DNA from: a bacterium
Lineage (GTDB): Bacteria; Bacillota_I; Bacilli_A; RF39; UBA660
Assembly: GCA_014846175.1 (NCBI GenBank)
Contig: RKAV01000062.1
Coordinates: 1-57,779 of the forward strand
Length of the DNA: 57,779 bases
Direction of reading: 5' to 3'
In this document: positions 1 to 57,779 of the stretch, in pieces
Numbering within the stretch: the first letter of the stretch is position 1
How the letters are laid out: every line of letters begins with the position of its first letter
Program-made: the position numbers and the translations under genes
Notes under the pieces: model-generated
What the model saw: only the letters and a program-made list of their open reading frames with translations
What the model was told of the DNA's origin: nothing
Database searches by the model: none

Positions 1-1665
1 ACTGAAGTTAATGCACTTCCTGCTCACTACTTATGTCGTAATAAAGACTGTAAGTATTCAGAGTTTATGGATGAGGCTGGGGAACCTTACGGAAAAGAGT
101 ATTCATCAGGTTATGACTTACCAGATAAGATTTGTCCTAAATGTGGAGGAAAACTATCAAAAGAAGGACAAGATATGCCATTTGCAACCTTCTTAGGATT
201 TAATGCTGATAAAGTACCTGATATCGACTTAAACTTCTCGGGTGATTATCAATGGAAAGCTCATGAATATACTAAAGTACTATTTGGAGTTGATAATGTA
301 TATCGTGCTGGTACTATTGGAACGGTGGCTGAGAAAACTGCTTTTGGTTATGTTAAAGGTTATTTAGAAGAACATGGTATTGAAGGAAAAAGAAACGTTG
401 AAATAGAACGACTTGCTATTGGGTGTACGGGTGTTAAAAGAACAACTGGTCAGCATCCAGGAGGAATTGTTGTTATTCCAGGTTATATGGATGTATTTGA
501 TTTTACGCCCTTCCAATATCCAGCTGATGATAACACATCCCCTTGGCGAACTACCCACTTTGATTATCATGCTATTGACCAAGACGTCTTAAAACTAGAT
601 ATACTAGGTCATGATGACCCAACTGTTCTTAGAATGCTTCAAGATTTATCTGGACTTGATATAACAACTTTACCAATGGATGATAAAAGAATATTTTCCC
701 TTCTTTCTAGTACTAAAGAACTAGGTGTTACAGAAGATGAAATACTTTGTCCAACAGGAACATTAGGTCTTCCTGAACTAGGAACTAACTTTGTTATCCA
801 AATGTTAGTAGAAACAAAACCAAGTAGTTTTGGTGAACTTGTTAAAATTTCTGGTTTATCCCATGGTACTGACGTTTGGGCAGGTAATGCAAGTGAACTT
901 ATCAAAAATAATATTGTTCCTTTTAAAGATGTTATTGGTTGTCGTGATGATATCATGGTAAACTTAATGAACTGGGGTATGGAACCTAAACTAGCTTTCA
1001 AGATAATGGAATTTGTTCGTAAAGGTAAAGCATCAAAAGACCCAGAAACTTGGCAGGAATATGCTACTAAGATGAAAAATGCAAAGATACCAGATTGGTA
1101 TATAGAGTCATGTCATAAAATAAAATACATGTTCCCTAAAGCACATGCCTGTGCCTATGTTATGAGTGCTATTAGAATAGCTTGGTTTAAACTATATCAT
1201 CCTTTATGGTACTATGCTGCTTACTTCTCAATTAGAGAAGATGATTTTGATATCGAAGCAATGATAAAAGGTTATAATTCAATAAAGACAAAATATGAAG
1301 ATTTATTAGCAAAAGGCTATGAAGCTACAAATAAAGAAACTAATATAATAGGTAGTTTACACGTGGCAATGGAAGCAACTGCAAGAGGTATTAAATTTGC
1401 TCCTATTTCAATTGAAAAAAGTGATGCATCTCATTTCGTCTTAGATGATGAACATGAAAATACCTTAATACCACCTTTTTCTACCATTGATGGTCTAGGA
1501 GGAGCTGTGGCATCTACCATTGTTGAAGAACGTAAGAAACAACCATTCCTAAGCAAGGAAGATTTACAAAGAAGAGGAAAGGTATCTAAAACTTTAATTG
1601 ATAAAATGGATGCAATGGGAATAATTAGTAATTTACCAGATTCTAATCAATTAAGTTTATTTTAG
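1..1665 (+). CDS. polC: DNA polymerase III PolC-type, C-terminal part (5' end lies upstream of the window)
   Basis: Frame 1 is open from base 1 ([22 protein letters not shown], zinc-finger-like segment) and runs into the listed 67..1665 ORF. Motifs [26 protein letters not shown] and KYMFPKAHA are typical of the PolC polymerase core. Confidence 0.9.
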
Positions 1666-1674
1666 GAATAAAAT

Positions 1675-2571
1675 ATGGAAAAAGAAACATTAAATAATAT
1701 TCTACTAGGAATAATGGAAGTTTATAATCAAGATTTACCCAATGATAAGAAACATCAAGTATTAAGTGATTTATGGACTAAATACTATAAATTAAGTGAA
1801 AAAACAGGAATAAAGTTAGATTTTGCTTATCAATTATACTTAATAGGAGAAAGTGAAAGCTATATAATTAATCAAGAACCAGAGAGATTTATAATTAATA
1901 AAGAAGAACTAAATAAAGCTATTAGTGATTTAGAAAATAATAAAGAATTAACTCAAGATGAGATAGAAACACTTTTACAAGCCAGTGTAGAAAATGCTAG
2001 GAATGGTTTTGCTAGCTTAGGAATAGATGTGAAAACTAATTCATTAAATGGTTTTTGTGAGTTAGGACAAGCTCTTTCTTTAATGCCCTTAGAAAACATT
2101 GGTTTAAAAGTTACTAAAAATAGTGCTAAAGGAAGTTTTAATTATCCCTTTAATCATGCCTTTGGAACAGTTACTTTCCCTTATCAAGGTAATAAAGAAA
2201 AAATATATTTAATAGATACTACATTTCGACAATTTTTTACTACTAATAGATGTAATATAGGGAGGTATCATCAAGAAGAAGAAAATACTGGGAAGAAAGT
2301 AGCACCAGATCCAGGATTCTTTATAGAAGATAAGGAATTTGCTAAAGATTTAATGAGTAATGGATATATAGAATTAACTAAAGAAAATGCTACTAAATAT
2401 GGTGAAGCTTTCTATAAAGCTAGTATTCCTTTAAACGATAAAACTAATAATAGTAAGATAGATTATTATCAAAACATATTAAATGATAATGAAAACTATA
2501 AGATAAAAGATGATGAATTAGAAGGTATGAATGTTAATTTTAATACTAGAATAAATGTGAATAAAATATAA
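1675..2571 (+). CDS. hypothetical protein (298 aa)
   Basis: Long ORF 10 nt after the polC stop, same strand. No motif I can name. Confidence 0.5.
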   Translation: MEKETLNNILLGIMEVYNQDLPNDKKHQVLSDLWTKYYKLSEKTGIKLDFAYQLYLIGESESYIINQEPERFIINKEELNKAISDLENNKELTQDEIETLLQASVENARNGFASLGIDVKTNSLNGFCELGQALSLMPLENIGLKVTKNSAKGSFNYPFNHAFGTVTFPYQGNKEKIYLIDTTFRQFFTTNRCNIGRYHQEEENTGKKVAPDPGFFIEDKEFAKDLMSNGYIELTKENATKYGEAFYKASIPLNDKTNNSKIDYYQNILNDNENYKIKDDELEGMNVNFNTRINVNKI

Positions 2572-2635
2572 CCTTAAAAAAATTTATTGATTCTAACTGT
2601 ACTTTGTATTATAATAAGCCACAACGGAGGGATAT

Positions 2636-3409
2636 ATGGATTTTTTAATAGAATTAAATAATAAAAGTATAAGTAGTAAATATGATTCTGATTATTTTAA
2701 TGAGGTTTTAGAAATGATAAAGAATAATTATCAAGCAAGTGATGCTAGGTTTATTAGTGAAGCTTTAAAAAAAGAAGATGAAGTAATTATAGATTTACCT
2801 ACTGATAATTCTATTAAATTATTAATTAAGGGTAATAAAGTTAGTATAGATAATAAAGAATTATTAGTATCTATACTAGGTAATATGTTCAAAAATAAAA
2901 AAATTATTGAAAAGTTAGAAGAAGATAAATATACAGATAGTTTATTAAAAATAAGAAATAGAATAGCTTATGATGAAATATTAAATAAAAAATGTCTATA
3001 TAATAACTTAGGTGTTGCTTTTGTAGATGCTAATGGTCTTGGTATTATAAATAATATGTATGGTTATAAAATGGGCAATGAATTATTAAAAACAGTTACT
3101 GAATCTTTAGTTAATAATTTCAAACAAACTGATATATATAGAATTGGTGGAGATGAATTAGTAGTAATTTGTAGTGATATAACAAAAGAATTATTTTATG
3201 AAAGAATAGCAAGTAGTAGAATCTTCTTAGAAGATACACCTTTTGGAGCTTCTTTTGGGGTAGTCTATACTGATAAAACAGATGATTTAAATGGAGTTAT
3301 AGATCTTGCTAGTATTAAAATGAAAAAAGCTAAAGAAAAGTATAGAGAAGAGCATCCAGAAGAATATTTAGATAAATATAAAGTTAAATATAAAGAAAAA
3401 GCAATTTAA
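2636..3409 (+). CDS. GGDEF-domain protein (diguanylate cyclase-like, variant GGDEL signature)
   Basis: GVAFVDANGLGIINNMYGYKMGNELLK...IYRIGGDELVVICSD matches the GGDEF-domain core. SD GGAGGG lies upstream of the ATG. Confidence 0.7.
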   Translation: MDFLIELNNKSISSKYDSDYFNEVLEMIKNNYQASDARFISEALKKEDEVIIDLPTDNSIKLLIKGNKVSIDNKELLVSILGNMFKNKKIIEKLEEDKYTDSLLKIRNRIAYDEILNKKCLYNNLGVAFVDANGLGIINNMYGYKMGNELLKTVTESLVNNFKQTDIYRIGGDELVVICSDITKELFYERIASSRIFLEDTPFGASFGVVYTDKTDDLNGVIDLASIKMKKAKEKYREEHPEEYLDKYKVKYKEKAI

Positions 3410-3464
3410 GTGAATGCTTTTTTTTTCTTTTTATGCTATACTATCAGTGATAGGAGGGGCTTTT

Positions 3465-4196
3465 GTGATAGATAAAGTTAATTTAGAAGATATTAATTAC
3501 ATACAATATGGTAATAGTAAAGGAAAAGATATTGTTCTATTACATGGTTGGGGTCAAAATATAGAAATGATGAGGCCACTTGGTGATTTACTTTCTGATA
3601 ATTATCATATAACTATTATTGATTTACCAGGATTTGGTAAAAGTAAAGAACCAGAAGTTGTTTTAGATGTAGGTGATTATACTAAAATAGTTCATAGTTT
3701 ATTAGAAAAACTAAAAGTTAAAAAACCAACCTTAATAGGGCATTCCTTTGGGGGGAGAATTTCAATTTGTTATGGTGCAACTTATGAAGTTGATAAACTA
3801 GTGTTATGTGGTGCCCCTTGTGTTAAAACTAAGAAAGAATTAACTCTAAAAGAAAGAATGTTAAAGACTGCTAAGAAGTTACCAGGTATGGAAAAACTAT
3901 CAGAAATAGCTAAAAATTATATTGGATCAACTGATTATAAAAATGCTAGTCCAATAATGAGAGACATACTAGTTAAAACAGTAAACGAAGACTTATCTAA
4001 TTATGCTAAAAAAATAAAAGTACCAGTTATTTTAATATGGGGAGAATATGATGAAGCAGTTCCTTTAGAAGAAGCAAAGATGTTAGAAAAATTACTTTTA
4101 GATGGAGCTTTAATTGTTTTACCAGGGACACATTATGCTTACTTAGAAAACCTTTATCAAGTAGGTGCAATTATTAATAAATTTATGGAGGAATAA
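3465..4196 (+). CDS. alpha/beta-fold hydrolase
   Basis: HGWGQN oxyanion region and nucleophile elbow GHSFGG. I prefer the GTG at 3465 (SD AGGAGGGG 5 nt upstream) over the ATG at 3414, which sits in a T-run/terminator-like stretch. Confidence 0.75.
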   Translation: MIDKVNLEDINYIQYGNSKGKDIVLLHGWGQNIEMMRPLGDLLSDNYHITIIDLPGFGKSKEPEVVLDVGDYTKIVHSLLEKLKVKKPTLIGHSFGGRISICYGATYEVDKLVLCGAPCVKTKKELTLKERMLKTAKKLPGMEKLSEIAKNYIGSTDYKNASPIMRDILVKTVNEDLSNYAKKIKVPVILIWGEYDEAVPLEEAKMLEKLLLDGALIVLPGTHYAYLENLYQVGAIINKFMEE

Positions 4197-4198
4197 AA

Positions 4199-5830
4199 AT
4201 GTTTGTTAAATTTATTTTATTGTTTTTAATTACAATACTAATCATTATAAAATCTAAGAAAAACTTACACATGTTACAACAAAACTTATATAATGAAAAT
4301 AATCGTTATTTAAAGTGGGTATTAAATAATAGTAGTAATTTTGTTACTATTGAATTTATTTCCTTAGTAATGGTTTCCTTATCTTGTTGTTTTTTAACAG
4401 TTAATAAGAATATATCATTTATAATTAATATTATAGCTATTATTATTTATCTTATCTTTATAATTAAATACTATAAAGAAAGAAAAGAAGAACAAGTTAA
4501 GTTACCATTAGTAGTAACAGCTAGAATAAAAAGATTAATAGTTACAGAAACTATTCTTTACTTAATACCTTTAGTAATCTTATTTATGTTAAGAAGTGAT
4601 ATTATTTATAGTAGTTATTTAATATTTATTTATGCTTTAATGTGTTATTTAAATGTGTTTATTTTATTCTTAGCAAACTTTATTAATAAATATACCTTAG
4701 AAAAATATGTTTATTATCATTTTAAACATTTAGCAATGAAAAAGCTTCATAGTATGGAAAACTTGAAAGTAGTAGGTATTACTGGTAGTTATGGGAAAAC
4801 AAGTAGTAAAAATATATTAGCAGATATTTTAAATAGTAAATATGTAACACTACCAACACCAAAGAATTTAAATACACCTTATGGACTTATCATTACCATT
4901 AATAACCATTTAGATAAGTTTACGGAAGTATTTATTGCTGAAATGGGGGCTTATAAAACAGGAGAAATAAAACAACTTTGTGATATGGTTAAACCTAAAT
5001 ATGGTATATTAACTAAAATAGGAACAGCACATTTAGAAACATTTGGTAGTGAAGAAAATATTCAAAAAACTAAATTTGAACTTATTGAATCCTTACCACT
5101 TGATGGAGTAGGAGTTTTAAATAAAGATGACCCAAAGCAAGTAAGTTATAAATTAAAAAATAAATGTAAAATATTATGGATTGGTATAGAAAATAAAGAT
5201 GTAGATGTTCATGCTAGTGATATAAAATGTTCTAATGTAGGTACAAGTTTTAAGGTTAAGTTTAAAACTGAAGATAAAGAGTATTCTTTTGAAACTAAAC
5301 TTTTAGGTAACCATAATGTTTATAATATTCTAGCAGGACTTGCATTAGGATATGAATTAGGTATTTCTATAGATAAACTACAACAAGCAGTAAAAAACAT
5401 TAAACCAGTAGAACATCGATTAGAATTAAAAAGACTTGGAACATTCTATCAAATAGATGATGCTTATAACTCTAATCCAGTGGGAGCAAAAGGAGCAATT
5501 GATGTATTAGCAATGATGCCAGGAAAGAGAATAGTAGTAACACCAGGTATGGTTGAACTAGGAGAAAAAGAAGACTACTATAATGAAAAATTTGGAGAAC
5601 AAATAGCAGAAAAAGGTAATATTGATTATGTAGTTTTAATTGGTAAGAAAAAAACACTACCAATTAAAAAAGGATTAGAGAAGAAAAACTATAATATGGA
5701 TAATGTTATTGTTTACAATAATGTAAAAGAAGCATACAATTTTATTAGAGGTATTGATACAAAAGATGAAGTATATGCTTTATTTGAGAATGATTTACCT
5801 GATACTTATAATGAGAAAGAGGAAGGATGA
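4199..5830 (+). CDS. murF: UDP-MurNAc-tripeptide--D-Ala-D-Ala ligase (MurF-type Mur ligase) with about 190-aa N-terminal polytopic membrane region
   Basis: GITGSYGKTSSK P-loop, Mur ligase middle and C-terminal domains (DDAYNSNP, VVTPGMVELG). Overlaps ddl by ATGA. The N-terminal residues are strongly hydrophobic (several predicted TM helices). Confidence 0.8.
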   Translation: MFVKFILLFLITILIIIKSKKNLHMLQQNLYNENNRYLKWVLNNSSNFVTIEFISLVMVSLSCCFLTVNKNISFIINIIAIIIYLIFIIKYYKERKEEQVKLPLVVTARIKRLIVTETILYLIPLVILFMLRSDIIYSSYLIFIYALMCYLNVFILFLANFINKYTLEKYVYYHFKHLAMKKLHSMENLKVVGITGSYGKTSSKNILADILNSKYVTLPTPKNLNTPYGLIITINNHLDKFTEVFIAEMGAYKTGEIKQLCDMVKPKYGILTKIGTAHLETFGSEENIQKTKFELIESLPLDGVGVLNKDDPKQVSYKLKNKCKILWIGIENKDVDVHASDIKCSNVGTSFKVKFKTEDKEYSFETKLLGNHNVYNILAGLALGYELGISIDKLQQAVKNIKPVEHRLELKRLGTFYQIDDAYNSNPVGAKGAIDVLAMMPGKRIVVTPGMVELGEKEDYYNEKFGEQIAEKGNIDYVVLIGKKKTLPIKKGLEKKNYNMDNVIVYNNVKEAYNFIRGIDTKDEVYALFENDLPDTYNEKEEG

Positions 5831-5835
5831 TTAAA

Positions 5836-7053
5836 ATGAGAATTAAAGTAGGAGTTATTTTTGGGGGAGAAAGTGTTGAACATGAGGTAAGTATAATTAC
5901 TGCTATTCAAGCTATTAATAAAATGAATCAGGAGAAATATCAAATTATTCCTATTTACATAGCAAAAAATGGTGAGTGGTATACAGGAGATATGCTTTTT
6001 GATGTAGAAAGTTATCAAGATATGGGACTTATTAAAAAATACGCTAGTAATGTAGTACTATATAAAAAAGATAATCAGTTTGTATTACAAAGTAAAGGTT
6101 TCTTTAAGAAAGTAATTACAGATATAGATGTTGCTTTTCCAATTACTCACGGTACAAATGTAGAAGATGGAGTATTACAAGGATATTTACAAACAGTAGG
6201 TATTCCTTATGTAGGACCAAATGTTTATGCTGGAGTAGTAGGTCAAGATAAAGTTTATATGAGAGATATATTTAAAGCTAATGATATATCTATTCCTAAT
6301 TATACTTGGTTTTATGATACTGATTATAAAAATGATAGTGATAAAGTAATTAAGAAAATAGAGAAGTTAAGTTATCCTGTAATTATTAAGCCAGCTACTA
6401 CTGGTAGTAGTATTGGTATAGGTACTGCTAAAGATAAAAAAGAATTAGAAAAAGCTATTAGTGAAGCTATTAATTATGATTCTAAAATAATAGTTGAAGA
6501 AATGGTACCTAACTTAATGGAAGTAAATATTTCTGTTTTAGGTAATCATTCATCACAAGAATTAAGTGTTATAGAAGAAGTATTATCTACTCATAAATTC
6601 TTAACTTTTGAAGAAAAGTACGTTGGTAGTAGTAAAGTTAAAGGAAAACTAGGAGCAAAACTTACACCTTGTAAAGGGTCTAAGGGAATGGCGAGTGCAT
6701 CTCGTAAAATACCAGCAGATCTTACTGATAAGATGCAAAAAGAAGTAGAAGATTTAGCTATTAGAGTATTTAAAGCTCTAGGAAGTAGTGGAGTAGCTAG
6801 AATTGATATGTTAGTAGATAAAAAAGCTAAGAAAGTATATGTTAATGAAATTAATTCAATTCCAGGAAGTTTAGCTTTCTATCTATGGGATAAGAAAGGT
6901 AAAGATTATACAACTTTACTAGATGAAATGATTAATATAGCTATCAAAGATTATAAAACTAGAACTAGTAAAGTACATACTTTTGATAATAATATTTTAC
7001 AAGGATTTAGTGAAAATAGAGGCCTAAAAGGAATGAAAGGTAAAATTAAATAA
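5836..7053 (+). CDS. ddl: D-alanine--D-alanine ligase
   Basis: VGVIFGGESVEHEVSI N-terminus and ATP-grasp motifs (YPVIIKPATTGSSIGI, ARIDMLV...VNEINSIPG). The ATG at 5836 is better spaced from SD GAGGAAGG than the ATG at 5827. Confidence 0.9.
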   Translation: MRIKVGVIFGGESVEHEVSIITAIQAINKMNQEKYQIIPIYIAKNGEWYTGDMLFDVESYQDMGLIKKYASNVVLYKKDNQFVLQSKGFFKKVITDIDVAFPITHGTNVEDGVLQGYLQTVGIPYVGPNVYAGVVGQDKVYMRDIFKANDISIPNYTWFYDTDYKNDSDKVIKKIEKLSYPVIIKPATTGSSIGIGTAKDKKELEKAISEAINYDSKIIVEEMVPNLMEVNISVLGNHSSQELSVIEEVLSTHKFLTFEEKYVGSSKVKGKLGAKLTPCKGSKGMASASRKIPADLTDKMQKEVEDLAIRVFKALGSSGVARIDMLVDKKAKKVYVNEINSIPGSLAFYLWDKKGKDYTTLLDEMINIAIKDYKTRTSKVHTFDNNILQGFSENRGLKGMKGKIK

Positions 7054-7063
7054 GGACAAGATA

Positions 7064-7089
7064 AACGCAAATACTATGCGTTTTTTTTC
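7064..7089 (+). terminator. rho-independent terminator after ddl
   Basis: AACGCA-aatacta-TGCGTT hairpin followed by a T8 run. Confidence 0.7.
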
Positions 7090-7144
7090 TATTGATTAAT
7101 TTAATTATTAATAGTAAGATAGTTATAGAAAGGATAAGAGATGT

Positions 7145-8614
7145 GTGAAAGATAAAAAGAAACTAACTATAACATTAGTACTAACCCTAGTATTAGTAAT
7201 AACAATAGTAGGTATTAGTTATGCAGCATTTATTTATACAGGAACAGGTAAAACATTAAATACGATTACAACAGGAGCAATCTCAATGAGTTATGAAGAA
7301 AGTAGTAATGTTATATCTATGGATAAAGCCCTACCAACTACTGATGCCACCGGAAAGAAACAATTAAAAGCAGGAGAATACTTTGACTTTACGGTAGCAG
7401 GAAATATAGTAGGAGGAGAAACTATCAACTGGGAAATAGCAGCAGAAGATGTAACAAATTCTACTAAGAAGATAGATGGAAGTCATATAAAGTTATATTT
7501 AACAAGTATTAATAGTAGTGGGGTAGAAACAAAAGTAATGGCACCAACTACTTATAAAAGTCTAACAAAGGCTAATAATGATACCGGAAGACCAGCTAAT
7601 CAAATGAGTCTAGCAACAGGTACAACAGATACTAGTTTTTCAACTAAATATAGATTAAGAATGTATGTAGATGAAAATTACAATCCCCAAGGAGATGGAG
7701 GAGATTTATCATTTTCAGTAAAAGTAAATGTCTATGGTAAATCAAAAGCATCAAGTGGAGCAGATGTATTAATTGCAAAAGCAAATCCAGAAACACTAGA
7801 TTATGCTACTGCGACAACTAATCAAAAGAATCAAATGTGGACATTCACACACGAAGCAACAGAACAATTAAAGGCAACCACAGATTATAGATATATAGGA
7901 GCAAATCCTAATAACTATGTAAAATTCAATGATGAATTATGGAGAATTATAGGAGTATTTGATGTAGATGATGGAACAGGAAAAATAGAAAAAAGAATGA
8001 AAATTATCAGAAATGAATCAATAGGAAATGTTTTTTGGGATAGTAATAATTCTAATGAATGGAGTACAGCTTCTTTAAAAGCAACACTAAATACAGGAAC
8101 ATTTCATACAGGACTAAATGATACAGCAAAATCAATGATAGAAGGTACAAAGTGGTATTTAGGAGGTACTGGAGATTTTACTAGTTCATCAAATGGATTA
8201 GCCTCACATTTTTATAGTTATGAAAGAGGAACAACAGTATATAGTGGAAGAAGTACAAATTGGACAGGAAAAGTAGGATTAATGTACCCAAGTGACTATG
8301 GATACGCGACAAGTGGAGGGAACCGCATAAATAGAGCAAGCTGTATGGCAAAAGAATTATTCCATTGGAATGATAGTAGCTATAGTGATTGTAAAAATAA
8401 TGACTGGCTTTATAATTCATCACCACATCAATGGACAATGAGCCCGAGTGGCGATTATTCTGATCATGTTTTCTATGTCTATGATTCTGGCTATGTCAAC
8501 ATTACTTATGCTGGGGGTGCTGCTTATGCGGCTCGGCCAGTCGTACATCTAAAATCCACAATTAAGGTGATATCAGGATCAGGAACTGCTTCTTCTCCAT
8601 TCATTCTGGGATAA
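7145..8614 (+). CDS. secreted or cell-surface protein of unknown function (489 aa, N-terminal signal anchor)
   Basis: GTG start. KKKLTITLVLTLVLVITIVGISYAAF is a hydrophobic N-terminus. The Thr/Ser/Asn/Gly-rich mature part ends ...ARPVVHLKS... Confidence 0.5.
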   Translation: MKDKKKLTITLVLTLVLVITIVGISYAAFIYTGTGKTLNTITTGAISMSYEESSNVISMDKALPTTDATGKKQLKAGEYFDFTVAGNIVGGETINWEIAAEDVTNSTKKIDGSHIKLYLTSINSSGVETKVMAPTTYKSLTKANNDTGRPANQMSLATGTTDTSFSTKYRLRMYVDENYNPQGDGGDLSFSVKVNVYGKSKASSGADVLIAKANPETLDYATATTNQKNQMWTFTHEATEQLKATTDYRYIGANPNNYVKFNDELWRIIGVFDVDDGTGKIEKRMKIIRNESIGNVFWDSNNSNEWSTASLKATLNTGTFHTGLNDTAKSMIEGTKWYLGGTGDFTSSSNGLASHFYSYERGTTVYSGRSTNWTGKVGLMYPSDYGYATSGGNRINRASCMAKELFHWNDSSYSDCKNNDWLYNSSPHQWTMSPSGDYSDHVFYVYDSGYVNITYAGGAAYAARPVVHLKSTIKVISGSGTASSPFILG

Positions 8615-8780
8615 GATAGGGAGGTACTAAGACGCCGAAAATGAGGGCGAAGACCGAAAGGAGGCAGCTGTTGATAAATAGAAAAGTATGAATAAAGGTA
8701 AGTAGTAACTATGTAGGTACTAATGTGTAGAAAAAGAAAACGTGAAGAAAAATATAGGAGATAGATAACAGAGAGAGGGT

Positions 8781-8826
8781 GGTCAAGTAGTTGCGATTGA
8801 GCAACTACTTGACCCGATTTTTTTTT
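8781..8826 (+). terminator. strong rho-independent terminator
   Basis: Perfect 14-bp stem GGTCAAGTAGTTGC / GCAACTACTTGACC, 6-nt loop, then CGA plus a T9 run. Confidence 0.85.
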
Positions 8827-8880
8827 GAGATATAGTACGTGGGTGAAAAAATAAGTAATAAAATAATAAAATGCGAGTGT

Positions 8881-8913
8881 GGTCAATGACTTGCGTGACC
8901 CGATTATTTTTTT
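8881..8913 (+). repeat. degenerate second copy of the 8781 terminator module
   Basis: GGTCAATGACTTGCGTGACCCGATTATTTTTTT shares GGTCAA...TGACCCGATT plus T-run with the first copy, but most of the stem is missing. Confidence 0.5.
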
Positions 8914-9143
8914 GCTTTCAATATGTTAATTTATCATATATATTGTATCTATAAGTATGATATGATAGGTTGCTATAAATGTTATAGTAGGGTAATCTTT
9001 TATGAAGTGTACTTAGCTGATTAATTTAGATCTCTATGGTTAGAATGGTAATTAATATAGGTATTGAAATATTATAGTAGTAAACTACTTTTTTTCTTTG
9101 CTAAATTATGTTACCATATAATAGTAAAGATAGAGGTGATATT

Positions 9144-9308
9144 ATGCGTTTAGGAATGATTTTATTATTCTTCCTTTTATATCTAGGAATAATATTTTTA
9201 AGTGTTATGGGATTTAAGAAAAAAAATAAGAAGTTAAAAATTGTAGGTATTTCCTTATTAGTGCTTGCAATTATATTTACAACTATAATCGTTATTATAT
9301 ATGGTTAA
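9144..9308 (+). CDS. small membrane protein (two hydrophobic helices)
   Basis: MRLGMILLFFLLYLGIIFLSV...VGISLLVLAIIFTTIIVIIYG. SD AGAGGTG lies upstream of the ATG at 9144. Confidence 0.4.
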   Translation: MRLGMILLFFLLYLGIIFLSVMGFKKKNKKLKIVGISLLVLAIIFTTIIVIIYG

Positions 9309-9396
9309 TTATTTGGTAAAATATTGTAAATTTTTCTAAGATATTTGAGTAAGAAACTTGATACATGATATACTATAGAAGTAGGAGGTATGAAAG

Positions 9397-11634
9397 ATGA
9401 AAGAAGAATGGAAAGGCTTTAATGAAGGAGCTTGGACAAAAGAAATTAATGTAAATGATTTCATTAAGAAAAACTATAAGAAGTATGAAGGTGATGAAAG
9501 CTTTTTAGTAGGACCAACTGATAAAACTAAAAGAGTTTTAAAAGTCTATGATGATATGTGTAAAGAAGAAGTTAAAAAACATGTTATTGATATAGATACA
9601 GTACATCCTGCTGGAATTAATGCTTTTAAACCTGGATATATATCAGAAGATGATGATGTAATTGTTGGACTTCAAACTGATGAATTAGGTAAAAGAGAAA
9701 TTGTTCCTAAAGGTGGAATAAAGATGGTTTATCAGGAGTTAGAAGCTTATGGTTATAAGATGGATTCTACTCTTGAACATTTTATAAAAGATACTAATCT
9801 TGTTAAGACTCATAATGATGGAGTATTTGATGCTTATACAACTGAAATTAGACGTGCTCGTCATAATAAGTTATTAACAGGACTTCCTGATGCTTATGGA
9901 CGTGGAAGAATAATAGGTGACTATAGAAGAGTAGCATTATATGGTATTGATTATTTAATGGAACAGAAGAAAAATGACTGGGATAACATGAAGATAACAG
10001 TTATGGATGATGAAACTATTAGACTTCGTGAAGAAATATCAATGCAGTATAGAGCCTTGAATGAAATTAAAGAAATGGCTAAGAGTTATGGATTTGATAT
10101 TTCAGGGCCAGCTAAGAATGCTAAAGAAGCAGTACAATGGACATATTTTGGTTATTTAGCTGCTATTAAAGAAAATAATGGTGCTGCAATGAGTTTAGGT
10201 AGAGTAGATGCTTTCTTTGATATATACTTTGAAAGAGATTTAGCAAATGGTACTCTAACTGAAAGTGATGTTCAAGAAATAGTTGATCAATTTGTTATTA
10301 AACTAAGAGCAGCAAGACATTTAAGAACACCAGAATATGATGAATTATTCTCAGGTGATCCTACTTGGGTTACTTGTTCATTAGGTGGTATGACTAATGA
10401 AGGAGAAACATTAGTTAATAAGACAAGTTTCAGAATTGTTCATACCCTAGAGAACTTAGAGAGTGCCCCTGAACCTAATATGACTGTTTTATGGGCTGAT
10501 AAGTTACCAGAGTCTTGGAAGAAATATTGTGCTAAAGTAAGTATTGCTACTGACTCTATTCAATATGAAAATGATGATGTAATGCGTCCATCTATGGGTG
10601 ATGATTATGGTATAGCTTGTTGTGTATCAGCCATGAGACTTGGTAAAGATATGCAATTCTTTGGAGCTCGTTGTAATCTTGCTAAGACTTTGTTATATGC
10701 CCTAAATGGTGGCGTTGATGAAGTAAGACGTGATTTAGTTATTCCTGGTTTTGAAAAGATGACTGATGAAGTACTTGATTATGATAAGGTAAAAGATGCT
10801 TACTATAAGATGATGCATGAAGTAGCAAGAATCTATTCTGATGCTATGAATATTATTCACTACATGCATGATAAGTATGCTTATGAAGCTGGTCAAATGG
10901 CTCTACATGATACTTATGTTAATAGATTAATGGCTTATGGTGTAGCTGGATTTTCAGTAGCAGTAGATTCATTATCAGCTATTAAATATGCTAAAGTAAA
11001 ACCAATTAGAGATGAAGATGGTATAACTGTTGATTTTGAAATTGAAGGAGATTATCCTAAATTCGGTAATGATGATGATAGAGTAGATGACATTGCTAAA
11101 GAAATAATTAATAAATTCTATGAAGAGTTATGTCTACATCCTTGTTATAGAAAAGCTCATCCAACATTATCTATTTTAACTATCACTTCAAATGTAGTAT
11201 ATGGTTCTAATACAGGAGCTACTCCAGATGGTAGAAAAGCAGGTGTTGCCTTTGCTCCAGGAGCTAACCCAATGCATGGAAGAGATTCATCTGGTGCTAT
11301 AGCATCTCTTAACTCAGTAGCAAAATTAGATTGGGCTAATTGTTGTCGTGATGGTATTTCTAATACATTCTCAATCGTTCCTAATACTTTAGGACATAGT
11401 GAAGAAGAACGTATTGAAAACTTAGTATCATTACTAGATGGTTACTTTATTCAAGGAGCACATCACTTAAATGTAAACGTTTTAAACCGTGAGACATTAA
11501 TTGATGCTATGAATAATCCTGATAAATATCCACTACTTACAATCCGTGTTTCTGGTTATGCAGTTAGATTTAATAAACTTACAAGAAAGCAACAAGAGGA
11601 AGTAATTGCAAGAACTTTCCATGAGAAAATGTAA
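9397..11634 (+). CDS. pflB: pyruvate formate-lyase (formate C-acetyltransferase)
   Basis: 745 aa. Active-site CC (GIACCVSAM) and C-terminal glycyl-radical motif [19 protein letters not shown] lies 8 nt upstream. Confidence 0.95.
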
Positions 11635-12357
11635 ATGACTGGTGCAATCGATTCTATTGAAACATTTGGACTTGTAGATGGACCGGGTATTAGAACAGTT
11701 GTCTTTTTAACAGGTTGTCGTCTTCGTTGTCTTTACTGTCATAATCCAGAAATGTGGGTTAAAAGAGAAGATAATATTACTAGTGATGAACTTGTTAAGA
11801 AAGTTTTAAGAAGTAAACCATATTTTAAAAGAAATTCTGGAGGGGTAACTTTCTCTGGAGGAGAACCCCTTCTTCAAATTGAGTTTCTAACTGATGTTTG
11901 TAAAAAATTAAAGAAGGAAGATATTCATATCGCTTTAGATACTTGTGGAGTAGGAAAAGGCGATTATGATGAAATTCTTAGTCTTGTTGATTTAATATTA
12001 TTTGATGTTAAGTTTACTACAAGAGAAGGTTATAAACATTTAACAGGTAGAGAAATGGATGACTCTTTGAAATTTATTGAAGCGATGAATAAAAGTGGTA
12101 AACCAGTTTGGATTAGACAAGTAGTTGTACCTGGTATGATGGATAGTGAAGAATATATTGACTCATTAGTAGAATATTTAAAAAAGATTGATAATGTGGA
12201 AAGAGTAGAGTTTTTACCGTTCCATCACATGGGATTTTCTAAATATGAAGAGTTAGGTATAAATAATCCATTAAAAGATGTACCACCAATGGACGTTGAT
12301 AAATGTAATGAATTACAAGAACTATTTATGAAAAAATATAGAAGACTTACTAAATGA
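11635..12357 (+). CDS. pflA: pyruvate formate-lyase activating enzyme (radical SAM)
   Basis: CRLRCLYCHNPE is a CxxxCxxC cluster motif. Starts directly after the pflB stop (TAAATG). Confidence 0.9.
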   Translation: MTGAIDSIETFGLVDGPGIRTVVFLTGCRLRCLYCHNPEMWVKREDNITSDELVKKVLRSKPYFKRNSGGVTFSGGEPLLQIEFLTDVCKKLKKEDIHIALDTCGVGKGDYDEILSLVDLILFDVKFTTREGYKHLTGREMDDSLKFIEAMNKSGKPVWIRQVVVPGMMDSEEYIDSLVEYLKKIDNVERVEFLPFHHMGFSKYEELGINNPLKDVPPMDVDKCNELQELFMKKYRRLTK

Positions 12358-12367
12358 AGTCTTCTTT

Positions 12368-12643
12368 TTAATATAAAATTAGATAATATTTAATTATTAA
12401 TAAAATAGTTTGTACTAGAAATCCAATCCATGAACATACATTAGCAGTTTTAGCAGCTTTTGGATTTGACTTTTTAAAGACATAGTATAAAACTGCTCCC
12501 ACTATCGGCATGGTTAATCCTATTATAGCACAAATAATGTTTGTAATATCACTTTCATCAGTATTATTAATTAACCTATTTCCACACTGATGACAAAAAG
12601 TATCACCTTCATTTAATTTGGCTCCACACTTTGTACAGTACAT
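12368..12643 (-). CDS. zinc-ribbon membrane protein
   Basis: MYCTKCGAKLNEGDTFCHQCG zinc ribbon followed by two hydrophobic helices. Confidence 0.5.
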   Translation of the reverse strand: MYCTKCGAKLNEGDTFCHQCGNRLINNTDESDITNIICAIIGLTMPIVGAVLYYVFKKSNPKAAKTANVCSWIGFLVQTILLIIKYYLILY

Positions 12644-12662
12644 ATTTAACTCCTTTCCAAAA

Positions 12663-13082
12663 TTAATAAGCTGTTATTTTGTGAAAATTACAGTGATTTA
12701 TTTTTATATCTTCTGAAAACATATCGATTGTAGAAAATCTCCATGTTTCTTTTCCTAAAAGATTATTTGTATTATCTATTGCTGTCCCAAGATTATTACC
12801 AGCATCATCATAACAAATGAATTCAATTTCTACATATTGATAATCTTTGTTATTGTTATTTGTAACAGTACCTTCTATACGGTGCAATCCTAATTCATCA
12901 GTATACTCATTTGTTATTTCGTGTGTAAAATTATCTTCAGTATTACTATTGAAATCAGTGTTTATTATTGGATTTGAACTTTCCTCATCAAAAAAGTCTT
13001 TCCTTTCACTACTGCATCCAGTTAGGGTTAATAACAAAATAAAAATAACGGTTATTGATATAAAAATGTTTTGTTTTTTCAT
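12663..13082 (-). CDS. lipoprotein of unknown function
   Basis: MKKQNIFISITVIFILLLTLTGCSS has a lipobox LTGC. SD AAAGGAG precedes this ATG. Confidence 0.55.
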   Translation of the reverse strand: MKKQNIFISITVIFILLLTLTGCSSERKDFFDEESSNPIINTDFNSNTEDNFTHEITNEYTDELGLHRIEGTVTNNNNKDYQYVEIEFICYDDAGNNLGTAIDNTNNLLGKETWRFSTIDMFSEDIKINHCNFHKITAY

Positions 13083-13187
13083 GTTAACTCCTTTCAATTT
13101 TAATTATAGCATACAAACTTCTACTAGGCGACATATTTTTTTTGATAATTGTGGAATAATGTCTTTATGGAAAGGAAGTTGACTTCT

Positions 13188-13427
13188 ATGAGTAGATATT
13201 CAAAACATAATTTATCAATTCAGGTAAGAAAAAACATTAGAAAATATCGTCTTATTAGAAGTTATACCTTGCAAGAATTAGCAGATATGACTAATTTAAC
13301 TCATGGTTATGTTAGAGATTTGGAATGTTTGTCCATAGATAAAACTCCAACTTTAGAAACGATTGGTAAATTTGCTGATGCTTTAGAAATTGATATAAGA
13401 CAATTGTTTGATGACGTTGAAGTTTAA
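13188..13427 (+). CDS. XRE-family helix-turn-helix transcriptional regulator
   Basis: YTLQELADMTNLTHGYVRDLE is an HTH_3-type motif. SD AAAGGAAG lies 9 nt upstream of the ATG at 13188. Confidence 0.7.
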   Translation: MSRYSKHNLSIQVRKNIRKYRLIRSYTLQELADMTNLTHGYVRDLECLSIDKTPTLETIGKFADALEIDIRQLFDDVEV

Positions 13428-13493
13428 AAAAGTCAATTTAGGTATTCCCTTTTAAAAGTAAATGTGCTATACTAACGTAGTAAATCAATTCAT

Positions 13494-13569
13494 GGGCTGT
13501 TAGCTCAGTTGGTAGAGCAACTGACTCTTAATCAGTGGGTCTAGGGTTCGAATCCCTAACAGCCCACCA
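13494..13569 (+). tRNA. tRNA-Lys (anticodon CTT)
   Basis: Cloverleaf read by hand: acceptor GGGCTGT/ACAGCCC, anticodon loop CTCTTAA, T-loop GGTTCGAATCC, encoded CCA. Confidence 0.9.
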
Positions 13570-13585
13570 TGTATTGTAATTAAAG

Positions 13586-13609
13586 CTCTATTTAAAATAG
13601 AGTTTTTTT
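13586..13609 (+). terminator. terminator after tRNA-Lys
   Basis: CTCTAT-ttaaa-ATAGAG hairpin plus a T7 run. Confidence 0.6.
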
Positions 13610-13637
13610 GTTAGATTATTATAGTAGGAGGGAAAAT

Positions 13638-14291
13638 ATGTTGGACAAATATAACTTAACTAAAAAAGAAAATGTTTTTTTAGCTAAGAAGGTACTAGTA
13701 TCTAGTATTTATAATAGTGCAAAGTTAGAAGGGATAAATACAACTTATCCAGATACAAAAACTATTCTAGATGGAGCCAATGTTCCTTCATTAAGATTGG
13801 ATGAGATTAATTGTATTTTAAATTTAAGGGATGCTTGGAATTTTGTTCTCTCTAATATAGATGAAGCCATAACCCTTGATTTTATATGCAAAATTAATTC
13901 ATTTGTTTCAAGAAATGAGTCATTGGAGTGGGGAGTACTTAGAACAGGAAAAGTCGGTATAAATGGTGTTGATTATATTCCAGATATACCGAATGAAGCA
14001 AAAATAATTGCCGATATAAAAAATATTATGGAAGAGAAGAACATAACTAGAAGAAGCTTAGTACTTATGCTTTATTTGATGCGTACACAGGTTTTTTGGG
14101 ATGGTAATAAGAGAACCAGTATGATAGTAGCTAATAAGATTATGATAGAAAATGGTTGTGGAGTCATTACTATTAAAGAGGAATATTTTAAGGAATTTAA
14201 TAGTTTACTTACAGAATACTATAATACTAATAAAATGGAATCTCTACTTAAATTTTTATACAATAATTGTATTTTTGGAATGGAAATATAG
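13638..14291 (+). CDS. Fic/DOC-family protein with non-canonical motif
   Basis: QVFWDGNKRTSMIVANKIM aligns with the Fic/Doc core HxFx(D/N)(G/A)NKR, but with Gln at the His position. SD AGGAGGG precedes the ATG at 13638. The 13608 start overlaps the tRNA terminator. Confidence 0.6.
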   Translation: MLDKYNLTKKENVFLAKKVLVSSIYNSAKLEGINTTYPDTKTILDGANVPSLRLDEINCILNLRDAWNFVLSNIDEAITLDFICKINSFVSRNESLEWGVLRTGKVGINGVDYIPDIPNEAKIIADIKNIMEEKNITRRSLVLMLYLMRTQVFWDGNKRTSMIVANKIMIENGCGVITIKEEYFKEFNSLLTEYYNTNKMESLLKFLYNNCIFGMEI

Positions 14292-14428
14292 AGTATGGTT
14301 TATTAACATTAAAAGTGCACCTGTTATGCACTTTTTATTTTAAAATAGCAAAAAACTATTGACGAACATATTTTCTATGGTATAATAATCCTACTTGAAA
14401 AAAATATATAAAAGAAAGGAAGAAAAAT

Positions 14429-14752
14429 ATGGAAGAAATAATAATGACAAAATTTTTAGCCTATAAGAGTGGCTTTATAAGTGGAAAGTATGATTTTTTA
14501 GGATCTGTTGTAACTAATCAAGCTATGATTAATGTAAATGTTTCGGAAGATTCAATTAAAGAAGGCTGGTTTCTATTCGGTTATACTGATGCTATAGAGT
14601 TTTATGAAGATAGATTTAGTAAAGGACTAGATATTCGTAATATAAGAACAAATGATGTTGTTAAAGATTTATATGCTAAAAGAGTTACTGATTATAATGT
14701 AACTAATAAAGAAAATGTTCCTATCTGTAAATTTAAAATTAAGAAATTATAA
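14429..14752 (+). CDS. hypothetical protein (107 aa)
   Basis: ORF with SD AAAGGAAG upstream, 9 nt before the DUF1848 gene. Confidence 0.4.
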   Translation: MEEIIMTKFLAYKSGFISGKYDFLGSVVTNQAMINVNVSEDSIKEGWFLFGYTDAIEFYEDRFSKGLDIRNIRTNDVVKDLYAKRVTDYNVTNKENVPICKFKIKKL

Positions 14753-14761
14753 TGGTGGGAA

Positions 14762-15649
14762 ATGATTTTATTTGTAAGTGGTAGAACTGATATAGTAGCT
14801 TTTTATACTCCTTGGTTTATTAATAGATATAAAGAGGGGTATGTTGATGTTAGAAATCCCTTTTATCCTAGTTTAGTAAGTAGAATATATTTTGAAGATG
14901 TAGATTTATTATACTTTTGTACTAAGAATCCTTTACCTATAATCCCTTATCTAAGGGAGTTTAAAAAGAAAGTATTATTTAATGTAACAATAACACCATA
15001 TAAAAATGATATAGAATTAAATGTTCCTAATAAAAGTTTAATAATAGATGGAGTTAAACAAATAGCTGAGATTATTGGTAAAGATAATATTTATATTAGG
15101 TACGACCCAATTTTTCTAAGTAAAAAGTATAATCTTAATTATCATATTAAAGCTTTTGAAAGACTTTGTTCTTTACTAGATGGTTGTACTAATCATATAA
15201 TAATTTCTTTTATAGATGATTATAAGAATGTAAGAAAGAACATGAATAGTTTAAAGATAATTCCTTTTACTAAAGAAGATTATAAAGAAATAGGAGTTAA
15301 TTTTAGTAGAATAGCTAATAAATATAATATTACTTGTCAAACATGTTTTGAAAAAGAAAACTTAGTGGAGTATGGTTTTATCAAAGAAGATTGTCTTAGT
15401 AAAAAACTAGCTTATTCTTTAACTGGTAAGAACTATAAGAAAGGAAAAATGCGAAAAGGAAATCTATGTAATTGTGTTGAAATGGTAGATATTGGTGCTT
15501 ATAATTCTTGTAAACACTTATGTAAATATTGTTATGCTAATTATGATGAAGCAAAAGTTAATGAAAACTATAGAAATCATGATGTAAACTCATCACTATT
15601 AATTGGACATCTTACTGATAAAGATACGATAAAAGTAAGAAAAACATAA
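14762..15649 (+). CDS. DUF1848-family protein (putative Fe-S / radical-SAM-like)
   Basis: The N-terminus MILFVSGRTDIVAFYTPWFINRYKEGYVDVRNPF matches the conserved DUF1848 start as I recall it. C-terminal cysteine cluster CNCVEMVDIGAYNSCKHLCKYCYAN. Confidence 0.7.
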   Translation: MILFVSGRTDIVAFYTPWFINRYKEGYVDVRNPFYPSLVSRIYFEDVDLLYFCTKNPLPIIPYLREFKKKVLFNVTITPYKNDIELNVPNKSLIIDGVKQIAEIIGKDNIYIRYDPIFLSKKYNLNYHIKAFERLCSLLDGCTNHIIISFIDDYKNVRKNMNSLKIIPFTKEDYKEIGVNFSRIANKYNITCQTCFEKENLVEYGFIKEDCLSKKLAYSLTGKNYKKGKMRKGNLCNCVEMVDIGAYNSCKHLCKYCYANYDEAKVNENYRNHDVNSSLLIGHLTDKDTIKVRKT

Positions 15650-15671
15650 ATATAATTTGGAGGTAAAAACT

Positions 15672-17402
15672 ATGCATGAATTTATAAAGAATATTAAGTG
15701 TATTTGGAAATATGCTAGAAAAGAAAAAAGAGGAATAATTATTTATATAGTATTAAGTTTCTTTAATATAGTTTTTAGTGTTGCTTTTCCATTTGCTTTT
15801 TCAACTATAATAGTTAATCTAACAGATAATAAACTTAATCAAGTAATTTATACTGGTATAGTAATTTTAAGTTTGTGTATTATAGATAATATTTTTTCCT
15901 TTTTTAGAAATAGACTTTATGAAAAAATATTTAGAGAAATTTATATTGATATACAGTCTGATTTAGGAAAAGAGATATTAAAACTAAATAATAAGACTTT
16001 AGAGGAAAATAGTTCTGGTGTATTTATTCAAAGATTAGTTGATGATACTGAAAGTATTTCTACAATCTTTACCGATATGAGTGAATATATTACTGGAATT
16101 GTTTCTAATTTAGGAATAATAGTTAGTTATTTTATATTATGCAAGCCGATGTTTTTCTTTGTTTTATTTGTCCTTTTAGCAAGACTCCTTCTTGAGACAA
16201 AAAGAATAGATAAATATAATAAAAGTGAAAAAGAGTACAAAAAATATAATGATTCAATGACTGGTTTTGCTGGTGAAATAGTTCGTGGTGCAGAGGATAT
16301 TAAAATGTTAAACGGTGAAGTTAGCTTTCTAACAGAACTTAAAGATAGATTTAGAAAATTAAATAATCAAAAGTATGAAATGGAGAATAAAAATTTATCA
16401 TATATTTTTGTAAGATGGTCATTTTCAGATGTATGCAACTTTATAACCCTTTTAATAGTTGTTTCTCAGATAAGAATAAATGCTATTTCAGTAGCAGTCG
16501 GTGTTGTTATTATAAACTTTGGGAGTAGTTATAATAATTTGATACAAAATATTACTTCTTTTCACGAATTAATTAAGGAATTTAATTTATCAGCTTCACG
16601 TGTTTTTGATATATTTGATAATACTAAATATCCAAAAGAAAAGTTTGGTAGTGAGCATCTAACTAAAATTAATGGTGACTTTGAATTTAAAAATGTGACT
16701 TTTAAATACAATACTAAGTTGGTTCTTAATGATTTAAGTTTCAAAGTTAATGCTAATGAAACAGTTGCATTTGTTGGAAAAAGTGGAGCAGGTAAAACAA
16801 CAATCTTTAATCTACTATGCAAAATGTATGATAACTATGATGGAACAATTACGATGGATAGTGTTGATATAAAAAAATTAGATAAAGATACTATCAGAGG
16901 TAATATTACGATTGTTAGTCAAAACCCTTATATCTTTAATATGAGTATTAAAGATAATTTAAAATTAGTAAAAAATGATTTGACAGATGAAGAAATGGTT
17001 GAGGCTTGTAAATTAGCTTGCTTGGATGAATATATTAGTTCTCTACCTAATAAATACGATACAATAGTTGGAGAAGGTGGAGTTAATTTATCAGGTGGTG
17101 AAAAACAAAGACTTGCTATTGCAAGAGCATTTCTTCAAAAGACAGAGATTATCTTATTTGATGAAGCTAGTAGTGCCCTTGATAATGAAACACAGGCAAA
17201 AATACAAAAAGCTATAGACAACTTACAAAAAGATTATACAATTTTAATGATTGCTCACCGTTTATCAACAATTCAGAATGCTGATAGAATATTACTACTT
17301 GATGATGGTAGAATAAAAGCTGAAGGTACCCATAAAGAATTATTAAAAAATAGTAAACTGTATAAAAGTCTTTATGAAAAAGAAATTACTAAGAAAGATT
17401 AG
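15672..17402 (+). CDS. ABC transporter, fused permease/ATP-binding (type I exporter, MsbA-like)
   Basis: Six-helix N-terminal TMD, Walker A GKSGAGKTT, signature LSGGEKQR, Walker B ILFDEASSALD, H-loop IAHRL. Confidence 0.85.
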   Translation: MHEFIKNIKCIWKYARKEKRGIIIYIVLSFFNIVFSVAFPFAFSTIIVNLTDNKLNQVIYTGIVILSLCIIDNIFSFFRNRLYEKIFREIYIDIQSDLGKEILKLNNKTLEENSSGVFIQRLVDDTESISTIFTDMSEYITGIVSNLGIIVSYFILCKPMFFFVLFVLLARLLLETKRIDKYNKSEKEYKKYNDSMTGFAGEIVRGAEDIKMLNGEVSFLTELKDRFRKLNNQKYEMENKNLSYIFVRWSFSDVCNFITLLIVVSQIRINAISVAVGVVIINFGSSYNNLIQNITSFHELIKEFNLSASRVFDIFDNTKYPKEKFGSEHLTKINGDFEFKNVTFKYNTKLVLNDLSFKVNANETVAFVGKSGAGKTTIFNLLCKMYDNYDGTITMDSVDIKKLDKDTIRGNITIVSQNPYIFNMSIKDNLKLVKNDLTDEEMVEACKLACLDEYISSLPNKYDTIVGEGGVNLSGGEKQRLAIARAFLQKTEIILFDEASSALDNETQAKIQKAIDNLQKDYTILMIAHRLSTIQNADRILLLDDGRIKAEGTHKELLKNSKLYKSLYEKEITKKD

Positions 17403-17463
17403 TTATTAGCATCTTTAAATTTTTTTTCAGATGTTTTATAATTAATTAGAAGGTAGGGATTTT

Positions 17464-20052
17464 ATGGTACCAAAGTTTTCTAGAAAAGATGTAGTTAATT
17501 TTAATGAAGAAACATTATATAAAGAATATAAAGATTATGTAGATAAAGATAAAGATTATCTATTTAAAATATTTAATAGTAAAGATACAGGACTTACTAA
17601 TAAAGAGGTAATTAAAAGACGGGAAGAGAATGGAAGAAATGTTATTAATGAAGAAAAGAAGAAAAGTATTTTTACCTTTTTAATAGATTCTTTTAAAGAT
17701 CCATTCATTTATATATTAATAATTTTAGCAACTATTAACTTTTTATTAGGGGATAAATTAGGGGCTTTAATAATTATAATATTAGCACTTACTAGTAGTA
17801 TTATTAGACTTATTCAAGACTATTCGGCTTATAAATTTGATGTAAAATTAAAATCTAAGATATTTACAGTAACTACTGTTATTAGACAAGGTATAGTAAA
17901 AGAGATACCTACAAAAGATATAGTAGTAGGTGATATAATTGAACTTAATGCTGGAAGTATTATACCTAGTGATGCTATTTTATTAGAATCTAAAGATTTA
18001 TTTGTAAATCAAGGGGTATTTACAGGGGAAAGTGTACCAGTAGAAAAGAAAATAAGTAAGAATGGTAAAAGCTTACTTTCAATGGATAGAATATTACTAA
18101 TGAATACTAGTGTAGTAACAGGAAGAGGTAAAGCTTTGGTTATTAAAACAGGAAAGGATACTTATCTTGGAAACATATCTAAGTCAACTCTAAAAAATAA
18201 GACCTTAACTAACTTTGAAATAGGAATGAACGCGATTAGTAAAACCTTAATTCAATATATGCTAGTTATTACAGTATTAGTATTTATCTTAAATGTTCTT
18301 ATTCATCACAATATCTTAGAAGCTTTCTTCTTTGCAGTTTCAGTAGCAGTTGGTATTACACCATCAATGTTACCAATGATAGTTAACGTAAACTTAAGTA
18401 AAGGTGCTAAATCACTAGCTAAAAAAGATACTTTAGTAAAAAGAAGTGAAGCGATTGAAAACTTAGGAGCAATAGATGTTTTATGTACTGATAAGACAGG
18501 TACTTTAACTAAAGGAGAAATAATACTTACTTTGTCACTTGATAGTGAATTTAAAGATAGTATAGATGTTTTGAAATATGCTTATATAAATAGTGTTTAT
18601 AGTACAGGAATAAAAAATATAGTAGATAAAGCGATTATTTCTTATGCTAAGAAAAGAGATATTGAAATAGATAAATATGAAAAAGTAGATGAAATACCAT
18701 TTGATTATGAAAGAAGAAAAGCTAGTATTATTATAAAGGATACTAACGATTATAGAATGATTACTAAAGGAGCTTTAATAGAAGTAATAGATAGTTGTGA
18801 TAGTATTTATTTAAATAAAGAAATAATTAAACTTAATAAGAAAATAAGAGATGATATTTTAACTAAAGCTAGAGAATTAAGTAAAAAAGGTATGCAGGTG
18901 ATTGCTCTTGCTAGTAAAAAGTACACTGATAATAATATTACTGATGATAAAGGATTAGTTTTTTTAGGAGTAGTAGCTTTTGAAGATCCAATTAAACCAG
19001 GAGTTAAAAACACTATTAATAATTTAAAAAGAGTTGGTATTACTACTAAGATATTAACAGGTGATAATGTAGAAGCAACTCAAAATATTTGTTCTTTAGC
19101 AGATATTCCTAATGATAAAGTAGTTACAGGTGAAGAGTTTAGTAAACTTAGTTTGGCTGAACAGAAAAAGATGGTCGAAGAGGTATCTGTTTTTGCTAGA
19201 CTTACCCCACTTGAAAAAGATAACATTATTAAATTACTAAAAGAAAATGGACATGTCGTTGGTTATATGGGTGATGGAGTTAATGATGCTCCAAGTCTTA
19301 TTAGAGCAGATGTAGGAATAAGTGTTAATACAGCTACTTCTATTGCTAAAGAAGCTAGTGATATAATTCTTCTTAAGAAAAGTTTAAAGGTAGTTTATGA
19401 AGGAGTATTAGAAGGTAGAAAAGTCTATGGAAATATTATGAAATATATGAAAATGGCTTTATCAGCTGCTTTTGGAGATGTCTTTAGTGTCTTCTTAGCC
19501 AGTATTTTCTTACCATTCTTACCAATGCTTCCTATTCAGTTTTTACTTCAAGACTTATTGTATGATATGTCACAAACAATGATACCGTTTGATGATGTAG
19601 ATAAAGAATTTTTAATAGTACCTCATAAGTGGGATACTAGTGATTTAAGAAGGTTTATGAATATTATGGGAGTTGTAGCTTCCTCAATAGATATAGTAGC
19701 ATTTATTGGCTTTTACTATTTATTAGGTTTTAATGCTAATAATCCAGTAATGTTTCAAACAGCTTGGTTTATTGAAGGAGTTATTTCACAAACTTTAATA
19801 GTTCATTTTGTAAGAACTGCTAAGATACCATTTATAGAATCAACTGCTAATAAATATTTATTAATTTCTACTTTCTTATGTATAATAGCATCTATGATAT
19901 TACCAATTTTATTAGCACCTATTAAGTCCTTCCATTTCACTTATCTACCACTTAACTTTTATATATTTGTAATCTTTTTATCATTACTATATATTGTAGT
20001 AGAAGAAATAGTTAAGAAAATGTATATTAAAAAATATAAAAGATGGTTATAG
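17464..20052 (+). CDS. mgtA: magnesium-translocating P-type ATPase (MgtA-like)
   Basis: DKTGTLT phosphorylation site, MGDGVNDAPSL hinge. The C-terminal PFLPMLPIQFLLQDLLYD...PFDDVDKEF...KWD segment is typical of MgtA/MgtB. Confidence 0.8.
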   Translation: MVPKFSRKDVVNFNEETLYKEYKDYVDKDKDYLFKIFNSKDTGLTNKEVIKRREENGRNVINEEKKKSIFTFLIDSFKDPFIYILIILATINFLLGDKLGALIIIILALTSSIIRLIQDYSAYKFDVKLKSKIFTVTTVIRQGIVKEIPTKDIVVGDIIELNAGSIIPSDAILLESKDLFVNQGVFTGESVPVEKKISKNGKSLLSMDRILLMNTSVVTGRGKALVIKTGKDTYLGNISKSTLKNKTLTNFEIGMNAISKTLIQYMLVITVLVFILNVLIHHNILEAFFFAVSVAVGITPSMLPMIVNVNLSKGAKSLAKKDTLVKRSEAIENLGAIDVLCTDKTGTLTKGEIILTLSLDSEFKDSIDVLKYAYINSVYSTGIKNIVDKAIISYAKKRDIEIDKYEKVDEIPFDYERRKASIIIKDTNDYRMITKGALIEVIDSCDSIYLNKEIIKLNKKIRDDILTKARELSKKGMQVIALASKKYTDNNITDDKGLVFLGVVAFEDPIKPGVKNTINNLKRVGITTKILTGDNVEATQNICSLADIPNDKVVTGEEFSKLSLAEQKKMVEEVSVFARLTPLEKDNIIKLLKENGHVVGYMGDGVNDAPSLIRADVGISVNTATSIAKEASDIILLKKSLKVVYEGVLEGRKVYGNIMKYMKMALSAAFGDVFSVFLASIFLPFLPMLPIQFLLQDLLYDMSQTMIPFDDVDKEFLIVPHKWDTSDLRRFMNIMGVVASSIDIVAFIGFYYLLGFNANNPVMFQTAWFIEGVISQTLIVHFVRTAKIPFIESTANKYLLISTFLCIIASMILPILLAPIKSFHFTYLPLNFYIFVIFLSLLYIVVEEIVKKMYIKKYKRWL

Positions 20053-20062
20053 GTGATAAAAA

Positions 20063-20806
20063 ATGGAAATAGATGAATTAATTAGTTATATAAATATGTC
20101 TAAAAAAACAGTATTTTTTGGTGGAGCAGGAGTATCTACTGCTAGTGGTTTGCAAGACTTTAGAGGTAGTAATGGACTATATAAAGAAAAAAGAAAGTAT
20201 CCACCAGAAGAGATTTTATCTCATACTTTCTTTATGAAACATACTGATTTATTTTATGAATTTTATAAAGAAAAACTAAATAGTCTTAACTATAACCCTA
20301 ATATTATTCATAAGACTTTAAAACTAATGGAAGATAAAAACTTATTAAGTTCTATAATAACTCAAAATATTGATGGCTTTGATAAGATGGTTGGTAGTAG
20401 AAATGTTTTAGAATTACATGGCTCTATTTTAAGAAACTATTGCCTTAATTGTCATAAGTCTTATAGTGGTGAGTACGTTTTTAAATCCAAAGGTATTCCA
20501 AAGTGTAGTTGTGGTGGTATTATTAAACCTGATGTTGTCTTATATGAAGAAGCACTTGATAATAAAATACTAACTGAAGCTATCAAAGAAGTAAGTGAGG
20601 CAGATTTATTAATAGTAGGTGGAACCTCACTTCAGGTGTATCCTGCATCTTCTTTAGTAACATACTTTAGAGGTAAACATTTAGTTCTTATTAATAAAGA
20701 TGAAACACCTTATGATTATTTAGCAGATATAGTAATACATGATGATTTAGCTAGTGTTTTTGAAAAAATAAATAAAAGTATAAGTTTAAAAAAAGAGGTG
20801 TTCTAG
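20063..20806 (+). CDS. cobB: NAD-dependent protein deacylase (Sir2 family)
   Basis: FFGGAGVSTASGLQDFRG, TQNIDG, HG...C..C...C.CGG zinc module, GTSLQVYPA. Confidence 0.85.
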   Translation: MEIDELISYINMSKKTVFFGGAGVSTASGLQDFRGSNGLYKEKRKYPPEEILSHTFFMKHTDLFYEFYKEKLNSLNYNPNIIHKTLKLMEDKNLLSSIITQNIDGFDKMVGSRNVLELHGSILRNYCLNCHKSYSGEYVFKSKGIPKCSCGGIIKPDVVLYEEALDNKILTEAIKEVSEADLLIVGGTSLQVYPASSLVTYFRGKHLVLINKDETPYDYLADIVIHDDLASVFEKINKSISLKKEVF

Positions 20807-21603
20807 AAAGGAACAACCTCTTTATTAGTATAATGCTTAATAATATTATGAATGATTATAAATACTATTCCTAAGATTAAGAAACCTAAAGCTAATTTAT
20901 AACCTTTACTTATAAGACTTACTAGTATTTCTAAGTCCTTTTCACTACTAAGTATAAAGTTCATTAAGAAAGTTAAAATAGCAATTAAACTAGCAGTAAA
21001 TAAAGATATAAAAGTATAATATAAGAAGAAACTTAATTTTTTAAGAGTAAGAAGAGCAATACTTACTAACTCTATTACTAGTAAAATAATAGTTAAACTT
21101 CTTACTTTAGAATTACTACAAAAACTTATAACATCTAAGAATCCAGATATATCATTATCTTTATCTTCAATCATTTCATTAGATGATTCGATTACTTCTT
21201 TGCTAGCATTATCACTAATTTCTTTTATTTTTTCATCTGATAGATTAATATCATAATTCTTATTAGCTTTCTCTAAAAATTCTTTAGTTTTTTCTTTGAT
21301 AAGTTCTTCATCAACTTTGCTTTTACTACTAATCTTCTTATCAATTACTTCTTTTAAAATAGTATTAACATACTCTTTCATCTCATCGTTTGATAAAGCT
21401 TTATCAATCTTATCTTGACTGATACCTAAGTCTTCTGCTTCTTGATATAAGTCATTACTATTTACAACAGAATCATCAATTGCTTGATTAGCAATAATTT
21501 TTATTGCTTCACTTCCAACGTAAGGAATTGTAAAAAGTCCTACTAAAACAATAGTAGTTGCAGTTGCTATTATTGTAAGTAAAACTGCTAAAAATTTTTT
21601 CAT
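20803..21603 (-). CDS. membrane protein of unknown function
   Basis: N-terminal TM helix, acidic coiled middle and four C-terminal TM helices. Convergent with cobB (4-nt overlap). Confidence 0.5.
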   Translation of the reverse strand: MKKFLAVLLTIIATATTIVLVGLFTIPYVGSEAIKIIANQAIDDSVVNSNDLYQEAEDLGISQDKIDKALSNDEMKEYVNTILKEVIDKKISSKSKVDEELIKEKTKEFLEKANKNYDINLSDEKIKEISDNASKEVIESSNEMIEDKDNDISGFLDVISFCSNSKVRSLTIILLVIELVSIALLTLKKLSFFLYYTFISLFTASLIAILTFLMNFILSSEKDLEILVSLISKGYKLALGFLILGIVFIIIHNIIKHYTNKEVVPF

Positions 21604-21688
21604 ATATACACCTCTTAGACATACTATAACATATTTTACTAAATTCTTCTATTATTATGTTATAATTGGTAATAAAGGACGTGATTGG

Positions 21689-24028
21689 ATGAGTAAAAGA
21701 TATAATCCTGATAAGAATATTGGTCTTAGTAAGGAGCAAGTAAATGAAAGAATTAAAGACAATTTAGTTAACTTTAATACAAATGTAAAAACAAAAAGTG
21801 CTAAAGAAATTATCTTAGAAAATACTGTTACATTATTTAATATAATCAATGCTATTTTAGCAGTAGCAATTATTTTAGTAGGTAGCTATAAGAATCTTGG
21901 CTTTCTACTTATTATCGTTTTAAATACTGTTATTAGTACATTTCAAGAATTACATTCTAAAAGTGTTATTGATAAATTATCAGTAGTATCGGCATCAAAA
22001 GTTAAAGTATTAAGAGATAGTAAAGAATATGATGTTAATCTAGATGAAGTTGTTTTAGATGATATTATTTTACTTGAATTAGGTAACCAAGTAATTACAG
22101 ATGCTATTATAGTAGATGGAGTAGTGGAAGTTGATGAGTCATTTATAACGGGTGAAAGTGATACTTTAATAAAAAAAGAAGGCGATATGCTATTATCAGG
22201 TAGTTTTATTGTAAGTGGTAATGCTAAAGCTAAGGTAGAACACATTGGATATGATAACTATACTGCTAAAATATCAAGTGATACTAAGTATATAAAACCA
22301 ATATCATCTGAAATTATGCGTTCTCTTAATAAAATAGTTAAGACTATTTCAGTTATTATAGTTCCTCTTGGAATCTTGCTTTTTGCAAGACAGTTATATT
22401 TATCAGGTAATACTTTACAAAATGCTGTTGTTAACACAGTAGCAGCTATTATAGGAATGATACCAGAAGGATTAGTATTATTAACGTCAACTGTTTTTGC
22501 TGTTTCTGTTATTCGTCTTTCTAAAGAAAAAGTTTTAGTACAAGATTTATACTGCATTGAATCTCTTGCTAGAGTTGATGTGATTTGTCTTGATAAGACA
22601 GGTACTATCACAGAGGGTAAGATGGAAGTAGTAGATGTCATTCCATTAGAGGGAGAAACTAAAGCTTCATTAGGAGATATTTTAGGTAGTATGATGGCAG
22701 CTACAAAGGATAAAAATGCTACTGCTATTGCTATAAGAGATGCTTATTATCGTAAACCAAAATGGAAAGTAGAAGAAGTTATTCCTTTTTCATCCGAAAA
22801 GAAATATTCTGGTGTAAAGTTTGCTACTGATACTTATTTGATTGGAGCAGTAGAATTTGTTTTAAAAGACCATGGTAAGAGTTATCAAAAGATGTTAGAT
22901 GATTATATTAAAAAATACCGTGTTTTAGTTCTAGCCAAGGTTAATAATTACGGTAAAAAGAATGAGGAAAGACAAGCTTTAGGATTTATTTTATTACAAG
23001 ATAAAGTTAGAAAAGAAGCTAAAAAGACATTAGAGTACTTTAAAGAACAAGGTGTTGCTATTAAAATTATATCTGGAGATAATCCTATTACTGTTTCATC
23101 TATTGCTAAAAGAGCAGGACTTACTGAAAAACTTAAGGTGATAGATTTATCTACTTTAAATAGTGAAGAAGAGATACAAAAAGCAGCTTTGGAGTATGAT
23201 GTATTTGGAAGAGTAAAACCAGAAGAAAAGCACTTACTTATTAGAGCTTTAAAAGAAGCTGGTCACAATGTAGCGATGACAGGAGATGGTGTTAATGACT
23301 GTTTAGCTCTAAAAGAAGCAGACTGTTCTATTGCTATGGCTTCAGGAAGTGATGCTGCAAGAAGTGTATCCCAATTAGTTTTACTAGATTCTAATTTTGC
23401 TTCTATGCCTAGTGTAGTAGCAGAGGGGAGAAGAAGTATAAATAATCTTGAAAGATCTGCTTCTTTATTCTTAGTTAAAACAATTTATGCAGGAATACTT
23501 GCTTTCTTATTTCTATTTATAGAAATGTCTTATCCTTTTATACCGATTCAGTTGACACTTGCCAGTGTAGTAACTATTGGAATACCATCATTTGTCTTGG
23601 CACTTGAACCTAATAAAGAAAGAGTAAAAGGAAAATTCTTAGTGAATGTCTTAAAGAAATCAGCACCACCGGCCTTTACAATTATCCTAAATATTTTACT
23701 AATATGTCTAGCAGGGCAGATGTTTAGTCTTAGCTATGCTAAAATATCAACATTATGTTTAACCTTAACTGGTTATACATCATTTATTCTTTTATTTAAG
23801 ATATGTAGACCATTTAATAGAATAAGACTAATTTTATTTAGTACAATGTTTTATCTATTTATATATGCTATCTTTAATTTAACTACTTTATTTTCTATAA
23901 CACATTTTAATATCTTTATGATTTTTCTAGCATTTATCTTAATGTATTTATCACATAGATTATATACTTTCTTTGAAATGCTTATTGATAAACTTATGGT
24001 GAAATTAAGTAGTAAAAATATGATATAA
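21689..24028 (+). CDS. cation-translocating P-type ATPase (HAD superfamily, IC-like)
   Basis: TGES actuator motif, CLDKTGTITEG, MTGDGVNDCLALKEAD, 10-TM layout. Confidence 0.85.
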   Translation: MSKRYNPDKNIGLSKEQVNERIKDNLVNFNTNVKTKSAKEIILENTVTLFNIINAILAVAIILVGSYKNLGFLLIIVLNTVISTFQELHSKSVIDKLSVVSASKVKVLRDSKEYDVNLDEVVLDDIILLELGNQVITDAIIVDGVVEVDESFITGESDTLIKKEGDMLLSGSFIVSGNAKAKVEHIGYDNYTAKISSDTKYIKPISSEIMRSLNKIVKTISVIIVPLGILLFARQLYLSGNTLQNAVVNTVAAIIGMIPEGLVLLTSTVFAVSVIRLSKEKVLVQDLYCIESLARVDVICLDKTGTITEGKMEVVDVIPLEGETKASLGDILGSMMAATKDKNATAIAIRDAYYRKPKWKVEEVIPFSSEKKYSGVKFATDTYLIGAVEFVLKDHGKSYQKMLDDYIKKYRVLVLAKVNNYGKKNEERQALGFILLQDKVRKEAKKTLEYFKEQGVAIKIISGDNPITVSSIAKRAGLTEKLKVIDLSTLNSEEEIQKAALEYDVFGRVKPEEKHLLIRALKEAGHNVAMTGDGVNDCLALKEADCSIAMASGSDAARSVSQLVLLDSNFASMPSVVAEGRRSINNLERSASLFLVKTIYAGILAFLFLFIEMSYPFIPIQLTLASVVTIGIPSFVLALEPNKERVKGKFLVNVLKKSAPPAFTIILNILLICLAGQMFSLSYAKISTLCLTLTGYTSFILLFKICRPFNRIRLILFSTMFYLFIYAIFNLTTLFSITHFNIFMIFLAFILMYLSHRLYTFFEMLIDKLMVKLSSKNMI

Positions 24029-24034
24029 AAAAAA

Positions 24035-24070
24035 GTCATAGATATCAGTTTGATATTTATGATCTTTTTT
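24035..24070 (+). terminator. terminator after P-type ATPase
   Basis: TCATAGATATCA-gtt-TGATATTTATGA hairpin (one G-U pair) plus a T6 run. Confidence 0.65.
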
Positions 24071-24115
24071 AAGTATAAATAAAAATAAAAACCCCTAAGG
24101 GTTTAAAATTCTAAA

Positions 24116-24206
24116 TGGCGGAGACAGAGGGATTTGAACCCTCGCGACAGTTACCCATCCTACTCCCTTAGCAGGGGAGCCTCTTCAGCCTCTTGAGTAT
24201 GTCTCC
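24116..24206 (-). tRNA. tRNA-Ser (anticodon GCT)
   Basis: The reverse complement GGAGACATACTCAAGAGGCTGAAG...CTGCTAA...long variable arm...GGTTCAAATCCCTCTGTCTCCGCCA folds as a class II tRNA. Confidence 0.9.
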
Positions 24207-24226
24207 AAATTGCTTCCGTAGTTATA

Positions 24227-24255
24227 ATATTACCGTAAAATGAAAGTGATGTCAA
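24227..24255 (-). promoter_or_regulatory. sigma-A-type promoter for tRNA-Ser
   Basis: Minus strand reads GCAAAAGTGTTGACA-17 nt-TAATAT. The same GCAAAAGTGTTGACA string precedes the 10-tRNA cluster. Confidence 0.6.
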
Positions 24256-24631
24256 CACTTTTGCAAAGAAAAAGTGAAATTGAACTAATTAAATGTTACT
24301 ACTCAGCCATAATGTAAAAAAATGATACAAATCTAGTAAAATGAGTTATAATATATACAGCGAAATACAACTATCCTAAATAAATTAGTGTCTCGCTTTT
24401 TTAATTATTTTATGCTGATATAGAAGTACTGGATAACTATATTTTTATTATTGATGGATATATCTTTGATGAACTAGAAATCGTCCAAAGTTCAACAACT
24501 AATAAAGAAAGATGTCCAATTAGATAAAATAAAATGAGGGCAGCATTTGTTGCAATTCCAATAGTAATATATCAATAAATATAATAATTAAAAATATTAA
24601 TATATTTAGGAGGATTTCTAGGAGGATTTCT

Positions 24632-26590
24632 ATGATGCACGTTACAAAGGAATTAAAAGATTATATTGAACAACAAATATTACTAATATATGAAAAAAAT
24701 GATAATGGTCATGGTATTGAACATATTAAATATGTTATTAAAAGAAGTTTAGAATTTGCTAACCAATTTCCTCATATAAATCTTGACATGGTGTACACTA
24801 TTGCTTCTTTTCATGATGTAGCACACCATATAGATAAAGACAAACATGAAATATTATCTGCTAAATTATTTTATGAAAATGAAAAGATGAAAGATTTCTT
24901 TGATGATAAACAGAGAATAATTATTAAAGAAGCAATAGAAGATCATAGAGCATCATTAGAATATGAACCTAGAAGTGATTACGGTAAGATAATTTCATCG
25001 GCTGATAGAACAACTAATATTGAATCTATATTAAAGAGAACTCATTCTTATACTACTAAACATTACCGAGATTTAGATTTATGTCAAATGGTTGAGCGTT
25101 CTTATAATCATGTGCTTAAAAAGTATGGTGGTAATGGTTATGCTAAAAATTATTGCTATGATAAAGATTATGAACAATTTAAACAAGATGTTAAAAAAAT
25201 CTTAAAGAATAAATGGGAGTTTACAAAAAAATATTTGGATGTAAATGAAATTATGGATTTAAAAGAAAAAGCAAAATTATTTGCAATAAATGCCCATATG
25301 GGACAAATTAGAAAAAGTGAACCAGATAAACCTATGATAATACATCCTATTAGTGTAGGCATATTATTAGAAGAATATGGCTATGACGAACCAGTAGTAG
25401 CTGCAGGTTATTTACATGATGTCGTAGAAGATACTAAATATACCATTGAAGATATAAAAAGAGAATTTGGTAATGAAGTTGCAAACTTAGTTATGAGTGC
25501 ATCAGAGCCAGATAAATCATTATCTTGGGAAGAAAGAAAAACATATACTATTGAAGAAGCTAAAAAATTACCTTTAAGAAATAAGTTAGTTATTTGTGCA
25601 GATAAGATAAATAATTTAGAAGACTTAATGCTTAAATTTCAAAAAAGTGGAAAAAGAGATTTTTCAGCATTTAAGAGAGGTGAAGAACAACAGAAATGGT
25701 ATTATACAAATGTATATGAAAGTTTAATTTATGGCGAAGATGAAAATTTACCTATATTTAAAAGACTTAAAAATGTATTAGATATTGTATTTGCTGAAAA
25801 AGAAGATTTATATTTAAGAGATACTATTTTTGATGATAATAGAAACTACTATGAAGAGCTAAAAAAACTACATGCTCAAAAAGTGGAACTGCAAAAATTA
25901 AAGGCATTAAGTGTATTATCAAAACCATTTGTTATTGAATTTAGTGGTACACCTAGAACTGGTAAAACTACTACAATAAATAATTTATATGATTTCTTTA
26001 AAAAAGGTGGTTTTAATACTGCTGTAATTGAGGAATTTACTACATCTAGATATTATAAAGAAGTATTTAAACAAAAATATAAAGATGTAAGTTCCACTGA
26101 ATCGAATATGGCAATAATAAAAGAGGTTACGAGACAATTAGAAGAAGCACTTAATTCGGATAAAGAAATAATTTTAATTGATAGATCTATAAATGATAGA
26201 CAGATTTGGAATTATAGAAGATATATTCGCGGTGATATGCCAGAAGAACCATATCAAGAAGCAAGGGAGAAATATAGTGCAATATCAAGCAGATTAATAG
26301 ATTTTTTAGTTATTACATATGCCGAGCCTTTAACTTCACTAAAAAGAGATTATAATTCAAGTTTGGCATTAGAAAAAAGAAATTTTTTAAATATTGATAA
26401 TTTAAATGAATATAATCGGAGTTTAAAAGATTTACAAGAGTTATTTGAAACGAGTGTAGATGATTCAATTTTACTAGATACAAGTTCTATGGGTATGGAT
26501 AAGGTTTCTATAGAAATTGCATCACAAATAATGCCTGCTATGAGAAAAAGGTATATTAAAAATTTTAAACAAAAGTATAATTTAAAGTAA
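24632..26590 (+). CDS. three-domain protein: N-terminal HD phosphohydrolase, RelA/SpoT-type HD (alarmone hydrolase-like) and C-terminal P-loop (deoxy)nucleoside/nucleotide-kinase-like domain
   Basis: aa ~25-130 HGIEHI...SFHDVAHHIDK (HD). aa ~210-300 AHMGQIRKSEPDKPMIIHPISVGILL...AAGYLHDVVEDT (SpoT/Mesh1-type HD). aa ~435-560 FSGTPRTGKTT Walker A and ILIDRSINDRQIW (ERS-like motif of dNK/TMPK-fold kinases). Confidence 0.7.
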   Translation: MMHVTKELKDYIEQQILLIYEKNDNGHGIEHIKYVIKRSLEFANQFPHINLDMVYTIASFHDVAHHIDKDKHEILSAKLFYENEKMKDFFDDKQRIIIKEAIEDHRASLEYEPRSDYGKIISSADRTTNIESILKRTHSYTTKHYRDLDLCQMVERSYNHVLKKYGGNGYAKNYCYDKDYEQFKQDVKKILKNKWEFTKKYLDVNEIMDLKEKAKLFAINAHMGQIRKSEPDKPMIIHPISVGILLEEYGYDEPVVAAGYLHDVVEDTKYTIEDIKREFGNEVANLVMSASEPDKSLSWEERKTYTIEEAKKLPLRNKLVICADKINNLEDLMLKFQKSGKRDFSAFKRGEEQQKWYYTNVYESLIYGEDENLPIFKRLKNVLDIVFAEKEDLYLRDTIFDDNRNYYEELKKLHAQKVELQKLKALSVLSKPFVIEFSGTPRTGKTTTINNLYDFFKKGGFNTAVIEEFTTSRYYKEVFKQKYKDVSSTESNMAIIKEVTRQLEEALNSDKEIILIDRSINDRQIWNYRRYIRGDMPEEPYQEAREKYSAISSRLIDFLVITYAEPLTSLKRDYNSSLALEKRNFLNIDNLNEYNRSLKDLQELFETSVDDSILLDTSSMGMDKVSIEIASQIMPAMRKRYIKNFKQKYNLK

Positions 26591-26594
26591 AACA

Positions 26595-26621
26595 AAAGGA
26601 AGAGTAAAAACTCTTCCTTTT
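26595..26621. terminator. bidirectional hairpin terminator
   Basis: AAAGGAAGAG-taaaaa-CTCTTCCTTT with A/T runs on both sides. Confidence 0.65.
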
Positions 26622-27065
26622 GAAATACTTCTACCAAGTGTATAAATATACCCGCAACAATCAAAAATGCTTTAGTTATACTATTTTTAGTGATTAAGTC
26701 AATACTTTTTCGCGATTTTCTTTAGATTTGCTATGGGTGATTGCGTGTTTTTTTTATTTTCTATCTTCTATCTTACTTTTATTAGTTGTTTTTATTTTTT
26801 CAAAAGCATAATATTTTTGTGTGAAAAATGAGAAAAAACGATAGTAATTTGCATTAAAATAACCTCCTGTATTCAAAGAAGGCTATTTTATGCTGATTGA
26901 ATACGAAGAAATTACAAGAGGTTATTTTGTTGATTACTAGTAAAAATAAAGGCTGATAATAGAAGTTCATTTTCTGCTAACAATGCTAAAGAAAAAGTAA
27001 AAAAGACATTAGGCTTTCAAAAAAGATACATATCTTTTCTTTTTTGCGTAACATTGCTAAATGAA

Positions 27066-27097
27066 TTTAAAATAAAAAGCCTTAAAAATAAGGCTTT
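27066..27097 (-). terminator. terminator of the minus-strand tRNA trio
   Basis: AAAGCCTTA-aaaa-TAAGGCTTT hairpin followed on the minus strand by TTTTTATTTT. Confidence 0.6.
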
Positions 27098-27107
27098 GTA
27101 ATCATTA

Positions 27108-27184
27108 TGGTGACCAGTACGGAATTCGAATCCGTGAATGCTGCCGTGAAAGGGCAGTGTGTTAAGCCACTTCACCAACTGGCC
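27108..27184 (-). tRNA. tRNA-Glu (anticodon TTC)
   Basis: Reverse complement GGCCAGTTGGTGAAG...CCCTTTCACGG...GGATTCGAATTCCGTACTGGTCACCA. Confidence 0.9.
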
Positions 27185-27192
27185 AAAAAAAA

Positions 27193-27269
27193 TGGCGCCT
27201 CAACTAGGACTTGAACCTAGGACCCCTTGATTAACAGTCAAGTGCTCTAACCAACTGAGCTATTGAGGC
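27193..27269 (-). tRNA. tRNA-Asn (anticodon GTT)
   Basis: Reverse complement GCCTCAATAGCTCAGTTGGTTAGAGC...GACTGTTAATC...GGTTCAAGTCCTAGTTGAGGCGCCA. Confidence 0.9.
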
Positions 27270-27276
27270 ATCCTAA

Positions 27277-27353
27277 TGGTGGGCCTGACAGGACTTGAAC
27301 CTGTGACCTCTCGCTTATCAAGCGAGCGCTCTAACCAACTGAGCTACAAGCCC
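27277..27353 (-). tRNA. tRNA-Ile (anticodon GAT)
   Basis: Reverse complement GGGCTTGTAGCTCAGTTGGTTAGAGC...GCTTGATAAGC...GGTTCAAGTCCTGTCAGGCCCACCA. Confidence 0.9.
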
Positions 27354-27378
27354 GTTCCTTCAAAAACAGAACAATTTA

Positions 27379-27407
27379 ATATTACAATAAAATGTTTCAT
27401 AAATCAA
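27379..27407 (-). promoter_or_regulatory. candidate promoter for the Ile-Asn-Glu tRNA trio
   Basis: Minus strand reads TTGATT-17 nt-TAATAT about 25 nt upstream of tRNA-Ile. Confidence 0.45.
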
Positions 27408-27549
27408 GTCTTTTTTTTAAATTTTGTAATATATTTCCGACTTGCATACTTAGAATAGCAAAGATATGAATAAAAATCAAGCATTTTTTAAAAAATATTG
27501 TGATAAATTTCATCTTTTGTTATAATCTTCTAAGAAAAGAGGTGCTTTT

Positions 27550-28392
27550 ATGTATAAAAAAGTCGAAGAAGAAGGATTATTATTAGAAACAATATTAAAA
27601 TTATTTAACGAACAAAGTCATAAAAAATTAAAATCATACCTAAAAAATAATAGTATTTTTGTAAATGGTAAATCAATTACTGCTTATAACTACAAAGTAA
27701 AGAAAAATGATATTATTGAAATTAGAAAAGATTATAAGACTCATAAGAAGTGTCCTTTAAAGATACTTTATGAAGATGAATACTTTTTAGTAATAGAAAA
27801 ACCAGCACATTTATTAACAATAGCAACTACTAAAGAAAAAGAAAAAACAGCATATCACATTATGCGCCAATTTATTAAAGAAAGAAATAGTAAAGATAAA
27901 ATCTTTATCTTACATCGTCTAGATAAAGATACATCAGGAGTAGTAATATTTGTAAAAGATGAAAGAGTAAAAGAACTATTACAAAATGATTGGAATAACT
28001 TAATAGAAGATAGAGAATATATAGCAGTAGTACCTAAAGGAATAAAGTCATATACTAACTATACTTGTTATTTAAAAGAAGATAATAATTATAAAGTACA
28101 TGTTACTAATGATAAAAATGGTAAGAAAGCTATCACTTCTATCACCGTATTAAAAGAAAATAAGAATTATTCTTTAATTAAAATAAATATTAAGACAGGT
28201 AGAAAAAATCAAATAAGAGCAGTTCTATCACACTTAGGTTATCCAGTTGTAGGAGATACAAAATACGGTAGTGATATTAAAGCTAAAAGATTGTTATTAC
28301 ATGCTTCTAAGATAATTTTAACTAATCCAAAGAATAAGAAAAAATATACATTTGAGAGTAAATTACCAAGAGAATTTCAAAAATATGTATAA
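27550..28392 (+). CDS. RluA-family pseudouridine synthase with S4-like N-terminus
   Basis: HRLDKDTSGVV catalytic Asp motif and GRKNQIR motif. Confidence 0.85.
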   Translation: MYKKVEEEGLLLETILKLFNEQSHKKLKSYLKNNSIFVNGKSITAYNYKVKKNDIIEIRKDYKTHKKCPLKILYEDEYFLVIEKPAHLLTIATTKEKEKTAYHIMRQFIKERNSKDKIFILHRLDKDTSGVVIFVKDERVKELLQNDWNNLIEDREYIAVVPKGIKSYTNYTCYLKEDNNYKVHVTNDKNGKKAITSITVLKENKNYSLIKINIKTGRKNQIRAVLSHLGYPVVGDTKYGSDIKAKRLLLHASKIILTNPKNKKKYTFESKLPREFQKYV

Positions 28393-28434
28393 AAAATATC
28401 TCTTTCTATCATTATAAGATAGAAAGGTGATAAA

Positions 28435-29208
28435 ATGGCAAAATATAAAGTGGAAATTAGTGGAGTAGATACTAGAAATTTAAAAGTATTAACTAATGAA
28501 GAGATGGTGGAGTTATTTAAAAATATCAAAACTAATCCTTTTGCTAGAAATGATTTAGTAGAAGGTAATTTAAAGCTAGTACTTAGTATTTTAAAACGAT
28601 TTAAAAATCATAATGAAAATTTAGATGATTTATTTCAAGTTGGATGTATTGGACTTGTTAAGTCTATTGATAATTTTGATTTAGGTCAGAATGTAAAATT
28701 TTCAACCTATGCTGTGCCAATGATTATTGGGGAGATTAGACGTTATTTAAGAGATAATAATAGTATAAGAGTAAGTCGTTCAACCAAAGACTTAGCATAT
28801 AAAGCCTTAAAATATAAAGAAGAATACATTTTAACTAATGGAAAAGAACCATCTTGTGAAGAGATAAGTAAGCAATTAGATTGTACTACTTATGATGTTT
28901 ATCATGCTTTAGAGTCATTAAAAGATCCTGTTTCTATGTTTGAACCAATTTATAGTGATGGAGGAGATACTATCTATTTATATGATCAAATAGAAGATAA
29001 GAAGCAAACTGGAAGTGAGATAGAAAATCGTCTTGCTACTAATGATGCTATAAATATGTTATCTGATAGATGTCAACAAATATTAGAAGAAAGATTTATT
29101 ATCGGTAAAACACAAATGGAAGTAGCAGAAGACTTATCTATTAGTCAAGCTCAAGTATCAAGACTTGAAAAAAATGCTGTTAAACAGTTAAAGAAAATAC
29201 TTAAATAG
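28435..29208 (+). CDS. sigG: sporulation sigma factor (SigG-like)
   Basis: KVEISGVDTRNLKVLTNEEM...DDLFQVGCIGLVKSIDNFDLGQNVKFSTYAVPMIIGEIRRYLRDNNSIRVSRS closely follows the Bacillus SigG sequence as I remember it. Region 4 HTH is QMEVAEDLSISQAQVSRLEK. Confidence 0.85.
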   Translation: MAKYKVEISGVDTRNLKVLTNEEMVELFKNIKTNPFARNDLVEGNLKLVLSILKRFKNHNENLDDLFQVGCIGLVKSIDNFDLGQNVKFSTYAVPMIIGEIRRYLRDNNSIRVSRSTKDLAYKALKYKEEYILTNGKEPSCEEISKQLDCTTYDVYHALESLKDPVSMFEPIYSDGGDTIYLYDQIEDKKQTGSEIENRLATNDAINMLSDRCQQILEERFIIGKTQMEVAEDLSISQAQVSRLEKNAVKQLKKILK

Positions 29209-29252
29209 AATAGTATTTCTTTTTTTTACATAAAAATAAATAGGTGATAATA

Positions 29253-29483
29253 GTGAGATTATCAGATTTGCAAAACAAAGATATAGTAAATACTATGGAT
29301 GGTAGAAATGTAGGTAATATAATTGATGTTAAAATAGATCAATTAACGGGTGCTATTGTTTCTTTAGTAGTAGAACCTAATAAGAAAATGTTATCTTTTA
29401 TGAATAGAGGAGTAGAAGAAGAAATATCTTGGAAGAATATTGAAAGGATAGGAGAAGATGTTATCCTAGTAAGATTAGAATGA
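29253..29483 (+). CDS. YlmC/YmxH-family sporulation protein (PRC-barrel)
   Basis: RLSDLQNKDIVNTMDGRNVGNIIDVKID...GAIVSLVV is the family pattern. The GTG at 29253 follows SD AGGTGA. Confidence 0.7.
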   Translation: MRLSDLQNKDIVNTMDGRNVGNIIDVKIDQLTGAIVSLVVEPNKKMLSFMNRGVEEEISWKNIERIGEDVILVRLE

Positions 29484-30214
29484 ATTCTAGAAGACTCCAT
29501 TTAAAGAAAAGTAAGAAATCTAATCCCATTTCTTTTTTATTAGGAACTATTTTCTTCTCATTTATATTAACGATAATTATTATCTTTAAAGCTGGTAAAT
29601 ATTTAGAAGAGTCAATAACTAGTTATGCTACTATTGAAACTAAAAGAGTAGCAACTACTATTTTAAATGATGTAATTAGAAATTATGATTTTACTAAAGA
29701 AGATTTATATAAAATAGTTAAGAATGATTCAAAAGAAGTAGAATTTATTGATTATAATTCTAAAGAAGTTAATGCTATTTTAAATAAAATAAATAAGAAT
29801 GTTACTGATAGATTACTTGAAATAGAAAGCGGAGATACTAAAAACATTTCCTTATCAGATGGGCTTAAAGGTAGGAAATATATCTATTTAAAAAATGGAG
29901 TTGTTTGTGATATACCAATAGGAAGCTTAACAGGTAACTCATTACTTATTAATACTACTATGACTATTCCTATTAGATTTTCTTTTGTAGGAAGTGTTAA
30001 AAGCAATTTAGAAGTAAAGGTAAACTCTTATGGCTTTAATAATGCTTTAGTAGAATTATTCATTATAGTAGAAATAACAGAACAAATAACTCTTCCTCAT
30101 ACCTCTAAAGAAATTAAGGTATCAGCAAATATACCACTTGTTACAGAACTTATTCAAGGAAAAGTACCACTATATTATCAAGGGGGACTAGAAAAAAACT
30201 CTAATATAAGCTAA
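29480..30214 (+). CDS. yunB: sporulation protein YunB-like
   Basis: N-terminal TM helix, then ...IPIGSLTGNSLL...IPIRFSFVGSV... pattern. ATGA overlap with the preceding gene and sigG neighbourhood. Confidence 0.65.
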   Translation: MNSRRLHLKKSKKSNPISFLLGTIFFSFILTIIIIFKAGKYLEESITSYATIETKRVATTILNDVIRNYDFTKEDLYKIVKNDSKEVEFIDYNSKEVNAILNKINKNVTDRLLEIESGDTKNISLSDGLKGRKYIYLKNGVVCDIPIGSLTGNSLLINTTMTIPIRFSFVGSVKSNLEVKVNSYGFNNALVELFIIVEITEQITLPHTSKEIKVSANIPLVTELIQGKVPLYYQGGLEKNSNIS

Positions 30215-30239
30215 AATGTAAGTGGAAAGAGGAAAGTAT

Positions 30240-30509
30240 ATGATAGAGTTTTTTAATAATAAATATGAAATAATAAAGGGAAATGAATATTTTGATAAGG
30301 AATTAGTAGATTCATTACTAACTGATTATTTTGAACCTTATGATTATATTTTAGGAGATTATGCTTATGACAAATTAAGACTAAAGGGTTATTATGATAG
30401 TGATAATAAAAATAGAAATTCAATAAATGATATTAAAGATTTAGATGATTACATAAAAAATTATTGTGCTTATGGTTGTCATTATTTCTTATTAAAAAAG
30501 ATAAAATAG
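30240..30509 (+). CDS. YutD-like protein (DUF1027)
   Basis: FEPYDYILGDYAYDKLRLKGYY is the characteristic DUF1027 core as I recall it. Confidence 0.6.
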   Translation: MIEFFNNKYEIIKGNEYFDKELVDSLLTDYFEPYDYILGDYAYDKLRLKGYYDSDNKNRNSINDIKDLDDYIKNYCAYGCHYFLLKKIK

Positions 30510-30574
30510 AAAAAAGTCTTTCTATTTTTGTTTTTTTGTGTTAATATTAGTTTGTAGAATAGCAAGGGAGGAAG

Positions 30575-30844
30575 ATGTCTATGGAAAATAGTCAAAGAAA
30601 AGTTATGTCAATTGTGCAAGAAGACGGTTCTATTGATGAAGTAGAAGTTGTTATTGCTTTTGAATTTAAAGATACAAAAAAAGAATATGTAGTTTACACT
30701 AAAAATGAAAAAGATGCAAATGGAAATGTTACCGTTTATGTATCTCGTATTGAAAAAAATGGAGAAACTCCACAATTGTTTGGGGTTGATGATGAAACAG
30801 AATGGAATAGGGTAAAAGACGTATTGCGTAAATTATCACAATAA
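30575..30844 (+). CDS. DUF1292-like small acidic protein
   Basis: EDGSIDEVEVVIAFEFKDTKKEYVVYTKNE pattern. SD GGGAGG upstream. Confidence 0.5.
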   Translation: MSMENSQRKVMSIVQEDGSIDEVEVVIAFEFKDTKKEYVVYTKNEKDANGNVTVYVSRIEKNGETPQLFGVDDETEWNRVKDVLRKLSQ

Positions 30845-30861
30845 TAGCGGAGGCATAAAGT

Positions 30862-32523
30862 ATGAGTGAAGAAGAAAAGAAATTAAAAGAAATGGAAGAG
30901 TTTGGGGTAGAGCTAATTTTAAATCCAGGTCAGACTGTAGCAAAGTCTTCTCCAACAAAGCTTAAATTACAAGCTTTAACATTTATTATCATTGGTAAAA
31001 TAGAAAAATATTTTCTAGAGAATAAGTTAGATAAAGTAAAGAAAGCTGCTAAGGAAAGATTAGAACAAAGCAGTTCTATGGCAAAAGAGGAAAGAGAAGC
31101 TTACACTAATGCTATTAATAGTGCTGTTGCAAATTTAGAAAAACAAGTAGCTATATTTAATGAAAATTATAGTAGATTAATTCATAGAGGAAAACGTATG
31201 TTGAAAGTACCAAGCTATAATTTAAATAAATTAGATTTACAAGCTAAAGTAGATACTGTTAAAAATGCTGTAGATATGGTAGAATCTTACAAGAAAATGA
31301 CTGATGTATTTGCTAATACTAAAGCTAACTTTACAGGAGAAAGTAAAGATTCTGAAATATCTAAAGCTGAACAAGAAAATATTAGAAGGTCTGTTTATAA
31401 GGCTTTAAGTGGCTTTAGTGATAAAGAAATTGAAGATTATTCTAGGAAATTTGATGATACTGACAATCATACAATTGACAAGTTTATCAACAAGAAAGAA
31501 AATGATAAAACTAAGGAAGAGGAATTGGATAATTTCTTTGATAGATTTAGTCCAATTAAGAAAGAGAAAAAGTTATCTGATGGAGAATTGAATCAAGCTT
31601 TAAATGGTGGATTTGTAGATTTAGAAAAAAAAGATTTAGGTAAAGCTTTAAATGATGGTAAAGTTGCTACACCTAAACATTTAAGTGATAGTGATTTAGA
31701 TACATCATTAAATAAAAATGAACCTGTTGTGGAAAAGAAAGAATTTTCTAGTATATTCGATGATAAACCTAGTTTAATTGTGCCAGATTGGTTAAAAAAA
31801 GATACTGTTGAAATAGAAAGTAAAAAAGATGAGAAACCAACTGAGATTCCTATCTTTGATAATACTTTAAGTAATGATGATATTGCTTTTTATGCTGATA
31901 AGCTAACAGGTAAGAAAGAAACTACAATTGATGATGATATAGAAAAGACAGCAGAAAGTTTACCTGATGTTGATGATTTGAAAAATCAATTAAATGAATC
32001 TATTAAAGAAATAGAGCAAAAACGTCAAGCTAAAGAAGCTGCTAGAAAAAGTTATGAGCGAGAAAAAGAAGCTAGAGTAAAAGAAGAAGAAGAACTTTCT
32101 CTTAGCAAAAAAGAAAATGAAAACTTACGAAAAGAGCTAGAACGTAAGAAGGAAGAACAAAAAAATATTGATGAACTTAATCAAAGAGTTAAACGTGCAT
32201 TAGAGTATCAAAGACAAATAGAAGAAAATAAAAGAGCTGCTCTTGAAGAAGAGGAAGAAACTAAGAAGTATCAAGAAACTCTTAGACTTGAAAGAGAAAA
32301 TCAAAATAAAGTAGCTGAAGAAAGAGCAAAGGTTCAATCAGAACGTGCTACTTTACAATCAGAAACAACAGATATTGATGCTGTTTTAAGAAAAAAGAAA
32401 GCAATGTTGCAAGAAACAAAAAGACAATTACAGGCTTTTGCTACAACAGATAAAGTGGAAACAGCAAAATATGAAGACTTTTTTGCCCAATTACCACCAT
32501 CAAGACCTGGTAAAGCTAGATAG
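30862..32523 (+). CDS. Lys/Glu-rich coiled-coil protein of unknown function (553 aa)
   Basis: Long ORF with SD GGAGG upstream. The C-terminal third is a highly charged heptad-like sequence (EKEARVKEEEELSLSKKENENLRKELERKKEEQK...). Confidence 0.5.
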   Translation: MSEEEKKLKEMEEFGVELILNPGQTVAKSSPTKLKLQALTFIIIGKIEKYFLENKLDKVKKAAKERLEQSSSMAKEEREAYTNAINSAVANLEKQVAIFNENYSRLIHRGKRMLKVPSYNLNKLDLQAKVDTVKNAVDMVESYKKMTDVFANTKANFTGESKDSEISKAEQENIRRSVYKALSGFSDKEIEDYSRKFDDTDNHTIDKFINKKENDKTKEEELDNFFDRFSPIKKEKKLSDGELNQALNGGFVDLEKKDLGKALNDGKVATPKHLSDSDLDTSLNKNEPVVEKKEFSSIFDDKPSLIVPDWLKKDTVEIESKKDEKPTEIPIFDNTLSNDDIAFYADKLTGKKETTIDDDIEKTAESLPDVDDLKNQLNESIKEIEQKRQAKEAARKSYEREKEARVKEEEELSLSKKENENLRKELERKKEEQKNIDELNQRVKRALEYQRQIEENKRAALEEEEETKKYQETLRLERENQNKVAEERAKVQSERATLQSETTDIDAVLRKKKAMLQETKRQLQAFATTDKVETAKYEDFFAQLPPSRPGKAR

Positions 32524-32576
32524 GGTACTAAAAAATAGTACTCTTTTTTTGCTTACCTTCATACTATTAAATAGAG

Positions 32577-33503
32577 GTGGTTAGAATTAAAAATTTTCTT
32601 AATTATTATTATCACCTTTATCCAGTAGAAATTATCAAAGAAAAAGAAAACTATAAATTTTATTTAAATGATAAATTATATATTCTTTATTTAATAACTA
32701 ATAAAGAACAAGAAGTAAAAGAACAAATTATATTAAATAAAGAACTAGTTTATTATAATTATCCTTCTTTAGTTATAAATAATGTTTTTAATAATAGTTA
32801 TTCACTAATAGAGGGAAAGAATTATATACTTGTTTGTTATAATTTTTCTAATAGAAAAATTATGGAAACTGATCTAACTAAAGATATTTATATTAATAAA
32901 AATAATTATTTAATACTTAATAGAAGTAATTGGTATGATTTATGGTGTAAAAAGGTGGATTATTTTGAATACCAAAAAAACTATATAAAAGATAAATATC
33001 CTTTATTATATAATACTATTGATTATTTTATAGGTTATGCTGAAGTAGCTATTAGTTATTTATCTGAAGTTAATAAAATAATTAAAAGAGATAGTAAAGA
33101 TTATTTAACTATTTGTCATAAAAGAGTTTACTTTAATGATGATTTAAATAACTTTTATAATCCTTTTTCTCTTATTATTGATTATAAAGCTAGAGATGTA
33201 GGGGAATACTTGAAAAGTTTATTATTTTATGGTTATCAAGAAAAGCAAATAAAAGAACTATTATTAGTTATAAATAGTTCTTATCAAAGACATTTATTAA
33301 TGGCTAGAGTATTATTTCCAAGTTTTTATTTTGATTGTTATGAGGATATTATTAATGGTATAACGGGGGAAGAGAAAATAATTAGTATTTTAAATAAAAT
33401 AAAAGATTATGAAGACTTTTTAGTTTATCTTTATAATCTTTTAAGAGAAACTGATTATTTAATCCAAATTGATTTCTTAGAGAAACCTAGTTTGTTTCAT
33501 TAA
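32577..33503 (+). CDS. CotS/YutH-like spore-coat-associated kinase-fold protein (tentative)
   Basis: Call rests mainly on position between the yutD-like and yutI-like genes, as in Bacillus subtilis, and on size. No catalytic motif verified. Confidence 0.35.
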   Translation: MVRIKNFLNYYYHLYPVEIIKEKENYKFYLNDKLYILYLITNKEQEVKEQIILNKELVYYNYPSLVINNVFNNSYSLIEGKNYILVCYNFSNRKIMETDLTKDIYINKNNYLILNRSNWYDLWCKKVDYFEYQKNYIKDKYPLLYNTIDYFIGYAEVAISYLSEVNKIIKRDSKDYLTICHKRVYFNDDLNNFYNPFSLIIDYKARDVGEYLKSLLFYGYQEKQIKELLLVINSSYQRHLLMARVLFPSFYFDCYEDIINGITGEEKIISILNKIKDYEDFLVYLYNLLRETDYLIQIDFLEKPSLFH

Positions 33504-33732
33504 TATTTCTTACTTCTTTAACTTCTTCTATTTCATTCATTATCATTTGTTCAATACCATCTTTTAAAGTAACATCTAAGAAGTCACAGTTAGCACAAGC
33601 ACCACCTAAACTAACATAGACAATACCATCTTTATAACTTATAAAGTCAAGGGTTCCTCCATCACTTACTAAAAAGGGACGTAATTCATCAATTATTTCT
33701 CTTACTCTTATTTCTATTTGTTCATCATTCAT
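33487..33732 (-). CDS. NifU-like (Nfu-type) iron-sulfur cluster scaffold domain protein (YutI-like)
   Basis: IDELRPFLVSDGGTLDFISYKDGIVYVSLGGACANCDFLDVTLKDGIE has the CxxC Nfu motif. SD GGTGA precedes the ATG at 33732. Confidence 0.8.
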   Translation of the reverse strand: MNDEQIEIRVREIIDELRPFLVSDGGTLDFISYKDGIVYVSLGGACANCDFLDVTLKDGIEQMIMNEIEEVKEVRNINETN

Positions 33733-33815
33733 TTTTATCACCAAGACCATTATACGTAAATTAATACTTTTCGTAAAGAAAAAAGTGTGTTATAATTTAT
33801 ATGTGGTGAGAAGTG

Positions 33816-34157
33816 ATGCATGAAAAGTACAAGATTGGTTCTGTTGTACTGGGTTATGTCACTGGTATTAAAGAGTATGGGATTTTTGTTCAATTAGATA
33901 ATAATACAAGCGGTTTAATTCATATTTCAGAGATTTCAAATAAATTTATTAAAGATGTTAATGATTATGCTGCTGTTGGAGAACTTATTAGAGTAAGAAT
34001 TGTAAGGGAAGAAAAAAATAATCATTATTCTTTGAGTACTATGAATCTTGATTATCGTATTACTAAAAAGAGAGGTAGTAGGATAAAAGAGACACCATCA
34101 GGATTTAAAAATTTAGCTATATTTATAGAAAAAATGCTAAAAGATGAAAAAAAATAA
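33816..34157 (+). CDS. S1 RNA-binding domain protein (YugI / general stress protein 13-like)
   Basis: KIGSVVLGYVTGIKEYGIFVQLDNNTSGLIHISEIS is a classic S1 fold signature. Confidence 0.8.
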   Translation: MHEKYKIGSVVLGYVTGIKEYGIFVQLDNNTSGLIHISEISNKFIKDVNDYAAVGELIRVRIVREEKNNHYSLSTMNLDYRITKKRGSRIKETPSGFKNLAIFIEKMLKDEKK

Positions 34158-34175
34158 AAAAAGTTTGCAAAAGTG

Positions 34176-34204
34176 TTGACAATAGTTAAATAAATTGGTA
34201 TATT
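34176..34204 (+). promoter_or_regulatory. sigma-A promoter of the 10-tRNA cluster
   Basis: GCAAAAGTGTTGACA-17 nt-TATATT with an A-rich UP-like stretch upstream. Confidence 0.65.
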
Positions 34205-34226
34205 TAATTTCGTCAAGTGGTTACTT

Positions 34227-34303
34227 GGGCGATTAGCTCAGTTGGTTAGAGCACCTGCCTTACAAGCAGGGGGTCATAGGTTCGAGTCCTATATCGCCCA
34301 CCA
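34227..34303 (+). tRNA. tRNA-Val (anticodon TAC)
   Basis: GGGCGATTAGCTCAGTTGG...CCTTACAAG...GGTTCGAGTCCTATATCGCCCACCA. Confidence 0.9.
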
Positions 34304-34310
34304 TTAAGAT

Positions 34311-34386
34311 GCCGAAATAGCTCAATAGGTAGAGCAACTGATTTGTAATCAGTAGGTTCCGGGTTCGATTCCTGGTTTCGGCACCA
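34311..34386 (+). tRNA. tRNA-Thr (anticodon TGT)
   Basis: GCCGAAATAGCTCAATAGG...GATTTGTAATC...GGTTCGATTCCTGGTTTCGGCACCA. Confidence 0.9.
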
Positions 34387-34403
34387 TTTTATTGTTTATA
34401 GTC

Positions 34404-34487
34404 GGAGAGGTAGCGAAGTGGCTAAACGCGACAGACTGTAAATCTGTTCCTTCGGGTTCGATGGTTCGAATCCATCTCTCTCCACCA
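34404..34487 (+). tRNA. tRNA-Tyr (anticodon GTA)
   Basis: GGAGAGGTAGCGAAGTGG...GACTGTAAATC..., long variable arm, ...GGTTCGAATCCATCTCTCTCCACCA. Confidence 0.9.
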
Positions 34488-34497
34488 TCTTAGTTAT

Positions 34498-34572
34498 TGC
34501 CTCGTAGCCAAGTGGTAAGGCATCAGACTTTGACTCTGACATGCGTTAGTTCGAATCTAACCGAGGCAACCA
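34498..34572 (+). tRNA. tRNA-Gln (anticodon TTG)
   Basis: TGCCTCGTAGCCAAGTGG...GACTTTGACTC...GTTCGAATCTAACCGAGGCAACCA. Confidence 0.9.
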
Positions 34573-34586
34573 TTTTTTAAATATTT

Positions 34587-34662
34587 GATCCGCTAGCTCA
34601 GTCGGTAGAGCATTTGACTTTTAATCAAAGGGTCATGAGTTCGAATCTCATGCGGGTCACCA
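34587..34662 (+). tRNA. tRNA-Lys (anticodon TTT)
   Basis: GATCCGCTAGCTCAGTCGG...GACTTTTAATC...GTTCGAATCTCATGCGGGTCACCA. Confidence 0.9.
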
Positions 34663-34668
34663 TGATGT

Positions 34669-34757
34669 GCCTGAGTGGCGGAATTGGTAGACGCACAGGA
34701 CTTAAAATCCTGCGAAGGTCATACTTCGTGCCGGTTCAAGTCCGGCCTTAGGCACCA
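34669..34757 (+). tRNA. tRNA-Leu (anticodon TAA)
   Basis: GCCTGAGTGGCGGAATTGG...GGACTTAAAATCC..., long variable arm, ...GGTTCAAGTCCGGCCTTAGGCACCA. Confidence 0.9.
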
Positions 34758-34764
34758 TTTATTT

Positions 34765-34857
34765 GGAGGAATACCCAAGTCTGGTTGAAGGGACCGGTCT
34801 TGAAAACCGGGAGGTCGTGCAAACGGCGCAGGGGTTCGAATCCCTTTTCCTCCGCCA
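34765..34857 (+). tRNA. tRNA-Ser (anticodon TGA)
   Basis: GGAGGAATACCCAAGTCTGG...GGTCTTGAAAACC..., long variable arm, ...GGTTCGAATCCCTTTTCCTCCGCCA. Confidence 0.9.
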
Positions 34858-34878
34858 CTTAAATTTATATATTGATAT

Positions 34879-34954
34879 CGCGGGATGGAGCAGTTGGTAG
34901 CTCGTTGGGCTCATAACCCAGAGGCCGGAGGTTCGAGTCCTCCTCCCGCAACCA
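34879..34954 (+). tRNA. initiator tRNA-fMet (anticodon CAT)
   Basis: CGCGGGATGGAGCAG...GGGCTCATAACCC...GGTTCGAGTCCTCCTCCCGCAACCA. The C1-A72 mismatch and three G-C pairs closing the anticodon stem mark an initiator. Confidence 0.85.
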
Positions 34955-34958
34955 TAAT

Positions 34959-35035
34959 GGTTCCGTGGTGCAGCTGGTTAACACGTCTGCCTGTCACGCA
35001 GAAGATCGCGGGTTCGAGCCCCGTCGGAACCGCCA
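34959..35035 (+). tRNA. tRNA-Asp (anticodon GTC)
   Basis: GGTTCCGTGGTGCAGCTGG...GCCTGTCACGC...GGTTCGAGCCCCGTCGGAACCGCCA. Confidence 0.9.
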
Positions 35036-35041
35036 TTATTT

Positions 35042-35117
35042 GGTTTCATAGCTCAGTCGGTAGAGCAAAGGACTGAAAATCCTTGTGTCGGTGGTTCGAT
35101 TCCACCTGGAACCACCA
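35042..35117 (+). tRNA. tRNA-Phe (anticodon GAA)
   Basis: GGTTTCATAGCTCAGTCGG...GGACTGAAAATCC...GGTTCGATTCCACCTGGAACCACCA. Confidence 0.9.
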
Positions 35118-35143
35118 TTCGAGAATTTAAATTATAAATATAA

Positions 35144-35172
35144 AAGATACTTACTTGGTATCTTATTTTTTT
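35144..35172 (+). terminator. terminator of the tRNA cluster
   Basis: AAGATAC-ttacttg-GTATCTT hairpin plus ATTTTTTT. Confidence 0.7.
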
Positions 35173-35254
35173 GTCAAATTGTGTCATCTTTGAAAGAATA
35201 TTTATACATAAATATCATCTCTTGTTATAATTAAATAGAAAGGTGATGATAAAT

Positions 35255-35995
35255 ATGTTTAATGATAAAATAGTTTTAGTAACAGGAGGTACTAGAGGTA
35301 TTGGTTATGCTATAGTAGAAGCATTTTTAAAAGAAAAAGCAAAAGTAATACTTTTTGGTTCGAGAGAAGAAAGTGTTACTAAAGCAATTAATTCTTTAAA
35401 AGATGAAAATAATGAATATAAAGTAGAAGGTTATTTTACTAATTTAGCTAATTTAGAAGAAATGGAAAAAGTAACTAAAGAAATAGCTACTAAATATGGA
35501 AGAATTGATGTTTTAGTAAATAATGCTGGTGTGTCATCAAGTACACCTATAACAAGTTATACAGAAGAAGAATGTGATAAGATTATTAATCTTAATATAA
35601 AAGGCGTATTTGCTACTTCTAAAGCAGTTATTCCATATATGACAGGTGATAACCCATCTATTATAAATGTTAGTTCTATGGTTAGTTTTTATGGACAATC
35701 TAGTGGTTGTTTATATCCAACTAGTAAATTTGCTGTTAATGGTTTAACTAAGAGTCTAGCAAGAGAATTAGGTAAAAAGAAAATAAGAGTAAATGCAGTA
35801 GCACCTGGTATAACAAATACCGATATGGTTAAAAATTTACCTGATGAAATGATTAAACCATTAATCAATATGATACCATTAGGAAGAATTGGTGAACCTG
35901 ATGATATTGCTAATGCTGTTTTATTCTTAGCTAGTGATAAAGCAAGTTATGTAACAGGAACTATTCTTCAAGTAGACGGAGCAATGATGTGTTAA
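35255..35995 (+). CDS. short-chain dehydrogenase/reductase (3-oxoacyl-ACP reductase FabG-like)
   Basis: VTGGTRGIG cofactor motif, NNAG, catalytic YxxxK (YPTSKFAV), C-terminal ASYVTGTILQVDG. Confidence 0.85.
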   Translation: MFNDKIVLVTGGTRGIGYAIVEAFLKEKAKVILFGSREESVTKAINSLKDENNEYKVEGYFTNLANLEEMEKVTKEIATKYGRIDVLVNNAGVSSSTPITSYTEEECDKIINLNIKGVFATSKAVIPYMTGDNPSIINVSSMVSFYGQSSGCLYPTSKFAVNGLTKSLARELGKKKIRVNAVAPGITNTDMVKNLPDEMIKPLINMIPLGRIGEPDDIANAVLFLASDKASYVTGTILQVDGAMMC

Positions 35996-36539
35996 ATAAT
36001 GAAGACTTTTTAAGCTCTTTTTGAATAATAATATACAAAGGAAAAGATTTAGGATGATTATTTAGTAATCTATAAAGATTAGTTAAACTAGATACTCTAG
36101 TGAAAGAATAATTCTTATCTTTCCTTTTTATTATGCTTTTATCTTCATTAATTAAATAACTAGGATAATTAATACCCTTTAAATATTGATAAACAGTAGC
36201 ATCGCTAGTTTCAAAAGAAAATTTTAAATTATTATATCTTTGTATTTCTACTAGAATTAAATCAATAAATAGATTAGTCTTATCATTCATATTAGAAATT
36301 GTTAAGATAAGTTCTTTTTGATAATTTTTAAATAGCTCTAATATTTCCTTAAAAGTATATAAATTAGTACTTTTCTTAATCTCTTTAAAAGTTAAATTAT
36401 TAAAAGATGTATCACTATTAATTACTATAACAACATTATCACTAGTAAGACCTAATCTAATTCTAAAGCCAGTAATACAATTACTTGTTAAGAGAAGTTT
36501 ATCATTATCTTCTATTATGTCATCTATAATTAATTTCAT
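35961..36539 (-). CDS. hypothetical protein (192 aa)
   Basis: ORF convergent with the SDR gene, with a 35-nt 3' overlap. No recognisable motif. Confidence 0.35.
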   Translation of the reverse strand: MKLIIDDIIEDNDKLLLTSNCITGFRIRLGLTSDNVVIVINSDTSFNNLTFKEIKKSTNLYTFKEILELFKNYQKELILTISNMNDKTNLFIDLILVEIQRYNNLKFSFETSDATVYQYLKGINYPSYLINEDKSIIKRKDKNYSFTRVSSLTNLYRLLNNHPKSFPLYIIIQKELKKSSLFNTSLLRLLEE

Positions 36540-36638
36540 AAATAAAATCCTTTCATTTATTAAGACATCTATAATATTTTATGCTTTTAATCTTCAAAAA
36601 GTCCTAAAAATATGATATAATATCAGGCAGAAGAAGAG

Positions 36639-38639
36639 GTGGTAGATGTGGCATTAAAAGATGTTAGAGGTATAGGGCCAAGGTCTTTAGTCCTTTTAAA
36701 TAAAATGGGTATTCAAACAGTAGATGATTTAGTAACCCATTATCCATTTCGTTATGATATTTTGAAAAGAGGATCACTTACTGATACAGTTGATGGTGAT
36801 CATATTATTATAGATGGAAGAATAGAAAGTAGTCCTATTCTTGTAAGATTCAAAGCAGGTCTTAATAAAATGAACTTTAGATTAGTTACATCATCTGGTG
36901 TGGTTGGTATTTCAATATTTAATAGAGCATTTCTAAAGAGTCATTTAGTAGTAGGAACTGGTGTTACAGTAATAGGTAAATTTGATAAGAGAAAGAATGT
37001 TATTACAGCATCAGATATAAAGTTAGAAACGTTATCTGCTAAGATTAAGATAGAACCAGTTTATCATTTAACTAATGGAATTACTAATAAGAATATTTCT
37101 ACTTATATAAATATGGCTTTATTAGGTAATTATAAAGAAATAGTAGATTTTATTCCTTTAGAGTATCAAGAAAAATATAATTTTGTTAATAAAAGAACAG
37201 CGTTAAATATAGTACATAATCCACCTTCTCTTGAAAAGTTAGAAGAAGCAAAGAATAGACTTAAATATGAAGAATTATTTTCTTTTATGTTTAAGATTAA
37301 CTATTTAAAAATGGAGAATAAGAATAAAAATTCTGGTATAAAAAAGGAAATAGATACTAAGAAAATAGATGAGTTTATTAAAACACTTCCTTTTGAACTT
37401 ACAACTGATCAGGAAAAAGCAGTTTCTGATATTGTAAAGGACCTAGCTAGTGAAGGTAAGATGAATAGATTATTACAAGGTGATGTTGGTAGTGGAAAAA
37501 CAATAGTTTCTTTCCTTGCTATATATGCAAATTTTTTAGCAGGATATCAGAGTGCTTTAATGGCTCCTACAGAGATTCTTGCTATGCAACATTATAATAA
37601 TATGAAGGATATTTTTAAAGATATTAATATAAATATTGCTTTATTGACTAGATCAACTAATAAGAAAGAAAAAGACAAGATTTTAACAAGTCTTGCTAAT
37701 AATGAGATAGATGTAATTGTTGGAACTCATTCTTTAATTCAGGAAGAGGTTAAATATAGTAATTTAGGATTAGTTATTACTGATGAACAGCATAGATTTG
37801 GGGTTAATCAACGAGCTAATTTAGAAAATAAGGGTAAGAAACCAGATACTTTATATATGAGTGCTACTCCAATACCTAGAACTTATGCTTTAACAATCTT
37901 TGGTGATATGGATGTATCTACTATTAAAACAAGACCAAAGGGTAGGAAGAAGATACATACGGTAGTAAAAAAAGAAACTGAAATGAAAGATGTTTTGACG
38001 ATGATGTATGAAGAATTAAAACAAGATCATCAGATATATGTAATTGCACCATTAATAGAAGAAAGTGAAAATAGTGATTTAGCTAATGTTAATGAACTTA
38101 AAGATAAGTTAACAGTTGCTTTTGGTAGTAAATATAAGATAGGATTAATTCACGGAAAGATGGCTACAGTGGCTAAAGATAAAATAATGAATGATTTCCT
38201 TCTTAATAAGTGTCAGATTTTAATTAGTACTACAGTTATTGAAGTAGGGGTAGATGTTCCTAATGCTACTATGATGGCTATTTTTGATGCTAATAGATTT
38301 GGACTTTCAACACTTCATCAGTTAAGAGGAAGAGTAGGAAGAAATGATTTACAGTCACATTGTGTTTTAATAAGTAATCAGGATACGGAAAGACTTCATA
38401 TTATGGAGAAGACCACTGATGGGTTTGAAATAAGTGAAGAAGACTTTAAACTAAGAGGACATGGTGATTTATTTGGTACTAAACAAAGTGGTGATATGTC
38501 CTTTAAAATAGCTAATATAAAGAATGATTATTCTATCCTTTTAAGAGCTAGAGAAGATTCTTATCAATACCTCCTAAAGAAGACGGAAGAAGAAAAACAA
38601 TTAAAGATGAAAATTATTGAATCAATTATACATAGTTAA
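36639..38639 (+). CDS. recG: ATP-dependent DNA helicase RecG
   Basis: Wedge domain N-terminus, helicase motif I GDVGSGKT, DEQHRFG (motif II), TATPIPRT-like SATPIPRT, QLRGRVGR motif VI. Confidence 0.9.
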   Translation: MVDVALKDVRGIGPRSLVLLNKMGIQTVDDLVTHYPFRYDILKRGSLTDTVDGDHIIIDGRIESSPILVRFKAGLNKMNFRLVTSSGVVGISIFNRAFLKSHLVVGTGVTVIGKFDKRKNVITASDIKLETLSAKIKIEPVYHLTNGITNKNISTYINMALLGNYKEIVDFIPLEYQEKYNFVNKRTALNIVHNPPSLEKLEEAKNRLKYEELFSFMFKINYLKMENKNKNSGIKKEIDTKKIDEFIKTLPFELTTDQEKAVSDIVKDLASEGKMNRLLQGDVGSGKTIVSFLAIYANFLAGYQSALMAPTEILAMQHYNNMKDIFKDININIALLTRSTNKKEKDKILTSLANNEIDVIVGTHSLIQEEVKYSNLGLVITDEQHRFGVNQRANLENKGKKPDTLYMSATPIPRTYALTIFGDMDVSTIKTRPKGRKKIHTVVKKETEMKDVLTMMYEELKQDHQIYVIAPLIEESENSDLANVNELKDKLTVAFGSKYKIGLIHGKMATVAKDKIMNDFLLNKCQILISTTVIEVGVDVPNATMMAIFDANRFGLSTLHQLRGRVGRNDLQSHCVLISNQDTERLHIMEKTTDGFEISEEDFKLRGHGDLFGTKQSGDMSFKIANIKNDYSILLRAREDSYQYLLKKTEEEKQLKMKIIESIIHS

Positions 38640-38671
38640 GTGTAAAGAAGTGGAAAGTTTCGGAAATAAAA

Positions 38672-38700
38672 TTGACATCTTGGCATTTTTTAGTTATTAT
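38672..38700 (+). promoter_or_regulatory. near-consensus sigma-A promoter downstream of recG
   Basis: TTGACA (38672-38677), 17-nt spacer, TATTAT (38695-38700). Confidence 0.6.
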
Positions 38701-38706
38701 TAAGTT

Positions 38707-38820
38707 ACATGATAGGTAGCTTTTACTATTTATCATGAGGTATAATCTACTGCTTTTTATGTAGATATACTTACCGAAACCCCCTGAAGTTCCCTCGAAA
38801 GAGGGAACGCTTTTTGTTTT
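38707..38820 (+). ncRNA. candidate small RNA or leader transcript (unknown family) whose 3' end is the IME integration site
   Basis: Sits between the promoter above and the GNRA-loop terminator TTCCCTC-GAAA-GAGGGAA plus T-run (38790-38820). Internal hairpins CATGATA...TATCATG and ATCTAC...GTAGAT. No ORF with an SD. Confidence 0.35.
38780..38789 (+). repeat. putative att core copy 1 (CCCCCTGAAG)
   Basis: An identical 10-mer recurs at 50167-50176, each time immediately followed by a GAAA-loop terminator hairpin and T-run, about 130 bp (copy 1) or about 95 bp (copy 2) from the 3' end of an integrase gene. Confidence 0.55.
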
Positions 38821-38851
38821 ATAAGGCTTTCTGAGGTTTTTAATTTTTTCT

Positions 38852-38892
38852 AGATACCAAGCCAGATACCAAAAACCTTTTTTCAGATACCA
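38852..38892 (+). repeat. three direct AGATACCA repeats (putative Int-1 arm-type sites)
   Basis: AGATACCA at 38852, 38864 and 38885, between the core and the int-1 stop codon. Confidence 0.5.
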
Positions 38893-38916
38893 AATTTATT
38901 TTTTATTTAAGTTTAT

Positions 38917-40035
38917 TTAAATACCTAGATTTAAATTATCTATGGTATTTTTTACATTAGTAAGATTATTTGGAAACATGTGAGCATAAGTATCTAATGT
39001 TTCTTTAGTACTAGCATGTCCTAAATACTTAGATACAGTTGTTACTGGTTGACCAGTATTAATTAATAATGATGCACAACTATGCCTAAAAGAGTGTAGT
39101 GGAATTCTTCTAATATTAGCACTTTCAGCAATTCGCTTATTTATTCTATGCATCATTCCAAATGTTAGTGGATCTAATTCTCCAAAGATAAACCATTTTT
39201 CATTAAATCCGTAGTATTTCTTTTTATCATTATAAAGATTTACTAAATCATTGTATAAGACATCGGTAAGAGGTAATGTTCTAATACTTTTAGAAGTTTT
39301 AGGTGGAGTTAATTCATAATATTTTTGGCTATCTTTAACGCTATTAGCTTGTTTAGTAATAGATACTAACTTATTATTCCAATCTATATCAGACCATTGG
39401 AGACCTCTTGCTTCGCCTCTACGTAATCCACAATAATATAACATTTCAAACATTGCTTTATCATTTAGATTGGTAGTTCCTGTGATATATTTTTGGAATT
39501 TCTCAAATGTGTAAACATCTTTTTCCACTTTCATTTCATTAGGGTCTTTAAAGAACTCTATTTTTTTATAAAATTTCATTAGATTGATATCATACATTTT
39601 CATTCCCCAATTAAGAATAATCTTAAGAAATTTTTGAACATCATTTCTAGTAGAACATTTAATAGGTTTATTCCATAAGTCTTGTTGGAACTTATGATAT
39701 AGATTCCCATCCATATCTTTTAGTTTAACATTCTCAAAATCAGCAAAATATCTTCTTCTTTTTAAATATGTTTCCATTGTTCTTCTTCTAACTTTATTTT
39801 TTTGAGATTCGATATATTGGTCGGTTAGAGTACCAAATGTCATATCCATATATCCACCAAATTCTACTTTACTATTTAAAAACTCTCTTTCAGCATTCAT
39901 AGCATCTAATTTAGTTTTATATGCTTTAGAAAAACTTTTTTTCCATTTTCCGTTTTTATCTTTTTCATTCCAATAATATTTATATTTACGACCATCTTTA
40001 GTCCATTGATTCTTAGGTAATTTATATATTCCCAT
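38917..40035 (-). CDS. int: tyrosine site-specific integrase (IME-1)
   Basis: N-terminal arm-binding-type segment (WTKDGRKYKYYW). Catalytic region GLRRGEARGL...HSFRHSCASLLI...GHASTKETLDTYAHMF has the R..H-x-x-R..Y pattern. SD AGGAGG. Confidence 0.9.
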   Translation of the reverse strand: MGIYKLPKNQWTKDGRKYKYYWNEKDKNGKWKKSFSKAYKTKLDAMNAEREFLNSKVEFGGYMDMTFGTLTDQYIESQKNKVRRRTMETYLKRRRYFADFENVKLKDMDGNLYHKFQQDLWNKPIKCSTRNDVQKFLKIILNWGMKMYDINLMKFYKKIEFFKDPNEMKVEKDVYTFEKFQKYITGTTNLNDKAMFEMLYYCGLRRGEARGLQWSDIDWNNKLVSITKQANSVKDSQKYYELTPPKTSKSIRTLPLTDVLYNDLVNLYNDKKKYYGFNEKWFIFGELDPLTFGMMHRINKRIAESANIRRIPLHSFRHSCASLLINTGQPVTTVSKYLGHASTKETLDTYAHMFPNNLTNVKNTIDNLNLGI

Positions 40036-40122
40036 ATTTCATTCCTCCTTTTTTGTTGGGATTTATAAATATACCAGTTCGTAACGATTATATTTTATCA
40101 TACAAACTACGAATATTTATAA

Positions 40123-41502
40123 TCATCTCTCAAAATCATCACGTGATTTATTTTTATTTAAATGTTGTTTTGCTTTATCGATAGCAAAGTCAGGATCATT
40201 AGCTTGATGCCAATTATATGGAATATGAAGTACATCTAATAATTTTGTAGTTAAAGAGTATATTTTGTTTTGAATCGTAATTTTAAAATTATTAAATTCT
40301 TCAGTTAATTCTTGAAATTTATTTTTCCAAAATCCTATTTCTTTATTTTTATTTTCAATAATTTCTTTTTGACTATCAATAATTTTCTTTTGATTAATAT
40401 AAGTCTCTCCTGATTTAAAGTTATTAACTTCTTGAGTCAAAGTTTTAATTTCTAAATCCTTTTTAATATTATCTTCAGCAAGTTCTTTTGAGTAAGCAGA
40501 TAGATTATCTATATCTTCATCTTTATATTGTTTTAAAATACCTTTTTTAATAGGATTTAAGATATCTTTAGATGTTTCTATATCAACTTTATCAATAAAC
40601 TTGTTTTCGGTTTTATTTGCCTCTTTTAATAGTTTGTTTTCATTTTTGATTTCTCGATTTAAAGCATTTAACTCAATTTGTTGTTTCATAGCATTAGTTA
40701 AATGAGTTTTATCTTCACCAATTTCTCCTCTAAATAGATTGAATCCTTTAGATTTGATAAATTCATTATAATCATCTTGGAGTAGAGTATAAGATGCATT
40801 ACCACCTTTTTGTTTCCAAAATTGATCTGAATTTAGAAATTTACCTTTAACAGTTTCATAAATATTTTTACCATTCTTATCTTTCTTTTGAATAGGTACT
40901 AATTTCTTTTCTCCTTTTTTATTAGTTATTTCGTGTTTTAATTGATGACCATTTTCATCTAACTCAAATACTTTTCTCTTAACAACATTCACTACTGGAG
41001 TGAAATATATATGCATATGTGGTGTAGATTCATCAAGATGTATTGCTGCATATCTTATATTTTCACTACCTACATATTCTTTAATAAAGTTTAAACTTTC
41101 ATCAAAGAACTTTTTTATTTCGGTTGGTAAATTATGATTTTCATCTATGACTACATGTCTAATAGGCTGACCTGCCTTATCGCCAGTTTTATAAAATTCT
41201 CCGGTATCTTTAAATTCCATTCCATAGTGTTCGAAGAATTCTTGACCACTTGTTATTATTAAACCATTCAATACTTTTGTACTTTTCTTATTTGGATTAT
41301 AGTTTATATTGTTTGAATAAAGATAATCAAAAGTTGAACTAGCTAGAGTAGGACCATCATAATTTATTAATTCTATATTATAAGGAGTTCTAGTGTTATC
41401 ATATTTACCAGAACCTTTTCTTTCTTTTAATTCTTTATCTATTCCACCAATATCTGATGCTTTAAATTTTTCTAATCGTAGTGCTTGTTTTCCTGAGTAC
41501 AT
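40123..41502 (-). CDS. mob: MobV-family relaxase (Mob/Pre plasmid recombination enzyme)
   Basis: N-terminus RLEKFKASDIGGIDKE and HLDESTPHMHIYFTPVV (HxDExxPHxH) are Mob_Pre signatures. Coiled-coil C-terminus. Confidence 0.85.
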   Translation of the reverse strand: MYSGKQALRLEKFKASDIGGIDKELKERKGSGKYDNTRTPYNIELINYDGPTLASSTFDYLYSNNINYNPNKKSTKVLNGLIITSGQEFFEHYGMEFKDTGEFYKTGDKAGQPIRHVVIDENHNLPTEIKKFFDESLNFIKEYVGSENIRYAAIHLDESTPHMHIYFTPVVNVVKRKVFELDENGHQLKHEITNKKGEKKLVPIQKKDKNGKNIYETVKGKFLNSDQFWKQKGGNASYTLLQDDYNEFIKSKGFNLFRGEIGEDKTHLTNAMKQQIELNALNREIKNENKLLKEANKTENKFIDKVDIETSKDILNPIKKGILKQYKDEDIDNLSAYSKELAEDNIKKDLEIKTLTQEVNNFKSGETYINQKKIIDSQKEIIENKNKEIGFWKNKFQELTEEFNNFKITIQNKIYSLTTKLLDVLHIPYNWHQANDPDFAIDKAKQHLNKNKSRDDFER

Positions 41503-41543
41503 TTATTTTGACCTCCTTTCAATGATTGTTTTAAAATAATACT

Positions 41544-41598
41544 CTATCTCACTAGGGCATAATATATGCCCAACCGTGAGCTAAGGAATATTCCTTAG
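41544..41598. other. candidate oriT region of IME-1
   Basis: Lies directly upstream of mob. CTATCTCACTAGGGCATA is conserved with IME-2, followed by palindromes GGGCATAATATATGCCC and CTAAGGAATATTCCTTAG. Confidence 0.4.
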
Positions 41599-41756
41599 AA
41601 TCCTTTATGCTTGTAATAGCTAGAACCAATACCTAATAAATAGGTAAAGGCATTCGCTATCACAAGATTAATTAAACGATATACTATATCATTTAATTAA
41701 TGGATAATGAATTCACTATCGCCACTTCCAACCTTACAGGTTAGAACGTGCCTCGT

Positions 41757-42707
41757 TCATTCATTATTTTCAGAAGGTTCTTCATAAGAACAATGCCATA
41801 ATCTCTCATTAGCAGTTCTTTTACTTGTTATATGAAGACCTTCTTTCTCCAACAAACTTAGGTTTCTTTGAATTAAACCTCCAAGTTGTGTTGGTGTTAA
41901 TAAAATATTTGTTTTAGATAAGATATCTGATATAGTGTAATCAAAATCTTTCTTAGCAACTGCATATTTTATAAATAGTAGTAGATTATAATCAGTTTCA
42001 TCGTCAGTGTTTTCATCTATAACACTAAATGTTTGATTTTCATTTCTTTTTAAATTCAATTCTAATCTACTAAAATCTCTACCTTTATAATCTAAAGTTA
42101 GTTTATTACAATTACTTTTTGATTCTTTTAATTTCATAATTCCAGATGCATCAGCAGTTAGTCTGACACTACCCATAATTCCATTACTTTTATTTAAGTG
42201 ATGTGTAACAAATAATGTACAGTTATATTTTCTACATATTTCTTTAAACTTTTTAAATACAACATTATTTATTTCCTGATAATCGTTTTGATTATAGTTA
42301 CTATCAAATTTAATGTCTTTAAACATATCAATTATTACGAATAATGGTTTTTTATCAAAGGTTAATTCATGAATATCTCTTTCTATATCTCTGATATAAA
42401 AATCTGGAATATCATCTATATCTATAATGTGTAATTTATCTACATTAGGGTTCAAATTCATTAATTTAAATCGGTCTTGTAATTGATTTATGTCGCCCTC
42501 TGTGGTAATATATAAGACATGAGAGGGATTTACTTTGAATCCTAAAAAATCTTCTCCAGTAGTAAGAGAGAAGGCAAGTTGCTGAGCAAACATTGACTTG
42601 CCAACCTTAGGATGAGATACAAGTAGATAAACTCCATTTGATATCATTAGGTTTTCGACGATGATATCTTTTTTTATGCTTTTATTTACTTCGTTTATTT
42701 GTTTCAA
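41757..42707 (-). CDS. RecA-like AAA ATPase (RepA / AAA_25-like) of the IME backbone
   Basis: Walker A SHPKVGKS, Walker B-like LFVIIDMF, and THHLNK typical of the RepA/DnaB-C-like fold. TTG start with SD AAGGAG. Confidence 0.7.
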   Translation of the reverse strand: MKQINEVNKSIKKDIIVENLMISNGVYLLVSHPKVGKSMFAQQLAFSLTTGEDFLGFKVNPSHVLYITTEGDINQLQDRFKLMNLNPNVDKLHIIDIDDIPDFYIRDIERDIHELTFDKKPLFVIIDMFKDIKFDSNYNQNDYQEINNVVFKKFKEICRKYNCTLFVTHHLNKSNGIMGSVRLTADASGIMKLKESKSNCNKLTLDYKGRDFSRLELNLKRNENQTFSVIDENTDDETDYNLLLFIKYAVAKKDFDYTISDILSKTNILLTPTQLGGLIQRNLSLLEKEGLHITSKRTANERLWHCSYEEPSENNE

Positions 42708-42722
42708 TTTGTATCTCCTTTC

Positions 42723-42974
42723 TTACATGTTTTTAATTAATTGTTTACTAGAAACTCTAGATTCTAAATAAGAAATATCTATATCAAAGAATGCTACAAC
42801 TTCTTTAGTTGGTACAACAGACTTTGGAATTAGATAACCTTGCTTTTCTAATTTGTCTTTTATTTTCTTTTTAGCCTTTAGTGCAGAATTCCTACCAAGA
42901 TGTCCAAGTTTCATAATATCTTCTAGAGTGCACCATTGCTTAGCTACTAAATTTAATGTTTCTTCTGCAGTCAT
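42723..42974 (-). CDS. small HTH protein, excisionase / DUF3173-like (tentative)
   Basis: 83 aa, conserved with the 78-aa IME-2 protein (MTAEETL..V.KQWC.LED.MK...GRNSALK.K..IKDKL.KQGY..PK.VVP.KEVV...DI.I.YLESRV). Confidence 0.5.
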   Translation of the reverse strand: MTAEETLNLVAKQWCTLEDIMKLGHLGRNSALKAKKKIKDKLEKQGYLIPKSVVPTKEVVAFFDIDISYLESRVSSKQLIKNM

Positions 42975-42992
42975 ATTTTTATCTCCTTTCCT

Positions 42993-43247
42993 TTAATCTT
43001 TTTGTGGTGATACATAAATGTAATAAGTATCATCAAGTGAATTATAGATAATATATTTTTTCTTTCTTAATTCTCTAAATGCCAGTGCAACATCTTTTCT
43101 ACTATCATTACTAAGAGAGTAGAGGTCAGTATTTTCAAGTTCTTCATTAGTTCTAACTAATAGAGAATTAAGCATACTAGTTGTTCCGATAGATAAATCT
43201 TTAGGAATAATAAATTCTTCAATATTATCTTTCTTAAATAATCTCAT
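42993..43247 (-). CDS. hypothetical small protein (IME-1 only)
   Basis: ORF with SD AGGAGA. No counterpart in IME-2. Confidence 0.4.
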   Translation of the reverse strand: MRLFKKDNIEEFIIPKDLSIGTTSMLNSLLVRTNEELENTDLYSLSNDSRKDVALAFRELRKKKYIIYNSLDDTYYIYVSPQKD

Positions 43248-43271
43248 ATTCACATTCTCCTTTCTTATCAG

Positions 43272-43371
43272 TGTCCGACATTAAGGACAATTCAAATATA
43301 ACATTGTCCGAGAATACTGTCAATACAATTTGGCCGAAAAACTAGACATTTAAACAAAAATGTGGTAAAAT
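43272..43371. promoter_or_regulatory. divergent switch region of IME-1: operator-like TGKCCGA repeats and XRE promoter
   Basis: TGTCCGA at 43272 and 43305, TGGCCGA at 43331. Promoter is TAGACA-17 nt-TAAAAT with TG extension (43343-43371). Confidence 0.45.
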
Positions 43372-43411
43372 CAAATTATTGAGAGAAAAAAGGGGAGAAA
43401 GAAGTGTTATT

Positions 43412-43942
43412 ATGAACTCAGAAGAACTTAAAAATTTAATTGAATCAGCAAGAGAGGTTAAAGGTATTTCACAAAGAGAACTAGCTAAATTAACAGGTAT
43501 TAGTAGAAGTACTTTAAATGATTTAATTAATGGAAAAATAAAAAAAGTAGATATTGATGATCTACGTAAAATTGCAGAAACTTTAGATATGTCATTACAA
43601 AAGCTATTAAAAGCTTCTGGTTATGATGAAATGTCTTTATATTTTCATGCTCATAAAAATAAGGATAAATATGCTGATAAGTCTAGTAAAGATTTAAAAG
43701 AATTAATTGAACAATATAAAGAATCAGAAACGGATTTATTACAATTTGATTTTACTAAAAGAGAAAATGCTAGAAAAGCATCATTTATAATTTTTGAAGT
43801 AGCAGAACACTTGACTTTACTTAAAGATGGTAAAAGTAAATACACTTTAGAACAAGCAATAGAAGAATTAAATAAAGCACAAGAATTACTTAATCCAATT
43901 ATGGATAAGTATGATTATAAAAAATTACCAAAGAAAGATTAG
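43412..43942 (+). CDS. XRE-family regulator with about 110-aa C-terminal extension (IME-1)
   Basis: ISQRELAKLTGISRSTLNDLINGK HTH. Start chosen by alignment with the IME-2 paralogue. Conserved C-terminal end DKYDYKKLP. Confidence 0.75.
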   Translation: MNSEELKNLIESAREVKGISQRELAKLTGISRSTLNDLINGKIKKVDIDDLRKIAETLDMSLQKLLKASGYDEMSLYFHAHKNKDKYADKSSKDLKELIEQYKESETDLLQFDFTKRENARKASFIIFEVAEHLTLLKDGKSKYTLEQAIEELNKAQELLNPIMDKYDYKKLPKKD

Positions 43943-43957
43943 TTAAGAGGTGTTGCA

Positions 43958-45373
43958 ATGCGAATAGGAATAGATATAGATAATGTTCTATCTAATTTTA
44001 ATGATGTATTATTAAACGAATATAAGAAACATGATAATGCAATAAATGGCAAAGGTATAGTTCATCAAGATTTATATATTAGAAATATGTTTAATTGGGA
44101 TAAAGAATATGAAAAAAATTTTTACAAAGAAAATATTGAGTATTTTGCAAGCCTATTTGAACCGATTGAAGAATGTTCTAAATATGTAAAATTATTAAAA
44201 GAAGAAGGAAATACAATTTATATCATTAGTGGTCGAGATAATGGTGAATATTCTAACCCATATAAAATGACCATTGATTGGTTAAAAAAATATGATATTG
44301 TTTATGATAAATTATTTTTGGTAGATGCTTATAATAGTCATTCAAAAACAGAAATATGTATAGAATACAATATTGATGTAATGATAGATGATTCTAAAAG
44401 AATGTGTAAGGACATAAAGGATAATGGTATTAGAGCATTACTTATGGATACACCATATAATAGAGATACAAATGAATTTGAAAGAGTTAATTCATGGAAA
44501 GAAATTTATAACAAATTATCTAATAAAAAAATTAATGTGATACTTGATACAGATACTTATAATGAATGTGATGACCAATTTGCATTAGCCTATTTAATTA
44601 AGTCACAAGATATGTTTAATATTGAGGCAATTACAGTAGCACCATATTCTCATACAAAAAGAGATGTAAAAGTAATAGATGGACAAGAGTTGAGTTATAA
44701 TGAAATTTTAAAAATATGTAATTGGTTAAATTTTGATACCATTGATAAAGTATTTAAAGGATCAATGGACTATATTCAAAATGGATATGATGAAAATAAT
44801 GATGCAGTAAATAAAATAATTGAAGTGGCGCTTAAAAACGATAAAACCTATATATTAGGAATTGGAGCTATAACTAATATTGCTTTAGCTATAAAAAAAG
44901 AACCTAAGATAATTGATAGAATAGAAATCATTTGGTTAGGTGGAAATGAAATAGAATATAAAGATAATTTAGAATATAATTTCAAACAAGATATAGAGGC
45001 TGTAAAAATAGTGTTTGATTCTACAGTGAAAATGACTATACTACCTTGCAAAAATGTAGTATCAGATTTAAGAATAGATATAGCTGAATTAAAAAGTAAA
45101 TTAGATAATAGGAAAGAATTAAATAAATATTTAATTGAGAGATTTTATAATGATGGATATCATGGAATACAAGAAACAAGAGTAATATGGGATATATCAG
45201 TAATAGCATATATGATAAATAAAAATTGGTTTGAAACAGAAAAAATTAGTTGTCCCAATATCAAGGAAGATAGTTCTTATGAATTAACTGATAATAGACA
45301 TAGTATAACTTTTGTAACTAAATTAGATAGAGATAGAATATATGAAGATTTATTTAGAAAGTTAGGAGTATGA
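43958..45373 (+). CDS. fusion protein: NT5C-type 5'(3')-deoxyribonucleotidase (HAD) N-terminal domain plus inosine-uridine-type nucleoside hydrolase-like C-terminal domain
   Basis: N-terminus MRIGIDIDNVLSN (HAD motif I DxDxV), IISGR, MIDD. From aa ~192, NVILDTDTYNECDDQFALAYL resembles the IUNH DxDxxxDD Ca-binding motif with two extra residues. Later GIGAITNIALA. Confidence 0.65.
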   Translation: MRIGIDIDNVLSNFNDVLLNEYKKHDNAINGKGIVHQDLYIRNMFNWDKEYEKNFYKENIEYFASLFEPIEECSKYVKLLKEEGNTIYIISGRDNGEYSNPYKMTIDWLKKYDIVYDKLFLVDAYNSHSKTEICIEYNIDVMIDDSKRMCKDIKDNGIRALLMDTPYNRDTNEFERVNSWKEIYNKLSNKKINVILDTDTYNECDDQFALAYLIKSQDMFNIEAITVAPYSHTKRDVKVIDGQELSYNEILKICNWLNFDTIDKVFKGSMDYIQNGYDENNDAVNKIIEVALKNDKTYILGIGAITNIALAIKKEPKIIDRIEIIWLGGNEIEYKDNLEYNFKQDIEAVKIVFDSTVKMTILPCKNVVSDLRIDIAELKSKLDNRKELNKYLIERFYNDGYHGIQETRVIWDISVIAYMINKNWFETEKISCPNIKEDSSYELTDNRHSITFVTKLDRDRIYEDLFRKLGV

Positions 45374-45376
45374 ATT

Positions 45377-45985
45377 ATGAAATTAACAAGCGATGAAGCA
45401 TTAAAACTAATTGAAAAAGAAAGAAATGAAACATCAAATGAACGATGGATAAATCATTCTATTTGTGTTGGTAATGCTGCAGGTAAAATAGCAGAAGCAT
45501 TAAATTTGAATATAGATTATGCAAAAACCTTAGGATATATTCATGATATTGGCAAAAAATTTAAGTATGATGAAAAAGGTGTATTTCCACATGCAATGAA
45601 TGGATATAAATATATTAAATCATTAGGATATGACGAGGATTATGCAGGAATTTGTATTAAACATTCATTTTTAAATAATGATATAGATTGTATTTCAAAC
45701 GATCGTGATGAAACAGATAAAAGTAATGAAAATTATGATTTTGTAAAACAGTATATAAGTAAAGAATATTCCATATATGAAAAAATTATAAATCTTTGCG
45801 ATTTAATGTGTACTACAAAAGTTTTAACAGTGGATAAAAGAATGATAGATTTGTTATATAGACATGGTGTCTATGCTAAAACACATTATCATATAGAAGA
45901 AACTATTAAATTGAAGGAATATTTTGATAATTTATTAGGATACAATTTATATGATTTGTTTTCTGAGATAAAAGAAAATTTGTAG
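45377..45985 (+). CDS. HD-domain phosphohydrolase (202 aa)
   Basis: INHSICVGNAAGKIAE...LGYIHDIGK carries the H...HD metal-binding signature. Similar in size to the YfbR-type 5'-deoxynucleotidases. Confidence 0.6.
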   Translation: MKLTSDEALKLIEKERNETSNERWINHSICVGNAAGKIAEALNLNIDYAKTLGYIHDIGKKFKYDEKGVFPHAMNGYKYIKSLGYDEDYAGICIKHSFLNNDIDCISNDRDETDKSNENYDFVKQYISKEYSIYEKIINLCDLMCTTKVLTVDKRMIDLLYRHGVYAKTHYHIEETIKLKEYFDNLLGYNLYDLFSEIKENL

Positions 45986-45993
45986 GTGATGTT

Positions 45994-46593
45994 ATGCGAA
46001 TAGGAATAGATATAGATGGCGTATTAACCGACATAGAACAATGGCAGTTAGATTATGGAAGTAAGTTTTATTTTGAAAAATATAATAAACAAATATTAGA
46101 TAATGAAGGCTATGAAACAACTGATATATTTAAAGTTGATAGTAAATTAGATGATGAGTTTTGGACTGAATATTTCAAAGATTATTCGATAAATGTTGAT
46201 GTTAGAAAATTGGCTAGCGAGGTAATTAAAAAACTAAAACAGGATGATAATGAAATTTATATTATTACCGCAAGAGGTAGTTTTTTATCACATTCTGCAA
46301 ATGTAATGCTTTTTGAAGAAAATAAAAATATTGTTTTAGAGTGGCTTAGAAAAAATGAAATTGAGTATGACAAAATAATATTTAGTCCAGAAGATAAACT
46401 TAGTATATGTATAGAAAATAATATTGATGTAATGATAGAAGATAAAGTTGATAACATAAATAAAATATCATCTAGAATTCCAGTTATATGTTTTCATGCA
46501 GGATATAACAAAAATTGTATTGGTGATAATATTATTAGATGTTATAGTTGGTATGACATATATAGTAAAATAAATAAAATGGTTCAAAAATGA
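45994..46593 (+). CDS. NT5C-type 5'(3')-deoxyribonucleotidase-like HAD protein
   Basis: MRIGIDIDGVLTD (DxDxV), IITAR, MIEDK. Paralogous to the N-terminal domain of the 471-aa protein. Confidence 0.6.
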   Translation: MRIGIDIDGVLTDIEQWQLDYGSKFYFEKYNKQILDNEGYETTDIFKVDSKLDDEFWTEYFKDYSINVDVRKLASEVIKKLKQDDNEIYIITARGSFLSHSANVMLFEENKNIVLEWLRKNEIEYDKIIFSPEDKLSICIENNIDVMIEDKVDNINKISSRIPVICFHAGYNKNCIGDNIIRCYSWYDIYSKINKMVQK

Positions 46594-47807
46594 AAAGATT
46601 ACTAAGAATTAGTTTTGATTTATCATTATTATCATTTATACCAATAATATCTTGGTTTTTACTTGGAATAATAGTTGATAAGAATTTAATTAATATATTT
46701 ACACTAACTTATCCGTTACAATTTATATATTATATAATTAAATCTATATTTTCTACTGGAGCTAATATAAGTAAAGAAAAAGATAAAAACGAAAATGCAG
46801 TAATGTCAGGTTTAGTATTAGGAACAATTGTTTCTATAATTATTTTTACTATAATTCTATTAAATGTGGATAATTATATTAGTTTTATGAATATGGATAT
46901 AAGTACATATAAAAACTTTACTATATATTCAATATTACAACTATTCATTTGTTTAGAATTTGCGATGATGCAAGATAAACTATATTATGAAGAAAAAAAT
47001 AAATTAGCAAATAAGTATTCTTTAGTATTTAATTTGTTAAATTTTATATTATTGATTGGAACATCTTTAATAACAAAAAATCAAATTATTATAATTGCAA
47101 CAACATTGATTCCATTAGCGATATATACTTTGTATATTTATATTAAAAATAGTAATAATTTTAAATTTAATATTAATGTATTAAAATGTATAAAATACGA
47201 TTCAGTTGAATTGTTCAATAATATTGCATTCTTTTTAATATTCTTGTTTGGATTATCTAATGCCTTAGAATATGGAGAAATGTATGCAACTGCTTTAACT
47301 TTTATAGCATTAATAACAGATACACAGTGGGATACTTTTGTTGCTATAAAAGAGGCAGCAACAATAGATATTAGTAAAAGAAAATTTAATTATATAGAAC
47401 ATAGAAATAATGCTTACAAATTATTAGGAATATTATTTGGGACAAGCTTAATTATGTTTGTATTATTATATGGATTTTATGATTTAGATTTTAAAATTAC
47501 AATGCTATATTTTTCATTTGAAATAGTTAATTTTTTAATTTATCCAATATATAGAATTAAAACTTGTTATTTACAATTGGAATATTCAGCTTTTAAAATT
47601 ACATCAAATAAGATAATAGCATCAATACTTAGAATGTTTATTTCGTTATTAAAAACACCATTTTGTACAGGAATAGGACAAGTGTGTTCATCAGTTTATC
47701 AATTTATAACAGTTAGTATAATGTTTGGTCATAATTTTAAAATTGATAAAACAGGTTGTGTTGTTAAAAAGAAATCAATATTGAATAATGACACTATGAC
47801 ATTATAA
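46590..47807 (+). CDS. polytopic membrane protein (about 12 TM, MOP/MATE-flippase-like topology; function unknown)
   Basis: ATGA start-stop overlap with the preceding gene. I count about twelve hydrophobic segments in the translation. Confidence 0.5.
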   Translation: MKRLLRISFDLSLLSFIPIISWFLLGIIVDKNLINIFTLTYPLQFIYYIIKSIFSTGANISKEKDKNENAVMSGLVLGTIVSIIIFTIILLNVDNYISFMNMDISTYKNFTIYSILQLFICLEFAMMQDKLYYEEKNKLANKYSLVFNLLNFILLIGTSLITKNQIIIIATTLIPLAIYTLYIYIKNSNNFKFNINVLKCIKYDSVELFNNIAFFLIFLFGLSNALEYGEMYATALTFIALITDTQWDTFVAIKEAATIDISKRKFNYIEHRNNAYKLLGILFGTSLIMFVLLYGFYDLDFKITMLYFSFEIVNFLIYPIYRIKTCYLQLEYSAFKITSNKIIASILRMFISLLKTPFCTGIGQVCSSVYQFITVSIMFGHNFKIDKTGCVVKKKSILNNDTMTL

Positions 47808-47966
47808 ATGTGAGTAGGATACTAACAAACAATGTGTCATGTATCATTTAATAATAAAAATAATGAAATATGTGATATAATAGTATATATAAAAAGAAGC
47901 GCTAGTACAGGCTTATGATTATAAGTTTTTGTATTGGCGTTTTTTTCGTAGTAAGGAAGTGATAAA

Positions 47967-50024
47967 ATGAATTTAAATTTAGAAAATGGATATACTGTTA
48001 CTTTACCTTCAAAAGGAAAGCATAATATATATTATGGACCAAATAAAATAGGTAAAACTCAGATATCTCGTTCGATGAAAAAATATTATGAAGAAATAAG
48101 TGAAAAAGTTCTTTTGTTTAATGAAAATATTTTAAGTGATATGATTATTCAAAGTAGTGAAGATATTAATTCTTTTGAAGTAATGCCTATGGCACAAGAG
48201 TATAATAAATACTATAATAATATGCAAAAAAGTAAAGAAAAATTATCAATGAAAAATAGTTTAAAGGATTTATGCTTAGTTAATACAAAAAAGGCATTTC
48301 AAGGGTTTGAAAAAATAAGTGAGTATATTAATGATGATAATACTTATTCTTATAATGGTGATGCTTTATCACCAGTTTATAGTCAAGATGATATCAAGGA
48401 TATGTATAAGCCAAAAAAGGTAAATATGAATATTTTTGAAATAATTGATAATCTGAAAAAGGATAATATCAAAATAATACCAGATAATGTTAAGAAAATT
48501 GTTGAGTATGATATATATAACATTCAATTGAAAATAAATCAAGACCCAGATAAATACAAGAATTGTCCTGTTTGTTTTTCACCTATTTGTCAAGAGAATT
48601 TAGATAATATAAGGGAAAGCATTGAAAATGGTTCAATCGAAAAAGAATTGCAATTATCAATATTATTCTATTTAGATAATAAAAGTGATATTTTAAGAAA
48701 TAAAATGTCTGAGATATTATTATGTGAATCATATGAATCCTTTGAAAAAGATTTTAAGTTAGATGTTGAAAAATCTATTATTTCTTATTTAAGTAATCAG
48801 TATGATAAAAAGGATGTTATAAATTATAAAGAAAATAAAACAAAAGTTGAAGAAATATTAAATAAAACAAAGGATTTTAAAATAAATGAAAATGTTGAAT
48901 TAAGTAATTATATAAAAAATAAATTAAAGAATCATACGGTTTATAAAAATACAGATATAGAAATAAAAATTAGTGATGGAAAGTTAAAAGTTTTAAATAG
49001 TCAAGTTGAATATGATAAAATGTCTAAATCGGAACAAAATTATTTCAAATTTCTTTATTTTGATATTTTAGTTCATCAAAAGATTTTAGAAGGGAATTTG
49101 CATATAATTATTGATGATCCATTTGATAGTTATGATGATATTTATGTCCAAGATTCAATAGCAATAATAACAAAATTAATAAATGAACATATTGAAGATA
49201 TTGATACAATTGATATTTTTTCTCACAGTATGTATATTCTTGATTTATATGATTCATTGAAAAAAATATATAATAAATTTAATATTTACTGGATGGATCA
49301 AATTGGTTTAACAAAAGAAATAAATATATTTGAAGATGGCTATCTTTTGTTTGAAAAAATAGATATAAATCCTTACGATTATGGAATTATATTGAAGATT
49401 AGCGATAAAATGGTTGATAAATATTCATTGATTGTATTTGCTGCACTTTTAAGAAATGAAATAAATGTAGAGCGTTTGTTATTTAAAAATAATAGCAATG
49501 GTGAACTTTCTGATGTGAAAAATAAAGTAGAAGAACTATATAATAAAATATCAGAATCAATCGATCATGTGAGGGAGGAAATATCAATAATTGAATTAAA
49601 TAACATTATTAATGAAATATTTTATTTTGGCTTAAACGATAACGAAATACAGAATGTGTCATCTTTATTTGATGATATTTCAAAAGATTATGTTGATATA
49701 GATATAAAAGCAAAAACTGGTTCTGGAAATGTTGTATCGGTTCCTAAAAATGATATTTGTTATATATTAATTTATAAAATATTATTTGGTTTGAAAATTA
49801 GAAGATTATTAGAAAAGAAGGTTTATGATATTGTACAAGAAGACTACACTGAAGTGTGGGATTTAATTGAAAAAATACCAAATACTCCATTGTATGATTA
49901 TTATAATTTATATAAATACATAATTAATTCGTTTAATCATTCTTCATCAAGAGTTGTTCCACCAATTTTTGTGTATAGTTTCAAATCATTACGAGAAATG
50001 TATGAAGAATTACAAGCATTGTAG
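47967..50024 (+). CDS. AAA_13 / PrrC-RloC-like ABC-type ATPase with unknown C-terminal domain (685 aa)
   Basis: Walker A-like YYGPNKIGKTQ, central coiled region with CPVCFSPIC, signature-like MSKSEQNYF, Walker B IIIDDPFDSYDD (compare the DDPxSSLD of this family). About 270 aa of C-terminal sequence carries no motif I recognise. Confidence 0.55.
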   Translation: MNLNLENGYTVTLPSKGKHNIYYGPNKIGKTQISRSMKKYYEEISEKVLLFNENILSDMIIQSSEDINSFEVMPMAQEYNKYYNNMQKSKEKLSMKNSLKDLCLVNTKKAFQGFEKISEYINDDNTYSYNGDALSPVYSQDDIKDMYKPKKVNMNIFEIIDNLKKDNIKIIPDNVKKIVEYDIYNIQLKINQDPDKYKNCPVCFSPICQENLDNIRESIENGSIEKELQLSILFYLDNKSDILRNKMSEILLCESYESFEKDFKLDVEKSIISYLSNQYDKKDVINYKENKTKVEEILNKTKDFKINENVELSNYIKNKLKNHTVYKNTDIEIKISDGKLKVLNSQVEYDKMSKSEQNYFKFLYFDILVHQKILEGNLHIIIDDPFDSYDDIYVQDSIAIITKLINEHIEDIDTIDIFSHSMYILDLYDSLKKIYNKFNIYWMDQIGLTKEINIFEDGYLLFEKIDINPYDYGIILKISDKMVDKYSLIVFAALLRNEINVERLLFKNNSNGELSDVKNKVEELYNKISESIDHVREEISIIELNNIINEIFYFGLNDNEIQNVSSLFDDISKDYVDIDIKAKTGSGNVVSVPKNDICYILIYKILFGLKIRRLLEKKVYDIVQEDYTEVWDLIEKIPNTPLYDYYNLYKYIINSFNHSSSRVVPPIFVYSFKSLREMYEELQAL

Positions 50025-50030
50025 AATTCT

Positions 50031-50051
50031 AGATACCAAAACTAGATACTA
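50031..50051 (+). repeat. AGATACCA / AGATACTA repeats at the right arm of IME-1
   Basis: TTCTAGATACCAA (50027-50039) is identical to 38848-38860. A second CTAGATACTA follows. Confidence 0.5.
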
Positions 50052-50166
50052 AATCTCAAAAATAAAGCTATTTTTATAAGCTTTGATAAATTTTTATAAA
50101 AGAAAAAGCCTTATTTTGCAAGACTTTAACAAATTATTAAATTATTACGAACTGATAATAATATTT

Positions 50167-50176
50167 CCCCCTGAAG
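50167..50176 (+). repeat. putative att core copy 2 (CCCCCTGAAG)
   Basis: Identical to 38780-38789. Confidence 0.55.
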
Positions 50177-50208
50177 AGGAATCGAAAGATTCCTCATTTT
50201 TGTTTTTT
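50177..50208 (+). terminator. GAAA-loop terminator hairpin following core copy 2
   Basis: AGGAATC-GAAA-GATTCCT then CATTTTTGTTTTTT. Same architecture as 38790-38820 but a different stem sequence. Confidence 0.6.
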
Positions 50209-50260
50209 GCTTGAAATTACAAGGGTTTGTTAATTTTAAATTTTATAAATTAATGCTTTC

Positions 50261-50289
50261 AACTACCAATTAACTACCAAAATCTACCA
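50261..50289 (+). repeat. three direct AACTACCA/ATCTACCA repeats (putative Int-2 arm-type sites)
   Basis: AACTACCA at 50261 and 50272, ATCTACCA at 50282. They overlap the 3' end of int-2. Confidence 0.45.
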
Positions 50290-51415
50290 TTGTAGCATCA
50301 GTACAAGTTAGTTTATTTATGGTATTTACAGCATCATAAAGTTTATCTTTGAACATATGAGTATAAGTATCTAAAGTTTCTTCGATTGAAGCATGACCTA
50401 AGAAATCAGATACAACTGCTATATTAGTATTATTATTAATTAATAGTGATGCACAACTATGCCTAAAGTCGTGTAATCTTATTCTTTTAATATTAGCTTT
50501 TTTAGCAATTTCAATATTCTTATGCCTCATTTGATAGAATGTTATAGGAAGATAATTTCCAAATATAAACCATTCATCGTTAAATTCAGCAAATTGCTTT
50601 TGCTCATCATATAGCTTTTTTAAATCATTAAATAATACATTAGCAATAGGTAATATCCTATTACTTTTTTTAGTTTTTGGCTGTGTTAATTCATAATTTG
50701 TACAAGTTTCAGATCCATGTGTAACAGCTTGTTTTGTAATAGATACTGATTTATTATTCCAATTAATATCTTTCCATTGTAAGCCTCTAGCTTTACCTCT
50801 ACGAAGTCCTAGATAATATAAAGTTTCATACATACATTTAATTTGTAAGTTAGGGGATTCTGATATAAATTGATTAAATTCTTCTAAAGTATAGAAATCC
50901 ATTTCTTTCTTTAAATCAGATGCTGTAGTAAAACTTTCCATTCTGCTATAAAATTTACTCATATTGAAACCATAAGTCTTAGTTGCCCAATTAATTACAA
51001 TCTTTAAGAATTTTTGAATTTCATTTTTATAACTATTTGAACAATCTACTTTCATCATTTCAGCTCTCCATCTTTGATAATGAGTAGCATCCATATCTTT
51101 TAATTTAACTTTATCAAACATTCCAATATATTTAATTCTATCTCGATAAGTCTTTAAAGTTGACCATCTTACTATATTTTTTTGAACTTCGTAATATTTT
51201 GTGTACAAATCTTTGAAGGTCATATTCATATCTCCTTCAAATACTTCAGCCATTTTTAAATATTCTTTTTCAGCACGTTTTGCTTCTGCCTCAGTTTTAT
51301 ATGCTTTGGAAAACTTTTTGTGTTTTTTACCATCTAAACCTGTTTCCCAAATATACCATATATATTTACGACCATCTTTAGTCCATTTGCTTTCTTCTAA
51401 TAGTCTAACTGCCAT
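50270..51415 (-). CDS. int: tyrosine site-specific integrase (IME-2)
   Basis: GLRRGKARGL...HDFRHSCASLLI...GHASIEETLDTYTHMF. Paralogous to int-1. SD AGGAGG lies 7 nt before the ATG at 51415. Confidence 0.9.
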   Translation of the reverse strand: MAVRLLEESKWTKDGRKYIWYIWETGLDGKKHKKFSKAYKTEAEAKRAEKEYLKMAEVFEGDMNMTFKDLYTKYYEVQKNIVRWSTLKTYRDRIKYIGMFDKVKLKDMDATHYQRWRAEMMKVDCSNSYKNEIQKFLKIVINWATKTYGFNMSKFYSRMESFTTASDLKKEMDFYTLEEFNQFISESPNLQIKCMYETLYYLGLRRGKARGLQWKDINWNNKSVSITKQAVTHGSETCTNYELTQPKTKKSNRILPIANVLFNDLKKLYDEQKQFAEFNDEWFIFGNYLPITFYQMRHKNIEIAKKANIKRIRLHDFRHSCASLLINNNTNIAVVSDFLGHASIEETLDTYTHMFKDKLYDAVNTINKLTCTDATMVDFGS

Positions 51416-51509
51416 TTTCATTCCTCCTTTGCTTAGATTAGACTATTCACGCACTTCAGTTGGTAGTTTACCATATTTAATTATTTTTTCCAACTGAAGT
51501 GCGATAGTT

Positions 51510-52922
51510 TTATCTTTCTATTTCAAAATCATCTTTATTTTTATGGTTTTTACTATAATAACCATAATTAATAGCATCAGCTATATTTTCATATTCTTCT
51601 AATTTATCTTTAGGTTTATCTCTACCTAAAACTTTATCTAGTGCTTTACATATCTTTTTAAGTAGAAATTTCCATTTATCAACTTCAGTTTCTAATTTAG
51701 TTTTTAAACTCTCGATATTATTACTTAGTATATTAACTAAATCATTTAATCTACCAATTTCTTGTTTTTGTTCCTTAATTATTTTATTTTTCTTTAATAA
51801 TTCATTGTTATTTTTAAAAGTTTTGTTTTCTTCAGTAAGTTTAGCAATTTCCATATCTTTATTAGCGTTATCAGTACTTAAGATGATTATTTTGTGTTGT
51901 AATCCTTTTGTGTATTTAATTATCTTAAAAACATCATCTTCTTTATAACCACCAAGTTTTCTTTTAGTAGGATTTAATACATTACTATAATCACTATTAT
52001 ATTCGAGATTTTTAAGTCCATTTTTAGAGTTTTCAATAATCTTTAAGGTATTCTCCTTTTCTTTATTTAATTCTTCTAATTCGACTTTTTTCTCGGCAAT
52101 ATCATAATCTAGTTTTGATTGATTTTCTTTATTAGAACCAACATCTCCACGATAGAGATTAAATCCTTTTTCAGTAATAAACTTATTAAAGTCATTTTGC
52201 ATTTGATGAAAAGATAATTTACCACCTTTATCTTTCCAAAATTGATCACAGTTTAAAAATTTACCATTTACTTCTTCATAAACAATTTTACCTTTATCAT
52301 CACGAAGTAATTTAGGTACAATAGAGGTAGTTCTATCTTTCTTTTTTATTTCTTCTTTAACAACATTACCATTTTCATCTTTTACAAAACATTTTCTTTT
52401 AACTTTAGTAACTACGGGAACAAAATAAGCTTGTAGGTGAGGAGTATCTTCATCATAGTGAATTTGTGATAATAAGATATTTTCTTCACCAACATATTCT
52501 TTTAAAAACTCCATACAAGAGTCAAAAAAGTAACTTACAGCTTTTGTTATATCTCCTTTAGCTTTAATATCAGGAATCATTACTGCTTGTCCTTTTTTAT
52601 CTCCTGTATGATAAGTTCTACCACTATCTTTAAATTTCATTCCAAGTGATTGAAAGAATTCAGGACCACTTGTGAATGTTACACCATTTAAAAGGTTAGT
52701 GTTAGGTCTATTTTGATATTCAATATTTCTTACTTTTAAATTATTCTTAACTTCTTGATATAAATTATTTTGAGTAAGAGATACATATTCAACATTAAAT
52801 ATAGTTCTATCTTTATCATAATTACCTGTACCTTTTCTATCAGTCATTTCTACACCAATATTATAAAGGTCATCTTTTTTACATTGAGTTTCAACTCGTA
52901 CTACTTGTTTTCCATCATACAA
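51510..52922 (-). CDS. mob: MobV-family relaxase (IME-2)
   Basis: HYDEDTPHLQAYFVPVV and collinear similarity to the IME-1 relaxase. TTG start with SD AAGGAG. Confidence 0.8.
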   Translation of the reverse strand: MYDGKQVVRVETQCKKDDLYNIGVEMTDRKGTGNYDKDRTIFNVEYVSLTQNNLYQEVKNNLKVRNIEYQNRPNTNLLNGVTFTSGPEFFQSLGMKFKDSGRTYHTGDKKGQAVMIPDIKAKGDITKAVSYFFDSCMEFLKEYVGEENILLSQIHYDEDTPHLQAYFVPVVTKVKRKCFVKDENGNVVKEEIKKKDRTTSIVPKLLRDDKGKIVYEEVNGKFLNCDQFWKDKGGKLSFHQMQNDFNKFITEKGFNLYRGDVGSNKENQSKLDYDIAEKKVELEELNKEKENTLKIIENSKNGLKNLEYNSDYSNVLNPTKRKLGGYKEDDVFKIIKYTKGLQHKIIILSTDNANKDMEIAKLTEENKTFKNNNELLKKNKIIKEQKQEIGRLNDLVNILSNNIESLKTKLETEVDKWKFLLKKICKALDKVLGRDKPKDKLEEYENIADAINYGYYSKNHKNKDDFEIER

Positions 52923-52970
52923 TATTTAATTCTCCTTTCTTTGTTTTTAGTATTAGAGGCCATTTATGAC

Positions 52971-53046
52971 CTATCTCACTAGGGCATAGCCCAATCGTGA
53001 GTTTAAGGATTTCACCCTTAAAAATCCCAAATAATCACTATCGCCA
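52971..53046. other. candidate oriT region of IME-2
   Basis: CTATCTCACTAGGGCATA (52971-52988), CCCAATCGTGAG and CACTATCGCCA (53036-53046) are shared with the IME-1 mob-upstream region. Confidence 0.4.
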
Positions 53047-53119
53047 AGTTCTTATTTATAGAAGATGATTATTCATCATCTTCAAGTATAGGTTCTTAAT
53101 ATACACAATGATATTTTCT

Positions 53120-54027
53120 TTAATTACTAGTTCTAGACTTTGTTATATGAAGGCCTTCTTTTTCTAATAAATCAATATTTAAATTTAATGATCTTCCAAA
53201 ACGTAGAGCAGTTGTTTTTAACTTAGCATCATGAATAATACTTGTAGAAGTAAATTCAAAATCTTTTTTATATGATGCATACTTAATAAAAAGAATTAAG
53301 TTTTCATCAATTTCATCATCTTCAATTGAATTACTTATTTTAAAAGTTTGATTTTTATTTCTTTTTAAATCTATATCAAAACCTTCAAAATCTCTATTAA
53401 TTACTTTCATAGTTAAATGATTATGGTCATTTCTATTCTCAAACAAAGTAATTTTACCATCTATACAAGCATCAAAAGCTGTACTACCTAATGTTTCATT
53501 CCTTTTATTTAAGTGATGAGTAAATAGAATAGTGATATTGTATTTCTCGCATAATTCTCTTAACTTAGGCATTAACTTTTGAGCTACATCTTGAAAATCA
53601 TTAATATCATAAGAGATACCTAAATCCATATCTTTAAGCATATCTATTATTACAAATTTATTAGTAGTTTTATCACCAGCAAAATCAGCAATTTCATATT
53701 CATGGTCAAATATACTTATAGTAGATTTTCCATCTCTCTATCCATGATAAATAATGAGCTTTCCTTTGGAGTTAATTGTAATGTTTTGTATCTGTCTTGT
53801 AATTGACCAAAATCAGACTCTGTGCTAATATATAATACAGGTGAAAGAGTTACTTTGTGTCCTAGAAATGGTAATCCATTTGTAAGGCAGTAGGAAAGTT
53901 GCAGTGCCAACATAGACTTTCCTACTTTAGGTTTTGATACAAGTAAATATACACCTTTAGACCTCATTAGTCCTTCGACAATGATGTCTTTTTTTTCACT
54001 TGTATCTATCTCTTCAATTAGTTTCAT
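53120..54027 (-). pseudogene. RecA-like AAA ATPase of IME-2, split by a frameshift
   Basis: ORF 53716..54027 carries the Walker A (SKPKVGKS). ORF 53120..53641 carries FTHHLNK and the C-terminus. The C-terminal frame stays open upstream to about 53745 (GKSTISIFDHEYEIADF...KFVIIDMLKDM), so a single frame change near 53745-53760 explains the split. Confidence 0.7.
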
Positions 54028-54030
54028 ATT

Positions 54031-54267
54031 TTACGCTCCTTTCTTTACTCGAGATTCTAAATAACCTATATTAATATCTAAATAATCTACTACTTCTTTC
54101 ATAGGTACTACATGCTTTGGAACCATATAACCTTGTTTAGTAAGTTTATCTTTAATAGTTCGTTTAATTTTAAGAGCAGAATTTCTACCAACTTGGCTAA
54201 TTTTCATTAAATCTTCTAAATTGCACCATTGTTTTGATACGATTTCTAAAGTTTCCTCAGCAGTCAT
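54031..54267 (-). CDS. small HTH protein, excisionase / DUF3173-like (IME-2)
   Basis: Paralogue of 42723..42974. Confidence 0.5.
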   Translation of the reverse strand: MTAEETLEIVSKQWCNLEDLMKISQVGRNSALKIKRTIKDKLTKQGYMVPKHVVPMKEVVDYLDINIGYLESRVKKGA

Positions 54268-54285
54268 TTTCTCCCTCCTTTCTAC

Positions 54286-54386
54286 ATTGTAAGGTTATCC
54301 TTACAATTATATTATCTAACAAATAAATTTTATTGTCAAGAAAAACTGACAAAATGTTGTGAAAAACTTACAAAGTATGATATAAT
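54286..54386. promoter_or_regulatory. divergent switch region of IME-2: inverted-repeat operators and XRE promoter
   Basis: ATTGTAAGGTTATCCTTACAAT (54286-54307), TTGTCAAGAAAAACTGACAA (54333-54352), TTGTGAAAAACTTACAA (54357-54373). Promoter is TTGTGA-17 nt-TATAAT with TG extension. Confidence 0.5.
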
Positions 54387-54431
54387 GAATTTGGGATTAA
54401 TTTATATCCTAATAAATGAAGGAGTATTTAT

Positions 54432-54956
54432 ATGGATAAAGAGATTACTTTAAAAACTTTAATTGAAGGTGGAAGAGATATAAAGAATTTTTCTCAAAGA
54501 GAACTTGCCAGAAGAATAGGATTAAGTAATACATCATTAAATGATCTTGAAAATGGAAAAGTTCAAAAACCTGATATAGAAGTATTAAGAAAAATTGCTG
54601 AAGAACTCGATTTGTCTTTAGAACAATTATTAAAAGCAGCAGGATATAATGCCATAACAACAATGCTAACTAGTGATGAGTTTCAAAATAAATCAACTAG
54701 AGATTTAAAAAATATTATTAAAGAGTGCAGAAACTTTAAGTATGACATTTTAGATTGGGATAGTAATAAACGAAATATAACAAGAAATGTAATGGCTGAT
54801 TTAGAAAGAATTACACATAAATTAGAGCTTATAAGAGATAATCGAGGAATAAACTACACATTAGATAATGCGATAGAAGATATTAATAAATCTTTAGAAG
54901 AGTTAAAAGATGTAGTTAAGAAATATGATTATAGTAAATTACCTAATGACTTATAG
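54432..54956 (+). CDS. XRE-family regulator with C-terminal extension (IME-2)
   Basis: FSQRELARRIGLSNTSLNDLENGK HTH. C-terminal KKYDYSKLP as in IME-1. Confidence 0.75.
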   Translation: MDKEITLKTLIEGGRDIKNFSQRELARRIGLSNTSLNDLENGKVQKPDIEVLRKIAEELDLSLEQLLKAAGYNAITTMLTSDEFQNKSTRDLKNIIKECRNFKYDILDWDSNKRNITRNVMADLERITHKLELIRDNRGINYTLDNAIEDINKSLEELKDVVKKYDYSKLPNDL

Positions 54957-54974
54957 AAAGAGAGATGATTAATA

Positions 54975-55772
54975 ATGATTTTAGTGAATAATGAAAAGTT
55001 AAATAATTTAAACTCTATTTCTGTAAATGATTTATATATTTTGACTGATTTTGATGGAACAATTACTAAGGATAATAGTGATAGTTCTTGGGCAAGTATT
55101 TTTAAAAATCCTAAAGTTACAAAAGAATTTATTGATGAATGTATAAGAATATTTAGTCATTATCATAAATTTGAAATTGATGAGTCATTATCAATTGAAG
55201 AAAAAATGCCAATCATGAGTGAATGGTATAGAAAAAATATAGAAACATTAATTAATTTTGGTATTACAGAAGAAATTATAAACTATGCTGCTAATAACGA
55301 AAGTATTATGGCTTTTCGAGATGGAGCAATTGATTTTTTAAAGACAATGTATGAAAAAAATATTCCTATTATAGTAATATCAGCAGGTGTTGGTAATATT
55401 ATTGAACAATTTTTAATTAGAAATAATTGCAATTATTCAAATATTTATATTTGTTCTAATTTCTTGGAATATGAAAAAGGCATAGTTAAAGGAGTTAGAG
55501 ATAATAATTTAACTCATCCATTAAATAAAAATGAAGTATTTTTACCATCAAATATTAAAAGTAAAATTATAGGCAGAAATAATATTTTACTTCTTGGCAA
55601 TAGTGTTTTAGATATAAATATGGCAGGTACTAATAGAAATGTTTATAAATTGGGTTTTTTAGATGAAAAAATAGAAGAAAGATTAGAATCTTTTAAAGAA
55701 AACTACGATATAGTTTGTACAGATAATACTTCTTATGATGAAATACGAAGTAAAATAAAAATTCTAAATTAG
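54975..55772 (+). CDS. HAD-superfamily nucleotidase, pyrimidine 5'-nucleotidase (UMPH-1)-like (tentative)
   Basis: LTDFDGTITKD (DxDxT motif I), cap-like insertion, VISAGVGN and GNSVLD motifs. Confidence 0.5.
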   Translation: MILVNNEKLNNLNSISVNDLYILTDFDGTITKDNSDSSWASIFKNPKVTKEFIDECIRIFSHYHKFEIDESLSIEEKMPIMSEWYRKNIETLINFGITEEIINYAANNESIMAFRDGAIDFLKTMYEKNIPIIVISAGVGNIIEQFLIRNNCNYSNIYICSNFLEYEKGIVKGVRDNNLTHPLNKNEVFLPSNIKSKIIGRNNILLLGNSVLDINMAGTNRNVYKLGFLDEKIEERLESFKENYDIVCTDNTSYDEIRSKIKILN

Positions 55773-55786
55773 GTCGTGGTGATATA

Positions 55787-56472
55787 ATGAAAAAAGAGTC
55801 CTTTGATAAATTATTAAAGATTATGTCTAAATGTGATAAATGCACTAATTTTAAGTGTAAAGAGAAGTCATTGATAAATATTTATAATGATTATAACTTT
55901 AGTTCAAATATACCATCTATATGGACTGATTGGTTTAATAGACTAGATTCCAAGATTATGATTATAGGTCAAGACTGGGGACCTTATAATGATATGAAAA
56001 AACTAAATAATTTGTTAAAAGAAGATAAAAGTAATTGGAATGAATTAATTGAGTCATAAAAAAGTAATACAAAAAAATATTAGAAAAATATATAAAAGAA
56101 TCTTCTAACAGTAGGTATTCGTTAAATGATATATTTATAACAAATGCAATAATGTGTGCAAGACAGGGAGATAATTATAGAGGAAATAATATTGATTTAA
56201 AAAAATCTACTCTAAAATGTAGTGATTTCTTATTAAAACAAATCGAGATAGTAAAGCCAAAAGTAATATTAACTTTAGGATATTATCCATTATTATCTTT
56301 ATCTAACTTATTAAATTTTGATATAGAAAGAACACTAAAGGAAACTATTAGAAAATATCCTGAAATAAATAAAGATGATTATGTTATTATTCCTTTATAT
56401 CACCCAGTAGCACAAATTAAAAAGGCTGAACAGTTAGTGCAATATAAAAAAATATGGAATTATATTGACTAA
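55787..56472 (+). pseudogene. uracil-DNA-glycosylase-superfamily gene, disrupted
   Basis: IMIIGQDWGP (motif A-like) lies in ORF 55787..56059. FITNAIMCAR and LYHPVA (motif B-like) lie in the second frame, which is open from 56068. A TAA at 56057 plus a frame change in or near the A7 run at 56071-56077 separate the halves. Confidence 0.55.
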
Positions 56473-56493
56473 AAATAAGGAGAACGTTATTAT

Positions 56494-56873
56494 ATGAAAG
56501 TATTAAGTTTAACTGAACCATACGCAACTTTAATTAAAAATGGTATTAAAACAATAGAAACTAGAAGTTGGAAAACTAATTATAGAGGTAAATTATACAT
56601 TCATGCAAGTTCAACAAAAATTCCAAAAGAATATAAAAATAGTAAAGAGTTGATATTAATTGTTTAAATTATGGAAACATAATTTGCTCTTGTGAATTAA
56701 TTGATTGTATTGAAATGACAGAAGAATTTTTAGAAAAAATGAAGAAAAATAAAAATGAATATATAACAGGTATTTATGCTGTTGGAAGATATGCATGGAT
56801 ATTAAAAGATATAAAAGTATTAGACAAACCTATTAAAGCCAAAGGATATTTAGGTATTTGGAATTTTGATTAA
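56494..56873 (+). pseudogene. ASCH-domain gene with a frameshift
   Basis: MKVLSLTEPYATLIKNGIKTIETRSWKTNYRGKLYIHAS... stops at 56665-56667. The rest (NYGNIICSCELIDCIEM...GRYAWILKDIKVLDKPIKAKGYLGIWNF) continues in another frame to the TAA at 56871-56873. Confidence 0.6.
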
Positions 56874-56935
56874 ATAATAATTACGGCTTGATGATAACCA
56901 TATACAATTGATTTTAAAAAGGAGATGTGAAATAA

Positions 56936-57244
56936 ATGAAGATAATAACAGTGTGTGGTAGTTTGAAATTTGTTAATGAAATGATGGAAATAACAGAAAA
57001 AATGGAACTAGAAGGTAATTGTATGTTAGTACCTATATATAATCCATCAAAAACTAGCAAAGATGACTTTACTGAAGAAGAAGCATTAATGCTTGATAAA
57101 ATGCATAAAGAAAGAATAAAACTATCTGATGCTATTTTAGTTGTAAATGTTAATGATTATATAGGTAGTAGCACTAAAAGTGAAATCGAGTTTGCTAAAT
57201 CATTAAATAAAGAAATAATGTATTATACTGATTTAATAAAATAA
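56936..57244 (+). CDS. small nucleoside 2-deoxyribosyltransferase-like protein (tentative)
   Basis: MKIITVCGSLKF...SDAILVVNVNDYIGSSTKSEIEFAKSLNKEI follows the pattern I associate with the Nuc_deoxyri_tr2-type family (ICGSxxF ... yiG.st..Ei.yA). SD AAGGAG. Confidence 0.4.
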   Translation: MKIITVCGSLKFVNEMMEITEKMELEGNCMLVPIYNPSKTSKDDFTEEEALMLDKMHKERIKLSDAILVVNVNDYIGSSTKSEIEFAKSLNKEIMYYTDLIK

Positions 57245-57271
57245 TTTTTAACAAATATACAAAGGTGAAGT

Positions 57272-57779
57272 ATGACTAATTTTTTAAAATGGTTAAGTAT
57301 TTTATCTACTCGAGAGTGGGCTACAATAATTTGGATTTTGATTTTATCAGTATATGTATTAATTAATAAGAAAACAAGATATTCTGCCCTAGACGTTATT
57401 AAAATATTATTTGGAAAGAATTTAATAAAAATATGGATAATAACTTCTTTATATGTGATTTTAATAACATTATTATTTTCTAAAACGTCAATATGGGATA
57501 ATTGTTACATAAAGGATATTATTATATGGTATATAACATCAGGAGTAATATTTTGTTTTAATGCAGCATCTAGGGAATCTGATGAACAATATATTTGGAA
57601 AGTATTAAAAGATAATTTAAAGTTTACAATTGTTATAGAGTTTTTTTATAGTACATTTACATTTAAACTTTGGGTTGAGTTACTAATTATTCCTATTATT
57701 ACATTCTTAGCAATGGTAGATCCTGTTGCTGAAAGAAAAGAAGAATACAAAATTGCACATAAGTTTATGCAATCAATAT
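57272..57779 (+). CDS. membrane protein, 3' end beyond the window
   Basis: My own translation from the ATG at 57272 (SD AAAGGTGA) is open to the window end: MTNFLKWLSILSTREWATIIWILILSVYVLINKK..., with several hydrophobic helices. Confidence 0.45.
   Translation, partial: MTNFLKWLSILSTREWATIIWILILSVYVLINKKTRYSALDVIKILFGKNLIKIWIITSLYVILITLLFSKTSIWDNCYIKDIIIWYITSGVIFCFNAASRESDEQYIWKVLKDNLKFTIVIEFFYSTFTFKLWVELLIIPIITFLAMVDPVAERKEEYKIAHKFMQSI

Follow-up and report, generated by a model that had tools for sequence, protein, structure and literature searches.

Features of the IME-2 element

The window analysed, a whole stretch of 57,779 nucleotides, ends within IME-2, an integrative mobilizable element of ~8 kb whose hosts are uncultured gut Bacilli with small genomes, labelled Bacilli/Tenericutes in the records and presumably RF39-like. 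IME-2 is located at the recG 3' end, in tandem with the sister element IME-1 (38848..50039), which is delimited by the 13-bp repeat TTCTAGATACCAA at 38848 and 50027. The left direct repeat of IME-2 (50257..50269, + strand) is the att core TTTCAACTACCAA. The same 13-mer is found on both sides of the intact element in loci L001, L003, L004, L007, L010 and L021, one copy just outside the integrase stop codon and the second ~76 nt past the membrane gene. The right copy of IME-2 falls beyond the window end. The intact element measures 7,983 bp in L021. An intact version 99.3% identical to IME-2 over 7.6 kb (L001) is common across human-gut metagenomes; it is ~8 kb long, has a 13-bp direct repeat on each side, and its whole cargo consists of the five genes described below.

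The tyrosine integrase (50270..51421, - strand) is encoded by an ORF of 383 aa, called in L001 as 381 aa with Phage_int_SAM_3 and Phage_integrase domains. A 470-aa ORF (51510..52922, - strand) encodes a Mob_Pre (MobV-type) relaxase, whose L001 counterpart, equal in length, matches PF01076 Mob_Pre. The AAA_25 ATPase gene (53120..54027, - strand) is a pseudogene in this copy, found in two pieces (53120-53641 and 53716-54027) and interrupted, relative to the intact 318-aa L001 form (PF13481), by a 2-nt insertion at 53733-53734. The adjacent ORF (54031..54267, - strand) encodes a 78-aa small protein which found no match in a Pfam search, and whose putative xis role is suggested by gene position only. 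An XRE-family repressor gene follows (54432..54956, + strand; Pfam HTH_3, 4.7e-14). The relatedness of IME-1 and IME-2 claimed in the first-pass annotation is borne out by these backbone proteins (integrase, relaxase, AAA_25, xis-like and XRE), which are 40-70% identical in the two elements, identity being 50% for integrases, 40% for relaxases and 70% for xis-like proteins.

The xis-like and XRE genes are separated by a divergent control region (54286..54386), hosting an inverted repeat with 9-bp arms (54286-54307). It also includes two promoter-like sites, one facing left (TTGACA-17-GATAAT, ~54311-54339) and one of the extended -10 type facing right (TTGTGA-18-TATAAT, ~54357-54386). Both sites are consensus matches only; they are the two best matches of the equivalent L001 stretch, and have been placed in the window by alignment. 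Promoter-like sites are no more frequent in this region than in shuffled sequence.

IME-2 resembles Firmicutes elements of the IMESag-rpsI and Tn4451 type (PMC5704250), which similarly combine a tyrosine integrase with a MobV/Mob_Pre relaxase, lack mating-pore genes, span 5-15 kb, insert site-specifically at the 3' end of housekeeping genes between short flanking repeats, and accrete in tandem with related or decayed elements, their size being set by a variable cargo array. IME-2 differs from these in the host, in the AAA_25/xis/XRE module, in the content of the cargo and in the position of the array, which starts exactly at the repressor stop.

The cargo genes

On its left side, the cargo slot is delimited by the XRE stop codon, which ends at 54956. 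An ATG follows at 54975, leaving the 18 nt previously annotated between repressor and nucleotidase genes. The HAD nucleotidase, UDG-like, ASCH, deoxyribosyltransferase-like and membrane protein genes that the first-pass annotation had listed after XRE are all found at the coordinates given below. Pfam profiles match UMPH-1, UDG and ASCH; the deoxyribosyltransferase-like protein, denominated p102, falls below the Pfam threshold. Gaps between cargo genes are 14-62 nt long, and the stretch from the XRE gene through the whole of the membrane gene showed no terminator-like site. Tight spacing and terminator absence suggest that the cargo is co-transcribed with XRE. In decayed copies, C-terminal XRE remnants precede the cargo arrays.

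The first gene (54975..55772, + strand), intact, encodes a pyrimidine 5'-nucleotidase of the UMPH-1/cN-III family (Pfam UMPH-1, 1.9e-48; 165.6 bits, cut-off 23.7) featuring the HAD motif ILTDFDGTIT. It is similar over the full length to human and Drosophila cN-III and cN-IIIB structures (PDB 7zee, 7e-36; 2bdu, 4e-34), identity being ~30% by eye. It differs from these in being bacterial and encoded by a mobile element, and scores below the NCBIfam HAD-SF-IE cut-off (148 vs 257 bits). The family is small (93 clusters in the protein collection). On chromosomes, UMPH-1 relatives adjoin a Q_salvage or Nuc_deoxyri_tr2 gene, and have ASCH, NUDIX, HAD and Metallophos genes nearby.

The second gene (55787..56472, + strand) encodes a family-4-like Fe-S uracil-DNA glycosylase (UDG), and is a pseudogene in this copy, made of the pieces 55787-56059 and 56152-56472, the second of which matches Pfam UDG (5.3e-7). 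Compared to the intact 228-aa L001 allele, a G>T change has created a stop codon at 56057, and 1 nt has been lost at 56069. The AF2 model (pLDDT 81) has as top PDB matches the family-4 UDGs 4zbx, 1ui0 and 1vk2 (E 1e-8). C16, C19, C124, C145, GQDWGP, N120 and H206 are kept across 40 relatives, and the uracil-reading Asn is retained. Chromosomal copies, next to ylqF-rnhB and ruvB-queH, are 72-77% identical and share catalytic and Fe-S residues; the hypothesis of a diverged defence glycosylase has been rejected on these grounds. Only one phage homologue was found, a weak one, and no counter-defence footprint was seen.

The ASCH-domain gene (56494..56873, + strand) is similarly a pseudogene here. 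Its first piece (56494-56667) matches Pfam ASCH (1.7e-7), the second spans 56715-56873, and a 13-nt deletion relative to L001 occurs after 56647. The intact protein, 130 aa long, includes a GxKxxExR octapeptide and matches the TRIP4 ASCH structure in PDB (3e-8). The GxKxxExR subgroup is reported to deacetylate ac4C (10.64898/2026.02.27.708502). With the ASCH amidohydrolases YqfB, TthASCH and TRIP4 ASCH the IME-2 protein shares the fold and the octapeptide with its Lys + Glu dyad; ASCH proteins also include RNases and DNA glucosyl hydrolases, so the family does not fix the substrate. Intact UDG and ASCH genes, whose reconstruction from relatives had been proposed, are thus available as L001 alleles.

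The p102 gene (56936..57244, + strand) is intact and encodes a 102-aa protein of NDT/DNPH1 fold, as judged by an AF2 model (pLDDT 81) which in Foldseek matches CtNDT (8e-5, TM 0.7), then BcmB (a CMP N-glycosidase), DNPH1 and YtoQ. The match to Pfam Nuc_deoxyrib_tr is sub-threshold (E 0.013). The family counts 7,043 50%-identity clusters, including NUDIX fusions in both orders. p102 shares with DNPH1 the fold and a CGS motif where strand 1 ends; unlike DNPH1, it is only 102 aa long, has no detectable sequence similarity and lacks the triad Tyr, the Tyr24 position being occupied by Thr5 in a motif comparison only.

The window cuts the last gene (57272..57779, + strand; first 169 of 294 codons), complete in L001 (10337-11221, 294 aa). 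It encodes a polytopic membrane protein with ~5 hydrophobic segments and a basic C-terminal tail, for which neither Pfam, NCBIfam nor PADLOC gave a match.

The breaks in UDG, ASCH and AAA_25 are true lesions and not reading errors, and the module is decaying in this copy. All five cargo genes are under purifying selection across contexts (dN/dS 0.07-0.21; 0.11 for the nucleotidase against a relative 82% identical, 0.07-0.2 for p102, 0.21 for the membrane protein). Natural copies show repeated inactivation, affecting ASCH (in two independent alleles) as well as UDG, UMPH-1 and the membrane gene, which indicates weak selection on at least some members. The proteins of the set are indexed in 332 and 576 blocks of the collection in two look-ups. 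The same five genes follow the identical XRE allele in every distinct context found, so swapping must be slow relative to the spread of IME-2, and the set is kept in L012 and L015 despite deletion of the mobility genes. UMPH-1 and UDG occur together in IME-2 only, and ASCH, p102 and the membrane gene recombine independently: L009 hosts ASCH-p102-membrane without UMPH/UDG, L125 has UDG-p102 without ASCH, p102 alone precedes YhcG in L024, L026 and L028, and is the final gene of a serine-recombinase element. The five genes are hence not a fixed set across elements, and a joint function is not demonstrated.

The cargo slot in sister elements

Cargo is swapped at a site with sharp borders, the post-XRE slot. 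Sister elements that share the IME-2 att core align to IME-2 from attL to ~10 nt from the XRE stop; in L001 the left similarity break is at 8008-8019, corresponding to the stop plus ~10 nt. Alignment resumes ~40 nt past the last cargo gene and continues through attR, and unrelated genes lie in between. In L022 the backbone is 96% identical to IME-2 and the cargo is different. The tabulation of the slot proposed in the first-pass annotation yielded, in 78 species-level loci, 397 proteins falling into 227 clusters, unrelated cargos being hosted between shared flanks, and the notion of a swappable hotspot is thus substantiated.

IME-1 carries an NT5C+IU_nuc_hydro fusion, HD, NT5C, a membrane protein and a 685-aa protein. 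BLASTP found no similarity between these and the IME-2 cargo, as expected for the non-homologous cargos originally described, except that the first genes both belong to the HAD superfamily. The nucleotide theme supposed to be common to the two cargos does recur, as genes of this type (NT5C, UMPH-1, HD, HD_3, NUDIX, MazG, dCMP deaminase, two UDG types, ASCH and p102) are at least 47 of the 362 counted in the first eight slots, and the first cargo gene is nucleotide-related in 11/65 loci. A uniform theme is nevertheless absent from the slot. The most frequent first cargo is an ABC-F ATPase with an AAA_33 kinase (10 loci), and Sel1, Fic, GNAT, APH, SDR and serine hydrolases are also frequent. MazG always precedes the second UDG type. 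Islets between rplS and ylqF on chromosomes hold the same gene families as the cargo.

Known defence and cargo hotspots of mobile elements include those of P2/P4 and hotspot 5 of the SXT ICE. As in these and in pipolins (PMC11551731), conserved flanks enclose unrelated, swapped cargo including known defence systems: among repeat-bounded sister elements, L031 and L078 host Gabija and L043 a reverse transcriptase, and others carry an AAA_21 ATPase, the YhcG nuclease, and Zeta and Fic toxins. Matches to PADLOC models for Gabija, AbiE, HerA, DRT, Septu and PARIS were found among slot cluster representatives. In contrast to those hotspots, defence genes are here a minority and share the slot with housecleaning hydrolases, resistance-like enzymes and toxins. 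The resemblance to defence hotspots previously proposed is thus seen in the sisters; none of the five IME-2 genes matches a known defence model in PADLOC, and this cassette is at most a candidate for a defence role.

Possible roles of the five-gene cargo

We tentatively favour the view that the cargo is a two-tier pyrimidine-hygiene module co-transcribed with the repressor. The whole cargo would form one operon, read on from the XRE gene and expressed while the element is quiescent. Each of the four soluble products has characterised relatives that clear the nucleotide pool, or nucleic acid, of a non-canonical pyrimidine, which suggests hygiene at both pool and polymer level. The cN-III-type 5'-nucleotidase may dephosphorylate pyrimidine or modified NMPs, and p102 would probably cleave the base from (d)NMPs; the family-4-like Fe-S glycosylase would excise uracil-type bases from DNA, and the 'GKER'-type ASCH protein may remove N4-acyl groups from cytidine. 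The membrane protein possibly exports or imports the released base or nucleoside. These putative substrates are read from distant relatives (17-35% identity). Mammalian DNPH1 and SMUG1, an NDT-fold nucleotide N-glycosidase paired with a glycosylase of the UDG superfamily, act on pool and DNA against 5hmU (5-hydroxymethyl-uracil) (PMC10603095), a parallel that would support the same logic by analogy only. Housecleaning-type hydrolases (NUDIX, MazG, HD_3, NT5C, dCMP deaminase) abound in the cargo of sister elements. Against hygiene, housecleaning genes are not usually hypervariable cargo, and genuine defence systems occupy this slot in sisters.

The latter point leads to the main rival, an anti-phage system directed against phages with uracil or 5-substituted pyrimidine DNA, which we regard as rather unlikely. 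Nucleotidase and p102 N-glycosidase would destroy the modified dNMP precursors of the phage, the glycosylase would leave abasic sites, and ASCH would be an accessory unmasking or reading the modified base. The co-orientation of the cargo with the repressor gene, from which it reads on, is a layout typical of defence genes of resident elements, as are the rexAB genes of lambda beside cI. Sister slots, with their defence systems, nucleases and toxins and their PADLOC matches, fit this reading. UDG-fold defence glycosylases exist (Brig1, Brig2), and the UDG gene directly followed by ASCH mirrors the horizontally moving brig3-bapA operon, in which BapA is the accessory of Brig3 (10.64898/2026.02.25.707755). 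The nearest solved structure is the S. tokodaii family-4 UDG for both Brig1 and the IME-2 enzyme (PMC11078745). That none of the five genes has a PADLOC match weighs against defence, but Brig proteins would be absent from the PADLOC-DB used, dated 2023. By published descriptions Brig1, Brig2 and Brig3 are very distant from repair UDGs: homology is only weak for Brig3, which has an aromatic pocket (10.64898/2026.02.25.707755), Brig1 has the base-reading Asn replaced (PMC11078745), and integron-encoded UDG-like candidates of the Brig2 study are at most 20% identical to Brig1 (10.1101/2025.10.29.685425). The IME-2 UDG, in contrast, keeps Asn and Fe-S cysteines, and closely resembles, down to the active site, copies in chromosomal housekeeping operons. 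Moreover, BapA is a two-barrel protein of >250 aa (10.64898/2026.02.25.707755), whereas the IME-2 ASCH is a single domain, and natural copies frequently have UDG and ASCH inactivated, the scarcity of phage homologues pointing in the same direction.

Alternatively, the genes could lack any joint function and be independent cassettes from chromosomal islets of the host clade, near-neutral or singly useful passengers whose nucleotide theme mirrors what is plentiful in the clade's gene pool. Independent recombination, the rplS-ylqF islets and the frequency of pseudogenes all agree with this, yet we deem it unlikely, given the strong purifying selection on each gene, the exact set retained behind the IME-2 XRE allele and after loss of mobility genes, the pairing of a nucleotide hydrolase with UDG in two unrelated versions (UMPH-1+UDG and MazG+UDG), and the adjoining of UMPH-1 and an NDT-family gene in an independent context. 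A resistance function, in which monophosphates of nucleoside or nucleobase analogues (microbial antimetabolites, or drugs such as fluoropyrimidines) are dephosphorylated or deglycosylated and the DNA-incorporated analogue is excised, is improbable: cN-III-type and DNPH1-type enzymes do act on analogue monophosphates, the membrane protein could be an exporter, and the commonest cargo of sisters comprises ABC-F with a kinase, APH, GNAT, beta-lactamase-fold and SDR genes, but none of the five genes matches a resistance family, and ASCH would have no explained role. It is most improbable that the genes serve the element itself, by repairing uracil in the single-stranded transfer intermediate or by degrading nucleotide immune signals of the recipient as counter-defence. 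Single-stranded DNA is a substrate of family-4 UDGs, there is immune signalling by cyclic pyrimidine nucleotides (Pycsar), and a neighbouring Lactamase_B gene outside the element faintly matches Anti-Pycsar Apyc1; however, the cassette is kept in copies devoid of mobility genes, and a 5'-nucleotidase does not open cyclic nucleotides.

Under the pyrimidine-hygiene reading, the cargo genes would stem from a clade-wide pool, shared by islets on chromosomes and the cargo slots of several families of elements, among which they would move, and slot exchange may rely on recombination involving the conserved XRE end on one side and the attR arm on the other. RF39 bacteria are described as highly reduced and auxotrophic (PMC6784871), and the likely beneficiary would be a scavenging, auxotrophic host salvaging foreign nucleic acid. 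Phages with uracil-type modified DNA would likewise be harmed by this chemistry.

Tandem elements 3' of recG

The window has a G+C content of about 26%, and the ORFs found at 1-38.6 kb are long and unbroken. It carries 14 tRNA genes (13494-13566, 24119-24206, 27196-27353, 34227-35114), 11 of which form a single cluster at 34.2-35.1 kb that accounts for the G+C peak at 34-35 kb. The recG gene (36639-38639) is followed by two sister integrative mobilizable elements in tandem, IME-1 (38848-50039) and IME-2 (from 50257). Backbone genes are arranged identically in the two: a leftward integrase, a Mob_Pre relaxase, an AAA_25 ATPase and a small xis-like gene are opposed to a rightward XRE repressor, which is followed by the cargo. 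Backbone proteins are 40-70% identical, and no similarity between the cargo proteins of IME-1 and IME-2 was detected by BLASTP. IME-1 is bounded by the 13-bp repeat TTCTAGATACCAA, located at 38848 and 50027. The left repeat of IME-2, also 13 bp (TTTCAACTACCAA), starts at 50257; the element extends past the window end, and the right copy lies outside. Exact-sequence look-ups with the nucleotidase and a 102-aa cargo protein, both indexed across the collection, led to contigs of human-gut metagenome assemblies, some longer than 1 Mb. In six intact IME-2 copies TTTCAACTACCAA is found at both ends, immediately beyond the integrase stop on one side and 76 nt 3' of a membrane protein gene on the other. 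The intact element measures 7,983 bp, and five genes therefore make up its whole cargo.

Phage_integrase and Mob_Pre domains were found on near-identical proteins, and the 8-kb repeat-bounded element has no other large genes, as expected of an IME with its own integrase and relaxase and no genes for a conjugation pore. The same element occupies recG sites as well as dtd sites and recurs in many samples, an indirect sign consistent with mobility. IMEs of Firmicutes similarly combine a tyrosine integrase, a MobV relaxase, insertion at the 3' end of genes, tandem accretion and variable cargo (PMC5704250). The backbone rules out a phage satellite or prophage remnant, as it features a Mob_Pre relaxase but lacks genes for capsid or packaging. 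A phage origin is further disfavoured because two cargo products, a uracil-DNA glycosylase (UDG) and an UMPH-1 nucleotidase, have nearly no phage homologues, and those of the 102-aa protein are few, in jumbo phages and cyanophages.

A stretch of 45 nt at the left IME-1 junction (38852-38893) contains three copies of AGATACCAA, and the right junction (50031-50039) one; these could be arm-type binding sites for the integrase. A terminator-like hairpin (CCCCCTGAAG...GTTCCCTCGAAAGAGGGAAC plus a T-run) is located 3' of recG at 38780-38815. A look-alike (CCCCCTGAAGAGGAATCGAAAGATTCCTC plus a T-run) separates IME-1 from IME-2 (50167-50200), and the same motif is found again after IME-2 in contigs L004 and L007. 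Each element seems to have brought or regenerated a copy of the target region, which would explain tandem stacking. IME-2 may also come first, ahead of an IME-1-type element (L138, 9072-10525), and in L005 the element has the opposite orientation relative to recG. Tandem arrays have therefore been assembled independently in different strains.

The cargo slot as a site of exchange

The first-pass annotation had suggested that the position 3' of XRE is a swappable hotspot, filled in both elements with genes aimed at nucleotides or modified bases, and had proposed to tabulate its occupants in related elements. A degenerate search with three XRE relatives retrieved 80 loci from species-representative genomes, whose hosts are almost all labelled uncultured Bacilli, Tenericutes, Mollicutes or CAG bins. 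The proteins encoded 3' of XRE (n=397) fall into 227 clusters, and the first gene alone into 32. This set reaches up to 10 kb past XRE and partly overruns the element ends; the claim on defence genes therefore rests on repeat-bounded elements. Finding boundaries by repeats worked for about ten sister elements; spurious 11-12-mers obtained in the ABC-F group were ignored. In DNA alignments sister elements match IME-2 from attL to positions 8008-8019 of L001, the contig holding an intact IME-2, in which the XRE stop is at 8007. Similarity resumes at L001 11262-11423, corresponding to the attR arm, and between the two points nothing, or single genes, are shared. The L022 element, with a backbone 96% identical to that of IME-2, hosts a Zeta toxin, a 114-aa protein, ASCH, a homologue of the 102-aa protein, a YhcG nuclease, a cupin and an AAA_21 ATPase. 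The slot of L030 is occupied by NUDIX, NT5C, serine hydrolase and other genes, that of L031 by methyltransferase, YhcG, inositol-monophosphatase-family, dehydrogenase and Gabija GajA and GajB genes. The L078 cargo ends in Gabija, and L043 features HD_3, SDR, ASCH and reverse transcriptase genes. All five slots lie inside elements bounded by repeats and 10-14 kb long. The hotspot proposed earlier is thus supported, both by its sharp edges and by the known defence systems that sister elements carry. Hotspots with conserved flanks are a known pattern of mobile elements.

Gabija-like pairs (AAA_15 plus OLD-type TOPRIM, then a UvrD helicase) are distal cargo in L031 (14799-18099) and L078 (15731-19739); another is found in L004 (11757-14958) just past IME-2, on a contig with an intact cassette. 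Decayed copies (L001 11603-11902, L012, L015) retain only the C-terminal part of XRE ahead of a cargo array, and the XRE gene is therefore the left recombination junction. The L001 remnant is a 99-aa ORF corresponding to the C-terminal half of an IME-1-type XRE, located just beyond the right end of IME-2, and similar remnants occur in L006, L013, L130 and L133-135. The arrays that follow include Lactamase_B, GNAT, beta-lactamase fold and Q_salvage genes in some loci, and His_Phos_1 with NT5C or PHP in others, and look like decayed elements retaining only their cargo. In 10 distinct contexts the same five genes always stand behind the identical XRE allele, and the variable part is the next unit past attR. 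The 3' end of recG is thus also an accretion site, as already known for IMEs of this kind (PMC5704250).

Slot contents were sorted, by individual and pooled Pfam scans, into conflict, resistance-like and nucleotide/base genes and unknowns. The conflict genes are Gabija, OLD-type ATPases, AbiEii, ToxN, Zeta, Fic, restriction-modification, reverse transcriptase, YhcG and YobI ATPase. Resistance-like genes include an ABC-F ATPase with an AAA_33 kinase (10 loci), APH, GNAT, SDR and serine hydrolases. The nucleotide/base group comprises NT5C, UMPH-1, HD, HD_3, NUDIX, MazG, dCMP deaminase, two UDG types, methyladenine glycosylase, ASCH and the 102-aa family. Nucleotide-related families account for at least 47 of the 362 genes found in the first eight positions, and provide the first gene in 11 of 65 loci, presumably several times their share of the genome. 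The nucleotide theme noticed in the two elements of the window is therefore real and recurs, but is not exclusive.

The commonest first cargo, found in 10 species-level loci (L055, L060-L062, L064-L066, L071, L073, L077), is a double ATPase of ABC-F type (500 aa) with an AAA_33/Zeta-like kinase of 162 aa behind it. The pair is a possible antibiotic resistance of the ribosome-protection type, carried by elements of uncultured gut Bacilli. A second recurring cassette (L054, L056, L088, L025) encodes a MazG-type pyrophosphohydrolase (115 aa), a UDG-superfamily protein (228 aa), a P-loop protein (153 aa) and a Peptidase_S51 (182 aa). Its UDG differs from that of IME-2 and features the motifs GASPARRG and EHPR; MazG with this UDG is the second case of a nucleotide hydrolase paired with a UDG, unrelated to the first.

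Relatives of the IME-2 cargo genes reside in other settings. Chromosomal UDGs 74-77% identical to the IME-2 protein are found overlapping the 5' end of the ylqF GTPase gene, with rnhB and topA further downstream, or between ruvB-queH and cmk, and no active-site change distinguishes the IME-2 UDG from these chromosomal copies. An 85%-identical UDG is carried by an IME-1-type element, after dCMP deaminase, SDR and a 114-aa protein and before a homologue of the 102-aa protein, YobI ATPase and YhcG. UMPH-1 relatives adjoin a Q_salvage gene (82% identity, L115-L118) or, in variable rplS-ylqF islets, a Nuc_deoxyri_tr2 gene with ASCH nearby (56% identity); NUDIX, HAD, Metallophos and recombinase genes are found in these islets too. 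A homologue of the 102-aa protein closes the cargo array of a serine-recombinase element that occupies several insertion sites. These settings indicate that the five genes belong to a clade-wide pool, which circulates among chromosomal islets and slots in two or more families of elements. In L001, a paralogue of the 102-aa protein gene (15069-15396; 89-aa ORF), 88% identical in nucleotide sequence to window positions 56918-57247, directly follows a Q_salvage (queuosine salvage family) gene.

The IME-2 cassette and its products

A HAD nucleotidase had been placed directly after XRE, and its ATG (54975) is indeed located 18 nt from the end of the XRE gene (54432-54956). UDG, ASCH, small protein and membrane genes follow in the order first read. 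The parallel drawn with IME-1 is similarly upheld: the first cargo gene there encodes a fusion of NT5C nucleotidase and nucleoside hydrolase, and genes for HD, NT5C, membrane and 685-aa proteins come next. The gene encoding the 685-aa protein (47967-50024), last of the cargo, occupies the distal position where sister elements have Gabija or AAA_21 ATPases. Its product has a CPVC motif and, close to the N-terminus, a P-loop-like GPNKIGKT; searches with it gave nothing above threshold in Pfam and no match in PADLOC or PDB. The two best promoter-like sites of the region diverge within the xis-XRE spacer, beside an inverted repeat with 9-bp arms. The six rightward genes are separated by gaps of 14-62 nt, and no terminator-like sites occur before the end of the membrane gene; the cargo should consequently be produced along with the XRE repressor as long as the element is resident.

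The L001 sequence, intact, is 99.3% identical to window positions 50167-57779, and features the five intact alleles at 8026-11221, among which are the undamaged UDG (228 aa) and ASCH (130 aa) genes, whose reconstruction from relatives had been proposed. Compared to L001, the window copy has a 2-nt insertion in the AAA_25 gene (53733-53734), a G>T nonsense substitution at 56057 and a 1-nt deletion at 56069 in UDG, and a 13-nt deletion after 56647 in ASCH. Sequencing error is ruled out as the source of the split genes, as the nonsense substitution, the 13-nt deletion and the 2-nt insertion are untypical of read errors. Of the lesions, only the 1-nt deletion in UDG adjoins a homopolymer, an A7 run that it immediately precedes. 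The upstream 33 kb of housekeeping genes feature long intact ORFs, and the window copy is therefore genuinely decaying. In a survey of 23 cassette copies and ten further places, ASCH is knocked out by two independent alleles, UDG is dead in the window copy only, and a split UMPH-1 and a frameshifted membrane gene are each seen once.

The first product belongs to the UMPH-1/cytosolic 5'-nucleotidase III family (Pfam 1.9e-48, 165.6 bits against a cut-off of 23.7; cN-IIIB/cN-III structures 7e-36), with HAD motif I (DxDxT) as DFDGT at residues 25-29. The AlphaFold model of the intact UDG (pLDDT 81) best matches in Foldseek 4zbx, 4zby, 1ui0 and 1vk2 (E 1e-8 to 1e-6, TM 0.58-0.73), family-4 UDGs of S. 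tokodaii, T. thermophilus and T. maritima, with UdgX next; the NCBIfam type-4 UDG match (3.7e-10) is under cut-off. In 40 relatives C16, C19, C124 and C145 and the base-reading N120 are invariant, and H206 nearly so. The four cysteines are candidate ligands of a 4Fe-4S cluster; C124 and C145 align to cysteines of the S. tokodaii protein 4zbx, the N-terminal CxxC lying outside the alignment; motif B YHPVAQ aligns with YHPAAAL, and FITN with FITN. The canonical family-4 motif A, GE(A/G)PG, is replaced by GQDWGP, invariant in the 40 relatives, which makes the protein a family-4-like variant and not a canonical member. GQDWGP resembles the family-1 motif GQDPY. On its residues, the family-4-like variant bears all the signs of what would be an active uracil-type glycosylase, and the GQDWGP subfamily, putatively Fe-S, is uncharacterised and worth testing.

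The N-terminal ASCH fragment scores 32.3 bits in Pfam (cut-off 21.2). The GxKxxExR octapeptide of the intact protein is GIKTIETR, and the closest structure is the TRIP4 ASCH domain (3e-8). In a recent study the lysine and glutamate of this motif proved necessary to remove N4-acetyl from tRNA cytidine, and YqfB-type ASCH proteins strip N4-acetyl from cytidine (10.64898/2026.02.27.708502). The membrane protein has about five hydrophobic segments and a basic tail, and no family was assigned to it by Pfam.

UMPH-1 and ASCH pass the Pfam cut-offs; the 102-aa protein (p102, 56936-57244), first read as deoxyribosyltransferase-like, remains below that of Nuc_deoxyrib_tr (16.1 bits against 28.8) and matches no Pfam family significantly. 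PDB searches with the single p102 sequence and with its profile found nothing, and hhalign with the Nuc_deoxyri_tr2 protein adjoining the distant UMPH-1 was negative. For p102 the fold search alone was informative: the model (pLDDT 81) matches nucleoside 2'-deoxyribosyltransferase (NDT; E 8e-5, TM (TMq) 0.7), and further the CMP N-glycosidase BcmB, DNPH1 and YtoQ. Invariant E83, D54 and E59 are candidate catalytic residues, and by motif comparison Thr5 is at the place of DNPH1 Tyr24. The family counts 7,043 clusters at 50% identity. Among its members (P0336, P0337, P0345, P0414, P0356), many consist of two or three tandem copies in one polypeptide, and two are NUDIX hydrolase fusions of opposite domain order, which ties the family to nucleotide metabolism. 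This 102-aa NDT-fold family is uncharacterised and worth testing.

Possible roles of the cassette

The closest precedent for the IME-2 cassette is provided by defence glycosylases. Cassette proteins had no meaningful matches in PADLOC-DB 2.0.0, only a weak REase_II hit (4.9e-4) on the N-terminal UDG fragment being returned, and scans of the cargo of both elements with PADLOC and NCBIfam gave no defence or equivalog assignment for IME-2 genes. The anti-phage enzyme Brig1, whose nearest solved structure is the same S. tokodaii UDG, removes alpha-glucosyl-5hmC, and has Glu at the Asn position of repair UDGs (PMC11078745). Brig2 targets modified thymidines (10.1101/2025.10.29.685425), and Brig3, which excises 5hmC, is encoded beside BapA, an ASCH-fold enzyme taking glucose off glucosyl-5hmC in DNA (10.64898/2026.02.25.707755). 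On published descriptions, the UDG-then-ASCH order of IME-2 is a striking parallel to Brig3-BapA; the IME-2 proteins, however, differ in size and conservation pattern. The other precedent is nucleotide-pool sanitation, to which the YqfB-type ASCH proteins also belong. The nucleotidase cN-IIIB removes m7GMP. DNPH1 clears 5hm-dUMP, and SMUG1 excises what gets into DNA (PMC10603095).

Tentatively, and with some reserve, we read the cassette as a pyrimidine-hygiene operon expressed with the repressor. Its main rival, in which the same genes would act against phages whose DNA carries uracil-type modifications, appears rather unlikely to us. The postulated chemistry is common to both, and what differs is the selective force. 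That the genes are unrelated passengers ranks third and is more doubtful still: relatives of single members do reside in other company, and dN/dS against relatives in other contexts is 0.07-0.21 for all five genes. Comparably doubtful is the boldest form of the anti-phage reading, in which the intact operon would be a new multi-layer system excluding uracil-type hypermodified pyrimidines at two levels at once, the nucleotidase and the N-glycosidase acting on precursors, and the Fe-S glycosylase with its ASCH helper on phage DNA. The p102 family (over 7,000 clusters at 50% identity, NUDIX fusions) would then be a new class of nucleotide N-glycosidases, repeatedly recruited beside effectors such as YhcG nuclease, YobI ATPase and the membrane protein. 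Under the hygiene reading that we prefer as under the anti-phage one, biochemists would find inexpensive and well-delimited targets in the 102-aa NDT-fold family and in the GQDWGP subfamily of putative Fe-S glycosylases.

Human guts commonly harbour RF39-like Bacilli, which to our knowledge have never been grown, and we know of almost nothing reported on their mobile elements. The elements of this family measure 8-14 kb, slot edges are sharp to the base pair, and turnover can be read directly from metagenomes; they are therefore a clean natural catalogue of genes worth their cost to these organisms. Its entries include known defence systems, genes of probable drug resistance and a clear surplus of small enzymes that trim nucleotides. 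If the latter prove to serve defence, glycosylase immunity, itself a recent discovery, would gain an arm acting at the level of the pool; if they serve hygiene, scavenging, auxotrophic bacteria would trade nucleotide-sanitising genes horizontally.
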